Shown: positions 1-64,000, counted from the first letter of the stretch. The stretch is 64,000 nucleotides of DNA from a bacterium (GCA_963674965.2 CAXXFL010000005.1:736001-800000); one strand, 5' to 3'. Translations and numbers: made by a program. The notes: a model not told the origin generated them from the sequence alone.

Positions 1-293
1 AGGATGGGAATAAGCTGGGCCTCGAAGACCCAATAGCCCGGCCGATGAAATATCATGTCCGATACGTCCTCGACGGGAAAGTGCTCGTTGGGCTCGAAAT
101 AGCCAAGCGCCATCCGGGCGCAGGCCAGTCCGCCGTAAAGGTCCGACCGCGCCGAGTAATAGGGCGCGCTTCTCGAAACCACGTCATCGGCCGGAGTGGA
201 AGAGCATGGATAAAGCGACGAGGCCGCCAGCAGGGCCGAGGCTTTGATAAAGCCCCTTCTGTCCGGCGCGGGAAAAGCCAGGGCTTTTTTCAT
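1..293 (-). CDS. Tat-signal protein, peptidase C39-like fold (partial, runs off the window start)
   Basis: Not in the ORF track. Reads MKKALAFPAPDRRGFIKASALLAASS...APYYSARSDLYGGLACARMALGYFEP. The ATG overlaps the upstream stop (ATGA); RRGFIK is a twin-arginine motif. Confidence 0.6.
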   Translation of the reverse strand, partial: MKKALAFPAPDRRGFIKASALLAASSLYPCSSTPADDVVSRSAPYYSARSDLYGGLACARMALGYFEPNEHFPVEDVSDMIFHRPGYWVFEAQLIPI

Positions 294-1960
294 GGCGTCC
301 AGACTTCCCTCGAGCCAAGGTCCTCGTCCTCCCCGTCGTCGCTCGAGCCGGGGGCCGCGTACCAGTAGACCGTCGCGTTCACGTCAAGGAGCGTGGGCCG
401 GTGATGGGATATCTCCATGTCGAAGACCACGCGCTCGTCAAAGGGAATGACGTCGAGCACGTGCCAGCGGTATTGGCTTACCACCGCCTTCTTAGCCGTG
501 GCCCGCGAGACGGCTTCATAGAAAAAGGGAATGGGAAGGGCCTGGTAGATCGCCAATGGCTCCTTGGTGGGAAGGCTGACGCCGTGATAGGCGTGAGTGA
601 ACTTCATGTACTGAACGCACCAGGCGTACCCGAAATAATCCTCCGTGCCCGTGCCGAAGATGGATGGAAACTCGTCGCCGTCAACCCAGATTTTCTCGTC
701 CCCCTCGCCCCACCAGAAAAGCTCCATGGGGTTCCGGACGTTCATCTGGAGGCCAACGAAGCTGCCCTTCCCCTTCGCCTCGAGCATCCTCATGTCGCTG
801 ATCGGGCGGGTCTTGAGGGCGTTGACCTCGCGCCAGTCCGCGTGAAAATACATCGAGTCGCCACGCCAAGCCCGGGGCGAATGGACCACGCGGGCGGTCA
901 GGTTCAGGCTGACGTCGCTTCTATTGTCGAGGGTTATCCGGGCCGAGCTTTGAAAGGGCATGACCCAGCGGGAAGTAAGGCGGGCGCCGTCGGGCGTCGG
1001 AGTAATGTCCGCGGGAAGCGACCTCATTTCCGGCGCTCCCGGCGAGGACCCGAAGAAGTCTCCCAGCGGTACCCGGACGGAGGGCTGATCCTCCCCGTCC
1101 CAGCGTATGTGGAGGGCGGTTTGTCCCAGGGCCTTGGCCAGGTCCCGGTCCCCGCCGGAGATTTCGATCTCGAGCAGGCGAATGGCCCCGGGTCCCTCCA
1201 GTGAAATCAGCTCGCCCGAGACGCCGGGCGCCAGGCTAAGGTCGACTCTTTCCTCGAGGTCTTCCGGACCCTCGGTAAAGGACGGATCATCGAGCCGGGA
1301 AGCGGTCTCTTCAATTTTGGGTCGCGCCGCCTCGAGTCCGGCCATGGTAAAGGGAACGACCCTTGTCCCCTCCGGATATAACCTCAAGTCAACGTGATAA
1401 TACATCAAAGGCGCCCGGCTTCCCTTTTGTCCGTGCCGATGCGACACGGTAACCTTGATCGACTTGGAAAAAGGCACGGGAAAAATGAAGTTGCCGCCCA
1501 TGGCCCGGCGCCCGGAATAGGCCGGTCCCCAAGGATCGATTTTTCCGCCCAGCAGTTCCTTGCCCTTGGCCTCGATGACCGGCTCCTCCGAACCGTCTAT
1601 ATACACCCGCCAGGTCCGGCCGCCCGGATTGGCCGACCACAGACGGACCAGCGCGCCGGGGCCCTCGGCCTCGGCCATGACGTACTCGTAGCCCCGAGCG
1701 GTCTTCTCGCCCCTTAAGTACTGGCCCAGGTCCACGTTGGCGTGCCAGTATATGGTCTCGCCGTCCTTGATCTTCGAGCCCCGGTCGTAGCTCGAGAACT
1801 GGACCATCCTCGAGCCGTCGGGAAAGGCCCGGGCCAGCCGCTCCAGGTCAACCATTTCATCGAGAAGACCCTCCATGGTGATCTCATCGCCCAAGGCCGA
1901 GCCGGCCGAGAAAAGAATAAGGACCGCGGCCATGAGGTATCTTGCCCGTTTGAAAATCAT
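290..1960 (-). CDS. DUF2961 / glycoside hydrolase family 172-like secreted protein
   Basis: Signal peptide; motifs FSSYDR, GPGALVRLWSAN, WWGEGDEKIWVDG..PSIFGTGTEDYFG. Confidence 0.85.
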   Translation of the reverse strand: MIFKRARYLMAAVLILFSAGSALGDEITMEGLLDEMVDLERLARAFPDGSRMVQFSSYDRGSKIKDGETIYWHANVDLGQYLRGEKTARGYEYVMAEAEGPGALVRLWSANPGGRTWRVYIDGSEEPVIEAKGKELLGGKIDPWGPAYSGRRAMGGNFIFPVPFSKSIKVTVSHRHGQKGSRAPLMYYHVDLRLYPEGTRVVPFTMAGLEAARPKIEETASRLDDPSFTEGPEDLEERVDLSLAPGVSGELISLEGPGAIRLLEIEISGGDRDLAKALGQTALHIRWDGEDQPSVRVPLGDFFGSSPGAPEMRSLPADITPTPDGARLTSRWVMPFQSSARITLDNRSDVSLNLTARVVHSPRAWRGDSMYFHADWREVNALKTRPISDMRMLEAKGKGSFVGLQMNVRNPMELFWWGEGDEKIWVDGDEFPSIFGTGTEDYFGYAWCVQYMKFTHAYHGVSLPTKEPLAIYQALPIPFFYEAVSRATAKKAVVSQYRWHVLDVIPFDERVVFDMEISHHRPTLLDVNATVYWYAAPGSSDDGEDEDLGSREVWTP

Positions 1961-1985
1961 GCCTTCCTCCCCGGCGTAAAAGGAC

Positions 1986-2579
1986 CTAGTCCACGCCTTC
2001 CTTTGCTTTGTACTTTAAAAGCCGCTCGCGCAGCAATATGCACGCGCCGGCAATATTCTCGAGGTCGCCGTCGTTATATACCGCGGCCGAGACGGAAAGG
2101 GCCTTCCCGCCGGGCGACTCCATATAAATCCTGGCGCTGAAGACTCCCGATTCCTCGTGGGGATAAAGGGGAGATACAAGGACCTGATAGTCCCCGGCCT
2201 CGGCCGCCCCGTAAGGCGGCTTGACCGCCTCCATGTCGCCAAGGACCAGAGATAGCTCGTCGCCGCCTTCTCCCGCCACGCCGGATATAAAGCGCGCCCG
2301 GAACCCGCCGCCGGCCAGGTCCCGCTGGAAGCTGAGTTCGTACTTGGACGGCACGCGGGCCATAAAGCCGTTTATCTCATGGGTCTCGTATTTATCCGCG
2401 CTTATGCGGCCGTCTCCCGAGAGCGCCTCAGCCAGAATTCGAGTCTTCTCGACCGCGATCACCCTGGGGTCCGAGGCCCCCTCCTCGATGGTCTTTTTGA
2501 ATCCAAAGCCGACAATCCCGAAAAAGGCCGCCAGGCCCACGTAAAATACGGCCAATAAAATCTTTCGCGTTTTATCCAT
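1986..2579 (-). CDS. Hypothetical protein with N-terminal TM helix
   Basis: 197-aa ORF co-directional with neighbours, hydrophobic N-terminus. Confidence 0.7.
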   Translation of the reverse strand: MDKTRKILLAVFYVGLAAFFGIVGFGFKKTIEEGASDPRVIAVEKTRILAEALSGDGRISADKYETHEINGFMARVPSKYELSFQRDLAGGGFRARFISGVAGEGGDELSLVLGDMEAVKPPYGAAEAGDYQVLVSPLYPHEESGVFSARIYMESPGGKALSVSAAVYNDGDLENIAGACILLRERLLKYKAKEGVD

Positions 2580-2644
2580 CTTGCCTTTTCCCCTTAATTT
2601 ATCACCCGTTGCCGCTTAAGAAAAGACCGGCGGCCGGCCGGGTC

Positions 2645-4348
2645 CTAAGGTCGGTCTTCCGCAACCGATCCTTTCCTCACCATGATCTTTATGCTCCCGA
2701 AGCGGGCGGCTTCTTCATAGGCGGCAAAGAGGTATCCCTCCATGGCCTTGGCCTGCGGCTCGAAGGCCACCCTTTTGATATGTTCTCCTTCCACTCGGAG
2801 GACCGCCACTTTGGGCTTTTTCTCCTCCAGGTCGGCGATGGTTTCCATCAGTATCCGCTGGTTGAAAACCTCGTAGTTGAAGAAAAGGTAGTAGGTCGCG
2901 GGCGAGCGGCCGGCCAGAGGATAGAGCGCCAGGTCCCAAGGATAGACGAATATCCCGTCGTCGGGCGCGGCGTTGGCGTCTATCCAGTCCAGGGCGCCCT
3001 TTAGCTCGAGGGCCTCCTCGGGCGAGACCCGGATCAGCTCGAGACCCGGGTAGTCCACCTTTTCGGTCTGCCGCCATTTGGGGCCCATGGCGTAGCTCAT
3101 GTAGGGCGTGGAAAGATCGAGCCAGATCCCGGCGAGGAAAAGCGCGGACAAGAGGACTAGGCCCATTTTGTGAAAACCCCGGCCGCTTTCGTCCCTGGAA
3201 AGGCGCCTGAGAAAAAGGCCCGCGAAAAAAACAAAACCGCTCGAGCCGATTAGAACGTGACCAAGGTCGACGCTGGACAATAAAGATACCGCGAATAAAA
3301 GGCCGGCGTAGGTCCTGAGTAGTATCCATCTTTCGTTCGGCTCGCCTTTTTCAGTCCGGGTCAGGAAAATAAAGGAAGTCGATACCAGGGCGGCCAGGTA
3401 AGGGGCCGTAACCTGCCAGGGCCAGGCTTGCCCCGCGATAAGAAAGATTAGCGCGCCAAGAGCGAAAAGAAGAGGCGCGGCGTACCAGGGCGATCGGGAC
3501 CACGAGATTATACGCGTCGCGGCGTAGACGCAGGATACGCCGGCCACGAGGAGTAGGGCCGCTGGTATAAACACCGTTAGAAGAAAGAACTTCTTCAAGG
3601 ACGCGATGCCGCCCAGGCAATAGGCCGCCTCGGACAGGGCGCCGTTAAGGGCCAGGTAGACGAGCAGGATGAACGCGGGCAGGGCGAGTCCGAGTATGGG
3701 CAAAAAGGACCGGCGGACAAGATCGCGCGTCCCGCCCGGTCCTCGGGTAAGAAAGAGCGTTATAGCGGGTAGCGCGGCCGCGGGCAGCCCGAGGGTCTGC
3801 TTGGTCATGGCGGCCATGCCGCCAAAGAGCCCGCCCAGAAATAATAGCCGGGCCTTTCGGTCGTCCATATACCTTATGTAAAAGGCGAGGCTCACGAGAA
3901 GAAAAAACGACGAGTCCAGGTTGTAATGGGGAAATATTCCCAGGGCGACGGAATAAGGAATGTAGAATAGGGCCGGGACCAGGGAATAGGGATAGGACAA
4001 GGTCCGCCGCCCGATATCGAGCGCGATCAGGATGATGGCCATGCCCTCGAGGACCGCGAAAACCCGTCCGGTTATGACGTGGAAACCGAAGGTCTTGATT
4101 AGGGCCGCCTGGATGAAGAAGCCCAGCGGCGTCATATGGGCGTGAAGGTCGAGGTAAGGGACGCGTCCCCTCGCGATCTCGTAGCCCTGGAGCAGGTACC
4201 AGCCCTCGTCGGGCATGTTTATACCCCGGTTGAAAAGGAGAAGGAACCAGACGTCGGCGGCCGCCAGGATGGCGACGATCGTACCGGCGCCTGGTCTTAG
4301 CTTGGAATCAGCCGGGCCTTGCAAGCTCGATCTCCCCGAAAAATGCAT
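2645..4348 (-). CDS. Polytopic GT-C (ArnT/GT39-like) glycosyltransferase
   Basis: Many TM segments; DEG.Y and G..PY.D...H.TP motifs; TKQ motif. Confidence 0.75.
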   Translation of the reverse strand: MHFSGRSSLQGPADSKLRPGAGTIVAILAAADVWFLLLFNRGINMPDEGWYLLQGYEIARGRVPYLDLHAHMTPLGFFIQAALIKTFGFHVITGRVFAVLEGMAIILIALDIGRRTLSYPYSLVPALFYIPYSVALGIFPHYNLDSSFFLLVSLAFYIRYMDDRKARLLFLGGLFGGMAAMTKQTLGLPAAALPAITLFLTRGPGGTRDLVRRSFLPILGLALPAFILLVYLALNGALSEAAYCLGGIASLKKFFLLTVFIPAALLLVAGVSCVYAATRIISWSRSPWYAAPLLFALGALIFLIAGQAWPWQVTAPYLAALVSTSFIFLTRTEKGEPNERWILLRTYAGLLFAVSLLSSVDLGHVLIGSSGFVFFAGLFLRRLSRDESGRGFHKMGLVLLSALFLAGIWLDLSTPYMSYAMGPKWRQTEKVDYPGLELIRVSPEEALELKGALDWIDANAAPDDGIFVYPWDLALYPLAGRSPATYYLFFNYEVFNQRILMETIADLEEKKPKVAVLRVEGEHIKRVAFEPQAKAMEGYLFAAYEEAARFGSIKIMVRKGSVAEDRP

Positions 4349-5090
4349 TTGAATCCTTGAGCCGAAAGTATTCCTCCATGGCCTCGAGGTCCGCCACCAG
4401 GGTGACCGCCGGGTGATCGTGCAGGAAAGTGGCGGGCACGTCCGGAGTGGGCGGAGTAGTAAGCGTTCGGGCCAGTATGCCCGATTTCTCCCAGCCCGTC
4501 ACCACCAGTAGTATTTGTTTTGCCTCCAGGATGGTGGCCACGCCCATGGTGATGGCCCGGGCGGGAGTCGAGTCGATAATCCGAAAGTCGTTCGAGTTCA
4601 CGTCCCTCGTCAGAAGGCTGAGGTCGATGATCCTGGTCCTCGAGTCGCGGGCCGAGCCTGGCTCGTTGAACCCCACGTGTCCGTTCCGGCCCAGTCCCAG
4701 CGCCTGGAGATCGATTCCCCCCGCCCGCCGGATAAGTTCCTCGTAGCGCTCGCACTCGAGGACCGGATCGGGCGCCTTGCCGTCGGGCATGTGGAAATTC
4801 TCCGGCGCTATGTCCACCTGTCCGACCAGGCGGGTGAGCATGAACTCGTGAAAGGAATCGTAATCTCCCTTTCCCACGCCCACGTACTCGTCCAGGTTGA
4901 AGGTGGCCGCTCGGCTCAGGCTGAGGCCCTCCTCCTGGTGGAGCCTGACCAACTCGCCGTAAACGGGGATCATGGTATGACCCGTGGCCAGGCCCAATAC
5001 CAGGTCGGGCTTGTCCATTACCTTCCTTCGAATTATTCGGGCCGCCTCGCGCCCAGCCGAGTGGGCGTCGGCCCTTATTACCGCGCGCAT
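4308..5090 (-). CDS. nagB: Glucosamine-6-phosphate deaminase
   Basis: GLATGHT, FNLDEY, GLGRNGHVGFNEPG, AITMGVATI. Start reassigned to ATG 5090 (GGAGG upstream). Confidence 0.92.
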   Translation of the reverse strand: MRAVIRADAHSAGREAARIIRRKVMDKPDLVLGLATGHTMIPVYGELVRLHQEEGLSLSRAATFNLDEYVGVGKGDYDSFHEFMLTRLVGQVDIAPENFHMPDGKAPDPVLECERYEELIRRAGGIDLQALGLGRNGHVGFNEPGSARDSRTRIIDLSLLTRDVNSNDFRIIDSTPARAITMGVATILEAKQILLVVTGWEKSGILARTLTTPPTPDVPATFLHDHPAVTLVADLEAMEEYFRLKDSNAFFGEIELARPG

Positions 5091-5179
5091 GCGTCGCCTC
5101 CAGCCGCTAACCGGCCCGGCCATTATAGACCCGATTCGAGGGGAGCGTAAACCTTTCTCGGCGAAAATCGACATTTGAA

Positions 5180-5209
5180 TTGACCGGGAGAGGCCAGTTC
5201 TGCTAGAAT
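5180..5209 (+). promoter_or_regulatory. Putative sigma70 promoter for the cNMP-binding gene
   Basis: TTGACC-N18-TAGAAT with an extended -10 TG. Confidence 0.4.
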
Positions 5210-5268
5210 AGTCAAGCCGGCGGAAACCGACGGCCCGTCCTTTTGTTACACGCGCAAGGAGGCGCCAT

Positions 5269-5727
5269 ATGGAGATTATCGAGCTGATTGGAAAGGTCCG
5301 TATTTTCCACGGATTGTCCGAGACGGAGATGGAGCAATTCGCCGCCATGAGCGCGGAGGAGATTTTTCCCAAGGACACGGTGATCATCGAGGAGAACACC
5401 GAGGGAAGGGCCTTGTATATTGTCAAACGGGGCACGGTTAGCGTGTCCAAGGTTGACGGCGAGGTCGAGACCGAGCTTACCAAGCTGGTGGCCGGCGAGG
5501 CCTTCGGCGAGATGAGCCTCATCGAGGACGCCAAGACCTCGGCCCGCGTCACCGCTTACAACGAGGTGGAATGCCTGGTTATCGGGCGCGACCCCTTCCT
5601 CGAGCTCATGAGCAGGGATGACTCCATCGCCGCCCGTGTCTACAAGAACTTTACCCAGGTGTTGTCCGAGAGGCTTCGCGCCACTTCCCGCGAGCTTAGC
5701 ACCTGGAAGCCCGACATCGAATTTTAA
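5269..5727 (+). CDS. Stand-alone cyclic nucleotide-binding domain protein
   Basis: LYIVKRGTV, GEAFGEMSLI, SARVTA; no HTH; AGGAGG RBS. Confidence 0.88.
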   Translation: MEIIELIGKVRIFHGLSETEMEQFAAMSAEEIFPKDTVIIEENTEGRALYIVKRGTVSVSKVDGEVETELTKLVAGEAFGEMSLIEDAKTSARVTAYNEVECLVIGRDPFLELMSRDDSIAARVYKNFTQVLSERLRATSRELSTWKPDIEF

Positions 5728-5753
5728 CTTTAATACCGTTAGGATAGCCATCG

Positions 5754-5780
5754 AGTCCGGTTTTTACGCCGGACTTTTTT
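5754..5780 (+). terminator. Rho-independent terminator
   Basis: AGTCCGG-loop-CCGGACT followed by a T-run. Confidence 0.65.
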
Positions 5781-5941
5781 ATCCTGCCCCGCCTCCCGCG
5801 CCCGCCATATTTTTGCCACAATTCTCCACTATCTTTCCATTTTTGGGACACGATAAAAGACTATTTATTTTGTATGGTCCTCGTCAAAAGAGATATTTCG
5901 AGACGAGTTAAGCGCAATATTATCCCAAGGAGACCGGGCAG

Positions 5942-6490
5942 GTGAAAAGAAAAGTCATCATCTTAGGGGCGGGAATAGTCTGTATGTCAGTTCTATCATC
6001 GGTGCTCCGTGATAGCCTTTTCCATCTACTGATAAGTTTCGGTCTGGCCGTAATTGCATCTCTTTGCTTTTTGATATTAGCCGGAGTCGGAATTTTGCTG
6101 GGAAAGCGCCTACGCTATGCCCGGACCTTCGCTTCCATCTTTTTTATGCTGTTTTTGGTATGCGCGCCGCAAATGCTCGTCTTTCCCGTCGGCTGGGCTC
6201 TCGAAAAAAAAGACGTTCGAGACGCTAAAAAGTACTGTGAATCTCTCATCCCCAGGCTTGAGGAGTATAAGGAGGCCTCAGGCTGCTATCCCCGGGACGT
6301 CGACATGGTTATCGATCCGTCCAGAAGATTGCCCAGATTATTTCAAGATGATCGTTTGTTCAGCGGCGACGGTTTTTATCATGGCAGTTGCTACGGTTTC
6401 GAGTTTAATTTTGAAGATACAGGTGATATTTTCGGTATGTGCATGTATCACTATTGGAGCTCCGAGGGCGTTTGGTTCTCGGATGATTGA
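5942..6490 (+). CDS. Hypothetical membrane protein
   Basis: Three hydrophobic segments; LEEYKEASGCYP motif; AGGAG RBS. Confidence 0.65.
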   Translation: MKRKVIILGAGIVCMSVLSSVLRDSLFHLLISFGLAVIASLCFLILAGVGILLGKRLRYARTFASIFFMLFLVCAPQMLVFPVGWALEKKDVRDAKKYCESLIPRLEEYKEASGCYPRDVDMVIDPSRRLPRLFQDDRLFSGDGFYHGSCYGFEFNFEDTGDIFGMCMYHYWSSEGVWFSDD

Positions 6491-6553
6491 CGGAAAAGCG
6501 CGAGCCGGGACCGGCCGTTTAATCCGCCGCCAACCCGGAGGGAGACGGACAAC

Positions 6554-7339
6554 ATGGATAAATTGATAATCGCGGTCGCGTCGGCCTTTTTCATCTTTTC
6601 CTTTTCCGCTTGCGTGACGGAGAGGAGCGCCGTCGCGAGCAAGAAAGACCTCACGCCCGCGCCGGGCATATGTACGAGCGAGGAACTCACGCGAATCGGA
6701 GGCAAGCGCGTCTGGCGTTGCTCGGGGGAGACGGCTTTTTTCTATGAGGCGGGCATGGCCATCGACGCGGACGGCGCGCCCAACGCCTATCACTCGGACG
6801 GCTCGAGGGCGCTTTGCTACCTGGCCAACGCGGGCAAGCCCGGCAACTGGTGGGCCCTGGTCACGGACAACGGCCGGCGCGACGGCAATCCCCTCGTACA
6901 GGATGAGGACGACCCATATCCCGGCTTTTATATCTCCATGACGTCCCTCGAGGATAAAACCAAGGACGTGGACGACCCGAGCAGATACGTTAACGCGACC
7001 CAAATCCCCTATATCGTACTTCCCGGCGGCATGGCGGGAGGGGCCGGCCTGGGCGACTACGCCGTCGTCATCAACCGGAAAAACGGCAGGTTGGCCTACG
7101 CCATCTTCGCCGACGTGGGTCCCCGTCACAAAATAGGCGAGGGATCGATCGCCCTGGCCCGGGAACTGGATATCAATTTCTCGTCCAAAAGAGGCGGAGT
7201 TGGCTCGGGGATCAGGTACCTGGTTTTTCCCGGCTCCGGCGACGGCCAACCCAAGTCGGCCGAAACCATCGAGCGGGAAGGAGAGAGGCTCTTCCGGGAA
7301 TGGGGCGGAATGGACCGCTTGAACAAGGCGGTCCCCTGA
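6554..7339 (+). CDS. Glycoside hydrolase family 75 (chitosanase-like) lipoprotein
   Basis: Lipobox FSAC; IDADGAPNAY, VNATQIPYIVLP, FADVGP..KIGEGSIALA. Confidence 0.8.
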   Translation: MDKLIIAVASAFFIFSFSACVTERSAVASKKDLTPAPGICTSEELTRIGGKRVWRCSGETAFFYEAGMAIDADGAPNAYHSDGSRALCYLANAGKPGNWWALVTDNGRRDGNPLVQDEDDPYPGFYISMTSLEDKTKDVDDPSRYVNATQIPYIVLPGGMAGGAGLGDYAVVINRKNGRLAYAIFADVGPRHKIGEGSIALARELDINFSSKRGGVGSGIRYLVFPGSGDGQPKSAETIEREGERLFREWGGMDRLNKAVP

Positions 7340-7417
7340 GCGGGGATTAACCGCCGGACCCGGACGGTTCTATAATCGGCCCGCCCGGCGGGGCGCTTGG
7401 CTTGAATAGTCTTCCGA

Positions 7418-8040
7418 TCACCTCCACTCGAGTTTTCGCTTCAGGTCGTTGCAATGGGCGTGCGGAAGTTTCCCCATGTGCTGAAGCCGTCCTACCACTA
7501 TGCCGGGAGATATTCCGATCGAACGAGCGAACCTTGTAATCGAGGCTTTACTGAGGGAGTATTTTTTCAGGAATTCACGCATTTCCTCCGGCGGTATCAG
7601 GATTTGGGCCGCGAACGCGTTCGCCCTCGCTTCATGGTCAAAATCGTTTTTATAATTGGGCGAATCCAGAAATATGGTCATCTTGTGCTCCTCCAGCACG
7701 CGCTTGGCTTCATGGAAAAAAGTGAACCAGAGGTGATCGATGGTTTTATACCTGAGGCTCAACTGGATAAGGACCTTGTCAGAAGCAAGTCACCTCGTCG
7801 CACCGCCGGCCTTTATTTTTGGAAGCTCTCATACGAAAACGACCGCGACCCCGCGTTTGGCGCATAGCTCGGTAAGCCGGGGTTCTAATACCTCGGGGGC
7901 AGGACGGTAAGTTTGCGAGCCTCCTTCAGAGCCTTCGTGAAGCCGGGTCCGTCGTAGGGGTCTAGGCAAATTTCCTGGGACGCTTTTTCTCCCGCTTGCA
8001 TCCAGGCCGCCAGAGCGTAGGCGTCGTTGAAATGTAAACT
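7418..8040 (-). pseudogene. Degraded ImmA/IrrE-family metallopeptidase domain (HigA-type antitoxin fusion, 5' truncated)
   Basis: Reconstructs as ALAAWMQAGE...RKLTVLP[frameshift]EVLEPRLTELCAKRGVAVVFV*ELPK...GATR*LASDKVLIQLSLRYKTIDHLWFTFFHEAKR. Two in-frame TGA, one frameshift, and HExxH decayed to HEAKR. Confidence 0.85.
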
Positions 8041-8093
8041 TTGCGCCGCGCGGCCCGCGATTGACGATGCTTAATTAACTGTTAGAAACCATC

Positions 8094-9347
8094 TTATAGA
8101 ATTATACCTTTAAGTGAGAGGCATTCCCTAACTTCGTTCAATATGGAAGAAGGAACTGGATTTCCGGACAGATCGATAATCATTCCAGGGTCAAAATGGT
8201 GGCCGTACAACGCAAGGTCGCTATAGTCCGGCATTGAATCGCAAAGTCCATCCAGGCTTTTCACTCGGTTATTTGACAGGTTCAAGGTTATAGAATAATA
8301 AGGCAGGTCGGCCAAGTCGGTCAAGTATCCGTTTTCATCAACTAACCCCGAGCAATGACTTCCATGTTCGTCTTCTTTGGCAATGCACTCCCATAAATGA
8401 ATAGGCAGGCTTTTTACCCCGGCCAGACATGAAATATCTTCAATCTTGTTCGAGGACATGTCAATGGTCGCTGGAAAAATATTTTGTTCCTGCATCTTGG
8501 CAAGGGGCGTAACGTCTAAAATATCATTGCCGGAAATGCGTACCTCCTGAATCTTGGGCATGAGCAAAAGGGGAGAGATATCCCGAATACGGTTTTCGCT
8601 CAGATCGATTTTATAAATTTCCCAATGGTTACAAAGCGCCGAGAAATCGCGGATTTTATTTTTCCCCAGGTTGGCCACTCTGAGGAGGGACATTTTTTCA
8701 AGCGCGTCGATCCTTGAAACTCGGTTGTTTGCAAGATTAATCTCGGACATTCTCCCGAGACCGCTGAGAGGGGAGAGGTCGCGGACCTTATTATTTGAAA
8801 GGTCCAGGACCTCTAGGCTCTTCAGGCTGGAAAGAGCGGACAAATCAGAAATCTCGTTATCCCGCAGACTCAGTCCTTTTACATTTTTCAGACCAGATAG
8901 AAAGCCGATATCATTGAGGCCGGTCGAATCGAGATTAAGGTACTCGAGTCCGGAAGCGCCGGACAGGCCGTCGAGGTCCTGAAGGGGATTGAATGAAAGA
9001 TTGGCATCTTGTAATTTCTTTATATCGCGCAAGGGCGAAAGGTCGGATATCTCGTTGAAAGAGATATCAAGCTTTTGAAGATTCACGCAATGCTCGACGC
9101 CGCCAAGGCTTTTTATTCCCCTAAGCGAAAAGGAAATTTCCTTTACCTCGTCCAACTCCCATTTGAAAATTGCGGATGCTTTTTTCTTGTGCTCCCCGGC
9201 AAGGATTGACCAGAAAACGTAACCATGCAATTTAGGGTCTTCGAACCAGACCGGCTTTACATAGAGCCACAAAGTATAAAAGGAAACAGCGAAAGCTATT
9301 CCCAGCGCGGTTAAAACCAAAGTAATGGTTTTTGTTTTGAGCTTCAT
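8094..9347 (-). CDS. Membrane-anchored leucine-rich repeat (internalin-like) protein; ancestral start at 9547 interrupted by a MITE
   Basis: About 11 22-aa LRRs (LxxLxLxxNxIxDLSxL); N-terminal TM helix. Confidence 0.85.
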   Translation of the reverse strand: MKLKTKTITLVLTALGIAFAVSFYTLWLYVKPVWFEDPKLHGYVFWSILAGEHKKKASAIFKWELDEVKEISFSLRGIKSLGGVEHCVNLQKLDISFNEISDLSPLRDIKKLQDANLSFNPLQDLDGLSGASGLEYLNLDSTGLNDIGFLSGLKNVKGLSLRDNEISDLSALSSLKSLEVLDLSNNKVRDLSPLSGLGRMSEINLANNRVSRIDALEKMSLLRVANLGKNKIRDFSALCNHWEIYKIDLSENRIRDISPLLLMPKIQEVRISGNDILDVTPLAKMQEQNIFPATIDMSSNKIEDISCLAGVKSLPIHLWECIAKEDEHGSHCSGLVDENGYLTDLADLPYYSITLNLSNNRVKSLDGLCDSMPDYSDLALYGHHFDPGMIIDLSGNPVPSSILNEVRECLSLKGIIL

Positions 9348-9524
9348 GCAAAAGTCCTTTTCTTTGCGGCATAGCCGCTTTGGAGTGCGGTCGCTTGAGA
9401 CCGCTTTCGATGGCCTTGGCTTGACAAGGCCTATTAATACACCGGCTTGCCTCGCGTCAAGCCGCTCGGAAGAAAAGCGGCGTCGAGCCGCCGCACTCCA
9501 AAGCGGGAATTTTGCAAGAGGCTC
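9339..9524. mobile_element. 186-bp MITE-like element, copy 1, with internal REP-like palindromes
   Basis: TIRs GAGCTTCATGCAAAA / TTTTGCAAGAGGCTC; GTTTT direct repeat on both flanks; about 90% identical to 13581-13766 in reverse complement. Confidence 0.85.
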
Positions 9525-9753
9525 GTTTTGATACGGGATTTTTTCATAGACTCCTTTCTCGCCATGTTCTACTCTATAAACGCCTGAGAAAGAGAAAATT
9601 TTACCGTCGATATCTATTGTGGAATTGAATTATGGCGAGTATATGGCCCGAATGAGAAATAATTGAGGAATATTTAATTTCAGGACAGGGTGAAATTTTC
9701 GCGCCGCCTCGAGGGAAAGGGGCCTATTAATATCTAGGCCCGCCCGCCGCTCC

Positions 9754-10149
9754 TCACGCGCTGACGTCGAGGCGGGCGCCGGGGACGTGGGCGTCGCGGC
9801 CGCTTTCCATGCCGTTGAAGGCGACGCGGTATTTTTTGGACTGGTTGAGCTGGAGCTCGATCCGGTCCTTGTGTTCACGGACCCTTCTAAGGACGTGGGC
9901 CTGGGAATCGATCATCTCCCGCCGTACGGACTCGATGAAGCGAAGCTCTTCCGGCTCCATTTCCTCCTGGTGGCCGCCGTCCCGGACGTTTTCCTCGAGC
10001 CGCCTGATGTTGGCCGCCCGCGTTTTGTATTCCTCGAGCTGGACGCTCAGTCTCGCGTATTCCTCGAGCTCGAGGCTGACCCCGATATTGGTGATGAGTT
10101 CCTTGGTACGATTGAATTCTTCCAGCAACAACTCGCAGAGGTTAGACAT
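9754..10149 (-). CDS. FliT/FlgN-like flagellar chaperone (assigned by position)
   Basis: Helical 131-aa ORF directly downstream of fliS. Confidence 0.55.
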   Translation of the reverse strand: MSNLCELLLEEFNRTKELITNIGVSLELEEYARLSVQLEEYKTRAANIRRLEENVRDGGHQEEMEPEELRFIESVRREMIDSQAHVLRRVREHKDRIELQLNQSKKYRVAFNGMESGRDAHVPGARLDVSA

Positions 10150-10195
10150 CGCTCCGCCGTCCTTTCCGCTATTCCAGCTATGAATGGGGTCCGAA

Positions 10196-10585
10196 TTATG
10201 AGGCCTTTTTGACCGCTTCTCTCCAGCCTTCGGCCAGTTCCTCCCACACTCCTTTCACGTCGAGCAAATGGGCGGGGTCCTTTTCGGTCCTGGCCTTGAG
10301 TATCCTGGAAAGAACGAAAAGATAGATATCGGTAAGACCCTTGGCAAACTCCTCGTCCACTTCCGGCTTGAGGGCGTGGATAAGCTCCTCCACTATGCGC
10401 TGGGCCTTGGCCAGGTTCTGGTCCATGTCCAGGTATCTTTCCTCGGAGAAGGCTTCCTCGGCCTGGTTTAAATCCCTGGTCACTCCCTCGTAGAGCATGA
10501 CCACCAGGCCGGCTGGAGAGGCCGTCGTCACCGAGGCCTCGCGGTAAAGGTTGAAGGGCGCGTTCATGTTCATCATTTTTTCCAC
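10196..10585 (-). CDS. fliS: Flagellin export chaperone FliS
   Basis: Y...SVTTASP..LVVMLYEG, KAQRIVEEL, L..IY.F, EL.EGW. Confidence 0.92.
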   Translation of the reverse strand: MEKMMNMNAPFNLYREASVTTASPAGLVVMLYEGVTRDLNQAEEAFSEERYLDMDQNLAKAQRIVEELIHALKPEVDEEFAKGLTDIYLFVLSRILKARTEKDPAHLLDVKGVWEELAEGWREAVKKAS

Positions 10586-10588
10586 CTC

Positions 10589-11953
10589 TTATGCTCTATA
10601 TATAGATCCGGCCGCAAGATAATTTTGCTGAGCCTGCATCTCGCTTATGAGGGTCTCCAGCGTGGTGAACTTGTGTTTCAAGTTCTTCTCGTACTCGACC
10701 AGCCTGGCCTCGGCCTCCTGAATCTGGTCGTCGAGCTGGCTGATGGACTCGTCAAAACCGGTGGCGCGGTTGGGAATAATTCCCTCCAGCGGGTCGGTTA
10801 TCTGGGTCACTAGTTCATCAATCTTCGTGCCAAGGCCATCGACCGAGCTGGTACCGGTGAACAGTCTTATCAGCTCGTCGAGGTTTTCCTCGGCCACGTC
10901 CTCGAACTCGGTCTCGTCAAGCTCATAGGTCCCGTCGGACTGGGTCTTGAGTCCCAATTCTCCCAGACTGGTGATCCCGCCTCCCAACCCGCTGATAGGA
11001 GTCATGAAAAGCTTTTGGAAGTCCATCTGGATGGACCGTATGGCCGAGTCGCCCGACAAGGGTCCGGCTTCCTTGGTAGTCTCGTTGTAATGGGCCTGCT
11101 TATGGAAGAACTCGGCTATATCGTTATAGGCGTCCATAAAATCTTTTATATTGTCCTTGACCGCGTCCTTGTCGGGCGAGATAACGAGGGCGATTTCCTG
11201 TCCCGCCTCGGTCACGTTGAGAACATCCATGCTCAGGCCGGGAAGAATGTTCTCAATCTCGTTGGTGGCGCTGGCCACGGTGATGCCGTCGACGGTCACG
11301 CTGGCGTCCGCCGCGTCCTGGACCTGGGTAAAGCTCAGGCCCTGGCCGCCGGTAAGCCCGCCGGCGTCGATGGTAATTGCCTGGTCCTCGCCGGTGTCGG
11401 CCGAGCTGATCACCAGTTGGTAGGGCTCGTCACCGCCGGAGTTTATAAGCCAGGCCTTGACGTTGGCGCCGGAGTTGTTAATGGAGTCTACCAGGGAACC
11501 GAGGGTATCGTTCGAGGAATCCACCGTTATATCGGTGGTTTCTCCATCCACGGTAATGGAGAGCGTGCCCGCGCCCACGCTGGTGGCCGTGGTGTCGGCG
11601 TACCCGTTCGAGGTCTCGACCTCGGACTGGGCCACCGAGTTGACCTTGACGTGGTGCGTGCCGGTCGTGGCCTGGCCCGTTATATTGGCCTTGAAATAAC
11701 CCGACTCGCTCATGCTGGACTCGTAGACGTCCCAGGAGGAGCTTTTCTTCAGCTTTTCGGCAATGTCCTCCAAGGCTTGAAGCTTGTCCGAAAGGTCCTG
11801 GAAAAGGTCTTTTTGCTTTTCCATGATGGACTTTCGAGCTTCCAGCTTATCGATGGGCATCCTCTCGAGTTTGACCAGGTTCTCGACTATTCCGGCCGTA
11901 TCCAAACCGGATGCCAAACCTGAAAACGTTATCGCGGGATTTCTGACTTCCAT
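10589..11953 (-). CDS. fliD: Flagellar filament cap protein
   Basis: ITFSGLASGLDT..IV..L; ADASVTVDG; LSGDSAIRSIQ; C-terminal KFTTLETLISEMQAQ. Confidence 0.95.
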   Translation of the reverse strand: MEVRNPAITFSGLASGLDTAGIVENLVKLERMPIDKLEARKSIMEKQKDLFQDLSDKLQALEDIAEKLKKSSSWDVYESSMSESGYFKANITGQATTGTHHVKVNSVAQSEVETSNGYADTTATSVGAGTLSITVDGETTDITVDSSNDTLGSLVDSINNSGANVKAWLINSGGDEPYQLVISSADTGEDQAITIDAGGLTGGQGLSFTQVQDAADASVTVDGITVASATNEIENILPGLSMDVLNVTEAGQEIALVISPDKDAVKDNIKDFMDAYNDIAEFFHKQAHYNETTKEAGPLSGDSAIRSIQMDFQKLFMTPISGLGGGITSLGELGLKTQSDGTYELDETEFEDVAEENLDELIRLFTGTSSVDGLGTKIDELVTQITDPLEGIIPNRATGFDESISQLDDQIQEAEARLVEYEKNLKHKFTTLETLISEMQAQQNYLAAGSIYRA

Positions 11954-12016
11954 AACACTCTCCTGGACCGCGAGAATGGCATATCGGCCATCTCGCTTTC
12001 ATGGCCTTATACTTAC

Positions 12017-12043
12017 TTATCGGCTTTTTTCGGGCAATATTTA
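12017..12043 (-). promoter_or_regulatory. Sigma28 (FliA) promoter for fliD-fliS
   Basis: TAAA-N15-GCCGATAA, exact consensus; the -35 overlaps the flaG stop codon. Confidence 0.85.
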
Positions 12044-12499
12044 TACCTGTTTGTCAAATAAAAGGCCGTTTAATTCCTCCATGGTTTGCGACAGTTTAAC
12101 CCACTCTTCAGGCGGTATTTGAGCGACTTCCTCGCCGCTTTCCTTGTCCGTGACTTTGATAATCATCCTTTCGTCTTCCGGGTCGAACTGGAATTTCAGA
12201 GCCTGGTTCTTGATCGCCGCGGTCTCGTTCAATTCCTCGAGCTTTCTTTGCATGGCGTTAATCACTTTTTCGTCGTCCACTATATGGGTGGCGCTATCCT
12301 CGGGCCTTGTCTTGTCCGGATCGGTAATTTTTTCCGGGGCCGTCGGGACCACCGCGGAAGCGGAGACTATGGACCCGCCTTCCTCCCCGACCACCTGGAC
12401 CCGGTTGGAAGACGAAGAAGCGGCCTCACTCATCGACTTGATGCGCTGGGCGCGGTCGACCGGAGACTCCTGAGAAGTGGGAGATATCTTGGCTATCAT
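12041..12499 (-). CDS. flaG: Flagellar protein FlaG
   Basis: LKFQFD...MIIKVTDKESGEEVAQIPPEE; GLLFDKQV. Confidence 0.9.
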   Translation of the reverse strand: MIAKISPTSQESPVDRAQRIKSMSEAASSSSNRVQVVGEEGGSIVSASAVVPTAPEKITDPDKTRPEDSATHIVDDEKVINAMQRKLEELNETAAIKNQALKFQFDPEDERMIIKVTDKESGEEVAQIPPEEWVKLSQTMEELNGLLFDKQV

Positions 12500-12526
12500 A
12501 GCGACCTCCCTCCTTTTTACGTTGCC

Positions 12527-12570
12527 TTGACGGCGTAAAGGGCGGTGCGCGCCCCGCCTCTACGCGTCAA
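12527..12570 (-). other. Intergenic stem-loop between fliC and flaG (mRNA stabiliser or partial terminator)
   Basis: TTGACGCGTAGAGGCGG...CCGCCCTTTACGCCGTCAA; no U-tract. Confidence 0.55.
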
Positions 12571-12578
12571 AGATTTGC

Positions 12579-13415
12579 TTAGCCTTGGAGAAGTCCCAGG
12601 GCTATCTGCGGGTTCATGTTCGCCTGAGACAAGACGCTGATGCCGGCCTGCTGGATGATCTGGTACTTGATCATCTGCGAGGTTTCCTTGGCGACATCCA
12701 CGTCCCGGATTCGTGACTCGGCGGCGATGCTGTTCTCGATGGCGATTCCCAGGTTGTTGATCGTGGTCTGGAGCCTGTTCTGCGCGGCGCCCATTTCGCT
12801 CCTTATATCGACGACCGAGGATATGGCGTCGTCGATGGCGGTCAGGGCGGCGTCGGTGTCGGCGCTGGCCGACGAGCTGATGTCCAGGGTGCTGATTCCG
12901 AGGTCCGAGGCCAGGGCCGAGGTCAGGGTAACCGCGAAGGTGTCCACGTCGGCCGTGGTGCCAACGTCGACCTGGAAGGTGACCGAGGTGGTGGAACCGT
13001 CAAGCAGCTTGGTACCATTGAAATTGGTCGCCTTGGCGATACGGTCGATCTCGTCGGTCAGGGCCTGGAACTCGCTGTCAAGCATGTCCTTCTGGTCGTC
13101 GCTCACCGTCCCGTTGGCGCTCTGCATGGTCAGCTCGCGAAGCCTCACAAGCTTCGAGCTCACCTCATTGAGGGCGCCCTCCGCGATCTGAAGCATCGAG
13201 ATGCCGTCCATCGAGTTGCGGGAGGCCTGCTCCAAGCTGGCCACCTGTGAACGAAGGCTCTCCGAAATCGCGAGTCCAGCGGCGTCGTCGCCGGCGGAAA
13301 CGATCCTTAGACCGGAACTTAACCTGGAAAGCGATTTGTTAAGATTGGTGTTAGCCGTGCTCAGGTTGCGCTGAGCGTTGATTGATGCCGGGTTGTTGTT
13401 GATTACTAATCCCAT
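12579..13415 (-). CDS. fliC: Flagellin, short form (278 aa)
   Basis: INNN.AS.NAQR.L, RLSSGLRI..A.DDAAGLAISE, GAAQNRL, SRIRDVD.A.E. Confidence 0.97.
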   Translation of the reverse strand: MGLVINNNPASINAQRNLSTANTNLNKSLSRLSSGLRIVSAGDDAAGLAISESLRSQVASLEQASRNSMDGISMLQIAEGALNEVSSKLVRLRELTMQSANGTVSDDQKDMLDSEFQALTDEIDRIAKATNFNGTKLLDGSTTSVTFQVDVGTTADVDTFAVTLTSALASDLGISTLDISSSASADTDAALTAIDDAISSVVDIRSEMGAAQNRLQTTINNLGIAIENSIAAESRIRDVDVAKETSQMIKYQIIQQAGISVLSQANMNPQIALGLLQG

Positions 13416-13502
13416 TTTAATCCTCCTTTCTTGGCAATACTGAGATCGCCACGATTTATTTTATTTGCTCCTCCTTCGAGTCGCTTTCCTCCTACACTAT
13501 AC

Positions 13503-13529
13503 TTATCGGACCCAATTTGAGATACTTTA
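13503..13529 (-). promoter_or_regulatory. Sigma28 (FliA) promoter for fliC
   Basis: TAAA-N15-TCCGATAA with an AT-rich upstream element. Confidence 0.85.
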
Positions 13530-13580
13530 GAACTTTTTTAAATTTTTATTCTTTTTTTCAACTCCTCTAAAATAAAGATA

Positions 13581-13766
13581 GAGCCTTTTGCATAGGTCCC
13601 GCTTTGGAGTGCGGCGGCTCGACGACGCTTTTCTTCCGAGCGGCTTTACGCGAGGCTAGCCGTTGTATTCTTGGGCTTTTTCAAGCCAAGGCCATCGAAA
13701 GCGCTCTCAAGCGACCACAATCCAAAGCGGCTATGCCGCCAAGAAAGGGACTTTTGCAAGAAGCTC
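13581..13766. mobile_element. 186-bp MITE-like element, copy 2 (inverted relative to copy 1)
   Basis: TIRs GAGCCTTTTGCATAG / TTTTGCAAGAAGCTC; GATA direct repeat on both flanks. Confidence 0.85.
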
Positions 13767-13891
13767 GATAAATAGATGATAAATCCGGGCATTTTATTGA
13801 CGGAGGACTTTGGGGGGAAAGGGGGACGGCTTTTTCGGTAATCGAAATTCAATAGGCCGGGCTCAAGGAACCGCTATTTGCCGAAATAGAG

Positions 13892-13921
13892 AAAAAGTGG
13901 GCCCCGCCAGAAGCGGGGCCC
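13892..13921 (-). terminator. Rho-independent terminator after the HDOD gene
   Basis: GGGCCCCGC-loop-GCGGGGCCC followed by ACTTTTT. Confidence 0.7.
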
Positions 13922-13948
13922 GGTGAAGAAGAAATACACTATATGTAA

Positions 13949-14788
13949 TCAGGCCGCGAAGAGCTTCTTTGCCTCCTCGTAGCTCTGGGTGATGTAGACG
14001 CTTATGTCCTCCAGGTCTTTTTCGCTCATATTGAAAAGCTCCATGGGCTCGAACATGAAAAGATCGATTTCAGGGTCCGGATTGCGAAAACCAATGCCCA
14101 GCTTGCGGCAAAGAACGTTTACAAGAGATATGACCGCGACCCTTTCCTTGACGTCCTCACCGGCCAGGATGAACTCGTGGTGAGCAAGCACCATCTTTAA
14201 CAACTCCTCCTCCATGTTCCAGCGGCCAAGCACCATGGTGCCCACCTCGACGTGGGTAAACCCGAAAGCCTCGGCCTCGGCGTCGATAATGTCCTCCTTT
14301 TCAAGGTCCACCCGGTCCAGCACCCCGCGGTATTCAGGTATCTCTCCCAGCATGACAACCTTGCCCATGTCGTGGAAAAGCCCGCCCAGGTAGACCTCGT
14401 CGGCCCATTTGAAGCCCAGGCGCTTGGCCAGCTCGGCCGACCCGTTGGCCACGCCCATGCTGTGGTCCCAAAGGAGTTGCTCGTGCTCCCCGAAGCTGGG
14501 ATAGAGGTTTCGAAGCGAAGCCGCGAGAAGCAGTTTCTGCAGGTTCCTGTACCCGAGCAGCATAATGGCCTGAGTAAGGGTCTTGGCCGGTTTCCGGGGC
14601 CGAAAGTAGCTCGAGTTCGAGAGCTTTAATATGGACGAACTCATGCCCTGGTCCTGGCTGATGAGCTTGTTAAGCTGGACCGGCGTGGTGTTCTCGTCCG
14701 AGATCATCTCCATTACCTTGACCGCGATTACGGGTATGGTCGGTATGTTCTTGATCTTTTGAGTGATTAGTTGAAGCTTGTCTTCCAT
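13949..14788 (-). CDS. HDOD domain protein
   Basis: IPTIP, ILKLSNSSYF, LWDHS, GLFHDMGK, FGFTHVEVG. Confidence 0.9.
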   Translation of the reverse strand: MEDKLQLITQKIKNIPTIPVIAVKVMEMISDENTTPVQLNKLISQDQGMSSSILKLSNSSYFRPRKPAKTLTQAIMLLGYRNLQKLLLAASLRNLYPSFGEHEQLLWDHSMGVANGSAELAKRLGFKWADEVYLGGLFHDMGKVVMLGEIPEYRGVLDRVDLEKEDIIDAEAEAFGFTHVEVGTMVLGRWNMEEELLKMVLAHHEFILAGEDVKERVAVISLVNVLCRKLGIGFRNPDPEIDLFMFEPMELFNMSEKDLEDISVYITQSYEEAKKLFAA

Positions 14789-14813
14789 TTTATCCCTCCA
14801 TGCGAGCGGCCGG

Positions 14814-17800
14814 TCAGACGGCGGCCGTTTGCTCGTGTTTTCTCGGAATCGTCTCGAGCTTTTCTCCCAGCCCGGGCAGCGACCGCGTTAAATTGGCCGA
14901 GTTCTCCATGAACTTGTCGAACAACATCTCCTGCCCCGAGGCGGCGAGACGCCCGGCCATTTCGGCCAAGACCCCCTCGGCTTCCTCCTCGGTGGCGTTG
15001 ATCTCTATCTCCACGTCCTCTCCCGCCAGTTGGTGGATGAAAAGAACGCCGAGGGACGAGCGGAGAGTGGGCGGATTGATCGCGGCCCAGGTCTCGAGGG
15101 CCTCCACTATCTGTCCCGTGTATAAAAGGGACTCGCCCAGGTACTCGCGGGCGATAAAGGTCCGCTCCGACGCCGGGTCGCCGAAGATGGCCGAGCGCAG
15201 GAACCATTCTCCCGCCCTCTTGAAGTTGCCCGTTTGAAAGAAGACCTCGGCCCCCAGGAACCAGAAAGCCTCATCCTTGGGATGGTCCTTGAGCCAGTCC
15301 GTCAGGCGGGCGAAGCCCCGCTGCGCGTCCAGCCCGGAAAAGTCCACCCGGCAAAGGCCCAGCGCGGAGTCCCGGTCCGCGGGATTGGCCGAGAGCGCCG
15401 TCTCGAAATACTCCCGGGCCTGGTCCAGTTCTCCCCGCCTCAGCCTGACCTCGGCCAGTCCGCGCAGGGCCAGCCAGGAGGTCACCCCCGGCTGGGGCAC
15501 CACGTGCAGGGCCTTGCCGTCGAACTCCCTGCAGGCCTCGAAATGACGGCCGGCCTCTTCCAGGTTTCCCGCGGCCAGGTTAAGCCCGGCCGCCAGGTAG
15601 TGCAGGTTGGGCGTGGGTTTGATCCCGGTTTTAAAGGCCCAGTTTACGACCTCGAGGCCGGCCTGGTGTTCCTTTTTCTTATACAGCTCGAGGGCGTAGC
15701 GGGCGCATATCTCGGCGGAGAAGGGCAGCCGGTTTCGTTTTCCCGGCGCCGCCTCGCGCAGCTTGTCGTATACTTTTGCGATAAGCTCGAGGGCCTCCTC
15801 GTCCGTGGCCCGGTCGCGTCGGTGCTCGGCGTATTTATACCAGGCGTAGAGGTCGTCGGGATTGTCCTTGAGTTGTTTCTGGAAAATCCTCTCGTTCCTC
15901 TCGAATTTTTCCTTGTCCTCCATCACCGGCTCTGAGTAGCCCTTGTGGAGTATCCGGATATCGGTCAGGTCCTTATAACTCAAGCCGTGCTTGATGGCGT
16001 AAGGGGTAAGGGAAGGATGGACCTGCTCGTGTATGGCGCCCTGGAAACGGACCCCCGGCGTCTTGCGGAAAAGACGCAACACCAGGCACTCGAAACTTTC
16101 CTTGTCTTTCCTCAAGTTGGTGATGGGCAGGTAATAGGCCACCGCCTCGGGGTCCTCGACCGCTTGCCGGATCAGGTCGGCCGAGCCCTCTCCCAATACT
16201 TCGTCGGCGTCAAGCACCAGAATCCAGTCGCCCGAGGCGTGGTAAATGGAAACGTTTCTGGCCGCGGAAAAATCATCCTCCCACTCCTTGAGGTAGACCC
16301 GGGCCCCGTATTCGCGAGCTATCTTGGCCGTCCGGTCCGTGCTGCCAGTGTCAACCAATATTATCTCGTCGGCCGCGTCCCTGGCCGCCTCGAGGCACTC
16401 GGCCAGGCAGTCCTCCTCGTTCTTCGCGATCATGCAAAGAGAGACGCGAGGGCGGGAGCCAACCTCGGCCGCCGCCGGCTTGTCCTTTTCGCTTTTTTTA
16501 TCGCCGCCTTCCTGGGACAACTCGTCGACGTTGGCCAGGTGCTCCGAGATGAAGGGCCACTTGTCGATGAACTTTTGCATGTTCTCTTTGAGGAGCGCCT
16601 TGTAATCGATCTTGATGTTCGAGTAAGTCTTGGTGCCGTAGTGGTGTATGAAAACGTCGTTGGCCACCACCGGCTTGTAACCGGCAAAGCGGGTCCTTAG
16701 CGAAAAGTCGTCGTCCTCGAAATTGCCCAGGCCGAACCGCTCGTCCAGGCCGCCTATTTTGAGATAAAGCTCGCGTGGAAAGAGCATGCAAAGACCGACG
16801 ATCATGTTGGTCTCCCAGCGCTCTCCCTTGTGCTTTTCGTGAAAGCGGCCCGCGAACTCGTGCATCTGCTCCATGTTTTTATAATCGAGGCCCTCGAGCT
16901 TCTGGGCGCCCCTGATGAAGTTGCAGCGGGGACCCACCACTCCGACCTTGTCGTCCTCCTCGAAGGGCTGTAAAAGGTGTTTGAGCCAGCCCTTGGTAAC
17001 GACCACGTCGTTATTTAAAAGAAGCATGTGAGTGCCCCTCGAGACGGCCATGCCCTGGTTGCACCCCGCGGGAAAGCCCCGGTTTTCCTTGTTAAATACG
17101 GCCCTTATATCCGGCTGGGCCTTGAGCCACTCGACGGTGCCGTCCTTGCTTCCGTTGTCCACCACCACCAGCTCGTGAGGCTCGGGCGTGTATTTCCTTA
17201 TGCTCTCGACGCACTCCTTCGTATAAGGGAGCTGGCCGCAGGTGAGCATGACGATACTGACCATGGTCTCGGGCCGGGGAACGGCGCGGACAAGGTACTG
17301 ATATACCCTGCCGTCCTCCTCGAGGGTCGAGGCGTCGATGCCCCGTTTCAGTAGTTCCCTGGTCAACCCCTCTGGCCAAAGGCCCATGTCCGAGGTCACC
17401 TGGGCCAGGGCCTCGATCATGTAGCCGCCCGCGACGAAAAAGTCGATAAGACTCGATCGCGTGAAAAAACGAAGATGGGTGCGGTCCAGAATGCCCGCTT
17501 CCCGGTAGTCCCATCTCCCCTCGATCAGGTCACGCAGAACGGACTGGTGCCTCACGTTGGGAAGGCTGGCCACCACGCACCCGCCGGGCGCCAGAAGTTT
17601 ATGGGACTTCTTTATCAATTCCTCGGGGTCCCGAAGGTGCTCGAGTACGTCGGCGAAAACGATAGCGTCAAAGCCGCCTCCGGCCTGGCCCAGCGCCTCT
17701 TCAACGTCGCCGCAAATGACCCGGTCCAGTTTCTCCTCGGCCTTTCGCGCCACGCTCTCGACCAGCTCGACGCCGGTAACCCGGCATTCCCGCTCCTTTT

Positions 17801-17972
17801 TCAGCTCAGCGCCCAAGGCGCCCGATCCGCAGCCCACGTCCAGAATATTGACGGCCTCGGCCGGAATCAGACGCCGAACCTCGGGCCGGGACATCCCGTA
17901 ATAGTTAGTAGGCTTGTCTTGGGATGGCCCCTTTTTTTTGCCGCGCTTTTGACGGTCTTTATTTTTTGGCAT
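14814..17972 (-). CDS. Multidomain SAM methyltransferase-GT2-GT2-TPR protein (likely flagellin glycosyltransferase)
   Basis: LDVGCGSG and DVLEHL; VVDNGS.DGT and LLNND; SLCMIAKNEE, DDFSAARN, LDADE; TPR-like C-terminus. Confidence 0.88.
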   Translation of the reverse strand: MPKNKDRQKRGKKKGPSQDKPTNYYGMSRPEVRRLIPAEAVNILDVGCGSGALGAELKKERECRVTGVELVESVARKAEEKLDRVICGDVEEALGQAGGGFDAIVFADVLEHLRDPEELIKKSHKLLAPGGCVVASLPNVRHQSVLRDLIEGRWDYREAGILDRTHLRFFTRSSLIDFFVAGGYMIEALAQVTSDMGLWPEGLTRELLKRGIDASTLEEDGRVYQYLVRAVPRPETMVSIVMLTCGQLPYTKECVESIRKYTPEPHELVVVDNGSKDGTVEWLKAQPDIRAVFNKENRGFPAGCNQGMAVSRGTHMLLLNNDVVVTKGWLKHLLQPFEEDDKVGVVGPRCNFIRGAQKLEGLDYKNMEQMHEFAGRFHEKHKGERWETNMIVGLCMLFPRELYLKIGGLDERFGLGNFEDDDFSLRTRFAGYKPVVANDVFIHHYGTKTYSNIKIDYKALLKENMQKFIDKWPFISEHLANVDELSQEGGDKKSEKDKPAAAEVGSRPRVSLCMIAKNEEDCLAECLEAARDAADEIILVDTGSTDRTAKIAREYGARVYLKEWEDDFSAARNVSIYHASGDWILVLDADEVLGEGSADLIRQAVEDPEAVAYYLPITNLRKDKESFECLVLRLFRKTPGVRFQGAIHEQVHPSLTPYAIKHGLSYKDLTDIRILHKGYSEPVMEDKEKFERNERIFQKQLKDNPDDLYAWYKYAEHRRDRATDEEALELIAKVYDKLREAAPGKRNRLPFSAEICARYALELYKKKEHQAGLEVVNWAFKTGIKPTPNLHYLAAGLNLAAGNLEEAGRHFEACREFDGKALHVVPQPGVTSWLALRGLAEVRLRRGELDQAREYFETALSANPADRDSALGLCRVDFSGLDAQRGFARLTDWLKDHPKDEAFWFLGAEVFFQTGNFKRAGEWFLRSAIFGDPASERTFIAREYLGESLLYTGQIVEALETWAAINPPTLRSSLGVLFIHQLAGEDVEIEINATEEEAEGVLAEMAGRLAASGQEMLFDKFMENSANLTRSLPGLGEKLETIPRKHEQTAAV

Positions 17973-18013
17973 ATTTTCTCTCCAGGCTAAGGGATAATGC
18001 TACCAAATGAACA

Positions 18014-18029
18014 AGCACTTTCCGTGCCG
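18014..18029 (-). promoter_or_regulatory. Sigma54 -24/-12 promoter
   Basis: CGGCACGGAAAGTGCT (GG-N10-GC) about 40 bp upstream of the GT start. Confidence 0.7.
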
Positions 18030-18270
18030 GGAGAAGCCCTTTTTTTAAGCGCTATAAAACGGTAAGTTAACCCGAGGTTTATAACGGAGCGGAGCGTAAG
18101 TAGAGCGATTTATAACTGACGGGAAGATATTTCCCTGACGATTTTTCCCATCCGAGACACAATTTCCCAGAATCGAGATTTGTGCGAATGACTCGAATGA
18201 ACGATTTTTCATCTGACTAATGCTGAATCTGTTTTTTGAAAAACCAGCGGAAAAAACACTGGCTCAGCGC

Positions 18271-20331
18271 CTACCTGATGTAACCCAGCGCCTTTAATTC
18301 CCTTATCTTCTCGGGCGTTAGCTCTTTATCCGGCTTGGCGGGGGCCCTTTTGGGAACGGTTTTTATAAACTCGGTCGTGAGTAATCGGCCCCGTTTTCTT
18401 TCCTCTGGGTCCAGATAGATAAGGTTACTCACCTCGGCCGGGTCTTCGGCCACGTTGAAAAGCTCTTCTTCCTGGGTACCGAAGGTGACCACGAACTTGA
18501 ACTTGCCGAAGTAGGTCGCGAGCCGGCCCTTTTTGTCGTCCCGAAAAGCCATGGCCGCGGCGGCCCAAGGATAGGACGGCTCGGTCACGCGGCTCCCGGC
18601 GGCGTGCATTATCATGTAAAAAATCTTCGCGTTGTCCATCGTTTCGTTATTGTGGCCCGCGCCTAACGAGCCGGGACGCTTGACCATGAGCGGGATATTG
18701 ACAAGCTCGGGAAAGACCTCGGGAGGATGCATGAGACCGCCGCGCTCCCCGAGCAGCTCGCCATGGTCGGAAAGCACGATAATCATGGCGTCATCGAAAA
18801 GGCCCCGCTCATCGAGAGCGGCAAAGAGTCGGCCAAGCTCTCCGTCAAGATATCTTATCTCGGCGTCGTATGAAGACGCTAGATGGGCGCGCTCGATCTC
18901 GCTCAGTTCGCGGCCCTCCTCTTTGCATTTGCGGGCAAAGTCGGCCGGATCCAGGGAGGCCAATTCCGGTACCCGACCTGGAAAAAGGGAAGCCGTCTCA
19001 CCGGGCGGATAATAAGGCTGGTGCGCGTCCATGTAGTTAAGGAATAAAAAGAAAGGCCGGTCCTTATCCAGCGAGTCCAGCCAGGTGAGGGCCTTTTTAT
19101 TGACCTGGCCGGCGCGCATGTAGGTGGTCTTGAAAATAAATAAAAAATCCGCCGACTCTCGAGGCTGGAGCTTTTCCACCACGAAGTTGGAAAGATGGAA
19201 ATGAGCGTCCGATCCCAAAAAGAACGGGTTGTGCTGGTCGTTGAAATACTCGAACCCCTGGTCCATATTATGGTTCCTGCCCGCCAAAAGATAATTGGCC
19301 GACACCGCGCCGCTCCGGTAACCCAGTCCGCCCAGCCTCTCGGCCAGGGTATCGAAGTCCATGGCCAAGGACGGCCAGCCCGGTCCGCCGCCGGGCACGT
19401 TATAAGAGCCGTGAGAAATGGGATACAGGCCGGTGAACATGGAGGCGTGTGAGGGGAGGGTCCATGAAGCCACCGACTCGGCGCGCTCGAATACCTCAGA
19501 TTTTTTCGCGAAGTCCGAAAGGTTGGGGGAGGTATCGAGACTATAACCGAAAGTCGAGAGGTGGTCTCTTCGTACCGTGTCCAGCACGATGAGGATGATA
19601 TTGGGCCGGCCTTTACCCGCCGGTTCGCTTGCCTTGGCCGTAACGGAAGGCGAGGAATCGTAATAAAGCGCCCGACCGCCGCCGAGGTGTATGGCCGCGA
19701 TCAGAGCGATCAGGATAAAAACGGCCAGGGCGTCCGCTTTGAAGGAGGGCCGAAGCCTCGAGCGCGACAGCGAAAGCGCGCCGAGGGATAATGAAAGCTG
19801 GAGCGCCTGGGCGGCGAAATGGAAAGGCTCGGGATACACGAACCGCTCGGGGCACATGATGGCCCAGCAGGGAACGACGATAAAGAGCGCGGCAAAGACG
19901 GCCGCGGGGGTCTTGCCCGCGAACCATTCTCCCCTCACGGCCAGCCAGGATACCAAATATACGATAAAGCAGCCGATCGTAAGAATGGGCACAAGCTGAA
20001 AGCTCAACATGCCCAGCAAGGAAAAAAACATCGCCACCAGGCAGGATAGGGCCGCGCCAATAAGCAGGAAAAGCTGGACCGCGAACTTGTCGCCTTTTTT
20101 CATCGCCGCGGCTTTGATAAGTAAATGCCCGAACAGCCCGGTCAGGAAAAGGGTCATGACGTAAGGCGCGATCGAAATCAGTTGAAGCCGGCGCTCCTCC
20201 TTCCAGAGTACGGCCGTCTGGTCGATAAGGAAAAGAAAAAGACCCGGCACGAGCATAAAAAAAGCCGCCCGCCCCAGCTCGAGCGCCCCGGCCCTGGCGG
20301 GCGCGTCATCTTGATGATCTTTCCATGACAT
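18271..20331 (-). CDS. Membrane-anchored sulfatase-like (AlkP superfamily) hydrolase/transferase
   Basis: About 7 N-terminal TM segments; PNIILIVLDTVRRDH, SWTLPSHASMFTG, YMDAHQPY, SDHGE, LKALGY. Confidence 0.85.
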   Translation of the reverse strand: MSWKDHQDDAPARAGALELGRAAFFMLVPGLFLFLIDQTAVLWKEERRLQLISIAPYVMTLFLTGLFGHLLIKAAAMKKGDKFAVQLFLLIGAALSCLVAMFFSLLGMLSFQLVPILTIGCFIVYLVSWLAVRGEWFAGKTPAAVFAALFIVVPCWAIMCPERFVYPEPFHFAAQALQLSLSLGALSLSRSRLRPSFKADALAVFILIALIAAIHLGGGRALYYDSSPSVTAKASEPAGKGRPNIILIVLDTVRRDHLSTFGYSLDTSPNLSDFAKKSEVFERAESVASWTLPSHASMFTGLYPISHGSYNVPGGGPGWPSLAMDFDTLAERLGGLGYRSGAVSANYLLAGRNHNMDQGFEYFNDQHNPFFLGSDAHFHLSNFVVEKLQPRESADFLFIFKTTYMRAGQVNKKALTWLDSLDKDRPFFLFLNYMDAHQPYYPPGETASLFPGRVPELASLDPADFARKCKEEGRELSEIERAHLASSYDAEIRYLDGELGRLFAALDERGLFDDAMIIVLSDHGELLGERGGLMHPPEVFPELVNIPLMVKRPGSLGAGHNNETMDNAKIFYMIMHAAGSRVTEPSYPWAAAAMAFRDDKKGRLATYFGKFKFVVTFGTQEEELFNVAEDPAEVSNLIYLDPEERKRGRLLTTEFIKTVPKRAPAKPDKELTPEKIRELKALGYIR

Positions 20332-20432
20332 CGTGGCTCACAGGTATCATAAGGCGAAAATCTTGTCAAAGCATTAAGTAACGCCGATATAGATAAGCCG
20401 AGTCCGTTTACGAGCCGGCGTCGAGTCCGCGT

Positions 20433-21245
20433 CTATTTCTGGGCCGAGGCCATTCGGGCCAGGGCGGCTATGGGCCCGCCGGCCAGCTCGTGGCGGAACT
20501 CCTCGCCGAACTCGAAGCCCGCCTTTTTGCCGACCTCGGCGTCGTGGGACTTGACGTATATCTCGAGAAGCGGCTCGTAGTTTTCCCGGTCCAGTTGAGC
20601 GACCATCTCCTCGTCCGCGCCCGCCGCCAAAAGGGAGAGCCTTAAATCGTCCACGGTGAGCTTCATCTGGGAATCGTGCGCGCAAAGGGCCTCGATCTTT
20701 TTGCCGACGTATTTCGTGGTGTCGACTATTTTGTTGGCGTGGACCGGGTGCTTGGCGAAAAAATACTGCTCGCTCACGAGGTGGGGTTTGAGCCCTTCCT
20801 TTTCATGCTCGGGATGGAAAAGGGGAAAGTGGGAGAAGCCGATCGCCTCGACCGCCGCCATGGCGACCTGACGGTGGTCCTGATGTGACTCGAAGGGCGC
20901 CCAGGGGTCGAAGGTCATGACCGTCTTGGGCCTGTACGTCCTGATCAGCCGGATGAACTTCTCCCGCAACTCGTTCAAGGACACGTCGGCCAGGAAACCG
21001 TCGGGATAATCGAGGAAAACCACGTCCTTCTTCCCGATAATGCGCGCCGCCGCCCGGGCCTCGTCCCTGCTCTGGGGTATGATTTGATCGGGAGTCAGCT
21101 CGAAGGTCCCGCGCTCGTTGTTGGTGGCGATCACCTCGACCACCTCGCGGCCCTCGGCCGCCATTCTGGCGACGGTCCCGCCCGCCAGAAACTCCGTGTC
21201 GTCGGCGTGAGCCACGAGGATCAATACTCCGTTTTTAAGTTCCAT
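20433..21245 (-). CDS. PIG-L family deacetylase
   Basis: VAHADD, LDYPDG, HQDH, KIEAL.AHDSQ. Start reassigned to ATG 21245. Confidence 0.88.
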   Translation of the reverse strand: MELKNGVLILVAHADDTEFLAGGTVARMAAEGREVVEVIATNNERGTFELTPDQIIPQSRDEARAAARIIGKKDVVFLDYPDGFLADVSLNELREKFIRLIRTYRPKTVMTFDPWAPFESHQDHRQVAMAAVEAIGFSHFPLFHPEHEKEGLKPHLVSEQYFFAKHPVHANKIVDTTKYVGKKIEALCAHDSQMKLTVDDLRLSLLAAGADEEMVAQLDRENYEPLLEIYVKSHDAEVGKKAGFEFGEEFRHELAGGPIAALARMASAQK

Positions 21246-21276
21246 GGTTTTCCCCCTTTTTCGAGAAGGTAAATGG

Positions 21277-22809
21277 TTAGGGCGCGCCGGCCCTGGGCCT
21301 GATGGTAAGAGAGCCGTCCGGTCCCATGGGCAGCTCGACGAAGCCGTCCCTTTTAGTATAAGCGAAGACGCGGGCGCCGGTGAAGTCGAAGTCGGGCCGA
21401 GGCGAGAAGAGGTACTCCTTTCCCGCTCTCCGAATGTCGTAAGCCTGGCGGTCCACGAAAACGGGCAGGTCCGGATTCTCGTAAAGCGCCTTGATCCCGA
21501 AGTAGGAGGGGTCTCCATGGGTCCGTATGTCGGTGAGAAGTATGACCTTGGCCCAGGGCTCGAGGGCGGGATACCTCTTCTTCATGCCAAGGTGTATCTG
21601 GCGCGTGGCCCTGGCCGCGTTCATGATGAAGTCGTCGCGCATGTCGGCGCGGTGATTGTAGCCTCCGGCGACGAACAGAATAACCACGTATCCGAGCGCC
21701 AGCGCCCTCGCGGACTTTTGACCGAGCCTTGAGAGAAGATTGTCCAGGCCCAGCCCAACCGACCAGTAAACACCGATGGACGCGAGATGAATGTAATACG
21801 GGTATGAGCGCTTGGTAATGGGCAAAAACATGGACATGCCCAGGCCGAACCAAACCAGGCCGAGAAATACCGGGCGCGGAAAAGACCTCTTCTTGACCGC
21901 GGCCACCACGAGAGCGATCAGGGAAACCAGCGCGGCCAGAGTGTAAACGTACCAGTGATTCTCCCTGCCCAGGGGCGGGGACCCCAGCGAGACGAACAGG
22001 TCCGTCATGTACTCGTCGAAATGGCGAAACACGTGGGATCCCATAAGGCTCATCTCGTAGTCTCCGCCCCCGGGAGGAGGCATTAAGGAGAAGCGAAGGA
22101 CAAGGTATATAATCATGATCGCGTCAAAGGACGCGTGTCTCCAAAGCCTTTGCCGGATGATTTGGGAAACGCGCTTTCCGCCGGACATGCCCTTGGCCAG
22201 ATCGTAAATCCAAAGCCAGACGGGTATCCATATGGCCGACTCCTTGGCCAGAAGCGACGCGCCGTAAAGGAGGGAAGCCGCGGCCAATAGCCAGCCCCCG
22301 GAGCGCCCGCCGCTCTCCTCCTTTCGGTCATGACCAAGAAAAAGGATAACCGAGCCCAGGGCGAGAAGCGCGAGTCCCACTTCCTGAATGCCGGAGATAA
22401 AGGCGATGGGCAAAAAGTTGATGGGCGCCAGGGCGTAAATAAGGCCCGCCCAGGCGGCGGCCCGCTCGTTTCCCGTGATCGCGCGGGAAATTTTCATGAC
22501 CAGAAAAATACATCCCAGGTAGATGGCCATGTTGGCAAGATGGAAGGGGAGAGCGTTCAGGCCGAAGACCTCGTGCATGATCTTGAAGTAAACGTATTGA
22601 GTAAGGGGCCTGTAAAAGAGCCTTCCCTCCGCGGTGGGGTCGAAGGCCCAGCCGATGCCCCTGGTCATGGTCTTCTCGATGCACCACAGGTCGTCGGCCA
22701 CGAAGTAGACGAAGCAGACCGAGACGGTCAGCCCCAGCCAGGCCGCGATAGCGGCGGCCGCAAGGACCTTCGCGTCGGGCCGGGTCCGGCCGGCGTCGCC
22801 CGTTATCAT
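21277..22809 (-). CDS. Polytopic GT-C-like glycosyltransferase, paralog 2
   Basis: ADD, FYRPL, FH..N, LLAKESA, many TM segments. Confidence 0.7.
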   Translation of the reverse strand: MITGDAGRTRPDAKVLAAAAIAAWLGLTVSVCFVYFVADDLWCIEKTMTRGIGWAFDPTAEGRLFYRPLTQYVYFKIMHEVFGLNALPFHLANMAIYLGCIFLVMKISRAITGNERAAAWAGLIYALAPINFLPIAFISGIQEVGLALLALGSVILFLGHDRKEESGGRSGGWLLAAASLLYGASLLAKESAIWIPVWLWIYDLAKGMSGGKRVSQIIRQRLWRHASFDAIMIIYLVLRFSLMPPPGGGDYEMSLMGSHVFRHFDEYMTDLFVSLGSPPLGRENHWYVYTLAALVSLIALVVAAVKKRSFPRPVFLGLVWFGLGMSMFLPITKRSYPYYIHLASIGVYWSVGLGLDNLLSRLGQKSARALALGYVVILFVAGGYNHRADMRDDFIMNAARATRQIHLGMKKRYPALEPWAKVILLTDIRTHGDPSYFGIKALYENPDLPVFVDRQAYDIRRAGKEYLFSPRPDFDFTGARVFAYTKRDGFVELPMGPDGSLTIRPRAGAP

Positions 22810-24374
22810 TTCTCGTTCCCGCCGCTTTTATCGCCGTCGCGAAACACGGGGAAAAACATTGTGCCGTCGGGGCTGATCCGGCTTTCGGTCAGGCCGCCGT
22901 CCATGGCGTAGGAAAAGAACATGGCCCCCGTATAATTGAAGTCGTCCCTGACCAGGAACCGGATTTCGTTCTCCCGCTCCTCCACGATAAAAGCCTGCTC
23001 GTCGGAATAAACCCTGATCCTTGGGTCCCCGTACAAGGCCCTGACGCCGTAAAGGGCCGGATTCTTTCCCAGCCGAAGGTCGCTGGACATGATGATCCTC
23101 GAGCCAGGCTTAATGGACGGCCTCAGCTTCCGCATCTCCTGGTGCATGATCCGCGCGTGACGCGCCGCGGCCGCTATGTATTCGTTTTCCCGCTGCTCCC
23201 GGTCCCGGTATATTCCCTGGCCCAATATCAGCGCCGCGTACGCGACAAGGGCGAACAAGGCTGGAGTCTTGGCCAGCCGGGCCCTCGCCGCGGCCGCGAG
23301 GTATCCGGCGGTCCAGAAAAACCCCATGGAAGCGAAGGAGACGTAGTAAGGATATGACCGGCCTTTCAGAGGCAGAAAGACCAGAACGCCGAGCCCGAAC
23401 CAGGCAAGTCCCAAAAGGGCCTCCTGGGGAAAGGACCGGCGCTTGTAATAAAGCCAGGAGGAAAGTCCGGCAAGGCCAATGATAAATGCAAGGGCGTGAA
23501 TAAAGTCGTGGGCGCCGCGAGCCGTGCCGGGAACGCCAACCGCCATGAAGACGTCGTGGACGTAGTTGTCCAGGTTATGGACCGGATGGAGGCCGAAGAC
23601 GGACGCCGCGTAATCCTCGTTTGAGGGAGCGGGCAGCCAGATGATTCGGTAGGCGACGTAAAGCGCCAGGACGGCGTCGTAGGCAAGGTGCGTTTTCCAG
23701 ACCGACTTGATGGCGTCCAATAGCCCGGTCCCGTCCCGGCTCCTCGATTTCAAGTGATATATCCAGAGCCATGCGGGAAGCCAAAGGGCCGACTCCTTGG
23801 CCAAAAGAGATAATCCGAAAAAAAGGGGACCCAGGGCCGCCGCGATCCACCGTCTAGGGGCGCTCCCGTCCTCGCTTTTGATCCTCGCCAGAAAGCAAAG
23901 CGCGGCGGCGCAGGCGAGGGTCGTCATCATCACGTCCTGCACGCAGGAGACCCAGTAATAAATCCTGAAATTGAAGGGAGCGGCGACGAAGAACAAAAGG
24001 GCCCAGAGTGAGGCCTCGCGTCCGCGGGTTAATCTTTTCCCGATATGGTAGAAAAGGACCAGATTGAGTCCCGTCAAAAGAGCGTTGATCCCGTGAAAGC
24101 CCGGCGGGAAAAATCCGAAGAGCCTATAGGCGATCCTGAAATAAAGGTCGCGGCTGAGAGGCCTGAAAAATTCGTCGATCGGCCTGAACGGATTCAGCGC
24201 GTCGCCGAGCCTCACGTCCATAATCCGCTCGAGGAAAATGAAGTCGTCCGTGGCGAAGTACGTTCCCGCCGAGAAATAAACGATCATGGCAAAGAAGAGG
24301 GCAATGGCCGCCAAAAGAACGGCCAGGCCGGCCCTTGATTCCGTCGCCCCTTGAATTTCTTTCGCTTCTTCCAT
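22806..24374 (-). CDS. Polytopic GT-C-like glycosyltransferase, paralog 1 (alternative start 24422)
   Basis: TDDF, FFRPL, FH..N, LLAKESA; ATGA overlap with the next gene. Confidence 0.7.
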   Translation of the reverse strand: MEEAKEIQGATESRAGLAVLLAAIALFFAMIVYFSAGTYFATDDFIFLERIMDVRLGDALNPFRPIDEFFRPLSRDLYFRIAYRLFGFFPPGFHGINALLTGLNLVLFYHIGKRLTRGREASLWALLFFVAAPFNFRIYYWVSCVQDVMMTTLACAAALCFLARIKSEDGSAPRRWIAAALGPLFFGLSLLAKESALWLPAWLWIYHLKSRSRDGTGLLDAIKSVWKTHLAYDAVLALYVAYRIIWLPAPSNEDYAASVFGLHPVHNLDNYVHDVFMAVGVPGTARGAHDFIHALAFIIGLAGLSSWLYYKRRSFPQEALLGLAWFGLGVLVFLPLKGRSYPYYVSFASMGFFWTAGYLAAAARARLAKTPALFALVAYAALILGQGIYRDREQRENEYIAAAARHARIMHQEMRKLRPSIKPGSRIIMSSDLRLGKNPALYGVRALYGDPRIRVYSDEQAFIVEERENEIRFLVRDDFNYTGAMFFSYAMDGGLTESRISPDGTMFFPVFRDGDKSGGNEK

Positions 24375-24589
24375 AACCCGCTCTCGCCGGACGCGAACCC
24401 GCGCTCCGTCCGGACATGCCATAATATATCAACAAGCGCCGTCCGCATAAAGGAAGGGGAGCGTTTGGATTATGGCGGCGCTCGTGTCAGATTATACTTG
24501 GGGTTTACACGGGCGCCCGGGGCGTTGTAAACTTATGATTTAACGGGCGTAGAAAACCATCCAAGAAAAGAATTTTTCAGGAGGTATAA

Positions 24590-25459
24590 ATGGCTTTGTC
24601 AAGGGGCGCGCGCTGGGCGCTTGTTTTTCTAACGGGTCTTGTCTTTGCTACCACGCCCACGGTTTCGGACGAGACCAAGACCTATCGTCCCGAGGGCGCT
24701 CGGGGCGGAGTAATGGTGTCGGTGCCGGAGGGCGAGTACTACGTGGGTTGCAACCGCCGTCGTGACAGGCACTGCGACGCCGACGAAAACCCCTACCACA
24801 AGGTCAAGCTCGACGCCTATTATATAGACCAGTACGAGGTCACCATCGCCCAGTACCGGGAGTGCGTGGAGGAAAAGGTTTGCCGCGCTCCCAAGGAGTA
24901 CAGCGACTTTGACGCCGACGACCAGCCCGCGGTGGGGGTCTCATGGAACGACGCCACGACCTATTGCGAGTGGGCGGGCAAGCGTCTTCCCACCGAGGCG
25001 GAATGGGAGCAGGCGGCCCGTGGACCGGACGGGAACGTTTATCCCTGGGGAAACTATAACTGCGGCTGCGAGTGCGCGGTCCAGGAGGAAAGGCAACTTT
25101 ACGGGTGCGGCAAGGACTCGACCCTCCCGGTGGGGACCGCCAAAAAAGGACAAAGCCCTTACGGGACCTACGACCAGGCGGGAAACGTCTGGGAATGGGT
25201 GTACGACTGGTACGACCCCAAATACTTCGCGAACTCCGAGACGGAAAACCCGAAGGGACCAGAGACGGGAGAGAAGAAGGTCCGCAAGGGAGGAGGGTTC
25301 GCCAACGTGAAAAACTATCTTCGGACCTCGGACAGAAGCCCGGCGCCCCCGGAGATGCTGTCCAATTCCACCGGCTTCCGCTGCGCCAAGACGGCGCCAC
25401 CCGAGCCGGAGGAAAAGGCCGGGGAGATCGAGAAGCCAGAGGCCGGGGAAAACAAGTAG
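24590..25459 (+). CDS. FGE-sulfatase (SUMF1) domain secreted protein
   Basis: EVT.AQY, VSWNDA..YC.W.GKRLPTEAEWE.AARG, GNVWEW, GFRCA; signal peptide. Confidence 0.9.
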   Translation: MALSRGARWALVFLTGLVFATTPTVSDETKTYRPEGARGGVMVSVPEGEYYVGCNRRRDRHCDADENPYHKVKLDAYYIDQYEVTIAQYRECVEEKVCRAPKEYSDFDADDQPAVGVSWNDATTYCEWAGKRLPTEAEWEQAARGPDGNVYPWGNYNCGCECAVQEERQLYGCGKDSTLPVGTAKKGQSPYGTYDQAGNVWEWVYDWYDPKYFANSETENPKGPETGEKKVRKGGGFANVKNYLRTSDRSPAPPEMLSNSTGFRCAKTAPPEPEEKAGEIEKPEAGENK

Positions 25460-25497
25460 CGCGACATGAGCCGGCCGCGGGGCCGGGGGAGGAATAA

Positions 25498-26619
25498 ATG
25501 GAAGACGTCCTTCGACAATCGGCCGTTCTCCAAAACGAGCTCGTCAAGGGCTGGAAGGAGAAAGGCGGCAAAGTGGTGGGCTACACCTGCACGGCCACGC
25601 CCGTGGAGGTCCTCGAGGCCGCCGGCCTTCTGCCCTACCGGATAAGGGCCCTTGGGTCCTCCGAGACCGAGATGGCCGACGCCAGGCTCTCCCGGTTCAA
25701 CTGCAGCTTTTGCCGGTCATGTCTCCAACTCGGGTTGAACGGCTCCTACGACTTCCTCGACGGCATGATCGAGACCAACGGTTGCGACCACCTGCGGGGT
25801 ATGATCGAGAACTGGGAGCGGGCCAAGGGTTTCGGTTTTTTCCATTACCTCAAGGTCCCCCACGTGGTGGACGAGGACTCGATACCCTACTTCGTCGAGG
25901 AACTGCGCATTTACAAGAGGGCCGTCGAGGACCACTTCGACCAGGCCATCTCGGACGAGGCCTTATGGGACCGGATTCAAGCCCGGGACAGGATCGGCGG
26001 AAAGCTAAGGGCCATCTACGACCTGCGCGAGCGCGAGAAGCCGGGCATAACCGGGGCCGAGGCCCTGTCCGTTTTTTTGTGGGCCACGGCCGTTCCTTCC
26101 CAGGCCCTCGAGGATGCCCTTGACTCGATCATCGAGCAAAGGAAAGACCACCGGATCGAAAACTGCCGCGCCCGGCTTCTTCTCGGCGGGGCGGCCACGG
26201 ACGAGGTTGACTTCGTAAGGGAGATCGAGAGCCTGGGGGCCCTGGTGGTGACCGACGCCCTTTGCTACGGGGCCCGGGCCTTCATGCCAAGGATAGAATC
26301 CTCGCCCGGCGGCGACCCTTTTAAGGCCATGGCCGAGTCCTATTTCGAGAAGCTCCTTTGCCCCCGCATGTTCGACGACTTCGCCTCCCGCAGGGACTTC
26401 GTCTTCAAGGCGGTGAAGAGGGCAAAAGTCGACGGGGTGGTGCTCGTGCACAACAAGTTCTGCGACGTTCACGGAGTTGACAACGTGGCCCTCCGGATGG
26501 CCCTCGAGAAGGCGGGCGTGCCCGTGCTTCAGCTCGAGAAGGAATACGGGGCCAAGGCCGACCTGGGCAGGATGAGGACCAGGTTTCAGGCCTTCCTGGA
26601 AAGGATCGAGGGAGATTGA
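25498..26619 (+). CDS. 2-hydroxyacyl-CoA dehydratase / class I benzoyl-CoA reductase subunit (HgdB/BcrC-like)
   Basis: VGYTC..TP.E, CSFCRSC, NGCD, D.LCYG.R, CPR, KFCD.H, TR..AFLE. Confidence 0.85.
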   Translation: MEDVLRQSAVLQNELVKGWKEKGGKVVGYTCTATPVEVLEAAGLLPYRIRALGSSETEMADARLSRFNCSFCRSCLQLGLNGSYDFLDGMIETNGCDHLRGMIENWERAKGFGFFHYLKVPHVVDEDSIPYFVEELRIYKRAVEDHFDQAISDEALWDRIQARDRIGGKLRAIYDLREREKPGITGAEALSVFLWATAVPSQALEDALDSIIEQRKDHRIENCRARLLLGGAATDEVDFVREIESLGALVVTDALCYGARAFMPRIESSPGGDPFKAMAESYFEKLLCPRMFDDFASRRDFVFKAVKRAKVDGVVLVHNKFCDVHGVDNVALRMALEKAGVPVLQLEKEYGAKADLGRMRTRFQAFLERIEGD

Positions 26620-26621
26620 AT

Positions 26622-28052
26622 ATGGACGTGAAATCAAAAGGACTCGTCAATAGCCTGCTGCCTCGCCTGGCCGTGGCCCAGTACGTTCCCACTCCCATTC
26701 TGGCCAAGGCCGGTCCCTTGCTGGCGTCCCTCAAGATCGGGCCGCCCGCGATGCAGGCCGCGCTGTCCGGGCTCTTCAGCCCTCAAGCGGGAGAGGCCAC
26801 GGTCCCGTTTCTGAAAATGATATCGACCTGGGTCCTGAACGCCCGCAGGGCGGCCAAACAGGGCAAGAAGGTCTTCCTGGTGCCCTTCAACTTTCCCTGC
26901 GAGATTATCCACGCCTTCGAGGGGGCCGAGCCGCTTACCAGCGAGGTCCTTTCGACCTTCGGTGTGGTGGCCCTGCCCGAGCAGGGCGAGGAATACTGGG
27001 ACATGGCCATGGCCCTGGGACTTCCCGACCATATGTGCTCGGCCAACACCATCGAGCTTGGCTCGATGCTGGGCAGCGCGGACTTCAAACCCCAGGCCAT
27101 CATCTCGTCGGCCCCCGGCGGCTGCGACGTGAACTCGAAGATTCACGAGTTCGTGGCCCATTACCTGGACATACCGCACTTTTTCCTCCAGAAGCCCCCC
27201 GACGACGGCGGCCGGGGCCGGGCCCAGTACAACGTTTATATGCGCGGCCTCATCCGTCGCCTCGAGGACTTCATCGGGGAGAAGCTAAGTGAGGACCGGC
27301 TGAGGTCGGTTCTGACCAAGGCCAACAGGTGCACCGAGCTTTATTACGAGCTTTTCGACCTGCAAAAGGCCGTTCCCTGCCCGGTGCCGAATATTTTTTC
27401 GCTATTCCTTTACGGCGTAAGGTTCACCATGTGGGGGACGGACGAGGGAATCAAGGCGCTCGAGGCCATGGTCAAGGTCTCGCGGGAGCGCCTGGCCAGG
27501 AAGGCCTATCCGGCGGAGAAGGAGATAGCCCGCTGCGTCTGGGCCTACACCAGCTATTATTACGACCTTTACGGTCTTTTCGGGTGGATGGAGGAAAAGG
27601 GCTACTCCCATTTGGGGGACGGGCTCGACCTTTTCTTTCCCCGCATGGTTGATACGTCCAGTATGGACTCGATGATCGAGGGCCTGGCCGAGTCGGCCTG
27701 GAACATGCCCATGACCCGCCAGGTGGGCGCGGAGTCCATGTCCCGCTCCTGGACCGAGGACGTGATATGGGCGGCCCGGGAATTGAACGCCGACTGCGTG
27801 ATCTACTGCGGCCATCACTCGTGCAAGCAGACCTGGAGCGTGGTGTCCATTTTGCGCGAGGAGCTGATGGACAGGCTGGGCATGCCGATCCTGATATTGC
27901 AGGGAGACTCGTGGATCAAGCGCATGACGCCCATGAGCGTGCTCCAGGAGGAGATCGACGAGTTCGTCAAGAACGTGGTGGCCAAGAAGTCCACGCCCAA
28001 GCGCAGCCTTAAAAAACGCCGCCAAAAAAGGATGGAGGAGATGGACTCCTGA
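26622..28052 (+). CDS. 2-hydroxyacyl-CoA dehydratase / class I benzoyl-CoA reductase subunit (HgdA/BcrB-like)
   Basis: P.EI.HAF, HMCS, GCD..SK, HHSCKQ. Confidence 0.8.
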   Translation: MDVKSKGLVNSLLPRLAVAQYVPTPILAKAGPLLASLKIGPPAMQAALSGLFSPQAGEATVPFLKMISTWVLNARRAAKQGKKVFLVPFNFPCEIIHAFEGAEPLTSEVLSTFGVVALPEQGEEYWDMAMALGLPDHMCSANTIELGSMLGSADFKPQAIISSAPGGCDVNSKIHEFVAHYLDIPHFFLQKPPDDGGRGRAQYNVYMRGLIRRLEDFIGEKLSEDRLRSVLTKANRCTELYYELFDLQKAVPCPVPNIFSLFLYGVRFTMWGTDEGIKALEAMVKVSRERLARKAYPAEKEIARCVWAYTSYYYDLYGLFGWMEEKGYSHLGDGLDLFFPRMVDTSSMDSMIEGLAESAWNMPMTRQVGAESMSRSWTEDVIWAARELNADCVIYCGHHSCKQTWSVVSILREELMDRLGMPILILQGDSWIKRMTPMSVLQEEIDEFVKNVVAKKSTPKRSLKKRRQKRMEEMDS

Positions 28053-28086
28053 CGCGGCCGGAAGTAATCGAAAGGGAAAGTATCGC

Positions 28087-28875
28087 ATGTACGCTGGAAT
28101 AGACATCGGGTCTCTCACGGCCGAGGCCCTGCTGATAGGGGACGGCGGCATTGTCGGGCATGAGATAATGTCGGTCTTGCCCAACCCGGTTGACTCGGCG
28201 CGGGAGGTAATGGGCCGTCTGCTTAAAGGCAAGGGCCTTGACTGGAAGGACATTGAATATTCGGTCAGCACGGGCTACGGCCGGGAAAAAATCCAGAAGG
28301 AGGGGCTGGCCCAGGAGAACCTCTCCGAGATATCCTGCCACGGCTTCGGGGCCTTCAACCTGGACCGCCAGGTGAGAACGATCGTCGACATCGGGGGCCA
28401 GGACGCCAAGGTGATCAAGGTGGACGGGAAGGGCAAGCTCGAGAACTTCGTCATGAACGACAAGTGCGCCGCCGGCACGGGCCATTTTCTCGAGGCCATG
28501 AGCAGGGCTCTGGACGTGGGTCTCGCCGAGCTCGGCCCGCTGGCCCTGAGGTCGAAAAAGCCCCTCGAGATGAGCAACCGCTGCACCATCTACGTCGAGA
28601 CCGAGGTGATCCATTATCTGCAACGCGGGGCGGCCCGGGAGGACGTGGCGGCGGGCATCACCCAGGCCATGGCCGAGCGGGTGGTGTCCCTGGCCAAGCG
28701 GGTTGTCCCCCAGAACCGGGTGATGATCACTGGAGGAGTGGCCAAGAACGAGGCGGTGAAAAAGGCGCTCGAGCGGGCCCTGGGCATGGCCATAGTCTAT
28801 CCGGGCCTTGATCCCCAGCTTATCGGGGCTTACGGCGCGGCCGTTTTCGCTCGCGGGAAGGGAGGCGGGTCATGA
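28087..28875 (+). CDS. Acyl-CoA dehydratase activase (ASKHA ATPase, HgdC/BcrAD family)
   Basis: GIDIGS, TGYGR, EISCH, DIGGQDAK, MNDKCAAGTG, CT, TGGVAKN. Confidence 0.92.
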   Translation: MYAGIDIGSLTAEALLIGDGGIVGHEIMSVLPNPVDSAREVMGRLLKGKGLDWKDIEYSVSTGYGREKIQKEGLAQENLSEISCHGFGAFNLDRQVRTIVDIGGQDAKVIKVDGKGKLENFVMNDKCAAGTGHFLEAMSRALDVGLAELGPLALRSKKPLEMSNRCTIYVETEVIHYLQRGAAREDVAAGITQAMAERVVSLAKRVVPQNRVMITGGVAKNEAVKKALERALGMAIVYPGLDPQLIGAYGAAVFARGKGGGS

Positions 28876-29642
28876 TCACCCTTGGCCTCGATATCGGAAG
28901 CCTTTTCTCCAAGGCCGTCGTGCTCGACGGCGACGACATAATCGGCGAGAGGATGATTCCCACCACCGGCAACGTGGCCCGCGAAATCCCGACCCTCATG
29001 GCGGACGCGATCAAGGCCGCTGGACTTACTCGGGACCGGATCGAGTGCGTGGGCGCCACGGGCAACGGCCAGGACCTGGTCAAAGGCGCCGATTTTCGGG
29101 AGGACGTGGTGAACTGCGTGGGCGCGGCCGCCGGGTTCTACGTGCCCCAAGCCGCGTCAGTGATCGACGTGGGCGGCCAGAGTATAACCTCGATCGCCCT
29201 GGACGAGGACGGTGAGGTGGTGAATTTCATGCGCAACGACAAATGCGCCTCCGGCTCGGGCCGGTTCCTCGAGATGATGGCGGCCAAGCTGGGCGTCGGC
29301 ATCGGGGAAATCGACGCCGCCGTCCGCCGGTCCTCCCGGGTGGTCGGGATCAGCAGCCAGTGCGGGGTCTTCGCCGAGAGCGAGGTCATAACCCACGTGA
29401 ACAACGGCGAGGACAAAAACGACGTCATGGCCGGCGTCTGCGCGTCGGTGGCCAAGATGGTGAGCGCCCAGGGAAGGCGGTTCGGCTCGTCCGGCGTCTA
29501 TACCGTCACCGGCGGCGTGGCCAACCTGGACGCCGTGACCCGGATCGTGCATGAAAAGCTGGGCGGCGAGTTCCAGCGCTTCCCCTTTAATCCCCAGTTC
29601 GCCGCGGCCATCGGTGCGGCCCTGTTGGGCGACGCGGACTGA
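28872..29642 (+). CDS. Second, divergent activase ATPase subunit
   Basis: GLDIGS, DVGGQSIT, RNDKCASGSG, QCGVFAES, TGGVA. Confidence 0.88.
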   Translation: MITLGLDIGSLFSKAVVLDGDDIIGERMIPTTGNVAREIPTLMADAIKAAGLTRDRIECVGATGNGQDLVKGADFREDVVNCVGAAAGFYVPQAASVIDVGGQSITSIALDEDGEVVNFMRNDKCASGSGRFLEMMAAKLGVGIGEIDAAVRRSSRVVGISSQCGVFAESEVITHVNNGEDKNDVMAGVCASVAKMVSAQGRRFGSSGVYTVTGGVANLDAVTRIVHEKLGGEFQRFPFNPQFAAAIGAALLGDAD

Positions 29643-29643
29643 G

Positions 29644-30357
29644 ATGGGTCTTTTCGACTCTCCCTTTTCACGGGTCCGGGACTTCATCCGGGAAAAAGAG
29701 GGGTCCGGCGAGCTAGTCCGACTTGAAATGGACGGCCGTCGCTCATGGCCCCGCGGCCAGGAACTGATCCTCGAGGACGAGACCGCCCTCGAATTGGGCC
29801 ATCCCGAAAAAGGGTCACTTTTTTTCCTCGCCTGGACGGAGAACGCCTCGGGTGAGGATGAAGTCATGCTGGTGGGACCGGACCTGCAAAAGATACCGGA
29901 CCGAAGCGCTCCCTTTGCCCTGGCCGTCCTCGTGAGCGGGCAATTCGAGGACGAGTACGACTGCTTCCGCGACCTGCGGGACGAGGTCTTCGATACCAGG
30001 CTGAGGGGCATGGCCTCGCGGGTCATGCCCAGCAGGCAAACCATATGGACGAGGGTCAAGCGGGACGCCCTGGAAAATGGAATGTCCCTTGCCCACCTTG
30101 GCGCGGCCATCATTGACAATCTCAGGGATTTCGAGTTCGTAAGCCGCGTCCAAACGCTGTTCGTTACCTCGGCCAAGGAGGACGTGGAGAAACTGGCGCC
30201 GGCGGCCCTCGAGTCGGACCGCATAGCCCGGGCCATGATCAAGATGACCGAGGAAATGAGCTACGACTGCGAGTCCTGCGAGTTTAGCGACGTATGTGAA
30301 GACGTGGCCGAACTGAAGCGCATACGCGCCAGGCTTGGAAAAGAGGGGCCGGCGTGA
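29644..30357 (+). CDS. Truncated acetyl-CoA synthase (AcsB/CdhC) middle-domain-like protein with C-terminal CxxCx5C
   Basis: ELG..., DEV.LVGPDL, PFA..VLVSG, IWTRV.RDALE.G.SL.HLG, VSRVQ..FVT, DCESCEFSDVC. Start ATG 29644. Confidence 0.7.
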   Translation: MGLFDSPFSRVRDFIREKEGSGELVRLEMDGRRSWPRGQELILEDETALELGHPEKGSLFFLAWTENASGEDEVMLVGPDLQKIPDRSAPFALAVLVSGQFEDEYDCFRDLRDEVFDTRLRGMASRVMPSRQTIWTRVKRDALENGMSLAHLGAAIIDNLRDFEFVSRVQTLFVTSAKEDVEKLAPAALESDRIARAMIKMTEEMSYDCESCEFSDVCEDVAELKRIRARLGKEGPA

Positions 30358-31109
30358 GGCGGACGGTGGTGGGCGTCTGCGGCAAGGGCGGCGTGGGCAA
30401 GACCACGGTCTCGGCCATTCTTGCCGCCGAGCTGGGACGGCGAAAGGAATACAAGTCGCTCGTGATCGACGCGGACCACGCGGCGGGACTTACCATGGCC
30501 CTGGCTTTAAATCCGGAGAGCACCATCAACCGGGCGCGCTCCGAGACCATCGCCGAGATCAAAGAGAAGCGGATGGACAAGAGCGAGTTGGCCATGGGTC
30601 TTGATTATCTTCTTTCCCGGGCCTTGGCCGAGCGGGACAACCTGGCGTTCCTTTCTCTGGGCCGCCCGGAGGAGGTGGGGTGTTATTGCTCGGTCAACTC
30701 ACTATTGCGGGAGGCCATCGAGGTCCTGGCCGGGGGTTTCGACTACGTGCTCATTGACGCCGAGGCCGGCATCGAGCAGGTCAACAGGAAGGTCATGAAG
30801 TCGGTAGATTACCTCCTTCTGGTTTCCGATTCCTCGGCCAAGGCGGTGCGGGTGGCCGAGACCATCCGGGAGGTGGCCGCCGGGACCGCGGGCCAGGGGA
30901 GGGCCGGGCTCCTGATCAACCGGATTAAGGACGAAAGCGAAGTCGCGGAGATTGCCGGGACCACTCGCCTCGAGGTGATCGGGTGGGTCCCCGAGGACGA
31001 GACGGTCAGGCGCCACGATTTCAAAAACCTTTCCTTTTTCGACCTGCCTTCCTGTCCGGCCTCCGAGGCGGTCATAGGCGCTCTAACCGGGGCGGGAGTA
31101 CTGGACTGA
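30354..31109 (+). CDS. cooC: CooC/AcsF-type nickel-insertion ATPase
   Basis: GKGGVGKTT, IDAD, GCYC.VN, DAEAGIEQ. Confidence 0.85.
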   Translation: MRRTVVGVCGKGGVGKTTVSAILAAELGRRKEYKSLVIDADHAAGLTMALALNPESTINRARSETIAEIKEKRMDKSELAMGLDYLLSRALAERDNLAFLSLGRPEEVGCYCSVNSLLREAIEVLAGGFDYVLIDAEAGIEQVNRKVMKSVDYLLLVSDSSAKAVRVAETIREVAAGTAGQGRAGLLINRIKDESEVAEIAGTTRLEVIGWVPEDETVRRHDFKNLSFFDLPSCPASEAVIGALTGAGVLD

Positions 31110-31125
31110 AGCGGACACGACTTTA

Positions 31126-32310
31126 TTATCCGATCCTGCCGTTTTCCGCCGGGCCGTAGAGGTTTTCGAACTCGCGTCGGCGCCCGTCTTCATCGACGGC
31201 GAAGCCCTCCAGCCGTCCGCATTTCTGGTAATACTTGAAAGGAAGGGGAGCCAGGTTCACCATCTTGCCGCCCTCGGGCGTGAAGCGCGCCTCGAGGCGT
31301 CCCGAGTTTTCGCGAAGCGTCCATGGCTTGTCCGGCGACCTCGGATCGTGGTCCCATTTGACCGCGTCCAGGAAGGAAATCTTTCCGTCTATCCAGAGGC
31401 AGTTCTCGTTCCAATACTCCTGGTCCCGAGCGTAATAGTCCACGGCGTTAAAGGCGATGGACCTTCCCTCGAGGGTCTTGCCCTCGCCCGTTCCCCAGGT
31501 CCACCTTCTCGGAATGGGCCAGAAGGCCCTGAACTCATCGAGGATCGCGAAGCGCTCATCGGCCGAGTACTCGACCTCCTCGCCTCCCACCCGGACGCGG
31601 CCATCAATGCCCATGACCGTTTTATGCGTGTAGATGTAATGGCGCGGATACAAGGGCATGCTGACCACCAGGGGCTGGAAGCTCTTCAGGTCCTGTTTGA
31701 GCTCGAGATCCATCTGCAGGGAGGGTTTGTTTTTCCCCGCGGGCATTTCGATATTTATCCGGTGGAGTCCATGGTCCAGGTCGTGAATGAACTCCAGGTG
31801 GAAGTTCTTTTGGGAGGAGTAGGTGCGGCCGTTCCACAGGGTCTCGGGAACGCCCGAGTTGCTCGAGTTTCCAACCGCGTCGTACGAGAAGTTATCGCCC
31901 GAGTCCATATCCAGGGCGTAGACGCTCGAGACGGACGCGGCCTTCAGGTCCATCATAATCATACCGAAGTACCATCTGGGGTGGGCAAAGCCGAAGCCGA
32001 CCCACTCCTGGAGACGGGGCCCTCCCCACCAGCGGCGCGGACCGCCCTTGAAGAGGTTAGCCTCAAGCAGGTTCACCTTCCGGCAGGGCTCGCGGAAGAG
32101 CCCGAGCCTGAGACGTCCGCCGGTCGATATCTCGGAGGGGGCGTCCTCGAGGGCGCGGGGGCCGTCCGGGTACCAGGGCGGCTTAACGTACAGGTCGTCA
32201 AAGCCCTCCCACTCGTTCGCGCCAAGGGACCGGGAAGGCGGGCAAAGGGTTGCCGCCGACAATGCTCCCCCCTCGATGACCGCCCTTCTTCTATCTATTT
32301 GCCTGGTCAA
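31126..32310 (-). CDS. DUF2804 family protein with possible Tat signal
   Basis: YTHK, D..R.FWP....WTWG, NENCLWIDG, PW......GRL...FTP; N-terminal DRRRAVI. Confidence 0.7.
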   Translation of the reverse strand: MTRQIDRRRAVIEGGALSAATLCPPSRSLGANEWEGFDDLYVKPPWYPDGPRALEDAPSEISTGGRLRLGLFREPCRKVNLLEANLFKGGPRRWWGGPRLQEWVGFGFAHPRWYFGMIMMDLKAASVSSVYALDMDSGDNFSYDAVGNSSNSGVPETLWNGRTYSSQKNFHLEFIHDLDHGLHRINIEMPAGKNKPSLQMDLELKQDLKSFQPLVVSMPLYPRHYIYTHKTVMGIDGRVRVGGEEVEYSADERFAILDEFRAFWPIPRRWTWGTGEGKTLEGRSIAFNAVDYYARDQEYWNENCLWIDGKISFLDAVKWDHDPRSPDKPWTLRENSGRLEARFTPEGGKMVNLAPLPFKYYQKCGRLEGFAVDEDGRRREFENLYGPAENGRIG

Positions 32311-32313
32311 TTT

Positions 32314-33177
32314 TCATTCCTCTCTTCCATCCTCGTTATGACCGGTATTTTTATGGTTCGAGCGTCCAATCCACCGTCCGGGCGCTCGGTAGGCGTCCCT
32401 GGCGAAGAGGGCCGCTCCCAGGGCGCCGATGAGCTGGGGGTCCATGGGTAGGGGCTTGAACCTCGTTTCCAACTCCTTCTCCAGAAGCTCGACCATGGCC
32501 CGGTTCTTACTCACGCCGCCCGTCATGCAGACTTTTTCCCTTACCCCCACCCTGCCGGTAAGGGCCTTGATCCTTTTGACCAGCGATTGATGCACTCCGG
32601 CGGCCACGTGCTTTTTCTTCTTGCCCGAGTAGATAAGCTGAGTCACCTCGACCTCGGCGAAAATGGTGCATTGCGAGCTGAGGACAAGGGGCCGTCGCGA
32701 CTTCCGGGCCAGGTCGCCGAGCTCCGATACCTCGATGCCCAGGGTGCGGGCCATCATCTCGAGGAACCTGCCCGTGCCGGCGGCGCACTTGTCGTTCATG
32801 GCGAAGTCCTCGAGGGAGCCGTCGCTATCCACCCGGATGACCTTGCAGTCCTGTCCTCCCACGTCGATGATGGTGCGGACGTCAGGCGCCAGGCTATGGG
32901 CGCCTCTCCCGTGACATGATATCTCCGAGACGTTGCGGCGGGAAAAGGGAATCGAGTCCCTGCCGTAGCCCGTGGAGAAGCAAAGAGTGACGGCGTCCTC
33001 CATAAGGTTGGCCCGGGCCAGGGCCTTGTGGAAGACCTCGCGGGCCGACTGCTCGGCCCGGGGACGGACCCGGATGATCTCTCCCGCCAGCGAGGCTCCG
33101 CTCTCGTCGATAAGCGCGCACTCGGCGGTAAGGGACCCCACGTCGATCCCGGCGAATATGGGCGATGACTGGCTCAA
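32314..33177 (-). CDS. Third acyl-CoA dehydratase activase
   Basis: GIDVGS, TGYGR, EISCH, DVGGQDCK, MNDKCAAGTG, CTIFAE, TGGV.KN. Confidence 0.9.
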   Translation of the reverse strand: MSQSSPIFAGIDVGSLTAECALIDESGASLAGEIIRVRPRAEQSAREVFHKALARANLMEDAVTLCFSTGYGRDSIPFSRRNVSEISCHGRGAHSLAPDVRTIIDVGGQDCKVIRVDSDGSLEDFAMNDKCAAGTGRFLEMMARTLGIEVSELGDLARKSRRPLVLSSQCTIFAEVEVTQLIYSGKKKKHVAAGVHQSLVKRIKALTGRVGVREKVCMTGGVSKNRAMVELLEKELETRFKPLPMDPQLIGALGAALFARDAYRAPGRWIGRSNHKNTGHNEDGREE

Positions 33178-33277
33178 GCGAGTACCCGCGCCGCGACATA
33201 TTATCGCGAGCTATTGTAAAGTATAATCCGGGGGCCGGTGGAGCGGCAAATTAGGAGGGAGTCGGTGGAGGTCCGGC

Positions 33278-33763
33278 TCAGTCGTCGCCTCTCGATATCG
33301 AGACGTCAAGCCCTCTTTTTTCGGCGAAGCTCACGAGCGCGTCGTGATGGGCGTGGTCGAATTTCTGCAGGTTCTTTACCAGGACGGAAAGCTCCGGGTT
33401 GGACTTTTCGAGGACGGTGCGGTAAAGGGACTCGGCGGCGCTGATCTCGAAAAACACCGCCGCCTGCAGTGCCCCTTCCAGACCATAACAGTCGCTCTCG
33501 ATGAGGATTTTATCGCCGTGAACCAGGAGTTGTATGATCTCGTTCAGGTCGGCTTCCACGTCCTTGTATTGTTTTCTGTCCTTGACGATCACGCGGAGCT
33601 GGAACTGGACCATCTCGAGATGGGCCGCCTCTTCGCGGGCCATGCCCCGGAAAAAAGCGGCCGCTTCCCGGTCGTCCCCGGCGCACCCGGCGAAGGCCTC
33701 GTATATCTTCATCATTTTCATCTCGATTTGTTCGAGATAGTTTAAAATCGTAAGCACGTTCAA
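33278..33763 (-). CDS. Ferritin-like / rubrerythrin family protein
   Basis: E......Y, MAREEAAH, second E, DxxH. Confidence 0.7.
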   Translation of the reverse strand: MNVLTILNYLEQIEMKMMKIYEAFAGCAGDDREAAAFFRGMAREEAAHLEMVQFQLRVIVKDRKQYKDVEADLNEIIQLLVHGDKILIESDCYGLEGALQAAVFFEISAAESLYRTVLEKSNPELSVLVKNLQKFDHAHHDALVSFAEKRGLDVSISRGDD

Positions 33764-34030
33764 TATGGTATCTCCTCGCGAACAAGGATGAGGATAGAAT
33801 GTATGGGCCGTCTTTACAATGGCGGGGCCTGATTTTCCAATCTCAAGGTATCGCGTCGGGCATGTTTTTTTCGAAAATTCTTCTCGCCCGATTGGCCGCG
33901 AGAAACGATTTGGGCTAAAATAGCATCTAACTATCCGCTATGGTTTCAAATTCCATGGCGTTAAATCCGGGACCTTCCGGCGCGTTCGTTATTATTCTGC
34001 ATCGGTTCCGGTTTTAAACTGGGGGAGGTA

Positions 34031-35530
34031 ATGGACGGCGAAGACACGGCCGCCCGGGCCGAGGAGATATCCGCCGAGGAAGCGCGCCGACTGGCGAGCC
34101 TGAAAAAGGACTGGCTCGCCGGGCTGGAGATGCGGGAAAAAAACCGCGTTCTTTTCGAGTTGGAGATACTTCTCAAGGGCATGGATCGCTTTTTCAACGT
34201 TTCCAATTTGCCCCTTACCAACATGGAGAAGGTAATCACCTTCAATTTCGTGGACGAGCTCGAGATAGTCCTTAAATTCGTGGACCGGGTGGTCGAGCTG
34301 TCCGGGCTTTTACTCGAGGCCAGCCGGCGCGAGGACTACCAGTTCCGGCAATACGTCGAGACCAGGCTTCTTCGGGATTACGAGCGCTCGCGCTGGCTGC
34401 AGACGGCCCTTTCCCAGCGGAGCCCCGAGGACAGCCTGTTCGTCCTTTACTCGACCTTTTTGAACCTTCGGGAGATCGTCCGGGGAATGATCGGCCTCAA
34501 GTCCGTCTCTTACACCCTTTTCTTTAACGTGGGCAACCTCATCACCAGGGAGATGATATCCAACAGGTTCTTCAGTCCCTCCCGCATGATCGAGTTCAAG
34601 CCCGAGTACGACAAGATGGCCAACCGCCGGATAGGCCACGTCATCCGCTCGATAGGAGACCCGGACCTGACCCGGCTGGCGTCGATCGTGGTGCTGGCCT
34701 TCAACCGGCTTCTTCAGTATCTCGAGTTCATTGACCCCCGCGCCGAGACGGTCGAGACCCTTAAAAGCTCGCTGCTTTTTTTCGCCCTTATCCATTCGGA
34801 GAGCAAGTATCTTATCGAGTACCTTGACAACTCCCTTCCCTTGGAGATCAAATCTTCATCCCACCGGCTGGCCGGCAAGTTCGCCGAGACCTGCGACTCC
34901 CTCAGCTTCCAGCTTCAAATGGAACTGAGGAAAATCCACTCGGGCGAGCTTATGAACCTCAGCAAGGACAGGAAGTTTTCCTCGGTCAAGACGGCGGTCG
35001 AGAACAGCCACGGTATCCTTAAAAACTTTTTGCAGCAAAGCATCATCCATCTTCTCAAGACTTTCGACGAGGCCCTCGAGGGGGAGTCCATATATCCGGA
35101 GTTCGTCTCGCGCAAGAAGCAGAGTTTAAAGCTTCGCGAGGACCTGGCCGTGTTATGCTCGCTTATGGAAAAGTACGAGGAAATAATCGAGACCACCGAG
35201 GCGGGCATGAACCTGGAAACTTACCAGCAATACCTGGAGTTGCAAAAGGGATGGATCGGACGCATGCGAGGCAAATCCATACCCCTTATGCGCCACCAGG
35301 ACCTGGTCGAGTACGAGAAATATTTCCGCTACGTGGAGGACCTGAAACTGGACGACCTTCACCTGATGGACAAGCTGGACGGCTTCAAGATGGAGTCGAA
35401 GTTTTTCAAGATACTGGTCGAGACCACCCTGGGCCAGATCAACAACCGGACCGACCTGCGCGAGGACCCTCTCGACGAGGACCGGGTCGAGGCGGTCCTG
35501 AAAAAATTCATCGGCGAGCGGACAACATAG
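34031..35530 (+). CDS. Hypothetical all-helical protein
   Basis: 499-aa ORF with GGAGG RBS and host-like codon usage; no recognised motif. Confidence 0.8.
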   Translation: MDGEDTAARAEEISAEEARRLASLKKDWLAGLEMREKNRVLFELEILLKGMDRFFNVSNLPLTNMEKVITFNFVDELEIVLKFVDRVVELSGLLLEASRREDYQFRQYVETRLLRDYERSRWLQTALSQRSPEDSLFVLYSTFLNLREIVRGMIGLKSVSYTLFFNVGNLITREMISNRFFSPSRMIEFKPEYDKMANRRIGHVIRSIGDPDLTRLASIVVLAFNRLLQYLEFIDPRAETVETLKSSLLFFALIHSESKYLIEYLDNSLPLEIKSSSHRLAGKFAETCDSLSFQLQMELRKIHSGELMNLSKDRKFSSVKTAVENSHGILKNFLQQSIIHLLKTFDEALEGESIYPEFVSRKKQSLKLREDLAVLCSLMEKYEEIIETTEAGMNLETYQQYLELQKGWIGRMRGKSIPLMRHQDLVEYEKYFRYVEDLKLDDLHLMDKLDGFKMESKFFKILVETTLGQINNRTDLREDPLDEDRVEAVLKKFIGERTT

Positions 35531-35600
35531 CGTTGTAATCACCTGCCGGTCCTAGCCGGGCCGGCGGCGGGGGATCGTTCGACTTTTGATGGGAGGAGTA

Positions 35601-36890
35601 ATGCATAAACGTTCGGAGGAGCTTTTCGAGCGGGCGAGTTCGATATTGGTTGGAGGGGTCAACAGTCCCGTGCGCGCTTTCCGGGGGGTGGGCGGCTCCC
35701 CCGTGTTCATGTCCAGGGGAGGAGGCAGCCACGTCGAGGACGAGGACGGCAACTCCTACGTGGATTACGTTTTATCTTGGGGCCCGCTGATTCTCGGCCA
35801 CGCCCATCCGGCGGTGGTCGACGCGGTTATCGGGGCCGTTCGGGCGGGCTCGAGCTTCGGGGCTCCCACCCTGCGCGAGATAGAGCTGGCGGAGATGGTA
35901 AGGAGCTATTACCCCTCCCTGGAAAAGCTTCGTTTCGTCAGTTCGGGCACGGAGGCCTGCATGGGGGCGGTCCGGGCGGCGAGGGGCTTCACGGGTCGGG
36001 ATAAGATCATCAAGTTCGAGGGATGTTATCACGGCCACGCCGATTACCTTCTGGCCAAGGCCGGTTCGGGGGCCACGACGCTTGGCCGGCCCGACTCGAG
36101 GGGAGTGCCCGCCTCCTTTACCGAGCACACGATTATCGTTCCCTATAACGACGTCAAGGCGGTCGAGCGCGCCTTTGCCGAGCACGGGCCGGACCTGGCC
36201 GCGGTCATCGTCGAGCCGGTGGCGGGAAACATGGGGCTTATACTTCCCGAGCCGGGGTTTTTGGACTCACTGCGCAACCTTTGCACGCATTTCGACTCGG
36301 TGCTTATTTTCGACGAGGTATTAGTGGGTTTCAGGATAAAGGACGGGGCGCAAGGTCACTATAAAGTGAGGCCCGACCTTACCTGCCTGGGCAAGGTCAT
36401 CGGTGGAGGTTTTCCCGTCGGCTGTTATGGGGGTAAAAAGGAAATCATGAGCCGCGTGGCGCCCGAGGGTCCGGTGTACCAGGCGGGAACTCTTTCCGGC
36501 AATCCCGTCGCCATGGCCGCCGGATTGGCCACCCTCGAGGAACTTGGCAAAGAAGGCGTATTTGGAGACCTCGAGAACCGCACTCGGTCACTGGTGGCGG
36601 CCCTGCGAAAAGAAGCGGAGAGTCTCGGGGAGTCGGTCTCGATAGTAAGCGTTGGGAGCCTCTTTTGCGTATTCTTCGCGGACAAGGCCCCGATAAATTA
36701 CGGCGAGGCCACGGGAACGGACTCCCAGCGCTACGGGCGCTTTTTCCACTCCATGCTGAAAAGGGGCATATACCTGGCCCCGTCGGCATTCGAGTCCGCC
36801 TTTATGAGCACGGCCCATTCATACAAGGACATAGATAAAACGGCGCGGGCCTTCAGGGAGTCCCTGCAAGAAAGCGCCGGCGGGAAATGA
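35601..36890 (+). CDS. hemL: Glutamate-1-semialdehyde 2,1-aminomutase
   Basis: GGVNSPVRAF, SSGTEA, FEGCYHGH, FDEV..GFR, LGKVIGGG, YQAGTLSGNP. Confidence 0.97.
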   Translation: MHKRSEELFERASSILVGGVNSPVRAFRGVGGSPVFMSRGGGSHVEDEDGNSYVDYVLSWGPLILGHAHPAVVDAVIGAVRAGSSFGAPTLREIELAEMVRSYYPSLEKLRFVSSGTEACMGAVRAARGFTGRDKIIKFEGCYHGHADYLLAKAGSGATTLGRPDSRGVPASFTEHTIIVPYNDVKAVERAFAEHGPDLAAVIVEPVAGNMGLILPEPGFLDSLRNLCTHFDSVLIFDEVLVGFRIKDGAQGHYKVRPDLTCLGKVIGGGFPVGCYGGKKEIMSRVAPEGPVYQAGTLSGNPVAMAAGLATLEELGKEGVFGDLENRTRSLVAALRKEAESLGESVSIVSVGSLFCVFFADKAPINYGEATGTDSQRYGRFFHSMLKRGIYLAPSAFESAFMSTAHSYKDIDKTARAFRESLQESAGGK

Positions 36891-36892
36891 AA

Positions 36893-36921
36893 AAGCCCGG
36901 CGATGAGGTCGCGCCGGGCTT
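36893..36921. terminator. Terminator hairpin between convergent genes
   Basis: AAGCCCGGCG-loop-CGCCGGGCTT. Confidence 0.65.
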
Positions 36922-36940
36922 GAGCAACGCAAGGTAGAGT

Positions 36941-37474
36941 CTATTTTCGATATTCCTTGACCCATTCGGGCCATTCGCTTTTGGGTATCCCGATCGACCA
37001 GGCGGCGTCCTGCAGGGCATAAGCCGTTTCCTTGATTGTCCTGCCCGCCCCCATTATCGCGCTGGGTTTGTTCTCTCCTCTTTCCGCGTATAATTCCTCC
37101 GCGAATACGGCCTCCTTGGCCTCGATAACCTTTTTGAAAACCTTTTCCATGTCCTTTACCGCGGTTTTGTAGGGGTCTTTTTCAGCGTAATCCAACCCGT
37201 TTAGTTCATCAATATAATTTTGCCACTTCTCCGTTAGTTCCAGACGCTGCAACCATTCGTAATCCGCCGGTAAATTGCTGAATTTTGAAAGTTTTTCATG
37301 CCGATCCTTCATTTCGATTCCCACGTCCTCGGCGATGGCGAACCAGGCCTCCTCGAAAGGCGCCATATTGGCCAGTATTTCCGGGTCCGAGGACCGTTGG
37401 GGACTTTTGTCGCAGCCAAGAGTTAAGCTCAAGGAGACGAGCAAAAATACGGATAAAACGACGCTTTTCTTCAT
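36941..37474 (-). CDS. Hypothetical lipoprotein
   Basis: MKKSVVL...TLGC lipobox; GGAGGAG RBS before ATG 37474. Confidence 0.7.
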   Translation of the reverse strand: MKKSVVLSVFLLVSLSLTLGCDKSPQRSSDPEILANMAPFEEAWFAIAEDVGIEMKDRHEKLSKFSNLPADYEWLQRLELTEKWQNYIDELNGLDYAEKDPYKTAVKDMEKVFKKVIEAKEAVFAEELYAERGENKPSAIMGAGRTIKETAYALQDAAWSIGIPKSEWPEWVKEYRK

Positions 37475-37617
37475 GGTCTTTCTCCTCCAATCGTGCAGGG
37501 GTTTGCAAAAGGCCTTATTGGCTCTCATTGAGAGCACAACATACTAAATGACGCAAGATAAATCAACGCCTTTTTGCGGATTTTCTTGTAAGGTCATTGC
37601 CCGGGGAACAAAACGCT

Positions 37618-39048
37618 CTATTCGTCGCCGTCCGTTTTCGCCCGTTGTTTCCCCGCTTTGACATGATCCGCCCTTTCCCTGTAGGTTTCGGCCATGGTCT
37701 TGGGAGGGGAGGACATGAACTCCTCGGACCGCGCCCGCCAGGCGGCGAGCCTTGACTTGATTTTTTTTTCCTCGCCAATATCGGTGGGACTATAAAGGAC
37801 CTCGTTTTTTATCTCGTCGGGCAGATATTGTTCTTTTACGTAATGCCCGGAAAAATCGTGGGGGTATTTATATTCCTTGCCGTAGTCGAGGTTTTTCATG
37901 AGTGAAGTGGGCGCGTTGCGAAGGTGAAGGGGAACGGCCAGGGCCCCCGTTTTTTTCACCAGCTCCGTCGCTTTGCCAAGGGCCAGATAGGACGCGTTGG
38001 ACTTGGGCGCTCCGGCGAGATAGGTGACGGCCTGGGCCATGGGAATTTTTCCCTCTGGCAGGCCCACGAAGGAAAAGGCGTTAAAGGCCGAGGTGGCCAC
38101 GGTCAAGGCGTTGGGATCGGCGTTTCCCACGTCCTCCGCCGCGAACACGATCATCCGGCGGAGGATGAAAAGCGGGTCCTCCCCTCCCTCGAGCATCCTT
38201 ACCATCCAATAGACGGCCGCGTCAGGGTCGGAACCACGCATGCTTTTAATGAAGGCGGATACCTGGTTGTAGTGTTCCTCGCCGCTCCGGTCGTAGCTGA
38301 GGCCGGCGCCGGTCACGGCCTCGCGGGCCAGATCGAGGGTAATGTCCCCGGCGTCCTTGGACAGGGCCACCGCAAGGCTCAATTCAAGTCCGTTAAGAGC
38401 TCGCCGGGCGTCCCCGTCGGCCACCCGAGCGATATACTGAACGGCCTCCTCCGAGATTTCAAGTTCCTTGCCCTTGGAGAACAGGCCGCGCTCGCGGTCG
38501 TCGATCGCTTTTTTTAATATGGTCTCGATATCCTTTTCCGAAAGAGAGTTAAGCACGACTACCCGGCAACGGGAAAGAAGAGGACTTATGACCTCGAAGC
38601 TGGGGTTCTGGGTGGTCGCGCCGATCAGGATGATCCGGCCCGACTCGACGTGGGGAAGGAAAGCGTCCTGCTGGGCCTTGTTCCAGCGATGAATCTCATC
38701 CACGAAGAGGACCGTTCTGTGTCCCTCGTATTTAAGGCGCTCGTCCGCTCGGGCGATGGCTTCTCTTAAATCCTTGACGCCCGAGAGCACGGCCGAGAAG
38801 GACTCGAGGACATGGTCCGCGTTTTGAGCGGCCATTCTTGCCAGAGTGGTCTTGCCCGATCCCGGAGGTCCCCACAATATGAAGCTCATTATCCGGCCGC
38901 TCTCGAACAGCCGGCGAAGGAAACCGTCCTTACCTATGACGTGGTCCTGCCCCACGTACTCGTCGAGACCGCGAGGTCTCACGCGCTCGGCCAGGGGGGC
39001 CTCCGAGCGCGAAAGCCGTTGGGCGGCGTGATCGAAAAGGTCGGGCAT
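37618..39048 (-). CDS. rarA: Replication-associated recombination protein A
   Basis: [55 protein letters not shown]. Confidence 0.96.
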
Positions 39049-39140
39049 AGTAAAAAGGTATCATGGCGGCGGAGGCCTTTCAATCGAGCCCCGGCTTATA
39101 AAAAGGATGGATATTATCGATCGGATCAAATAATCCAATG

Positions 39141-40748
39141 CTATTTTTCTCCGCCATGGTCCTCGATCAGCTTTGCGGCCCGCTCATGTCCTTTTTTCTC
39201 GGCCAGCTTGAGAGGGGTTTTCCTGTCGCTGTTACGGATGTTTACTTCGCAGCCTCGGTCGAGCAGAAGCGCGACGATTTCCGTATGGCCCATATTTGCC
39301 GCCCAGTGCAAGGGGGTATTGTCGTGAGCCGTGCGGGCGTTAATGTCCGCTCCATTGTCCAGAAGCAGGGCCGCAATGTCTTTATACCCTCTGCGCGCCG
39401 CCCAGTGAAGAGGCGTGTATTTGCCGTCGTTCGAGGCGTTTACGTCGGCGCCCTTTTCGATCAGCATCTTTGCGATCCGGTAGCTTCCGCCTATGGCGGC
39501 CATGTGAAGGGGAGTGGTCCCCGTGTCGTTTTTAGACTCGATATCGGCTCCCTGCCCTATAAGGAATTGGGCGACTTCAACCTTGTCATGAATGGCGGCC
39601 AGGTGAAGGGGCGTATAGTTCGGCGCCACCACGATCTTGCTGTCCTCGTTGGGGAGGTCGGGAATGTGTTCCAGCTTGAATTTAACGTTGGTCAACCCCA
39701 CGTAGCCGGACGTCAATTCCTTTACGGCCCGGATGTTTCCAGCCAGGACCTCATTATAGAAAAGCTCGATTTCCCTTTCGCCGGCGGGCGAGCGTCCCAT
39801 GCCCGCTGGAGGAAGTCCGGAATTGGCCGCCGAAGCCAAGGGAATTTCCGCGGGCTTCCCGGTCGGCTCGGTAAAAAAGACAAACTCTCCGTCGCCGGCG
39901 ATATTGAACAGCTTGGGGGTCTGCCGGCCTCCCGAGTCGCGAGTGATCCTGGGCGCCATGTAAGAGTAAAGCTCGGAAGCGGGTATAATGCCGTCTCCAT
40001 TCAGGTCGGCGTTTCCTCTTTTAAGTCCACTTAAAAGGGTATAGGTAAACATGGAATGGCCGCCTCCAAACTGGGGTCCCTCGATGACCGTTTCATTGGC
40101 CTGGCCGGCGGTTATTATCTGCACGGCGCGCTGAGTTGTCAGCTTGGTAAGGTACAAAGTGGGGTCGGCGTAAGGGACCGCTCTTGTTTCCACCCCCGCG
40201 ATCCCCGAGTAACAGGCGTCGACTATATAAAAGATGTGCTTCGATTTCATCATCTTAGCCGTCTCCTGAATGGTGGACATGGAAAGACAGGTGCCGTAAA
40301 GATTGTCCGCCTTTCCTTCCACTGGTATGAGATAGCCCATTTTTTCTCCGCTGGGAAGAGGCATATCCTGACCATGTCCGGCAAAGAAAATAAGCACCCT
40401 GTCGTTGGGACCTACCTTTTGAGGCAAAGTATTTCCCAAAGCCGTCTTGATATTAGCCATAGTCGCCTTCTCGTCGTATAGAGTCTCGATGTTTTCAGCG
40501 GGAAATCCGCCATCGGCCGCAAGGTACTGCTTCATGGCCTTGGCGTCGGCCACGGCGTATTTTAACTCGGGAACGTTTTCATACTTGTCGATCGCGATCA
40601 GCAGGGCCCATGACTGGGCATAGACGGACTTGGGCGGCGCGCCCGGCCCATCTTTGGGGCCATCTAATATATCGCGTTCCTTTGATACCGAGATCGCGGC
40701 AAGGAAAGATAATAATAATATCGCCGGGACTATTCTTTTCATGATCAT
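39141..40748 (-). CDS. Secreted caspase-family (peptidase C14) protein with C-terminal ankyrin repeats
   Basis: Signal peptide; ALLIAID.Y, FFAGHG, VDACYSG, QTP; four TPLH.AA ankyrin repeats. Confidence 0.9.
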   Translation of the reverse strand: MIMKRIVPAILLLSFLAAISVSKERDILDGPKDGPGAPPKSVYAQSWALLIAIDKYENVPELKYAVADAKAMKQYLAADGGFPAENIETLYDEKATMANIKTALGNTLPQKVGPNDRVLIFFAGHGQDMPLPSGEKMGYLIPVEGKADNLYGTCLSMSTIQETAKMMKSKHIFYIVDACYSGIAGVETRAVPYADPTLYLTKLTTQRAVQIITAGQANETVIEGPQFGGGHSMFTYTLLSGLKRGNADLNGDGIIPASELYSYMAPRITRDSGGRQTPKLFNIAGDGEFVFFTEPTGKPAEIPLASAANSGLPPAGMGRSPAGEREIELFYNEVLAGNIRAVKELTSGYVGLTNVKFKLEHIPDLPNEDSKIVVAPNYTPLHLAAIHDKVEVAQFLIGQGADIESKNDTGTTPLHMAAIGGSYRIAKMLIEKGADVNASNDGKYTPLHWAARRGYKDIAALLLDNGADINARTAHDNTPLHWAANMGHTEIVALLLDRGCEVNIRNSDRKTPLKLAEKKGHERAAKLIEDHGGEK

Positions 40749-40791
40749 ACCCCCGTTTGCGTTCGCCAGAAAAAAGTTATCATAAAAACCA

Positions 40792-42765
40792 TTAATCGCA
40801 TTTAATTTCGAAAACCTCGACTGGGTCCTGAAATCCTTTCAACTCCTTAAAACCCGCGGCCTCGCACTCGATTAAGTCCCTGATCATGGCCCAGGTCCGC
40901 TTGGAGATCATCACGTTGCCGGGCGTACAATTGGACTCCAGGCGCTGGGCCATGTTGACGCTCGAGCCCAGGGCCGTGTACTCGCGGTGTAAATTGGACC
41001 CGAAAAAGCCCACCCCGGCAAAGCCGGTTTTGATTCCTATGCGGATGACTATTTCCGGCCATCCCGACTCTATCCATTTCCTCGAGAGTTCCTTGGTCAC
41101 CCGCTGCATCTCGATAGCGGCTTTTGCCGCCTCAAGGGCATGGTCGTCAGATGGGACGGGCGCTCCCCAAAAGGCCATGATGCCGTCGCCGATAAACTTG
41201 TCTAAAGTACCGCTATATTTAAATATTATTTCAGTCATGGCCTCGAAATACTCGGATAATAGCGCGTTGATTACCTCCGGGTCCTCCCGGTCCGAGATGG
41301 CAGTAAAGCCCCGGATGTCGGAAAATAATACGGATATCTCGCGCCTTTCGCCTTTAACCTGGAGGCTTTTCGGATCAGCAAGAAGCCGCTCGAGCACGGA
41401 AGGCGATATAACGTTTCTAAAATGCTCCTTTAAAAATTTCGCCTCCCTGTCAATCCTGGATGAATTGTAAGTAATCATCGCCCCAAGACCGATAATGAAA
41501 GATACCAGGGGAAGAGTGACGGGGATGAAAGAACCGATCCAAGCTGGAGCCGCTATTGAAAAGCCAAGATACAAAGCAACCACGAACGCGCCCGCCGGCG
41601 CGGAGAGCCAAGGGCTTTTACCAAGTCCGATAACGATGGATAAAGCGGTCAAGCCTGCCAGGCAGAAAATGAATCCCATCACCCCGGCGTCGGATTTCAT
41701 TTTCCGTCCCATGATCGTATTAGCCAAATTGGCGTGTATCCCGACGCCGGGAAAAGCCGCCTGGAATGGCTGGCTCCTCATGTCGGTTCCGCCCGTATAG
41801 GCCGCCCCCACAAAGCACAGGGAGCCTTTTATACGCCGGGCCAACTCGGCGGCCACGTCATCCGGCGGGTCGGGATCGATCAGCCATTGGGCGGAGAAGA
41901 GCCCCGTGCGCTCCTCAGTATTCCAGGCGTCCCAAGGTCCGGTCCAGTTTATTATCGACCGCCCTTGCCCGTCCACGGGTATTATCAGATCATCGGCCGG
42001 GCCATTCTTTTTGGCTGGAATAATCAGGTCTGATCCCCGCATCACCATCCCGTCAAAGTCCCACTCGCCCAGTCGCTCGACGGCGGCAAGCCCTAATACT
42101 GGAAGCAGCCCGTCCCGCGTCGAAACAAAAAGAGGAACGCGGCGCAGTACTCCGTCCGAGTCGGGCGACGCGGGGTTCGTGGCCATGGCCGCGGCGGACT
42201 TTAAGTACCACTCAGGCGGGAAAAGCGCTCTGGAAAAGTCTGGAAAATCGGGCGTTTCCTTGTCGTGACCGACCCGATAGAGGGAAGGCATTAGCAGTTC
42301 CCGCTCCTCAGGAGAAATTTCCGGCTCGGCTCCGGCCCCTGAATAAGAAAGCTCGAGGGGGATAGTCCCGATCACCTTGTCGGCGGCCAACATGGCGGAC
42401 GCGAGGTTCTCGTCGTTCACCGGGTCTTTACTGGGCGAAGCGATGATAAAGTCGTAGATTATTGCTTTAGCGCCGTAAGCGTCAATGCGCTCGATTATGG
42501 CGGCCTGCCTGGACCGGGACCAGGGCCACGGGCCAAAGCGCTCGAGGCTGGGGTCGTCAACCGCGACGATGACTATCCTCGGGTCGGTTTTGACCGGTCC
42601 AAGCAACCTCGTTCGGAGGTCGGCGGTTTTGAGTTCGATCTCGCCGATGGTCCTTCCCAAAACCAGGTATAAGGCGAGCATGATAACCGGACCGGCCAAC
42701 CCCCAGAGGGCGGTCCGGATATTCCGGGCGCTCGAGGATGAAAATCTCTTTTTACCTGTGCTCAA
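40792..42765 (-). CDS. CHASE2-domain class III adenylate cyclase
   Basis: IVIVAVDD.SL..G.WPW.R, DSDGVLRR, GVGIHAN, three TM segments, FSDIRGFT, DKFIGDG, YTALGSSVN.AQRLE. Confidence 0.92.
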   Translation of the reverse strand: MSTGKKRFSSSSARNIRTALWGLAGPVIMLALYLVLGRTIGEIELKTADLRTRLLGPVKTDPRIVIVAVDDPSLERFGPWPWSRSRQAAIIERIDAYGAKAIIYDFIIASPSKDPVNDENLASAMLAADKVIGTIPLELSYSGAGAEPEISPEERELLMPSLYRVGHDKETPDFPDFSRALFPPEWYLKSAAAMATNPASPDSDGVLRRVPLFVSTRDGLLPVLGLAAVERLGEWDFDGMVMRGSDLIIPAKKNGPADDLIIPVDGQGRSIINWTGPWDAWNTEERTGLFSAQWLIDPDPPDDVAAELARRIKGSLCFVGAAYTGGTDMRSQPFQAAFPGVGIHANLANTIMGRKMKSDAGVMGFIFCLAGLTALSIVIGLGKSPWLSAPAGAFVVALYLGFSIAAPAWIGSFIPVTLPLVSFIIGLGAMITYNSSRIDREAKFLKEHFRNVISPSVLERLLADPKSLQVKGERREISVLFSDIRGFTAISDREDPEVINALLSEYFEAMTEIIFKYSGTLDKFIGDGIMAFWGAPVPSDDHALEAAKAAIEMQRVTKELSRKWIESGWPEIVIRIGIKTGFAGVGFFGSNLHREYTALGSSVNMAQRLESNCTPGNVMISKRTWAMIRDLIECEAAGFKELKGFQDPVEVFEIKCD

Positions 42766-43954
42766 ACTCGACGTGCCTCGCGACGATGTTGTCCCCTTTG
42801 ATGATAGTCGGATTGATCCGCCCCTTTCCAGATGAACCGGAGAGGGAAAGGGGCGGTCCCTGGCTTATCCCCCCAATGCTCCTTTCCGTGTAGCCCGCCG
42901 TGCCCGTGACGTCAATAGGAGGCTTGGCCCGGCCGGGAGCGCGGGTATCGAATATCTTGTTCAGTTCGGTCGAAATGGAATTCGACAGCGCGGATTTGTC
43001 GGCGTCCTCTTTGGCCAGGCCGCCGATCAAGCGGGAAAGGTCTTTGATCGGCTCCTTTGCGGCCAGGAAATAAAGGGATTCCCTGCCAAGGTGGTCGTCG
43101 AGAGTATACCATCCCGTTCCGGGCGGTAAGGCGTATTCCATGCCCGCCTGGATATAGTTGGAAGCCGCCTCTCCCTGGCCGGGGAAAAGGACCCCGGCCG
43201 AACCGGTCGAGCCGATCTGGATGACGTAGACGTAGCAGGGGCGGTTGGCTGAGAACCGGATTTTCATGCGGTCGCCCGAGTGGAGGACCGCCCCCGGCGT
43301 GAGCTCGATTATGCGGGAGATATTTCCATCGGCGGCGTCGGTTACTTCCGCGGCGAAGCTGACTCTTATGACGAGCTCGCCGCCGCCCGGGATTGGCAAG
43401 GACGCCTCGTTAACCGGCTCGGGCCGGGGAGAAGAGACCATCAGGCTCTGCACTTCGGATTTGTACACGAGCGCCGAGGATTGTCCGGCTTTTTGGCCGC
43501 TTGATACGTCCATGATCGACGCCTCGATCCTTACCGACTCGCCCGCCTCGCGGATCGTTCCCGTTACGATCCAGTCGGCGCCCAGGGCTTGCCCGATCTT
43601 TTCTATCGCGTCCGGTTCCGATATCTCGCCGGAAATAAGATTTTTTTCGATGATGACTTGGTTGATCTTCCGCCTCTCGATCATGCGCCGTCCGCCTTCT
43701 CGAGTAAGCCCGACTGACAGTGACTCGGCCAGATAATAGCAAAGAGGCATGGTCCGGCCATCAGGACCGATAAAGTCCAGCACCGCCACCAGGTCGCCTT
43801 TCTTTATCGCTTTGCCAAGGTCCCTCTCCAATACGGATAGCGCCGGACTAAGCCCCATGGCCGCCTCTCGCCCATTCTTTTCAGAGCGCGCCGAAAGGCA
43901 AATCATGCCGATAAAGACGGCCGCTAAAAGAGCTATGTTAATGGAATGCTTCAT
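42752..43954 (-). CDS. Exported FlgO/CsgG-like plus DUF4384 domain protein
   Basis: Signal peptide; VAVLDF, IER..I..V..E, IGQALGAD.IVTG; LHSGDR.KI.F.....CYVYVI, LFP, LD...GRE..YF.A. Confidence 0.75.
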   Translation of the reverse strand: MKHSINIALLAAVFIGMICLSARSEKNGREAAMGLSPALSVLERDLGKAIKKGDLVAVLDFIGPDGRTMPLCYYLAESLSVGLTREGGRRMIERRKINQVIIEKNLISGEISEPDAIEKIGQALGADWIVTGTIREAGESVRIEASIMDVSSGQKAGQSSALVYKSEVQSLMVSSPRPEPVNEASLPIPGGGELVIRVSFAAEVTDAADGNISRIIELTPGAVLHSGDRMKIRFSANRPCYVYVIQIGSTGSAGVLFPGQGEAASNYIQAGMEYALPPGTGWYTLDDHLGRESLYFLAAKEPIKDLSRLIGGLAKEDADKSALSNSISTELNKIFDTRAPGRAKPPIDVTGTAGYTERSIGGISQGPPLSLSGSSGKGRINPTIIKGDNIVARHVEFEHR

Positions 43955-44237
43955 TATTTATATATAAATAGCTCCTTGTCCTTCGCGGGACAATTATGTC
44001 CCTGCAAAAGTAAACCGTTAAGGCTGGACGCCTTCAAGACAAGTCAATGTGCCTTCCCGAACCTGGAGAAAAATTACAACATATTGAATGATAAATCAAT
44101 GGAATGGAAAAGAGATGAATAAAGTCATGAAATAGAAGGGTGGAATCTTCAGCGGATTTTTTTTTAATCTTAATCCGGCAAAGTTATCGTGATTTCCCCA
44201 TGGAAAACCGGGCCCATTAGTACATTTCCCTGGCAGG

Positions 44238-45560
44238 TCACTCCATGTCCGGCTTATTATCGAGAAGATCGAAGAAATTATATTGGTGGTACTCCTGGTT
44301 AAAAGCGCCGGCCTTTGGCCTTCCAAGCTTCATGGGATTGCCCTTTGAAAAGGACACCAGGAAATCTCCCGACTTGGGCGCCATGCAGAACTGGTGGGAC
44401 GTCACGCCCAGGGTCGGCCCTTTTTCCCAATTGATGGAGTTGTAATGCTCGCGAAGGATATCCAGCATCGAGACCATGTTCAGGTCGCCCAACTCTCCGA
44501 CCAGCCTGGCGCGAAGGTCCATGTAGCGCTGGGCTGTCCTTTTACTATGGGGCTTGCCGTCGTCGATTTTCATTTTCCGATGGGCTATAAGCTCCGAGCT
44601 GAGCGGGTGGTTGGTCCTGGTGATAAGGTCTTCCGCGGGAGTATACTCGTAATGACGTCCCTTGAAATCGTAAGAGTTGGACTCGGCGGGTCCGTCCCAT
44701 CCGCCCACGTAGAAGGTCCGGGCGTCCATCTCGATGGCCACCGCGTCGGGAATCCCGGCGTCGGCCACCAGGAAGTTATAGCCGCCGGCCAGCGGCTTTC
44801 TCGTCATCCAGTCGATGGCCTCCTCGAGGGTCCGGGCCTTGGCCAGGGTCTGCTTCATGCGGAAGGGCATGGGAAGGCCCGAGGGCGTCTCGTATTTCGA
44901 GGGAAGCGACATGTTGCCCACCGCGACGCCCTCGGCGTTCATGCCGTCCGACGCCCCGATGTAGCCGGGCCATGAGATCATCATATAGGGGATTTCACCC
45001 TTCGGCTTATATATGACGATCATGCCCTTGTCCTGGATGGCGGTCTTCGTCTTCGGGTCAATGGTGGCCGCCACGTCATTGCTTCGCATGAAGTAAAGCT
45101 CGCCGTCTTTCGTGGCCGTCCCCCAGGCGGCGGAGCCCGAGCAGCTTGTAAGGAAAGTGGCCGAGTGCAGGGCCTCGACGTACTTGAGAGATATGCCGCT
45201 CTCGTCGGCAAGGCCTCTCATCTCGTCCTTGAAGCCCGCGGGAATGTAGGGGTCCTGCTTTTGGGAGACGTACCTGTGGATGGCCGAAATGGCCAGCTTG
45301 GGTGGAATAAGCGGGTATTGAATCCGGATCGAGTGGATCGCGGCGCGAACGGTTATTGCCGCGTCGTCCTTCAGCAGGGCCGCGTGCTGCCGGCCCATGT
45401 CGTAGTAGGACCCCTCGAGATGGAGGATAATATCGCCTTGCTCGGTCTTCTCCACCCACCCCACGCCGGTCTCGGTTTTATAAACCCCAAGCGTCTTAGC
45501 GTGGGAGGTCAAAGAGGCAAAGAAGTAAAGAAACAGGACAATGACAATTGATTTCTTCAT
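44238..45560 (-). CDS. Secreted peptidase C45 family (Ntn hydrolase)
   Basis: LEGSYYDMGRQH, EMRGLA, CS..AAWG.AT.DG, GMNAEG, TNH. Confidence 0.8.
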   Translation of the reverse strand: MKKSIVIVLFLYFFASLTSHAKTLGVYKTETGVGWVEKTEQGDIILHLEGSYYDMGRQHAALLKDDAAITVRAAIHSIRIQYPLIPPKLAISAIHRYVSQKQDPYIPAGFKDEMRGLADESGISLKYVEALHSATFLTSCSGSAAWGTATKDGELYFMRSNDVAATIDPKTKTAIQDKGMIVIYKPKGEIPYMMISWPGYIGASDGMNAEGVAVGNMSLPSKYETPSGLPMPFRMKQTLAKARTLEEAIDWMTRKPLAGGYNFLVADAGIPDAVAIEMDARTFYVGGWDGPAESNSYDFKGRHYEYTPAEDLITRTNHPLSSELIAHRKMKIDDGKPHSKRTAQRYMDLRARLVGELGDLNMVSMLDILREHYNSINWEKGPTLGVTSHQFCMAPKSGDFLVSFSKGNPMKLGRPKAGAFNQEYHQYNFFDLLDNKPDME

Positions 45561-45813
45561 AATATGGCCTTTCAAGGTTCAGCCCGGTTCGGCATCCACG
45601 TTTTTCGTGCCCATACGAGCGTGTAAAAAATATTCCCAGCACAATATTAGCCCTAAAAATCACGGATAGCCAGAAGGAAATCCGCGTGATCAATCAAATT
45701 ATTTATTTACGACTCATAAAAGAAATTGTAACGACATGCTCCCAAACTCATCTTTAAGTGAGATGAGTTTATCAGTTTATTGGTTCGCCTCGAGATCGAA
45801 AAGGAGCATTCCC

Positions 45814-46035
45814 ATGAAATGTCCCCGTTGCGGGTGCGAGAGATTCTATATCAAGGACCCATATGACGAGTACGAGATTTTCGAGTTCGACGCGGGGGAA
45901 GACAAGGTCGTATTTGACCGGGATTATAACGAGTCCGACCCTCCCGAGTTGGAGGCGGGCACCCAGACCTTCTGCGCCATGTGCTCATGGCATGATAAGT
46001 TCGGCGTACTTTTAAAAACGGCATGTAATAATTGA
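45814..46035 (+). CDS. Small Zn-ribbon-like protein
   Basis: MKCPRCGC..FYIKDP.DEYE...FCAMCSW; AGGAG RBS. Confidence 0.7.
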   Translation: MKCPRCGCERFYIKDPYDEYEIFEFDAGEDKVVFDRDYNESDPPELEAGTQTFCAMCSWHDKFGVLLKTACNN

Positions 46036-46061
46036 AGAGGGCGCCGCTCGCGAATCTCCGG

Positions 46062-47525
46062 CTATTCCTTCCAGAACGACGGTACAAAGAGGACGAGGAC
46101 GGTAAAAAGCTCGAGTCGTCCCATTACCATGCAAAAGGAAAGAAAAATCTTGCCGGGGGCCGATATCCAGCCGAAGTTCTCGACCGCCCCCACTTTGGCC
46201 AGTCCCGGGCCGATGTTTCCCAGGCAGGCGATGACCGAGGAAGCGGCCGTCTCCAGGTCCATGCCCAGGACCGCCATAAAGAGGGAGCCGAACGCCCAGA
46301 CCCCGATGAACAGCGCGGAGAAACCGAGCACGGCTCGCATGGTCGCGTCGGGCAGGGTCGTTCCTCCGACCTTTACCTGCTTGACCATTTTGGGAAAGAA
46401 GAACTTTTCTATCTCGAGGGCCCCCGCCTTGGCGACCACCAGCACGCGGATGACCTTCATGGACCCGCCCGTGCTTCCGGCGCATCCTCCCACGAACATG
46501 AGGGCCACCAGGGTCATGCGAGCGAAGGGGGTCCACTCATCGAAGTCGGCCGTGCAGTATCCTGTGGTGGTAACGATGGACACGGCTTGGAAGAGCGAAT
46601 CTCGAAATGACCTTCCATAGGAGTCGTAAATCCCCCCCACCATCAGGGAGGCGGTCAAAGCGAGGGTCACGGCGGCGATGATAATCAGGTAGGTCCGAAG
46701 TTCCACGTCGCGCAGCATGTCCCTGGCCCTGCCCCTTAAGGCGCCCACAAAAAGGGAGAAATTCACTCCCACCAGAAGCATGAAGATTATTATAATGATC
46801 TCGATGGCCAGGCTGTCGAAGCCGGCGACGGAGGCGTTCCGGGTCGAAAACCCGCCAGTAGCCATGGTGGTAAAGGTATGGTTCAGTGCCTCGTACCAGG
46901 TCATGCCCGCCAGTTTCAAAAGGACCGCCTCGGCGACGGACAATCCCAGGTATACCTTCCACAACAGGCCGGCCGCGTCCTTGATGCGGGGCGCGCCGCC
47001 TTCCTTCTTGATCCCGGGCACCTCCACCTTATATAGATGCTTGGCCTCGATGCCCATGGCCGGAAGCACGGCCACGAAAAGCACCACTATTCCCATGCCC
47101 CCCAGCCACTGGGTAAAAGACCGCCAGAAAAGAAGACCTTGGGGCATGCCCTCGATGTTGGTGATGACCGTCGAGCCCGTGGTGGTGAAGCCGCTCATGG
47201 ACTCGAAGTAGGCGTCCACGAACCCGCCCGCGTCGGCGGCGAAGGCGGGGCAGAACCAAAAAGGAAGGGCGCCCACGGCCGCCACCAGTATCCAGCCCAG
47301 GCTGACCACGGCCAGTCCCTCGCGCCGGAAGAACTCGTCCGTGATTTTTCGGCCCCAGGCGAAAAGAGCGCCGCCAACGGCCACGCCGATGACCATGGAT
47401 TTAACGAAGGCCAGGACCATGCCCGTCTCCCCCGCCAGAAGACTCCAGGGTATGGAGAATATCATGGTGGCCGACGCGAAGGCGATCAGCATTCCCAGCA
47501 GCTTGGAAACGTATCTGAAGTTCAC
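46062..47525 (-). CDS. trkH: Trk potassium uptake membrane protein
   Basis: FESMSGFTTTGST, QWLGGMG, TGGFS, GGCAGSTGG, GNIGPG, GRLE. Confidence 0.96.
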   Translation of the reverse strand: MNFRYVSKLLGMLIAFASATMIFSIPWSLLAGETGMVLAFVKSMVIGVAVGGALFAWGRKITDEFFRREGLAVVSLGWILVAAVGALPFWFCPAFAADAGGFVDAYFESMSGFTTTGSTVITNIEGMPQGLLFWRSFTQWLGGMGIVVLFVAVLPAMGIEAKHLYKVEVPGIKKEGGAPRIKDAAGLLWKVYLGLSVAEAVLLKLAGMTWYEALNHTFTTMATGGFSTRNASVAGFDSLAIEIIIIIFMLLVGVNFSLFVGALRGRARDMLRDVELRTYLIIIAAVTLALTASLMVGGIYDSYGRSFRDSLFQAVSIVTTTGYCTADFDEWTPFARMTLVALMFVGGCAGSTGGSMKVIRVLVVAKAGALEIEKFFFPKMVKQVKVGGTTLPDATMRAVLGFSALFIGVWAFGSLFMAVLGMDLETAASSVIACLGNIGPGLAKVGAVENFGWISAPGKIFLSFCMVMGRLELFTVLVLFVPSFWKE

Positions 47526-48901
47526 TTGGACCCGCCGGTAAGATTGGCGATGAACGACCTCTTTTTCCCCAGGAAGAACCTTTCCACCTGGGGCAGGGTC
47601 TCGAGGAAGGTGAACACTATGCAGGAATCGTCCGGCTTAAGCTGGAAGTTGCCGTCGGGGATGATGACCTCGCCCTTCCTGACCACGCTGCCGATGATGG
47701 CGCCTTTGGGAAAGCCTATCTTCATGAGGGGAGCGCGGACTATTTTCGACTCGGGCTGGGCTATCATCTCGATGACCTCGGCCTTGCCCTCGGCGATGAC
47801 GGCGATGGTGGCCACGGCCCCGCTCCGGATATAAGTAAGGATTTTCTGGGCCACGAGCAGGCGGGGACTGATGGCCGCGTCGACCCCCAGCCGCTGGTAA
47901 ATGGACACGTAGTCCGACTTCTTGACCAGGGCGATGGTCTTCTTGGCCCCCAACGACTTGGCTAGCTGGCAGCTTATAAGGTTTTTCTCGTCCTCGCCCG
48001 AGGCCGCTATGAAAACGTCGGCGTGGTCGGCCCCCACCTCCTTGAGCAGGTTGACGTCGGTGCCGTCCCCGTGGAACACGACCACCTCGTCGAGTTCCTC
48101 GGAGAGGTACTCCGCCCTCTCCCTGTCCTCCTCGATGAGCTTGGTCCGAATCTCGGAGTACTCGATCGAGCGGGCCACGGAAAGCCCCAGGTCGCCGCCG
48201 CCCACGATCACCACCAGCCGGGGCCCTTCCTTTTTGCGGCCGCCGAACTTGTCCAGGCTGTCCATGGCGTCGGCGTGGCCGATGATGAGAAGCTCGTCGT
48301 CCTTTTGTATCTCCGTCTCGCCGTTGGGGATCATGATCTCGTTGGACCTGATCACGGCCGCCACCAGGGTCTGGCGGGGCATCCTGACCTTGGCCAGCTT
48401 GTTGCCCGCCCAGGGCGACTTCTCCGTGACCTGGACCTGCCTCATCTGTATCTGGCCGCCGGCGAAGTTCTCGACCGCCACCGCCTGCCTGGCCCGGACC
48501 AACTCGGCTATTTCCTGGGAGCAAAGCTCGATGGGCACGAGGATGGTGTCGATCCCGAGGGAGGTGGTGTAGAAATGGCGGTGGAAGCGAAGGTGCTCGG
48601 CCCTTTTGAACCTGACGATGGTCCGCTTGGCGCCCTGGACCTTGGCGAAGAAGGCCGCCAGCATGTTGACCTCGTCGCTGTTGGTCACGGCCAGCACGAT
48701 GTCGGCGCCCCAGGCCCCGGCTCGCTCGAGCACCCCGGCCGAGGCCCCGTGGCCGTAAACCACCTGCACGTCAAAGGCGTCCTCGATATAGTCCAGGCGA
48801 GGACGGTTGTCGTCCACCATGACGATCTGGTGGTTCTCCTGGCTGAACACGCGGGCAAGATGCAGCCCGACCTCGCCCGCCCCGATGATCAATATCTTCA
48901 T
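47522..48901 (-). CDS. trkA: Trk potassium uptake regulatory subunit
   Basis: Two RCK_N/RCK_C pairs; IIGAGEVG, VTNSDEVN, IVGGG..G. Confidence 0.96.
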   Translation of the reverse strand: MKILIIGAGEVGLHLARVFSQENHQIVMVDDNRPRLDYIEDAFDVQVVYGHGASAGVLERAGAWGADIVLAVTNSDEVNMLAAFFAKVQGAKRTIVRFKRAEHLRFHRHFYTTSLGIDTILVPIELCSQEIAELVRARQAVAVENFAGGQIQMRQVQVTEKSPWAGNKLAKVRMPRQTLVAAVIRSNEIMIPNGETEIQKDDELLIIGHADAMDSLDKFGGRKKEGPRLVVIVGGGDLGLSVARSIEYSEIRTKLIEEDRERAEYLSEELDEVVVFHGDGTDVNLLKEVGADHADVFIAASGEDEKNLISCQLAKSLGAKKTIALVKKSDYVSIYQRLGVDAAISPRLLVAQKILTYIRSGAVATIAVIAEGKAEVIEMIAQPESKIVRAPLMKIGFPKGAIIGSVVRKGEVIIPDGNFQLKPDDSCIVFTFLETLPQVERFFLGKKRSFIANLTGGSK

Positions 48902-49129
48902 GCTTCCTTCCGTATGGGTTATTATAATAGCCTTTGGCCCGGTCGCAAAAGAAAAATATGACTCGGCGCGAGCGGGCGGGACGGGCCGGAAACTCAGGTC
49001 CTCCGCTTGAAGGTATTTGGCGCCTTCCCGCTTCTTTTTTATCGATTCCGCGAGCGGCTATATCATTGATACGCGACAAGTGATATTTTATAAAGGCGCA
49101 AACGCGCGATTTTTTGCCGGTACCGGAAG

Positions 49130-50665
49130 TTGAATTTTAACAGGCTATTCAAGAACTCATTTTTCAATATTCTCGCCTTTATGGTGGGGATGGCCGCCAG
49201 CTTTCTCTTGTATCCTTTTTTGGTGGAGCGTCTTGGAGAATCCCGTTACGGGGTCTGGGCGCTTTTAAGTTCGGCCACCGGCTACCTGGGAGTTTTCGAC
49301 GCCGGTTTCGCCGCTTCCATCACCAAGTACGTGGCCCAGTACAAGGGACAGGACGACGTCCCGAGACTTCGCTCCGTTATCTGGGCCGGGACCAGGCTTT
49401 ATTTCCTCATTTCAATTCCGGCTGCCCTGGCGGCGGCGGTTTTTTATTTTATTTTTCCCATGATCTTTTCATTCGAGCCGGAACTCATGGAAGAGGCCCT
49501 TCCCGTTTTAGCCGTGGTCAGCGTTGACGTAGTCCTGTCCTTATGGTTCACCTCGGCCAAGGCGGCGCTAAACGGGCTGCAGAGATTCGACGTCACCTCG
49601 GGCCTGCATCCGCTCGCCACCCTGGCGCGCGCGGGAATCGTGGTGCTCCTGGTCCTTAACGGCCACGGGTTGTTGGGCCTGGGCGTAACCCTGCTGGCCG
49701 TAAACAGATGTTACGACCTTTTAATGCTGTATTTTCTGCGCCGCGAATTGAAAATTCTTACCCCCGGCGCCTCATCCGGAAAAATCGACAAAGTCGGCTT
49801 CGGGCTAATCGTGTCCTACAGCGCCTACGCCATCGTCTCCAATATCGCCAGCCGCCTCTTTTATTACACCGACAACTTTGTAATCGGCCTTATGCTGACT
49901 TCCGCTCATATTACGCATTTCGTGTTGGCCTTCACCCTGATCAATATTATAAGGAACCTTACCGACCAGTTGATGCGCGTCATGATGCCCGCGGTCAGCG
50001 AGATATCCACTCTTGGCGAGGAAGAAGCCGGCGAAAAGCTCCGGAAGATGTTCACCTCCGGCTCGAGGTTCGCGGGCGCCTTTTCCCTGCCTCTTCTCAT
50101 GATTCTTCTAGTGACGGGAAACTCCTTTATCCGGGCCTGGATGGGACCGGGGTTTGAGGACTCATACTGGTGCCTGGTGGTCATGGCCGTTCCCCAAATT
50201 TGGATACTTAGCCAAAACGTGGGCATCAAGATAATTTTCGGCCTGGGCGAGCATAAAAATTACAGTCTTTATTCTTTAGCCGTCGCCATTTTAAATCTGG
50301 CGATTTCCCTGGCACTTGCTCCATACCTGGGCATCTTAGGGGTCGCCTTCGGCACCGCGGCCCCCATTTTTATTGGAAGGCTTTACATGGACGCCTATTT
50401 CGAGCGAATATTGAAAATCCATATGCCCTCTTATTATTGGCAAACGTGGCGCCGGCTCGGTCCGTTGGGTATAATATTCGGGTGCCTGCTTTACGTCCAG
50501 TTTATTTACCTCGATCCGAGGGGCCTTATCTGGCATCTGGCCATCTATGGCGTCAACTTTGCCGCTTTCGAGGCGGCGGCCTTTTTCCTCGTCCTCGAGC
50601 CGGGCGAAAAGAGGCTGTTTATCGGAGTATACCGCGCTTTGGAAAAGAGGATTAAAAATGCATGA
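49130..50665 (+). CDS. Wzx-like polysaccharide flippase
   Basis: 12-14 TM segments; LG...YGVW.L, D.G...SITKYVA. Confidence 0.85.
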   Translation: MNFNRLFKNSFFNILAFMVGMAASFLLYPFLVERLGESRYGVWALLSSATGYLGVFDAGFAASITKYVAQYKGQDDVPRLRSVIWAGTRLYFLISIPAALAAAVFYFIFPMIFSFEPELMEEALPVLAVVSVDVVLSLWFTSAKAALNGLQRFDVTSGLHPLATLARAGIVVLLVLNGHGLLGLGVTLLAVNRCYDLLMLYFLRRELKILTPGASSGKIDKVGFGLIVSYSAYAIVSNIASRLFYYTDNFVIGLMLTSAHITHFVLAFTLINIIRNLTDQLMRVMMPAVSEISTLGEEEAGEKLRKMFTSGSRFAGAFSLPLLMILLVTGNSFIRAWMGPGFEDSYWCLVVMAVPQIWILSQNVGIKIIFGLGEHKNYSLYSLAVAILNLAISLALAPYLGILGVAFGTAAPIFIGRLYMDAYFERILKIHMPSYYWQTWRRLGPLGIIFGCLLYVQFIYLDPRGLIWHLAIYGVNFAAFEAAAFFLVLEPGEKRLFIGVYRALEKRIKNA

Positions 50666-51332
50666 CTCGGCAAACGCCGGCTTCACGCCTTCCACGGACA
50701 CGGCCATAATCGCCTGCGCCGGCCGGGGCTCGCGTCTAGGGCACAGCATTCCCAAGTCGTGCGTCGAAGTCGGCGGCAAGACCCTTATTCAATGGCAGCT
50801 CGAGGCCCTCTCGAGCATGAGGCAGGTCGTGGCCGTGGTGGGTTACAGGCACAACTTCGTAATCGATGAAATACTGACGCATACGCGCAGAATAACCCTG
50901 GTGGTCAACAAGGAATGGGCCGACACCAACACCGCTTACTCTCTTTCGCTCGCTTGCGATCTTTTCGAGCCGGAAAAGCGCGTGCTGACCATCGATGGGG
51001 ACACGCTTTTCAGCGCCCGGGCCGTTGAAAGCATGCTCCGTTACGACAAGGCCGCGGGTTGGACCGCTCCCATGAGCGACGAGGGAGTGTTTATCGAGAC
51101 GGATAAAAACGATCGGGTCACTGGATTTACGAGGGAGAAAAACACGGGCATGGAATGGACCGGCATGGCCATCATGCCCGCGGGCGCGTATCGGGACAGG
51201 CCCAACTGCTTCGTGTATCAGGTGATCGAGAAGCGTCTTCCCGTCCAGGCCGTTTCCATTGACCTGGTCGAGATTGACACGCCCGACGATCTCGATCGGG
51301 CAAGGCAATGGATCAAAGGGGCCATGGAATAA
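50658..51332 (+). CDS. NTP transferase (phosphocholine/phosphonate cytidylyltransferase-like)
   Basis: ACAGRGSRLG..IPK, VVGY, NTAYSL, DGD, EIDTPDDL. Confidence 0.8.
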   Translation: MHDSANAGFTPSTDTAIIACAGRGSRLGHSIPKSCVEVGGKTLIQWQLEALSSMRQVVAVVGYRHNFVIDEILTHTRRITLVVNKEWADTNTAYSLSLACDLFEPEKRVLTIDGDTLFSARAVESMLRYDKAAGWTAPMSDEGVFIETDKNDRVTGFTREKNTGMEWTGMAIMPAGAYRDRPNCFVYQVIEKRLPVQAVSIDLVEIDTPDDLDRARQWIKGAME

Positions 51333-51368
51333 CCGCTTAAACGTCCCTGACGTACAACCCCGGCGCTT

Positions 51369-52172
51369 ATGGACACGGCAATGCTGGAATATAATAAAAT
51401 AGAGGAATATTGGGATAAAAACGCCGCCAATTTCGCGGAAAAAGCGGGCATGCCCGACAACTTCAGCGGCCCAATGGGGGCCCTTTACAGAACAAGGCGG
51501 GAATGGAGGCATTTCCTGAAAATCGTAAGCCCGCGTCCCGACTGGGTCGTGCTCGACATGGGCTGCGGCGCGGGCCGCTGGGATTTCCCTCTCGCGTCCA
51601 TGGTCAAGTTCATACGCGCCGTCGACCTCAGCGCCAACATGATCGGCCTGGCGGAAAAAGAAAAAGAAAAGAGGGGAATTTCCAATATCGAGTTCGTCAA
51701 GTCCTCGATCATGGATTTCGACCCGCCTGAAAAATACGACTTGATTTATTTGAGCGGCATGCTTAATTTCCTCGAGGATGAGGACGTGGAAAAAGCCTTT
51801 GCCAGGATTATACCGGCCTTGAAAACAGGCGGCCAGTTACTCAGCCGCGATGGGATCAGACCGGCCGGCCGGAAAGTCAGGGGGGGCGATTATCCCGTTA
51901 TTCACCGCCCGCTTGAGGAATATACCGCCTTCTTTGAAAAAGAAGGTTTTTGCCTTAAATACGACGCGGACAGCTATGTCCGGCCGCGAGCCGACGAGCG
52001 CTTTAACAAAACTTTTTCCCGAGAGTGGCAGCTTGCCCATCCCCGGATCGGGTCCGCCGTCTTCGAGGCCCTCGAGTATCTAGCCCAAGCGCTGGTTAAA
52101 ACCGGTTTTCTTGCCCCTTTGCCTCCAAGCGAATACAGGCACATGTTCCTGCTTTTCGAAAGAGTTGAATGA
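51369..52172 (+). CDS. Class I SAM-dependent methyltransferase
   Basis: VLDMGCGAGRW, YDLI, LKTGG. Confidence 0.85.
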   Translation: MDTAMLEYNKIEEYWDKNAANFAEKAGMPDNFSGPMGALYRTRREWRHFLKIVSPRPDWVVLDMGCGAGRWDFPLASMVKFIRAVDLSANMIGLAEKEKEKRGISNIEFVKSSIMDFDPPEKYDLIYLSGMLNFLEDEDVEKAFARIIPALKTGGQLLSRDGIRPAGRKVRGGDYPVIHRPLEEYTAFFEKEGFCLKYDADSYVRPRADERFNKTFSREWQLAHPRIGSAVFEALEYLAQALVKTGFLAPLPPSEYRHMFLLFERVE

Positions 52173-53384
52173 ATGACGCGCGGGTTCGTCAACTTAGCCC
52201 TTCACTACTCCAGGCTGGCTCCCTATTATCCCCGTTTCTTCGCCTCCTTTCTACTTTATCTTTCGGCTTTAATTAACAAGCGTCCCGTCATGATCGTATA
52301 CGTCCCCTACGCCGGGCACTATACCTACGTCGGACCAATATTGGATGAAGCCGCCAAAGGTCCTCGACCTCTCGTGCTATTCGCCGCGAGATTCAACGAT
52401 CCCACAAGACCCCAGGAGGCCATAGCAAAAAAAGGATTCTCTTCCCTGACGATATTCCATTATCCTCTTGTAAGACTGATACCCAGATGCGACGTATTTA
52501 TAACTCCCACGCAATTCATTCATTATTGGCCACGTAAGACCCGGCATATTGTTTGTATCTTTCATGGACTTCCCAGCAAGGGCAACACTTTCAAGGCCGA
52601 CTCGATGAAGCTTTTCACCGACCTTTTTTTCGTCGGGCCCAGTCATCGGAAGATGTATGAGGAAAAATACCTAAGCCAAAATCCCAACTCCCGAATCAAT
52701 ACCCACGACGTTGGATATCCCAGGCTGGACGCTTTGCTTTCCGGGAGGTTAGACCCTTCGGACTTCCGAATAAAATATAACGTTCCCGACGACAAGCCGG
52801 TGGTGGTGTACGCTCCATCCTTCGAGGAAGGGACCTCACTAAGAGAAAACGGCGTGGCCATCATAGAAAAGCTACTCGAACTGCCGGCCACGATTTTGGT
52901 CAAGCCCCACCCCATGTTGTATGGAGAACTGGCCAGCATGCAATTTACGGGGGGTATAGACTGGTTCAAGGAAATAGAATCCATCGGCAAGACGGAAAAC
53001 TTCCGCCACGTGACCGATCTGGATTTAACCCCTTGCCTGGCGGTGGCCGACGTAATGGTAACCGACGTGAGCGGAGCCGCCCTGGAGTTCATGATGGCGA
53101 CCAAGCCGGTCGTCTTTTTCGATTGCCCGCGGTTTTATTTCGAGTATCTGCCCAGGTTCTGGGGTATAGATGGAAATGAGGCATTGAAAGATATAACCAC
53201 CAACGCGGGGAGGGACTACGGGGTCGTCGTAAAGAATTTCGAGGAAATGAACGAGGCGGTTCTAATGGCCATAAAAGGACGGTCAACCTCCGTTTTGCCC
53301 CGTCCGGAGGAATTGGTTTACAACCCCGGCCGCGGCGGCCAACGGGCCTGGCGCATCCTGGCGGATTTTATGGGTCTTACATGA
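52173..53384 (+). CDS. CDP-glycerol glycerophosphotransferase (TagF-like)
   Basis: FHG, GYPRLD, YAPSF, KPHP, D...TD.S. Confidence 0.82.
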   Translation: MTRGFVNLALHYSRLAPYYPRFFASFLLYLSALINKRPVMIVYVPYAGHYTYVGPILDEAAKGPRPLVLFAARFNDPTRPQEAIAKKGFSSLTIFHYPLVRLIPRCDVFITPTQFIHYWPRKTRHIVCIFHGLPSKGNTFKADSMKLFTDLFFVGPSHRKMYEEKYLSQNPNSRINTHDVGYPRLDALLSGRLDPSDFRIKYNVPDDKPVVVYAPSFEEGTSLRENGVAIIEKLLELPATILVKPHPMLYGELASMQFTGGIDWFKEIESIGKTENFRHVTDLDLTPCLAVADVMVTDVSGAALEFMMATKPVVFFDCPRFYFEYLPRFWGIDGNEALKDITTNAGRDYGVVVKNFEEMNEAVLMAIKGRSTSVLPRPEELVYNPGRGGQRAWRILADFMGLT

Positions 53385-53442
53385 AAAAGGTTATTAACCT
53401 CGGCGAGCCGGCGCTCCGCCATCCGAAGGAAAAGGACGTCCG

Positions 53443-54705
53443 ATGAGAGTGGCGGTAATTGTAAACTCTTTTCCCTCCATTTCCGAGACATTCATATTCT
53501 ATCAGGTAATCGGAGCGGTGGCGGCCGGAAACGAAATCGATATTTTTGCCAGATCGCCCGTAAAAGTCTCCCTCGAGCACCCTTTAGTCGAGAAGTGCGG
53601 ACTATTGGATAAAATTGAGTACTTCGACTTAAGGCCAAGGAATAAAATAGCGCGAGCGGTCAAAGCGGTCCCCCTTGTCCTGCAAACGGCCCGGAGGTCG
53701 CCTGGACCGGCGCTGCGTTCTCTGAACCCCATCGCTTTCGGTATTTCCTCCGTCAACCTCGAACTTCCCTACGCGGCGGCGGCCTTTTGCGGCAAGGGAA
53801 GCTATGACGTCATTCACGCGCATTACGGTCATAATGGATTGCTCGCCGTTATGCTAAACCGCGCCAAAGCCGTATCGGCGCCCGTAATCACGGAGTTTTT
53901 AGGATACGACCTCAGCAGGGAGCTCATCGAGAAGGGAGACGACGTTTATAAAGCCCTGTTTCAGGATGGGGCCCTTTTCATGACCGTGTGTCAATATTTC
54001 GCCGACCGCCTTAAAAGGATTGGGTGCCCACCGCAAAAGATCGTCGTCCACCGAAGCGGTATCGACTTATCAAGGTTCGAGTTTCGTCCGAGAAAGCCCA
54101 AAGAAGGCCGATCTGTAAAATTCTTCAGCGTATGCCGGCTGGTGGAAAAAAAGGGAGTCGAGTTCATGATCAGGGCGGTGGCCGCGGCCGCCGCCAAGCG
54201 TCCCGACCTCGAGATATCTTACGACGTCGTGGGCCACGGGGAGCTTCATCGGCAACTTGACGATTTGATTGGAGGACTGGGAGCGCGCCGCCAGGTCCGC
54301 CTCCTGGGACCAAAGCCCCTCGACGAGGTGGCCCGACTCGAGGCCGACTCTCACGTTTTCATGCAGGCCAGCGTCCGGGCGTCCTCCGGGGACGAGGAGG
54401 GCATTCCCAACTCGATCATGGAGGCCATGGCCTCGGGCATGCCCGTGATCGCCACCAGACATTCGGGCATACCCGAGCTGGTCGAGGACGGAGTTACAGG
54501 GATACTGGTCCCCGAGAGGGACGTGGACGCCCTGGAAAGAGCGATCCTGGAAATAGTCGACAATCCCCAAAGATGGCCGCAAATGGGAAAAAAAGGAAGA
54601 GAAAAAGTCATGGCCGAACACGACTCGGCAAAACTAAATGAACGACTTCTTGAAATATACAAATCAACGGCCGAAAACTATAAAGCCGCCCAAAAACCGA
54701 GATAG
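53443..54705 (+). CDS. GT4 glycosyltransferase (WcaL-like)
   Basis: FP..SETFI, HAHYG, RLVEKKG, EGIP..IMEAMA.G.PV..T.HSGIPEL. Confidence 0.9.
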   Translation: MRVAVIVNSFPSISETFIFYQVIGAVAAGNEIDIFARSPVKVSLEHPLVEKCGLLDKIEYFDLRPRNKIARAVKAVPLVLQTARRSPGPALRSLNPIAFGISSVNLELPYAAAAFCGKGSYDVIHAHYGHNGLLAVMLNRAKAVSAPVITEFLGYDLSRELIEKGDDVYKALFQDGALFMTVCQYFADRLKRIGCPPQKIVVHRSGIDLSRFEFRPRKPKEGRSVKFFSVCRLVEKKGVEFMIRAVAAAAAKRPDLEISYDVVGHGELHRQLDDLIGGLGARRQVRLLGPKPLDEVARLEADSHVFMQASVRASSGDEEGIPNSIMEAMASGMPVIATRHSGIPELVEDGVTGILVPERDVDALERAILEIVDNPQRWPQMGKKGREKVMAEHDSAKLNERLLEIYKSTAENYKAAQKPR

Positions 54706-54924
54706 ATGGACTTTTCCCGCTTGCATCCTTTTTTGGTTGCCCGGCATCATAAAGGGGTAAGCTCGAATAAAAACCCGGCCACGCCCGACTTTGAAGGCGC
54801 GATGAGGGTGTGCTAATTTAATTGTGAGAGGAGCGCGGCCAGAATCCGACCTCGAAGCTCGCCGGCGGAGGCCGGAGGGAAGATTTCGAGGCGGACTTGT
54901 GAGCGCGCTTTAACCGGACGAGAG

Positions 54925-56514
54925 ATGTCGGAACAAACCTATAATTCCATGGGGGGCTCGGGCTCGGGCAAGAGCATAGACTTACGTCACCGTGAGGCTT
55001 CCCTTTTGGAGTTGGCCAAGGCTTTGCGCGCCATTTCGATATATCCGCCACGTCATCCTCAGCGGGCGAATATAGTGGGCCAGGCCTACGGCAACGTCCA
55101 GGTCGCGCTCCAGATGCTCGGCGACATGGCCTTTGGCGTGACTCGGGGGTACTTTACCCACGGCGAGCACAAGCTGGGAGAATCCCAGCAGATGATCCGG
55201 GAGCTGGCCCACGAGATACACCTTCGCCAGATACGGAGCTTCTCTTTGCGCGCCGACCTTTCGCTCGACGACTTTACCGTCTTTCTCGAGCTGCTTCTCC
55301 AGGACCCGGAGGAGTTCAGAAAGGGAAAATATATCGAGAGATGGCTCGGGGCCAGGGGGGTCAGGACCCTTTGGGTCAACGAGATCGACTTCTCCAAGAT
55401 GGTAACCGCGGCCGGCGAGGCCGAGGACGGCGAGGAGGAAATGGACGACTCTTGCGCCCCCGCCGACTCTCACGCCCTCGAGGCCCTCGAGCTTCTCGAC
55501 GCGGAGAACGACCCGGAAAAGGTGGGCCAGCTTCTGCGCGAGATCGAGGTCCTGGCGCGGCCGCTGATCGACGCGGGCGAGTACCAGCCGGCCTGGTATA
55601 TTACGGCCCACGTCTCCTTCCACGCCACCGAGGAAAGAAGGCCGGGGGAAAAGGGCGAACAGATAAGGGCAATGGCCCTCCGGACCGTCAAGGCCCTGGC
55701 GCGGGAAAAATTTCTCACCGATCTTCTGAGAAGATACGCCGACCCGGGCGAGCAGCAAAAGCCCCCCCTCCGCCGGGCTCTCAGGCAGGTGGAGAGGCCG
55801 GCCCTCGAGGCGGCGGCCGACCTTTTAGCGGATCGGGAGGCCATGACGGCCTACAAGCCCCTCATGGACTTCATGATCGAGCTGGGCCCGGCCGCGAGAC
55901 CCGTGATCGAGAGCCAGCTTAAGGAGGACGACCCGGTACGACTGCGCAAGATGCTTTTCATTTTGGGCGAGATCAAGGACAGGAAGTCGGTCGAGGCCAT
56001 CAAGCCCTGTCTTTACTCGGAGGATAAAAAGGCCCGGCGCGAGGCCATTCGGGCCTTGTCGAAAATACGGGGCATGGAGGCCAGCCGGGCCCTGGTGGGA
56101 GCCCTGCAAAAGGAAAAAGAGATCGACTCCAGGACCTTTATCGTGCAGTCCCTTGGCGAGAGCAAGGACCTGGCCGCCGTGCCGGTACTTATCAACTCCC
56201 TGCGCAAGACCCCCCTCAGGGAAGACACCCTTCCCTTGATGGAGGAGGTCATCAAGGCCCTGGGCGCCATCGGCTCGAGGGAGGCGGTCCCTCATTTGAT
56301 CAAGGTCCTTAACCGGTGGACCCTTTTCGGCAAGGAACTCAACCAGGCGCTTCGAATCAGGGCGGCCGAGGCCCTGGGGGCCCTGGGCGGCGAGTCGGCC
56401 ATGCAGGCGCTGGCCCGCTACGCTGGAAAGGACGACGACCCCTTCAGGAAAAAATGCACCGAGGTCCTGGAAACCCTTCTTCAAGTCGACGGAAATCCGA
56501 CGGGCGGTTTTTAG
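54925..56514 (+). CDS. HEAT-repeat protein
   Basis: Repeated ALG.IG...AVP.LI units; N-terminal YP..HP domain. Confidence 0.8.
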   Translation: MSEQTYNSMGGSGSGKSIDLRHREASLLELAKALRAISIYPPRHPQRANIVGQAYGNVQVALQMLGDMAFGVTRGYFTHGEHKLGESQQMIRELAHEIHLRQIRSFSLRADLSLDDFTVFLELLLQDPEEFRKGKYIERWLGARGVRTLWVNEIDFSKMVTAAGEAEDGEEEMDDSCAPADSHALEALELLDAENDPEKVGQLLREIEVLARPLIDAGEYQPAWYITAHVSFHATEERRPGEKGEQIRAMALRTVKALAREKFLTDLLRRYADPGEQQKPPLRRALRQVERPALEAAADLLADREAMTAYKPLMDFMIELGPAARPVIESQLKEDDPVRLRKMLFILGEIKDRKSVEAIKPCLYSEDKKARREAIRALSKIRGMEASRALVGALQKEKEIDSRTFIVQSLGESKDLAAVPVLINSLRKTPLREDTLPLMEEVIKALGAIGSREAVPHLIKVLNRWTLFGKELNQALRIRAAEALGALGGESAMQALARYAGKDDDPFRKKCTEVLETLLQVDGNPTGGF

Positions 56515-56525
56515 GAGACAAGGGC

Positions 56526-57857
56526 ATGAACGAAATCCCCAAGGAATCACTCGAGGCCGTCCTGATATCGCTCTTGTCGGCGGTCAAGAGCATGCAGTTC
56601 TACCCCCGGGAACATCCCTCCGTGCAAAAGCCGCTGCGCAAAAGCTACGACCTTTTGGCCGAGCTTTTGCGCCTCAATCCCATGATGACCCTGGGAATAG
56701 TCGACGAGGTGCTAGTGTTCGAGGGCGTGCCCTTTTACGACAAGGGGCAGTCCATACAGGAAATCCAGCGGCGCTTCGAGGAAAGGCAGATAAACGCCCT
56801 CGAGCTTCACGACGGTCTTTCCCTCGAGGAGTTCACCGCCTTTATTGGGCTTCTCAACGACGACCCGGAGGAAGTGAAAACGCTTGGCGGCCTGAGCAAG
56901 GGCCTTAACGAGAGGGGCATCGAGCACATCAAGGCCAAGGACGCCGTCGAGGTGTATCATAACGCCATCGACGCGGTGGGCGAGGTGCTTCAGGAGGCCA
57001 GGATGGGCCGCATTCCCAAGGCGGGAAGAGCGAGGAACGCGGTGGCCGACCTTAAAAGACTGGTGCTCTCGGACAACCCGACCCTCCTGGCCCTGACCCT
57101 TATCAAAAGCTACGACAACTATCTGTTCAATCACTCGGTCAACGTCAGCGTGCTGGCCCTGTCCCTCGCCCACGGCATGGGCGTGCCCGACCTGGACGTG
57201 AGCGACGTCGGCCTGGCCGGGCTTTTGCACGACATAGGGAAAACCCTTACCCCCAAGTCCATCATCCTCAAGCCCGGCAAACTCAACGACGACGAATGGC
57301 GGGTCATGCGCATGCACCCGGTCAAGAGCGCCGAGATAGTCGAGCAGATGGAGGGCATAAGCCCGCTCGTGGCCCGCATGGTCAGGGAGCACCACGTGTC
57401 CTTCGACCGGCGCGGGTATCCCCAGCTCGAGCCCGGCGAGAACCCCCATCATTACTCGAAGATCATCACCGTGGCCGACTGCTACGACGCCATCACCACC
57501 CTCAGACCCTACCAGAAGCCTTTCCACCCCCGGGAGGCCATGAAAATAATGGAAAGGCTCTCGGGCACAGTCATCGATCCCAAGTACTATGAGGAGTTCG
57601 TCAAGATACTGGGCATCTTTCCCATCGGCTCACTCGTCAGGCTCGATACCAACGAGATCGCCGTGGTGCTCGAGACCTTCGCCGAGGCCCCCCTCGCCCC
57701 CAAGATCAGGATCATGTTCGATCCCGACGGCAGGCCGCTGCCCACCAAGATCGACGTGGACCTGTCATGCCCCGAGTCCTATCCGGGAGACCCCAAGTTC
57801 ATCGTCAGCACCGTGGACCCGCTCCTTTACAACGTGGACACGGAAAGCATCGCCTAA
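56526..57857 (+). CDS. HD-GYP c-di-GMP phosphodiesterase
   Basis: HSVNV, LHDIGK, HH...D..GYP, D.YDA....RPY. Start ATG 56526. Confidence 0.9.
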   Translation: MNEIPKESLEAVLISLLSAVKSMQFYPREHPSVQKPLRKSYDLLAELLRLNPMMTLGIVDEVLVFEGVPFYDKGQSIQEIQRRFEERQINALELHDGLSLEEFTAFIGLLNDDPEEVKTLGGLSKGLNERGIEHIKAKDAVEVYHNAIDAVGEVLQEARMGRIPKAGRARNAVADLKRLVLSDNPTLLALTLIKSYDNYLFNHSVNVSVLALSLAHGMGVPDLDVSDVGLAGLLHDIGKTLTPKSIILKPGKLNDDEWRVMRMHPVKSAEIVEQMEGISPLVARMVREHHVSFDRRGYPQLEPGENPHHYSKIITVADCYDAITTLRPYQKPFHPREAMKIMERLSGTVIDPKYYEEFVKILGIFPIGSLVRLDTNEIAVVLETFAEAPLAPKIRIMFDPDGRPLPTKIDVDLSCPESYPGDPKFIVSTVDPLLYNVDTESIA

Positions 57858-57993
57858 CCCTCGCCCTTTCCAACCTGGACCGGACCATCCACGCGGGCGC
57901 GGCGGACATGAAGGAGAAACGCGAGTATTGGGACAGACAGGGCCTGACCTATCACTAAGAGAAACCCATCGCGGCGGAGCCAAAGGGCCGGGT

Positions 57994-58665
57994 TCAGCTT
58001 ATCTCGAGCCTTCCCTTTTCCATGCCTATCAGCCTGGTCCCGTACTCCTTGAGCGCCGGGTTGTGGGTGGTTAACAGGACGGTGGCGCCCTCCTCGTTGG
58101 CCCGCTTAATCATGGCCATGATTACGGACTCGGTCGCTTTATCCAGGTCTCCCGTCGGCTCGTCGCAAAGCAGGAGCCTGGGTCCGGTGACAAGCGCCCG
58201 GGCGATGCACACGCGACGCTTTTGTCCCTCCGACAGCTCGCTCGAGAAGGCCTTTTCCCGGCCTTTAAGTCCGACCTCGACGAGAAGGGCCATGGCGTCG
58301 GCCAGGGCCTTTTCCGACGTCCTGTCGTCTCGGCTGAAGCGGAGGGGAAGGAGCACGTTCTCGAGGGCGTTTAAAGTCGGAAGCATGCTCTGGAACTGGA
58401 AGGCGAAGCCGATGGTCCTCGCCCGAAAGCGGGAGAGGGCCGAGTCGGGCATGGCAAGAAGGTCCTTTCCGGCGACCGTGATGGAACCTTTATCGGGCCG
58501 GGTCATGCCCCCGATCAGGTTCAGAAGCGTGGTCTTGCCGCTGCCGGAAGGTCCGGTTATGACGGCGAACGCGCCGGGCTCGATCCGCAGATCGGCGTTC
58601 TCCACCGCGGGTATCGATCCCTCGCCCGCGCCGTAAACCTTGGATACTCCATCAAGGAGGATCAT
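57994..58665 (-). CDS. ABC transporter ATP-binding protein (LolD/MacB type)
   Basis: GPSGSGKTT, LSEGQ, LLCDEPTG. Confidence 0.92.
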   Translation of the reverse strand: MILLDGVSKVYGAGEGSIPAVENADLRIEPGAFAVITGPSGSGKTTLLNLIGGMTRPDKGSITVAGKDLLAMPDSALSRFRARTIGFAFQFQSMLPTLNALENVLLPLRFSRDDRTSEKALADAMALLVEVGLKGREKAFSSELSEGQKRRVCIARALVTGPRLLLCDEPTGDLDKATESVIMAMIKRANEEGATVLLTTHNPALKEYGTRLIGMEKGRLEIS

Positions 58666-59879
58666 TCTCCCCTCCTTATCGCCTCGTAAGGCTCCATGTT
58701 CGCCGCCGACGCCGCCGGGTGAAGCGCGGCGAGAGCGCCGGTCAAAAGAGAAAGGAAAAAGGCGACCGCCGCCGCCGAGGCGAGGGCCGAATTCTCAGGC
58801 CAGTAAAAGGGGACCTCGAGCGAGAGCGAGATGGCGCGGGAGAAGGCCGCCACCAGGCCGATCGAGACAAGGCACCCCAGCGCCGCTCCCGCCGCCGCGA
58901 TTATCGATGCCTCGGCCAATATGGACCGGAACACGAACCACCTGGTGGCCCCCAGCGCCCGGAGGAGTCCTATCTCCCGCCTTTTCTCCGACGCGCTCAT
59001 GGCGAAGACCAGGCCGATGAATATGGCCGTAATGGGCCAGATGGCGTAGCCGGCGGACCGAAGGCTCTTCAGTGTCCCCGACATGTTGGCGCTCAGCTTC
59101 TTGGAAACGTCCAGCGGCTGGATCACGCTGATTTCCTTGATGGCCATCTCCAACTCGTAGGCGGCTTTCCAGTCGGGCAGGCCTCCTTCCTCCTCGGGCT
59201 TTAGCTTGATGGTGATGGCCGATACGCGGTCGGGAGGAAGATCGAGTTTCTTCTCCGCCTTGACTCCCGACTCGGCCGCCATGAGGTATGCCGATCGGTT
59301 GGGAATAAAGACGGCGGAATCCAGGCCCATGCCGGAGGGCGCCAGGACTCCCGCCACGGTAAAGGGCCGGCCGTAGAACCTGACCGTCTGTCCTTCCTCG
59401 AAGCCGAGGGCGGGGCCCACCAGTATCTGGTCAGGTCCAATCCGGCGGGAGGGGTCGGCGCTGAGCCAGGGACGGATGGTGAAGTCGGTCTCGGGATCGA
59501 AACCGATGAGGAAGACGCTCCAGGCCGAGCAGCACGACGCCCCGGAAAGGCTCTTGATGAAGACCTGGCTCGAGACCTTTTCCACGAAGTCCATTGCCGC
59601 CACGCGGCCGAGAAGGGCGCGGTCCATGTAAAAAAGCGAGGCCTCGCCGGTCATGTATGTGTCGGTAAGGGCCCCGTCCTCTCCCCGGGGCACGGCGACC
59701 AGGTCGGCGCCCAGGCGCTCGAGGCCTATCTCGAGGCCCCGCCTTCCCGCGGCGTCGATTAAAAAGGCCGCCAATTGAAGGCCCGTCACGGCGGCGACGC
59801 ATAACACAAGCAGGCCGTGCCGGACGGGACGTCGGGCCAAGTCCCGGAGCGCCAGGGACGGCGCGGCTTTTATGGTCAT
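58662..59879 (-). CDS. ABC transporter permease (FtsX/MacB type)
   Basis: RLGADL.AVP, E.RREIGLLRALGA, P.EAIR. Start ATG 59879. Confidence 0.85.
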   Translation of the reverse strand: MTIKAAPSLALRDLARRPVRHGLLVLCVAAVTGLQLAAFLIDAAGRRGLEIGLERLGADLVAVPRGEDGALTDTYMTGEASLFYMDRALLGRVAAMDFVEKVSSQVFIKSLSGASCCSAWSVFLIGFDPETDFTIRPWLSADPSRRIGPDQILVGPALGFEEGQTVRFYGRPFTVAGVLAPSGMGLDSAVFIPNRSAYLMAAESGVKAEKKLDLPPDRVSAITIKLKPEEEGGLPDWKAAYELEMAIKEISVIQPLDVSKKLSANMSGTLKSLRSAGYAIWPITAIFIGLVFAMSASEKRREIGLLRALGATRWFVFRSILAEASIIAAAGAALGCLVSIGLVAAFSRAISLSLEVPFYWPENSALASAAAVAFFLSLLTGALAALHPAASAANMEPYEAIRRGE

Positions 59880-60292
59880 GGAAGCTTTCGCGCGACCAGC
59901 AGGCCGCCCGCTCCCGCCACCGCCATGATGAAAGTCAGAATCCACAGCGCGGGCAGGGTACCCGTGAGGCAGGGCATGGTCTTGACCTTGCACATTCCGG
60001 TGATGGCCGTGGGAAAGAGTATGACCAGGACGGCCAGGACCATGGTGGCCGCGGCCGCGCCAAGGGCGGCCTTCTTGCGCGGCCAGACGATGGGCACGAA
60101 GCCGACCCCGATGGTCACGAGGCCAAGGACAGTCTCGGCTTTCAAGGTCTTGTGGCATCCATGTACGCCGATGGGCGTACCGGGGGGAGGAGCGTGGCGG
60201 CCCTTGCCGCAAACGGGAAAGATATACCAGGGCGTCAGAATAATCAGAAGACCAAGAACGACGATCACCGCGCCAAAAGCCTTTCCTTGCAT
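59876..60292 (-). CDS. DUF4418 family membrane protein
   Basis: FPVC, CH.T..AE, G.C....M.C...T.PAL; four TM segments. Confidence 0.75.
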   Translation of the reverse strand: MQGKAFGAVIVVLGLLIILTPWYIFPVCGKGRHAPPPGTPIGVHGCHKTLKAETVLGLVTIGVGFVPIVWPRKKAALGAAAATMVLAVLVILFPTAITGMCKVKTMPCLTGTLPALWILTFIMAVAGAGGLLVARKLP

Positions 60293-60356
60293 CGGATACT
60301 CCCCCTTCAAACAGGCCGCGTCTGACGGCGCCTTTTCGGCTCGAGGAAGGCGGGAC

Positions 60357-61463
60357 TTATTTCCCCCGCCTCTCCTTCAGCCAGTCCCTGGCGTACTCCT
60401 CGGCGTCCACTCCCTCTATCTCTTGCACGTCCTTGAAGAAATCCACCAGGGCCTTAAGGTCCTCGCCCATTTCCTCGTAAAGATCGCGGTACAAACCGAG
60501 ATCGTGAAAATATACCGCCCGCGAGATAACGGTGGCGTTGTTAATCTCCTTGTCCGGCCAGCCCTTGTACTGGTCGGTTTCCATGGCGGGAAGGACCTCC
60601 TCCCTGAAATGACGCTTATGCTCTCCGATCATCTCCTCTTTCAAGCGCCGCTTCTCCGGGTCGGACGCGTCGCTTTTATACATGGCGTCAAGCTCGTCGT
60701 AAAAGGACATGATCTCGCGGGAAAAGGTCTCGTCGTCCACCTTGCTTCCCTTGGCGTAGGCCGCCTCCTCCGAGTCCTCGCCCCGGCGATCGGCCAAGTA
60801 ATTGTACGAGCCCTGGTTGCCCACGAAGAGGGCCAGGTTCTCGTTGAAGTCCATCTGTCCCTTGATGAACACGGTGGCGTGGGTCATCTCGTGAATGACC
60901 AGGTTGGCGAGCTGATCGTCGCGGTAGCGCAAAAGCGGCGAGTAAAGCGGGTCGGCCACGATGCCGAGCATCGAGTATGCGCCCGCGGTCCTGACGTACA
61001 CGTCGTATCCCTGTTCCTCGAGGGCCTTCTCCTTGGCGTCGGCCTGGGCCTTTTTGAAGAACCCCAGGTAGGGCACGTTTCCCACCACCGGAAAATCCCA
61101 GGTAAGAGGGGTGAGGCTGAGCGGCTCCGAGGCCGTAAGGTTGTAGACCACGGCGTCGCGGTCCAGCTCGACGTAGATTTCGTAGTTCTTGTTCCGGAAA
61201 AGTCCCAGTTCCTCGACGCCGTACTTTTTGACGTCGAGCACCAGCTCGAGTTTCCTTCTGACCTCGGGGTCGAGGTCGGGGTCGGCCAGGACCTTTTCAA
61301 AGGGGACGCGGTCCATCAGGAGCGCCAGCTGGCCGGGCGCCACCTTCATGAGGTATCTTAGTTCCTCGTCTTTGCACCCTGAAAAGCAAAAACAGATAAG
61401 TACGAAAAACGTGACTATCGGCTTATAAAAAATCTTCCTGGCCAAGTTCTGGCGTCCGAGCAT
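60357..61463 (-). CDS. Predicted zinc aminopeptidase (DUF2265-like) lipoprotein
   Basis: W.FPVVG.VPY.GFF, AYS.LG...DP, IHEMTH, FNE.LA.FVG, NNA; lipobox FSGC. Confidence 0.8.
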   Translation of the reverse strand: MLGRQNLARKIFYKPIVTFFVLICFCFSGCKDEELRYLMKVAPGQLALLMDRVPFEKVLADPDLDPEVRRKLELVLDVKKYGVEELGLFRNKNYEIYVELDRDAVVYNLTASEPLSLTPLTWDFPVVGNVPYLGFFKKAQADAKEKALEEQGYDVYVRTAGAYSMLGIVADPLYSPLLRYRDDQLANLVIHEMTHATVFIKGQMDFNENLALFVGNQGSYNYLADRRGEDSEEAAYAKGSKVDDETFSREIMSFYDELDAMYKSDASDPEKRRLKEEMIGEHKRHFREEVLPAMETDQYKGWPDKEINNATVISRAVYFHDLGLYRDLYEEMGEDLKALVDFFKDVQEIEGVDAEEYARDWLKERRGK

Positions 61464-61533
61464 AAATGACCTCCAATCGCGCCGTTTGGTCAATTCTATT
61501 ACTTGTGGATGGGCAGGGCAAGAAGGTCGGGTA

Positions 61534-62406
61534 TTATTTTTTCAGGTCGTCTTTTTTCCTGAGGACGACCTTTCTCGAGGGAGGGGCCTCGGTCTTTTTA
61601 GCGGACGTCTTCTTTTTCGACGCTTTGGCCTTGGCGGCCTTCTTGGGTTTGGCGGCTTTTTTCCTTTCCTTCTTGGCGTCACCGACGATTTTTTTAAGGA
61701 CCTTTATTTCCTTTTCGTCCAGGTAGCGGAACTCTCCCGGCGCCAGTTCTCCAAGCTTGAGGGGACCCAGGCCCACGCGCTTGAGCTTGAGCACGGGGTT
61801 GCCCACCGCCTCGCACATCCTTCTTATCTGCCGGGTCCGGCCCTCGCTGATGGTCATCTCGATCCAGGAATGGTAGCCGCCTCCCTTGCTCCTCCTTACG
61901 AACTTGGCCCGCGACGGCTTGAGGGGAGGCCCGCCGACGTCGGGTCCGGCTTTGAGCTTGTTCAGCGCGACCTGGGGGATTTTTCCCTGCACCTTGACCA
62001 TGTAGGTCTTGGCCACCTTGGAAGAAGGATGGGTCAGGAACCTGGCCAGCTCTCCGTCGCTGGTCATGACCAAAAGGCCGGAGGTCGCGTAATCGAGCCG
62101 TCCGACCGGAAACACCCTGGCCTTGACCTTTTTCATGAGGTCCATGACCGTCGGCCGGCCCTCCGGGTCGCTGGTGGTGGTCACGTAACCCTCGGGCTTG
62201 TGGAGCATGAAATACAGGAGCTCGCCCTGGCCGATGATGGCCTTCCCGTCCACCAGTATCTCGTCACGGGCCGGGTCGGCCTTGGCGCCCAGCTCGGTCA
62301 CGGCCAGGCCGTTCACGCTTACCCGGCCCTCGAGTATCCATTTCTCGGCCTGTCGGCGGGAGGCGAGTCCGGCCGAGGCGATTATCTTTTGCAGTCTCTC
62401 TTCCAT
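61534..62406 (-). CDS. rluB: rRNA pseudouridine synthase, RluB/RsuA family
   Basis: ERLQK.IA.AG.ASRR, KP.G, VGRLD..TSGLL, EGR.RQIRRM. Confidence 0.9.
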   Translation of the reverse strand: MEERLQKIIASAGLASRRQAEKWILEGRVSVNGLAVTELGAKADPARDEILVDGKAIIGQGELLYFMLHKPEGYVTTTSDPEGRPTVMDLMKKVKARVFPVGRLDYATSGLLVMTSDGELARFLTHPSSKVAKTYMVKVQGKIPQVALNKLKAGPDVGGPPLKPSRAKFVRRSKGGGYHSWIEMTISEGRTRQIRRMCEAVGNPVLKLKRVGLGPLKLGELAPGEFRYLDEKEIKVLKKIVGDAKKERKKAAKPKKAAKAKASKKKTSAKKTEAPPSRKVVLRKKDDLKK

Positions 62407-62417
62407 GTTTTTCCTGG

Positions 62418-63950
62418 TTACGCGCGTCCGGGCCCGGCGTTTTTTCTCGCTTTGTCTTTTTCACCGCGGAGCAGGCGCTTCTTCAGCTCGGCCAGGCCCG
62501 GACTCAGGGCGACGGCGTATCTTTCCGGGTTGCGAAGCCGCTTCATCTCCACGATGAGAGATGATATAGACGCCTGGGCCTTGTCCCTTATCTCCTCTAC
62601 CGACGGCATGGGCGCCGTGATCTTTCCGCCTTCCATTACCTTATTTAGAAGTGGCCTTACCCTGGCGGCCTCGAACTCGTATTCATGGAGCGGGTTCATC
62701 CTGTCGAGGGCGTGGATGGTTCCCCCCGCGGGTATGTCCTCATCGAGAGCGTAGAGCACGTCCGCCAGGGGATGGCCCGAGGAATCGAGCAGCCGAGCAA
62801 CCCGCTTGCGGTCGGGGTCGGTGGTCTTTTCCGGGGTCGAGGCGATCTTCAGACGCGGAGACCACTCGCCTTTTTCCATTACCGCCACTATCTTATACAC
62901 GCCGCCCAGGGCCGGATAATCATAAGAGGTGATAAGATGGGTGCCCACCCCCCAGGCGTTGATCCTGGCCCCCTGCCGCTTTAGGTCCGCGATAAGGTCG
63001 GCGTCCAGGTCGTTGGACGCCACGATCATGGGGTCCTTGAAGCCGGCCTCCGACATCATGCGGTGGGCCTCCTTCGAGAGACGGGCCAGGTCGCCCGAGT
63101 CCAGACGGATGGCCGCGCGCACGGAGGGATTGTTTTTCCTCAGCTCCTTGAAGGCGGCGATGGCGTTGGGCACGCCGCTTTTCAGGGTGTCGTAGGTATC
63201 GACCAGCATGATGGACGAGTTGGGGAAGACCCTGGCGTAGGCGCGGAAGGCCTCGAGCTCCGAGCCGTGACTCATGACCCAGGAATGGGCGTGCGTGCCC
63301 CGGACGGGAATGCCGTAGGCCTTGCCCGCCAGGACGTTCGAGGTCCCCGAGCAGCCGCCTATGTAGGCCGCCCGCGAGCCTGACAAGCCGCCGTCGGGCC
63401 CTTGCGCACGCCTCAGGCCGAACTCGAGGACCGGGTCGCCCTCCGCCGCCAGGCAAATCCTGGCCGCCTGGGTGGCGATGAGGGTCGGGTAGTTGAGCGC
63501 GTTTAAAAGGTAGGTCTCGACCAACTGGGCCGACGCCAGCGGGCCCTCGACCCGGAGAAGAGGCTCGCCGGGGAAAACGACCTCCCCCTCCTCCATGGCC
63601 CACACGTCCACCTCGGGCTTGAAGCGGGACAAGAACTCGATAACCTCGCCGTCAAAGCCGGCCGACTCGCGAAGATACTCGAGGTCGGACTCGCTGAACC
63701 TTAGCTTCTCGAGGCCGGAAAGGGCCTGCTCGAGACCGGCGAAAACGCCGAAGCCCGCGTGGGAGGGAAGCTCGCGGAAAAAGTACTCGAAGGCCGAGCG
63801 CTTCTCGTGGACCCCCGTTTTAAGGTAGCCCGCGATCATGGTGAGCTGGTAAAGGTCGGTACAAAGCGCCATGCCCTCGCGCCCGACCCACGGTAAAAGC
63901 GGCTCTTTGATCTTCTTCATCGCCTCGGCAAGAAGCCGTCCTCCATTCAC
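62418..63950 (-). CDS. pncB: Nicotinate phosphoribosyltransferase
   Basis: TDLYQLTM, EFGLRRAQG, GTHAHSW, LVDTYD, IRLDSGD, SNDLD, GVGT. Confidence 0.95.
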   Translation of the reverse strand: MNGGRLLAEAMKKIKEPLLPWVGREGMALCTDLYQLTMIAGYLKTGVHEKRSAFEYFFRELPSHAGFGVFAGLEQALSGLEKLRFSESDLEYLRESAGFDGEVIEFLSRFKPEVDVWAMEEGEVVFPGEPLLRVEGPLASAQLVETYLLNALNYPTLIATQAARICLAAEGDPVLEFGLRRAQGPDGGLSGSRAAYIGGCSGTSNVLAGKAYGIPVRGTHAHSWVMSHGSELEAFRAYARVFPNSSIMLVDTYDTLKSGVPNAIAAFKELRKNNPSVRAAIRLDSGDLARLSKEAHRMMSEAGFKDPMIVASNDLDADLIADLKRQGARINAWGVGTHLITSYDYPALGGVYKIVAVMEKGEWSPRLKIASTPEKTTDPDRKRVARLLDSSGHPLADVLYALDEDIPAGGTIHALDRMNPLHEYEFEAARVRPLLNKVMEGGKITAPMPSVEEIRDKAQASISSLIVEMKRLRNPERYAVALSPGLAELKKRLLRGEKDKARKNAGPGRA

Positions 63951-63972
63951 GCGCCCGGAAAAAACCCGGTCG

Positions 63973-64000
63973 TCAGGCCAGGTCCGTTGACTGGACCATG
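63973..64000 (-). CDS. 3' end of an upstream gene (partial)
   Basis: ...MVQSTDLA* ends just before pncB; too short to identify. Confidence 0.3.

Follow-up and report, generated by a model that had tools for sequence, protein, structure and literature searches.

Six tightly spaced genes in a 64,000-nucleotide stretch of bacterial DNA (CAXXFL010000005.1:736001-800000, hereafter the window) place subunits resembling benzoyl-CoA reductases and 2-hydroxyacyl-CoA dehydratases beside an acetyl-CoA synthase (ACS)-like protein, here called mini-ACS, and a CooC/AcsF-type ATPase, raising the question of whether these parts belong together and what they might do. A first-pass annotation, made from the sequence alone, had described them as an ATP-driven electron-transfer complex acting on a CoA ester, with a nickel or iron-sulfur accessory subunit. 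All six ORFs are present as claimed, each with a strong family match, and they occupy 25498-31109 with junctions that are either gaps of 1-34 bp or 4 bp overlaps (read directly and in order: TTGA overlap, 34-bp gap, ATGA overlap, 1-bp gap, GTGA overlap). The alpha subunit starts at a TTG; an alternative ATG at 26622, 2 nt past the beta-subunit stop, would take the place of the TTGA overlap at the first junction. The mini-ACS ORF as listed opens at 29551, and its conserved start, common to relatives, is the ATG at 29644 (MGLFD). Among the 48 ORFs scanned in the window there is, as had been noted, no CODH, corrinoid or benzoate gene.

Table 1. Genes and motifs of the six-gene unit, in window positions.
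Feature	Position	Strand	Details
BzdN-like (beta) subunit, predicted [8Fe-9S] double-cubane carrier	25498..26619	+	373 aa; HGD-D/PF06050 E 3e-78
Divergent alpha (catalytic-type) subunit	26616..28052	+	478 aa; HGD-D/PF06050 E 6e-47
ASKHA activase ATPase 1	28087..28875	+	262 aa; BcrAD_BadFG/PF01869 E 2e-54
ASKHA activase ATPase 2, distinct paralogue	28872..29642	+	256 aa; BcrAD_BadFG/PF01869 E 1e-42
mini-ACS: ACS A2 (CoA-binding) domain plus C-terminal CxxCx5C	29644..30357	+	237 aa; CdhC/PF03598 39.9 bits
W135-T-R137 of mini-ACS	30046..30054	+	aligns with Trp405-x-Arg407 of C. autoethanogenum ACS; translation checked
CESCEFSDVC, mini-ACS invariant C209, C212, C218	30268..30297	+	translation checked
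CooC/AcsF-type P-loop ATPase	30354..31109	+	251 aa; GTG start, GTGA overlap
C110-Y-C112 of CooC-type ATPase, predicted metal-binding motif	30681..30689	+	alignment to CooC1, orthologue conservation

The best solved relative of the beta subunit is BzdN (8s02_B, 166 bits, E 1e-47), with HadC at 111 bits. Its residues C31/C69/C96/C256/C288/C322 align with the BzdN [8Fe-9S] ligands Cys36/73/100/263/293/327, as given in an extract of PMC11971306, and all six are invariant among 13 orthologues, so that a double cubane is predicted for this subunit. The same extract ascribes a [4Fe-5S] remnant to dehydratase beta subunits, whereas the six cluster cysteines are kept here. The top NCBIfam model for the beta subunit is that for double-cubane proteins (NF040772), at 172 bits; the scores of the unit in this model are 172 and 38 bits against a cut-off of 350. 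In the other models the scores are 165 against 453.8 for bzdN, 27.5 against 448.6 for bzdO (beta subunit only), 130 against 700 for HadC and 28.5 against 750 for HadB. By these scores the subunits do not fall among characterised dehydratases; the beta subunit is nearest to BzdN, and the equivalog cut-offs are missed by far. Like DCCP/DCCP-R (6ENO, 7YZM), the unit belongs to this family of ATP-driven reductase systems; DCCP, however, is homodimeric and carries one double cubane per subunit, whereas here the six cysteines are found in the beta subunit only and the alpha subunit has three.

Those three, C141, C170 and C403, are invariant in 17 alpha-subunit sequences from bacteria and archaea with a mean column identity of 62%. 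By sequence, DCCP is the sole match of the alpha subunit (E 4e-6), indicating strong divergence. The structural model (pLDDT 79.4) matches HadB (3o3o_A), BzdO (8s02_A) and MbdO (9g87_A) at a probability of 1.00 each, with HadB as the top Foldseek match (E 7e-15, TM 0.83 on target); the protein ends in a poly-basic tail. In BzdO, three cysteines hold a [4Fe-4S]-OH2 cluster, and Glu65 and His131 serve as acid/base. By motif spacing, BzdO C128-x-x-H131 corresponds to alpha C170-D-V-N173, placing an Asn at the His131 position, so that the reaction may not follow the Birch-type mechanism.

The two ASKHA activases are indeed different proteins, just 31% identical. ATPase 1 scores 236 bits against TIGR00241 and 204 bits against bzdQ (cut-off 380), and its best PDB matches are HadI (199 bits), HgdC (186 bits) and MbdQ (183 bits); the ATPases score highest against the dehydratase activators HadI and HgdC. 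C127 and C166 of ATPase 1 are invariant among 18 orthologues, as are C125 and C164 of ATPase 2 among 27, together with the additional C82 and C190. The two invariant cysteines of each lie at the positions of the HgdC bridging-cluster ligands. In the 20 of 34 related loci (described below) that match both ATPases, the two are encoded by distinct genes; the proteins may form a heterodimer. The resulting four-part layout, with a BzdN-like subunit carrying all six [8Fe-9S] cysteines, an alpha subunit that has the BzdO/HadB fold and three conserved cysteines, and two different ATPases, is that of class I benzoyl-CoA reductases (BzdNOPQ of Aromatoleum sp. CIB, 8S02; MbdONPQ, 9G87/9GAI). The 2-hydroxyacyl-CoA dehydratases (HadBC/HadI, 3O3M/4EHT; HgdAB/HgdC) belong to the same superfamily and provide the nearest alpha fold, but they use one homodimeric activator; in place of a CoA-transferase gene, the cluster contains mini-ACS.

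Mini-ACS exceeds the PF03598 (CdhC) cut-off of 24 bits and falls below that of NCBIfam cdhC (42 against 356). Its family profile matches ACS chains alone in the PDB, at Moorella residues 333-498, and Foldseek with its model (pLDDT 92.8) returned 23 matches at E <= 0.001 (best E 4e-10), of which all 19 listed are ACS or CODH/ACS chains; the next match is at E 0.09. These results bear out the earlier description of an ACS-middle-domain-like protein. Of 226 clusters in the mini-ACS family at E <= 1e-30, the best 150 are all stand-alone. Across 34 sequences, M1, G2, F4, W135, R137, C209, C212 and C218 are invariant. W135 aligns with Trp405 of ACS, which stacks on the adenine of acetyl-CoA (an extract of bioRxiv 10.1101/2024.08.05.606187). 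When mini-ACS is aligned with the full ACS of the same genome, C209 and C212 fall on the first two cysteines (YSCTLCQ) of the latter. Mini-ACS shares with AcsB/CdhC the A2 fold, the stacking Trp and the Cys-x2-Cys with which the A-cluster motif opens. The complete A-cluster site lies in the A3 domain and comprises four cysteines for the cubane and a Cys-Gly-Cys for nickel. Unlike AcsB/CdhC, mini-ACS lacks both A1 and A3 and has C209, C212 and C218 only, with no Cys-Gly-Cys site, and it ends 19 residues past C218; an ACS-like Ni-Ni site is thus impossible on mini-ACS alone. The first-pass name of mini acetyl-CoA synthase therefore overstates the case: with three A-cluster cysteines kept and the remainder of the site missing, the protein is no synthase.

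The last gene encodes a CooC-type ATPase with the deviant Walker A and signature Lys (GKGGVGKT) and, as previously noted, an intact GCYC motif. Among solved structures it is closest to CooC1 (3kje, E 8e-13), in an alignment that also brings the CYC motif into register, and the GRPE..GCYC..N pattern is kept in 24 of 25 orthologues. It is 40-61% identical to the cluster-linked CooC of related loci (43-47% in five of six Archaeoglobi loci) versus 34% identical to the CooC of its own genome's ACS region; that region, on another contig, is a full CODH/ACS region that also encodes a CooC and a RACo of its own. The order mini-ACS then CooC, with its CxC motif, recalls the ACS-AcsF pair, except that this ATPase adjoins mini-ACS rather than CODH or ACS, and mini-ACS is tied to benzoyl-CoA-reductase-type genes rather than to CODH or a corrinoid protein. 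The only pointers to nickel are membership of the CooC family and the CxC motif. The loci examined showed neither a Ni transporter nor a further Ni chaperone, and no His-rich ORF was found in five loci.

Whether the ACS-like and cooC genes accompany these subunits elsewhere was addressed with 34 related loci from four lineages, 8 loci of the window's own phylum and 5 further Bacillota-class loci. The same arrangement of genes is seen in Actinomycetota, Bacillota and Archaeoglobi, and also within the small phylum to which the window belongs. CooC lies directly 3' of mini-ACS in 32 of the 34 loci, and in the other two the contig ends within 220 bp; an ATPase 2 orthologue lies directly 5' in 27. 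The HGD-D genes follow the same order in 19 loci, 7 are cut by contig ends, and adjacency is not universal, as 8 have mini-ACS and CooC without HGD-D nearby; all five of those 8 that were tested have 3-6 strong alpha-subunit orthologues elsewhere in the genome. Across 245 genomes of two classes, 20 carry both mini-ACS (separated from true CdhC by a cut, 169 versus 78 bits, chosen after the scores were seen) and the alpha subunit, 4 carry one alone and 221 neither, although such tables overstate independence because kin share genes. In the class of genome G017, mini-ACS is found in just 9 of 96 genomes: 8 have both, 1 has mini-ACS without alpha (and here mini-ACS lies 771 bp from the start of a contig), none has alpha only and 87 have neither; the corresponding numbers for the class of G015 are 12, 2, 1 and 134. 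In addition, a second mini-ACS paralogue, which keeps CxxCx5C, clusters with other HGD-D pairs, one activase and an FAD oxidoreductase, and sometimes CooC (6 loci, related genomes). This second, paralogous dehydratase/reductase-type cluster means that the partnership arose or persisted twice. Taken together, the partnership is conserved from bacteria to archaea; a full-text literature search found no description of it, and the extract of PMC11971306 does not mention mini-ACS or CooC for the Bzd type, where here they are conserved extra partners.

Two findings had been named in the first-pass annotation as refuting it, a lack of co-occurrence in other genomes and subunits that group with characterised dehydratases; neither was obtained, the second as judged by scores, and the proposal is supported. 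What the data establish is the identity of the domains, the cluster ligands, the gene order and genome-level co-occurrence, whereas complex formation, the metal (nickel included), the CoA-ester substrate and the direction of the reaction are inferences. An ordinary benzoyl-CoA reductase or 2-hydroxyacyl-CoA dehydratase, with the ACS-like and CooC genes as unrelated neighbours, is extremely improbable. All four core proteins do belong to that family, and other lineages have acyl-CoA dehydrogenase-like genes and an unknown helical protein preceding the cluster (two such dehydrogenase genes in Archaeoglobi and Bacillota loci, one each in Actinomycetota loci L066 and L069), one of them 58% identical between Bacillota and Archaeoglobi. 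Acyl-CoA dehydrogenase genes are also found within known dehydratase operons. In the window's genome these neighbours are absent (best tblastn identity 21-27%), and the helical protein has no tblastn match. Against an ordinary enzyme, every NCBIfam equivalog cut-off is missed (bzdQ, like bzdN and bzdO, by a wide margin), the beta subunit has the six double-cubane cysteines that dehydratase beta subunits lack, and the association with the ACS-like and CooC genes spans more than one domain of life. Moreover, this genome (97.6% complete) lacks the canonical benzoyl-CoA pathway, as neither the ring-opening hydrolase Oah (best TIGR03200 score 96 bits, cut-off 464) nor BzdN was found above cut-off. 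These scores, the cysteine set and the cross-domain co-occurrence largely refute that explanation.

We consider it probable that the six genes constitute a single operon and encode an uncharacterised class I (Bzd-type) benzoyl-CoA-reductase-like enzyme, which acts on a CoA thioester and has mini-ACS and CooC for obligate partners. The two activases would accept an electron from some low-potential donor and, driven by ATP hydrolysis, inject it into the BzdN-like subunit at its [8Fe-9S] double cubane, from which it would reach the three-cysteine [4Fe-4S] active site of the alpha subunit, where a CoA thioester would be reduced (or radically dehydrated). The acyl-CoA dehydrogenase neighbours in other lineages and the retained Trp lend indirect support to a CoA-ester substrate. 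Mini-ACS would bring its CoA-binding A2 domain and a three-cysteine metal site located where the A-cluster begins, presumably loaded with metal (nickel and/or Fe-S) by the dedicated CooC/AcsF-type ATPase. The most likely task of mini-ACS is to bind the CoA moiety of the substrate, or to exchange the acyl group, beside this site.

Two other roles for mini-ACS were weighed. The first, which we think unlikely, is an assembly or repair device in which mini-ACS, rather than taking part in catalysis, is the scaffold or carrier for a metal cluster built by CooC and then handed to the reductase, for example for the double cubane. CooC-type ATPases are maturases, with CooC1 as the top PDB match here, and one mini-ACS serves 1-3 alpha paralogues at a locus; some Actinomycetota have mini-ACS-CooC apart from several dispersed alpha/beta sets, as would befit a shared service factor. 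On the other hand, a scaffold has no obvious need for an adenine-stacking Trp that is invariant in 34 sequences, and BzdNO produced in E. coli acquired its [8Fe-9S] cluster with no helpers of this kind (extract of PMC11971306).

In one locus, L070, a separate 4Fe-4S protein gene lies just 3' of CooC.

The second role, which seems very doubtful, is that of a dedicated electron carrier, a small Fe-S protein feeding the ATPase module in place of the ferredoxin genes of bcr/bzd clusters. The six-gene unit lacks a ferredoxin gene, and a [4Fe-4S] or [3Fe-4S] cluster can be held by three cysteines. The ATPase-mini-ACS adjacency is also the second most constant, recurring between a third ATPase and the second mini-ACS in 4 loci, and reduced loci (L013, L014, L018, L022) keep ATPase 2, mini-ACS and CooC alone. 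A plain Fe-S carrier, however, should require neither a CooC-type maturase nor the CoA-binding fold of ACS, and the 4Fe-4S protein gene of L070 also argues against this role.

Returning to mini-ACS as a partner in the reaction, a bolder version, which we regard as rather unlikely, has it form or cleave the acyl-S(CoA) bond by A-cluster-like organonickel chemistry. A nickel or Ni-Fe-S centre loaded by CooC would sit at the three cysteines, the place to which the thioester sulfur of bound CoA is directed in true ACS; the acyl group would be handed to the ATP-super-reduced double-cubane enzyme or received from it. If true, acetyl-CoA-synthase chemistry would have a second use, one outside the Wood-Ljungdahl pathway, and would be coupled to the most reducing device for electron injection that this family is known to have.

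Six plus-strand open reading frames spanning 25498-31109 encode two HGD-D (PF06050) proteins, beta and alpha, two BcrAD_BadFG (PF01869) activases, ATPase1 and ATPase2, a small CdhC-family protein (mini-ACS) and a CooC-type ATPase. Their junctions are operon-like, comprising in order a TTGA overlap (alternatively, the start is the ATG 2 nt past the stop), a 34-bp gap, an ATGA overlap, a 1-bp gap and a GTGA overlap, all read directly; reading frames, junctions and family matches were thus all as the first-pass annotation had described them. For mini-ACS we used the ATG at 29644 (MGLFD), which is common to relatives, rather than the automatic start at 29551. A promoter scan returned a sole upstream sigma-70-like site (24504-24533), a weak indication located before the gene for an FGE-sulfatase-domain protein, and no riboswitch or other RNA family was found in 20000-36000. 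This FGE-type gene was found beside the cluster in none of the related loci examined. A DUF2804 gene and a third activase gene are convergent to the operon, and three large open reading frames of 510, 538 and 499 aa at 21277-24422 (-) and 34031-35530 (+) had no Pfam or NCBIfam match, an NCBIfam scan of the 499-aa frame being included. By the same searches, the remainder of the window includes flagellar, glycosyltransferase, Trk and sulfatase genes, and for the 48 reading frames scanned the earlier statement that it holds no CODH, corrinoid or benzoate gene was borne out. On a different contig, the genome itself (6.5 Mb, 7 contigs, 97.6% complete) encodes a complete acetyl-CoA synthase (ACS) accompanied by a CooC and a RACo of its own.

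Coordinates of the operon and associated features (window positions unless prefixed; C5, a contig of the same genome; L038, a locus in this genome; other L numbers, loci in related genomes)
Feature	Position	Strand	Description
FGE-sulfatase-domain protein	24590-25459	+	289 aa, including 10 Cys; 38 bp separate its end from the operon
beta	25498-26619	+	373 aa; HGD-D, E 3e-78 (Pfam/NCBIfam)
alpha	26616-28052	+	478 aa; HGD-D, E 6e-47 (Pfam/NCBIfam)
ATPase1	28087-28875	+	262 aa; BcrAD_BadFG activase (Pfam/NCBIfam)
ATPase2	28872-29642	+	256 aa; BcrAD_BadFG activase (Pfam/NCBIfam)
mini-ACS	29644-30357	+	237 aa; CdhC-family protein (Pfam/NCBIfam)
CooC-type ATPase	30354-31109	+	251 aa; CooC-like, P-loop GKGGVGKT and GCYC
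DUF2804 protein	31126-32310	-	
third activase	32314-33177	-	287 aa; BcrAD_BadFG; TIGR00241, 246 bits
second mini-ACS	C5:144249-145028		259 aa
oxidoreductase and second mini-ACS pair	C5:142673-145028 (L038:6673-9028)		GMC-type FAD oxidoreductase directly precedes second mini-ACS
helical protein family	L032:2677-3960, L066:14300-15943, L069:1939-3729, L070:3639-5174, others		427-602 aa; all-helical; signs of internal repeats
Actinomycetota conserved set	L013:1433-2962, L017:3627-5297, L012:717-1718, and neighbours		precedes mini-ACS and CooC

The best solved relative of beta is BzdN (8s02_B, 166 bits), followed by HadC (111), MbdN (78) and the double-cubane cluster protein, DCCP (70). The [8Fe-9S] double-cubane cluster of BzdN is reported to be held by Cys36/73/100/263/293/327 (PMC11971306); C31/C69/C96/C256/C288/C322 of beta align with these six ligands and are invariant in 13 orthologues. 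Alpha is highly divergent in sequence, matching DCCP alone (E 4e-6) in a PDB sequence search, and its predicted structure (pLDDT 79.4) is matched by subunits of alpha type, namely HadB, BzdO and MbdO. Three of its Cys are invariant (C141, C170 and C403), the same number as hold the active-site [4Fe-4S] cluster in BzdO and HadB; the position of BzdO His131 seems to be Asn173 in alpha, judged by motif spacing alone. The two ATPases are 31% identical to each other, and both have two invariant Cys and score best against HadI, HgdC and MbdQ. Together, these features uphold the reading of two catalytic plus two distinct ATPase subunits as the layout of class I benzoyl-CoA reductases. Judged by profile and PDB scores, on which the comparison with HgdAB, HadBC, BcrBC, BzdNO and DCCP rests, the core also does not score among characterised dehydratases, with beta nearer to BzdN than to HadC and every NCBIfam equivalog cut-off missed widely by the core proteins. 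Neither the ring-opening hydrolase Oah nor a BzdN above cut-off was found in the genome. By sequence, the core appears to be built, and probably to work, like a Bzd-type class I reductase, yet it falls outside the benzoyl-CoA reductases proper.

Further conserved features lie outside the expected cluster ligands. ATPase2 has two additional invariant Cys, C82 and C190, which ATPase1 lacks. The poly-basic C-terminal tail of alpha is conserved, being KKxRRRRR in most orthologues and KKSTPKRSLKKRRQKR in the window protein, and near its N-terminus alpha has a GLFDR motif (GLVNS in the window protein) like the invariant MGLFD start of mini-ACS, a resemblance that could be chance.

The fifth gene had been called a mini acetyl-CoA synthase with the ACS middle domain. 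The domain assignment held: a profile of 34 members searched against the PDB matched ACS chains only, in the middle (A2) domain (Moorella 333-498, CdhC 17-192), and Foldseek with the predicted model (pLDDT 92.8, pTM 0.90) gave 23 matches at E <= 0.001, the next being at E 0.09, with the 19 of these 23 that were listed all ACS or CODH/ACS chains. The residues M1, G2, F4, E50-L51-G52, G78-P79, W135, R137 and C209-x2-C212-x5-C218 are invariant, and in an alignment with the genome's full ACS, YDC209ESC212E falls on YSCTLCQ, where the A-cluster motif begins. The synthase part of the name did not hold, as the protein ends 19 residues past C218 and cannot accommodate what we take to be the full A-cluster ligand set; its sequence indicates that it is not a synthase. 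W135 aligns with Trp405 of Clostridium autoethanogenum ACS, which is reported, in the acetyl-CoA complex, to stack on the adenine of CoA, the cofactor being bound mainly by A2 (bioRxiv 10.1101/2024.08.05.606187). At 50% identity the family is sizeable, with 226 clusters (E <= 1e-30), and the protein atlas returned only clusters named 'CO-methylating acetyl-CoA synthase family protein'. Among the best 150 of the 226 clusters no fusion protein was found that could hint at a partner, all members standing alone. A 467-aa open frame in an Archaeoglobi locus (L035) was ruled out as an ATPase2/mini-ACS fusion, since a stop codon lies between the two. That mini-ACS, with its three invariant Cys, acts as a dedicated electron carrier is a reading we consider quite unlikely. 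Complex prediction for ATPase1, ATPase2 and mini-ACS scored 0.00 and speaks neither for nor against their association.

The best solved relative of the CooC-type ATPase is CooC1 (3kje, E 8e-13). The intact GCYC reported earlier was read directly, and its Cys-x-Cys aligns with that of CooC1; 24 of 25 orthologues retain the motif. Identity to the cluster-linked CooC of related loci is 40-61% (43-47% in five of six Archaeoglobi loci), against only 34% to the CooC that accompanies the genome's own ACS; a third copy, whose context is unrelated, is 41% identical. On these figures, the operon ATPase represents a dedicated lineage. The mini-ACS and CooC pair might instead serve as a cluster-assembly device, which we regard as unlikely.

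A single-protein query of genome contigs gave no match; a 12-row alignment searched against one genome per species yielded 34 loci, whose neighbours were identified by tblastn with the window proteins. These loci come from Deltaproteobacteria-labelled MAGs, Actinomycetota, Bacillota/Dethiobacteria and Archaeoglobi. CooC lies immediately 3' of mini-ACS in 32 of 34, the other two contigs stopping within 220 bp, and an ATPase2 orthologue lies immediately 5' in 27. Beta, alpha (one to three copies) and the ATPases occur in the window's order at 19 loci, while seven are cut by contig ends and eight, all from Actinomycetota, have only (ATPase2-)mini-ACS-CooC. When the whole genomes of five of those eight were searched, all five proved to carry, away from this locus, three to six alpha orthologues with scores of 520 bits or more, for example within beta-alpha-ATPase1-ATPase2-alpha sets (L066 and L069, Actinomycetota). 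All 13 species of the window's own phylum have a mini-ACS-family gene, and the six-gene order is found in eight loci, as far as contigs extend, some of which may duplicate the 34, given that their contigs match in length. The six-gene neighbourhood is thus conserved across genomes, and the proposal that this is an ordinary benzoyl-CoA reductase or dehydratase with chance neighbours is largely excluded. In Actinomycetota, mini-ACS-CooC is preceded by a conserved set (a 4Fe-4S protein, a 678-aa protein, a PrcB_C protein, an FAD amine-oxidase-type enzyme and an AIM24 protein), present with or without reductase-type genes at the locus.

Co-occurrence was then counted at the level of whole genomes. 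Among 96 genomes of the class of G017, which carries an Archaeoglobi locus (L032), eight have both mini-ACS and alpha, one mini-ACS only, none alpha only and 87 neither. The nine with mini-ACS score 169-189 bits and the eight with alpha reach E <= 1e-60; six matches scoring about 75 bits, in frames of 468-543 aa, were excluded as true CdhC, a cut chosen post hoc. The gene of the sole mini-ACS-only genome (G108) lies 771 bp from a contig start. Among 149 genomes of the class of G015, which carries a Bacillota locus (L027), 14 have mini-ACS and 13 alpha (both 12, mini-ACS only 2, alpha only 1, neither 134). Over the two classes, mini-ACS and alpha were found together in 20 genomes, one alone in four and neither in 221, in keeping with the coupling first proposed. 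Although these counts include related, hence non-independent, genomes and incomplete MAGs, they tie mini-ACS to this alpha clade and not to ACS or anaerobiosis generally. A full ACS is present in every mini-ACS genome checked (5/5) and in 10 of 13 genomes of the window's phylum, counting one 554-aa frame. An accessory role in the Wood-Ljungdahl pathway is weakened, as mini-ACS occurs in just 9 of the 96 genomes of the G017 class, matching the alpha carriers. The idea of a RACo replacement was rejected, since 12 of the phylum's 13 genomes carry RACo, in this one beside the ACS region.

A second mini-ACS in the genome is 28% identical to that of the operon, keeping CxxCx5C and W-x-R and lacking the MGLFD start. 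At six loci of related genomes (L060-L065), it occurs with HGD-D beta/alpha pairs, one activase, the same GMC-type oxidoreductase and sometimes CooC, indicating that mini-ACS partners such enzymes in two separate gene families. The third activase of the window is 42-46% identical to, and an orthologue of, the lone activase adjoining the second mini-ACS in related genomes; it probably belongs to this second system, the components of which lie dispersed in the present genome. The genome has 12 HGD-D matches in all, and therefore several more reductase- or dehydratase-type enzymes beyond the two linked to mini-ACS.

Neighbouring genes hint at the type of substrate. Two acyl-CoA dehydrogenase-like genes and a helical protein gene directly precede beta in Archaeoglobi (L032-L035) and Bacillota (L070, L071, L073); in two Actinomycetota loci (L066, L069) one such dehydrogenase gene was found together with the helical protein, and L072 and L074 show the same pattern by ORF size alone. 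The helical protein gene is the one adjoining beta, usually preceded by the dehydrogenase-like gene or genes. One of the dehydrogenase-like proteins is 58% identical between Bacillota and Archaeoglobi, and searches of Pfam and the PDB matched nothing to the helical family. An AMP-binding acyl-CoA synthetase-type gene also lies near Actinomycetota loci. Since the dehydrogenase and helical-protein neighbours are absent from the window's own genome, the operon here is a bare six-gene core. These neighbours and the retained CoA-stacking Trp favour a CoA thioester as substrate, though not a particular one, and the 43-67% identity of alpha between aligned lineages suggests one conserved substrate in strict anaerobes.

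Around the domains, cluster ligands, synteny and co-occurrence, which are directly established, we consider the following mechanism most likely. A low-potential donor would reduce the activase cluster, and ATP hydrolysis would push an electron into the [8Fe-9S] cluster of beta and then the [4Fe-4S] cluster of alpha, which would reduce, or radically dehydrate, a CoA ester. The A2 surface of mini-ACS would hold the CoA moiety and direct its thioester end towards a metal site formed by three Cys, putatively loaded by the CooC-type ATPase.

A full-text literature search for the association of mini-ACS and CooC with these reductases, or for its parts, found no paper describing it. The association is not mentioned in the accessible portion of a DCCP review (PMC7317905), and a 'CdhC-like' passage in PMC13370988 concerns an ACS without the prismane domain. 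The window operon is one member of a widespread variant of a known enzyme kind, undescribed in the literature found. To its description we add the agreement with BzdN at each cluster ligand, the conservation of the Trp that stacks on CoA, two sets of co-occurrence counts, the second paralogous system in the same phylum and the acyl-CoA dehydrogenase and helical-protein genes that loci of other lineages have in common.

Class I benzoyl-CoA reductases and their relatives carry out reductions among the hardest in biology. To our knowledge, four subunits and the usual Fe-S assembly suffice for the forms known so far. Here, a clade spanning bacteria and archaea is accompanied by an ACS relic and a nickel-chaperone-type ATPase, and such constant company would imply either an unrecognised nickel-dependent step in the family or a novel mode of CoA-thioester binding or activation.
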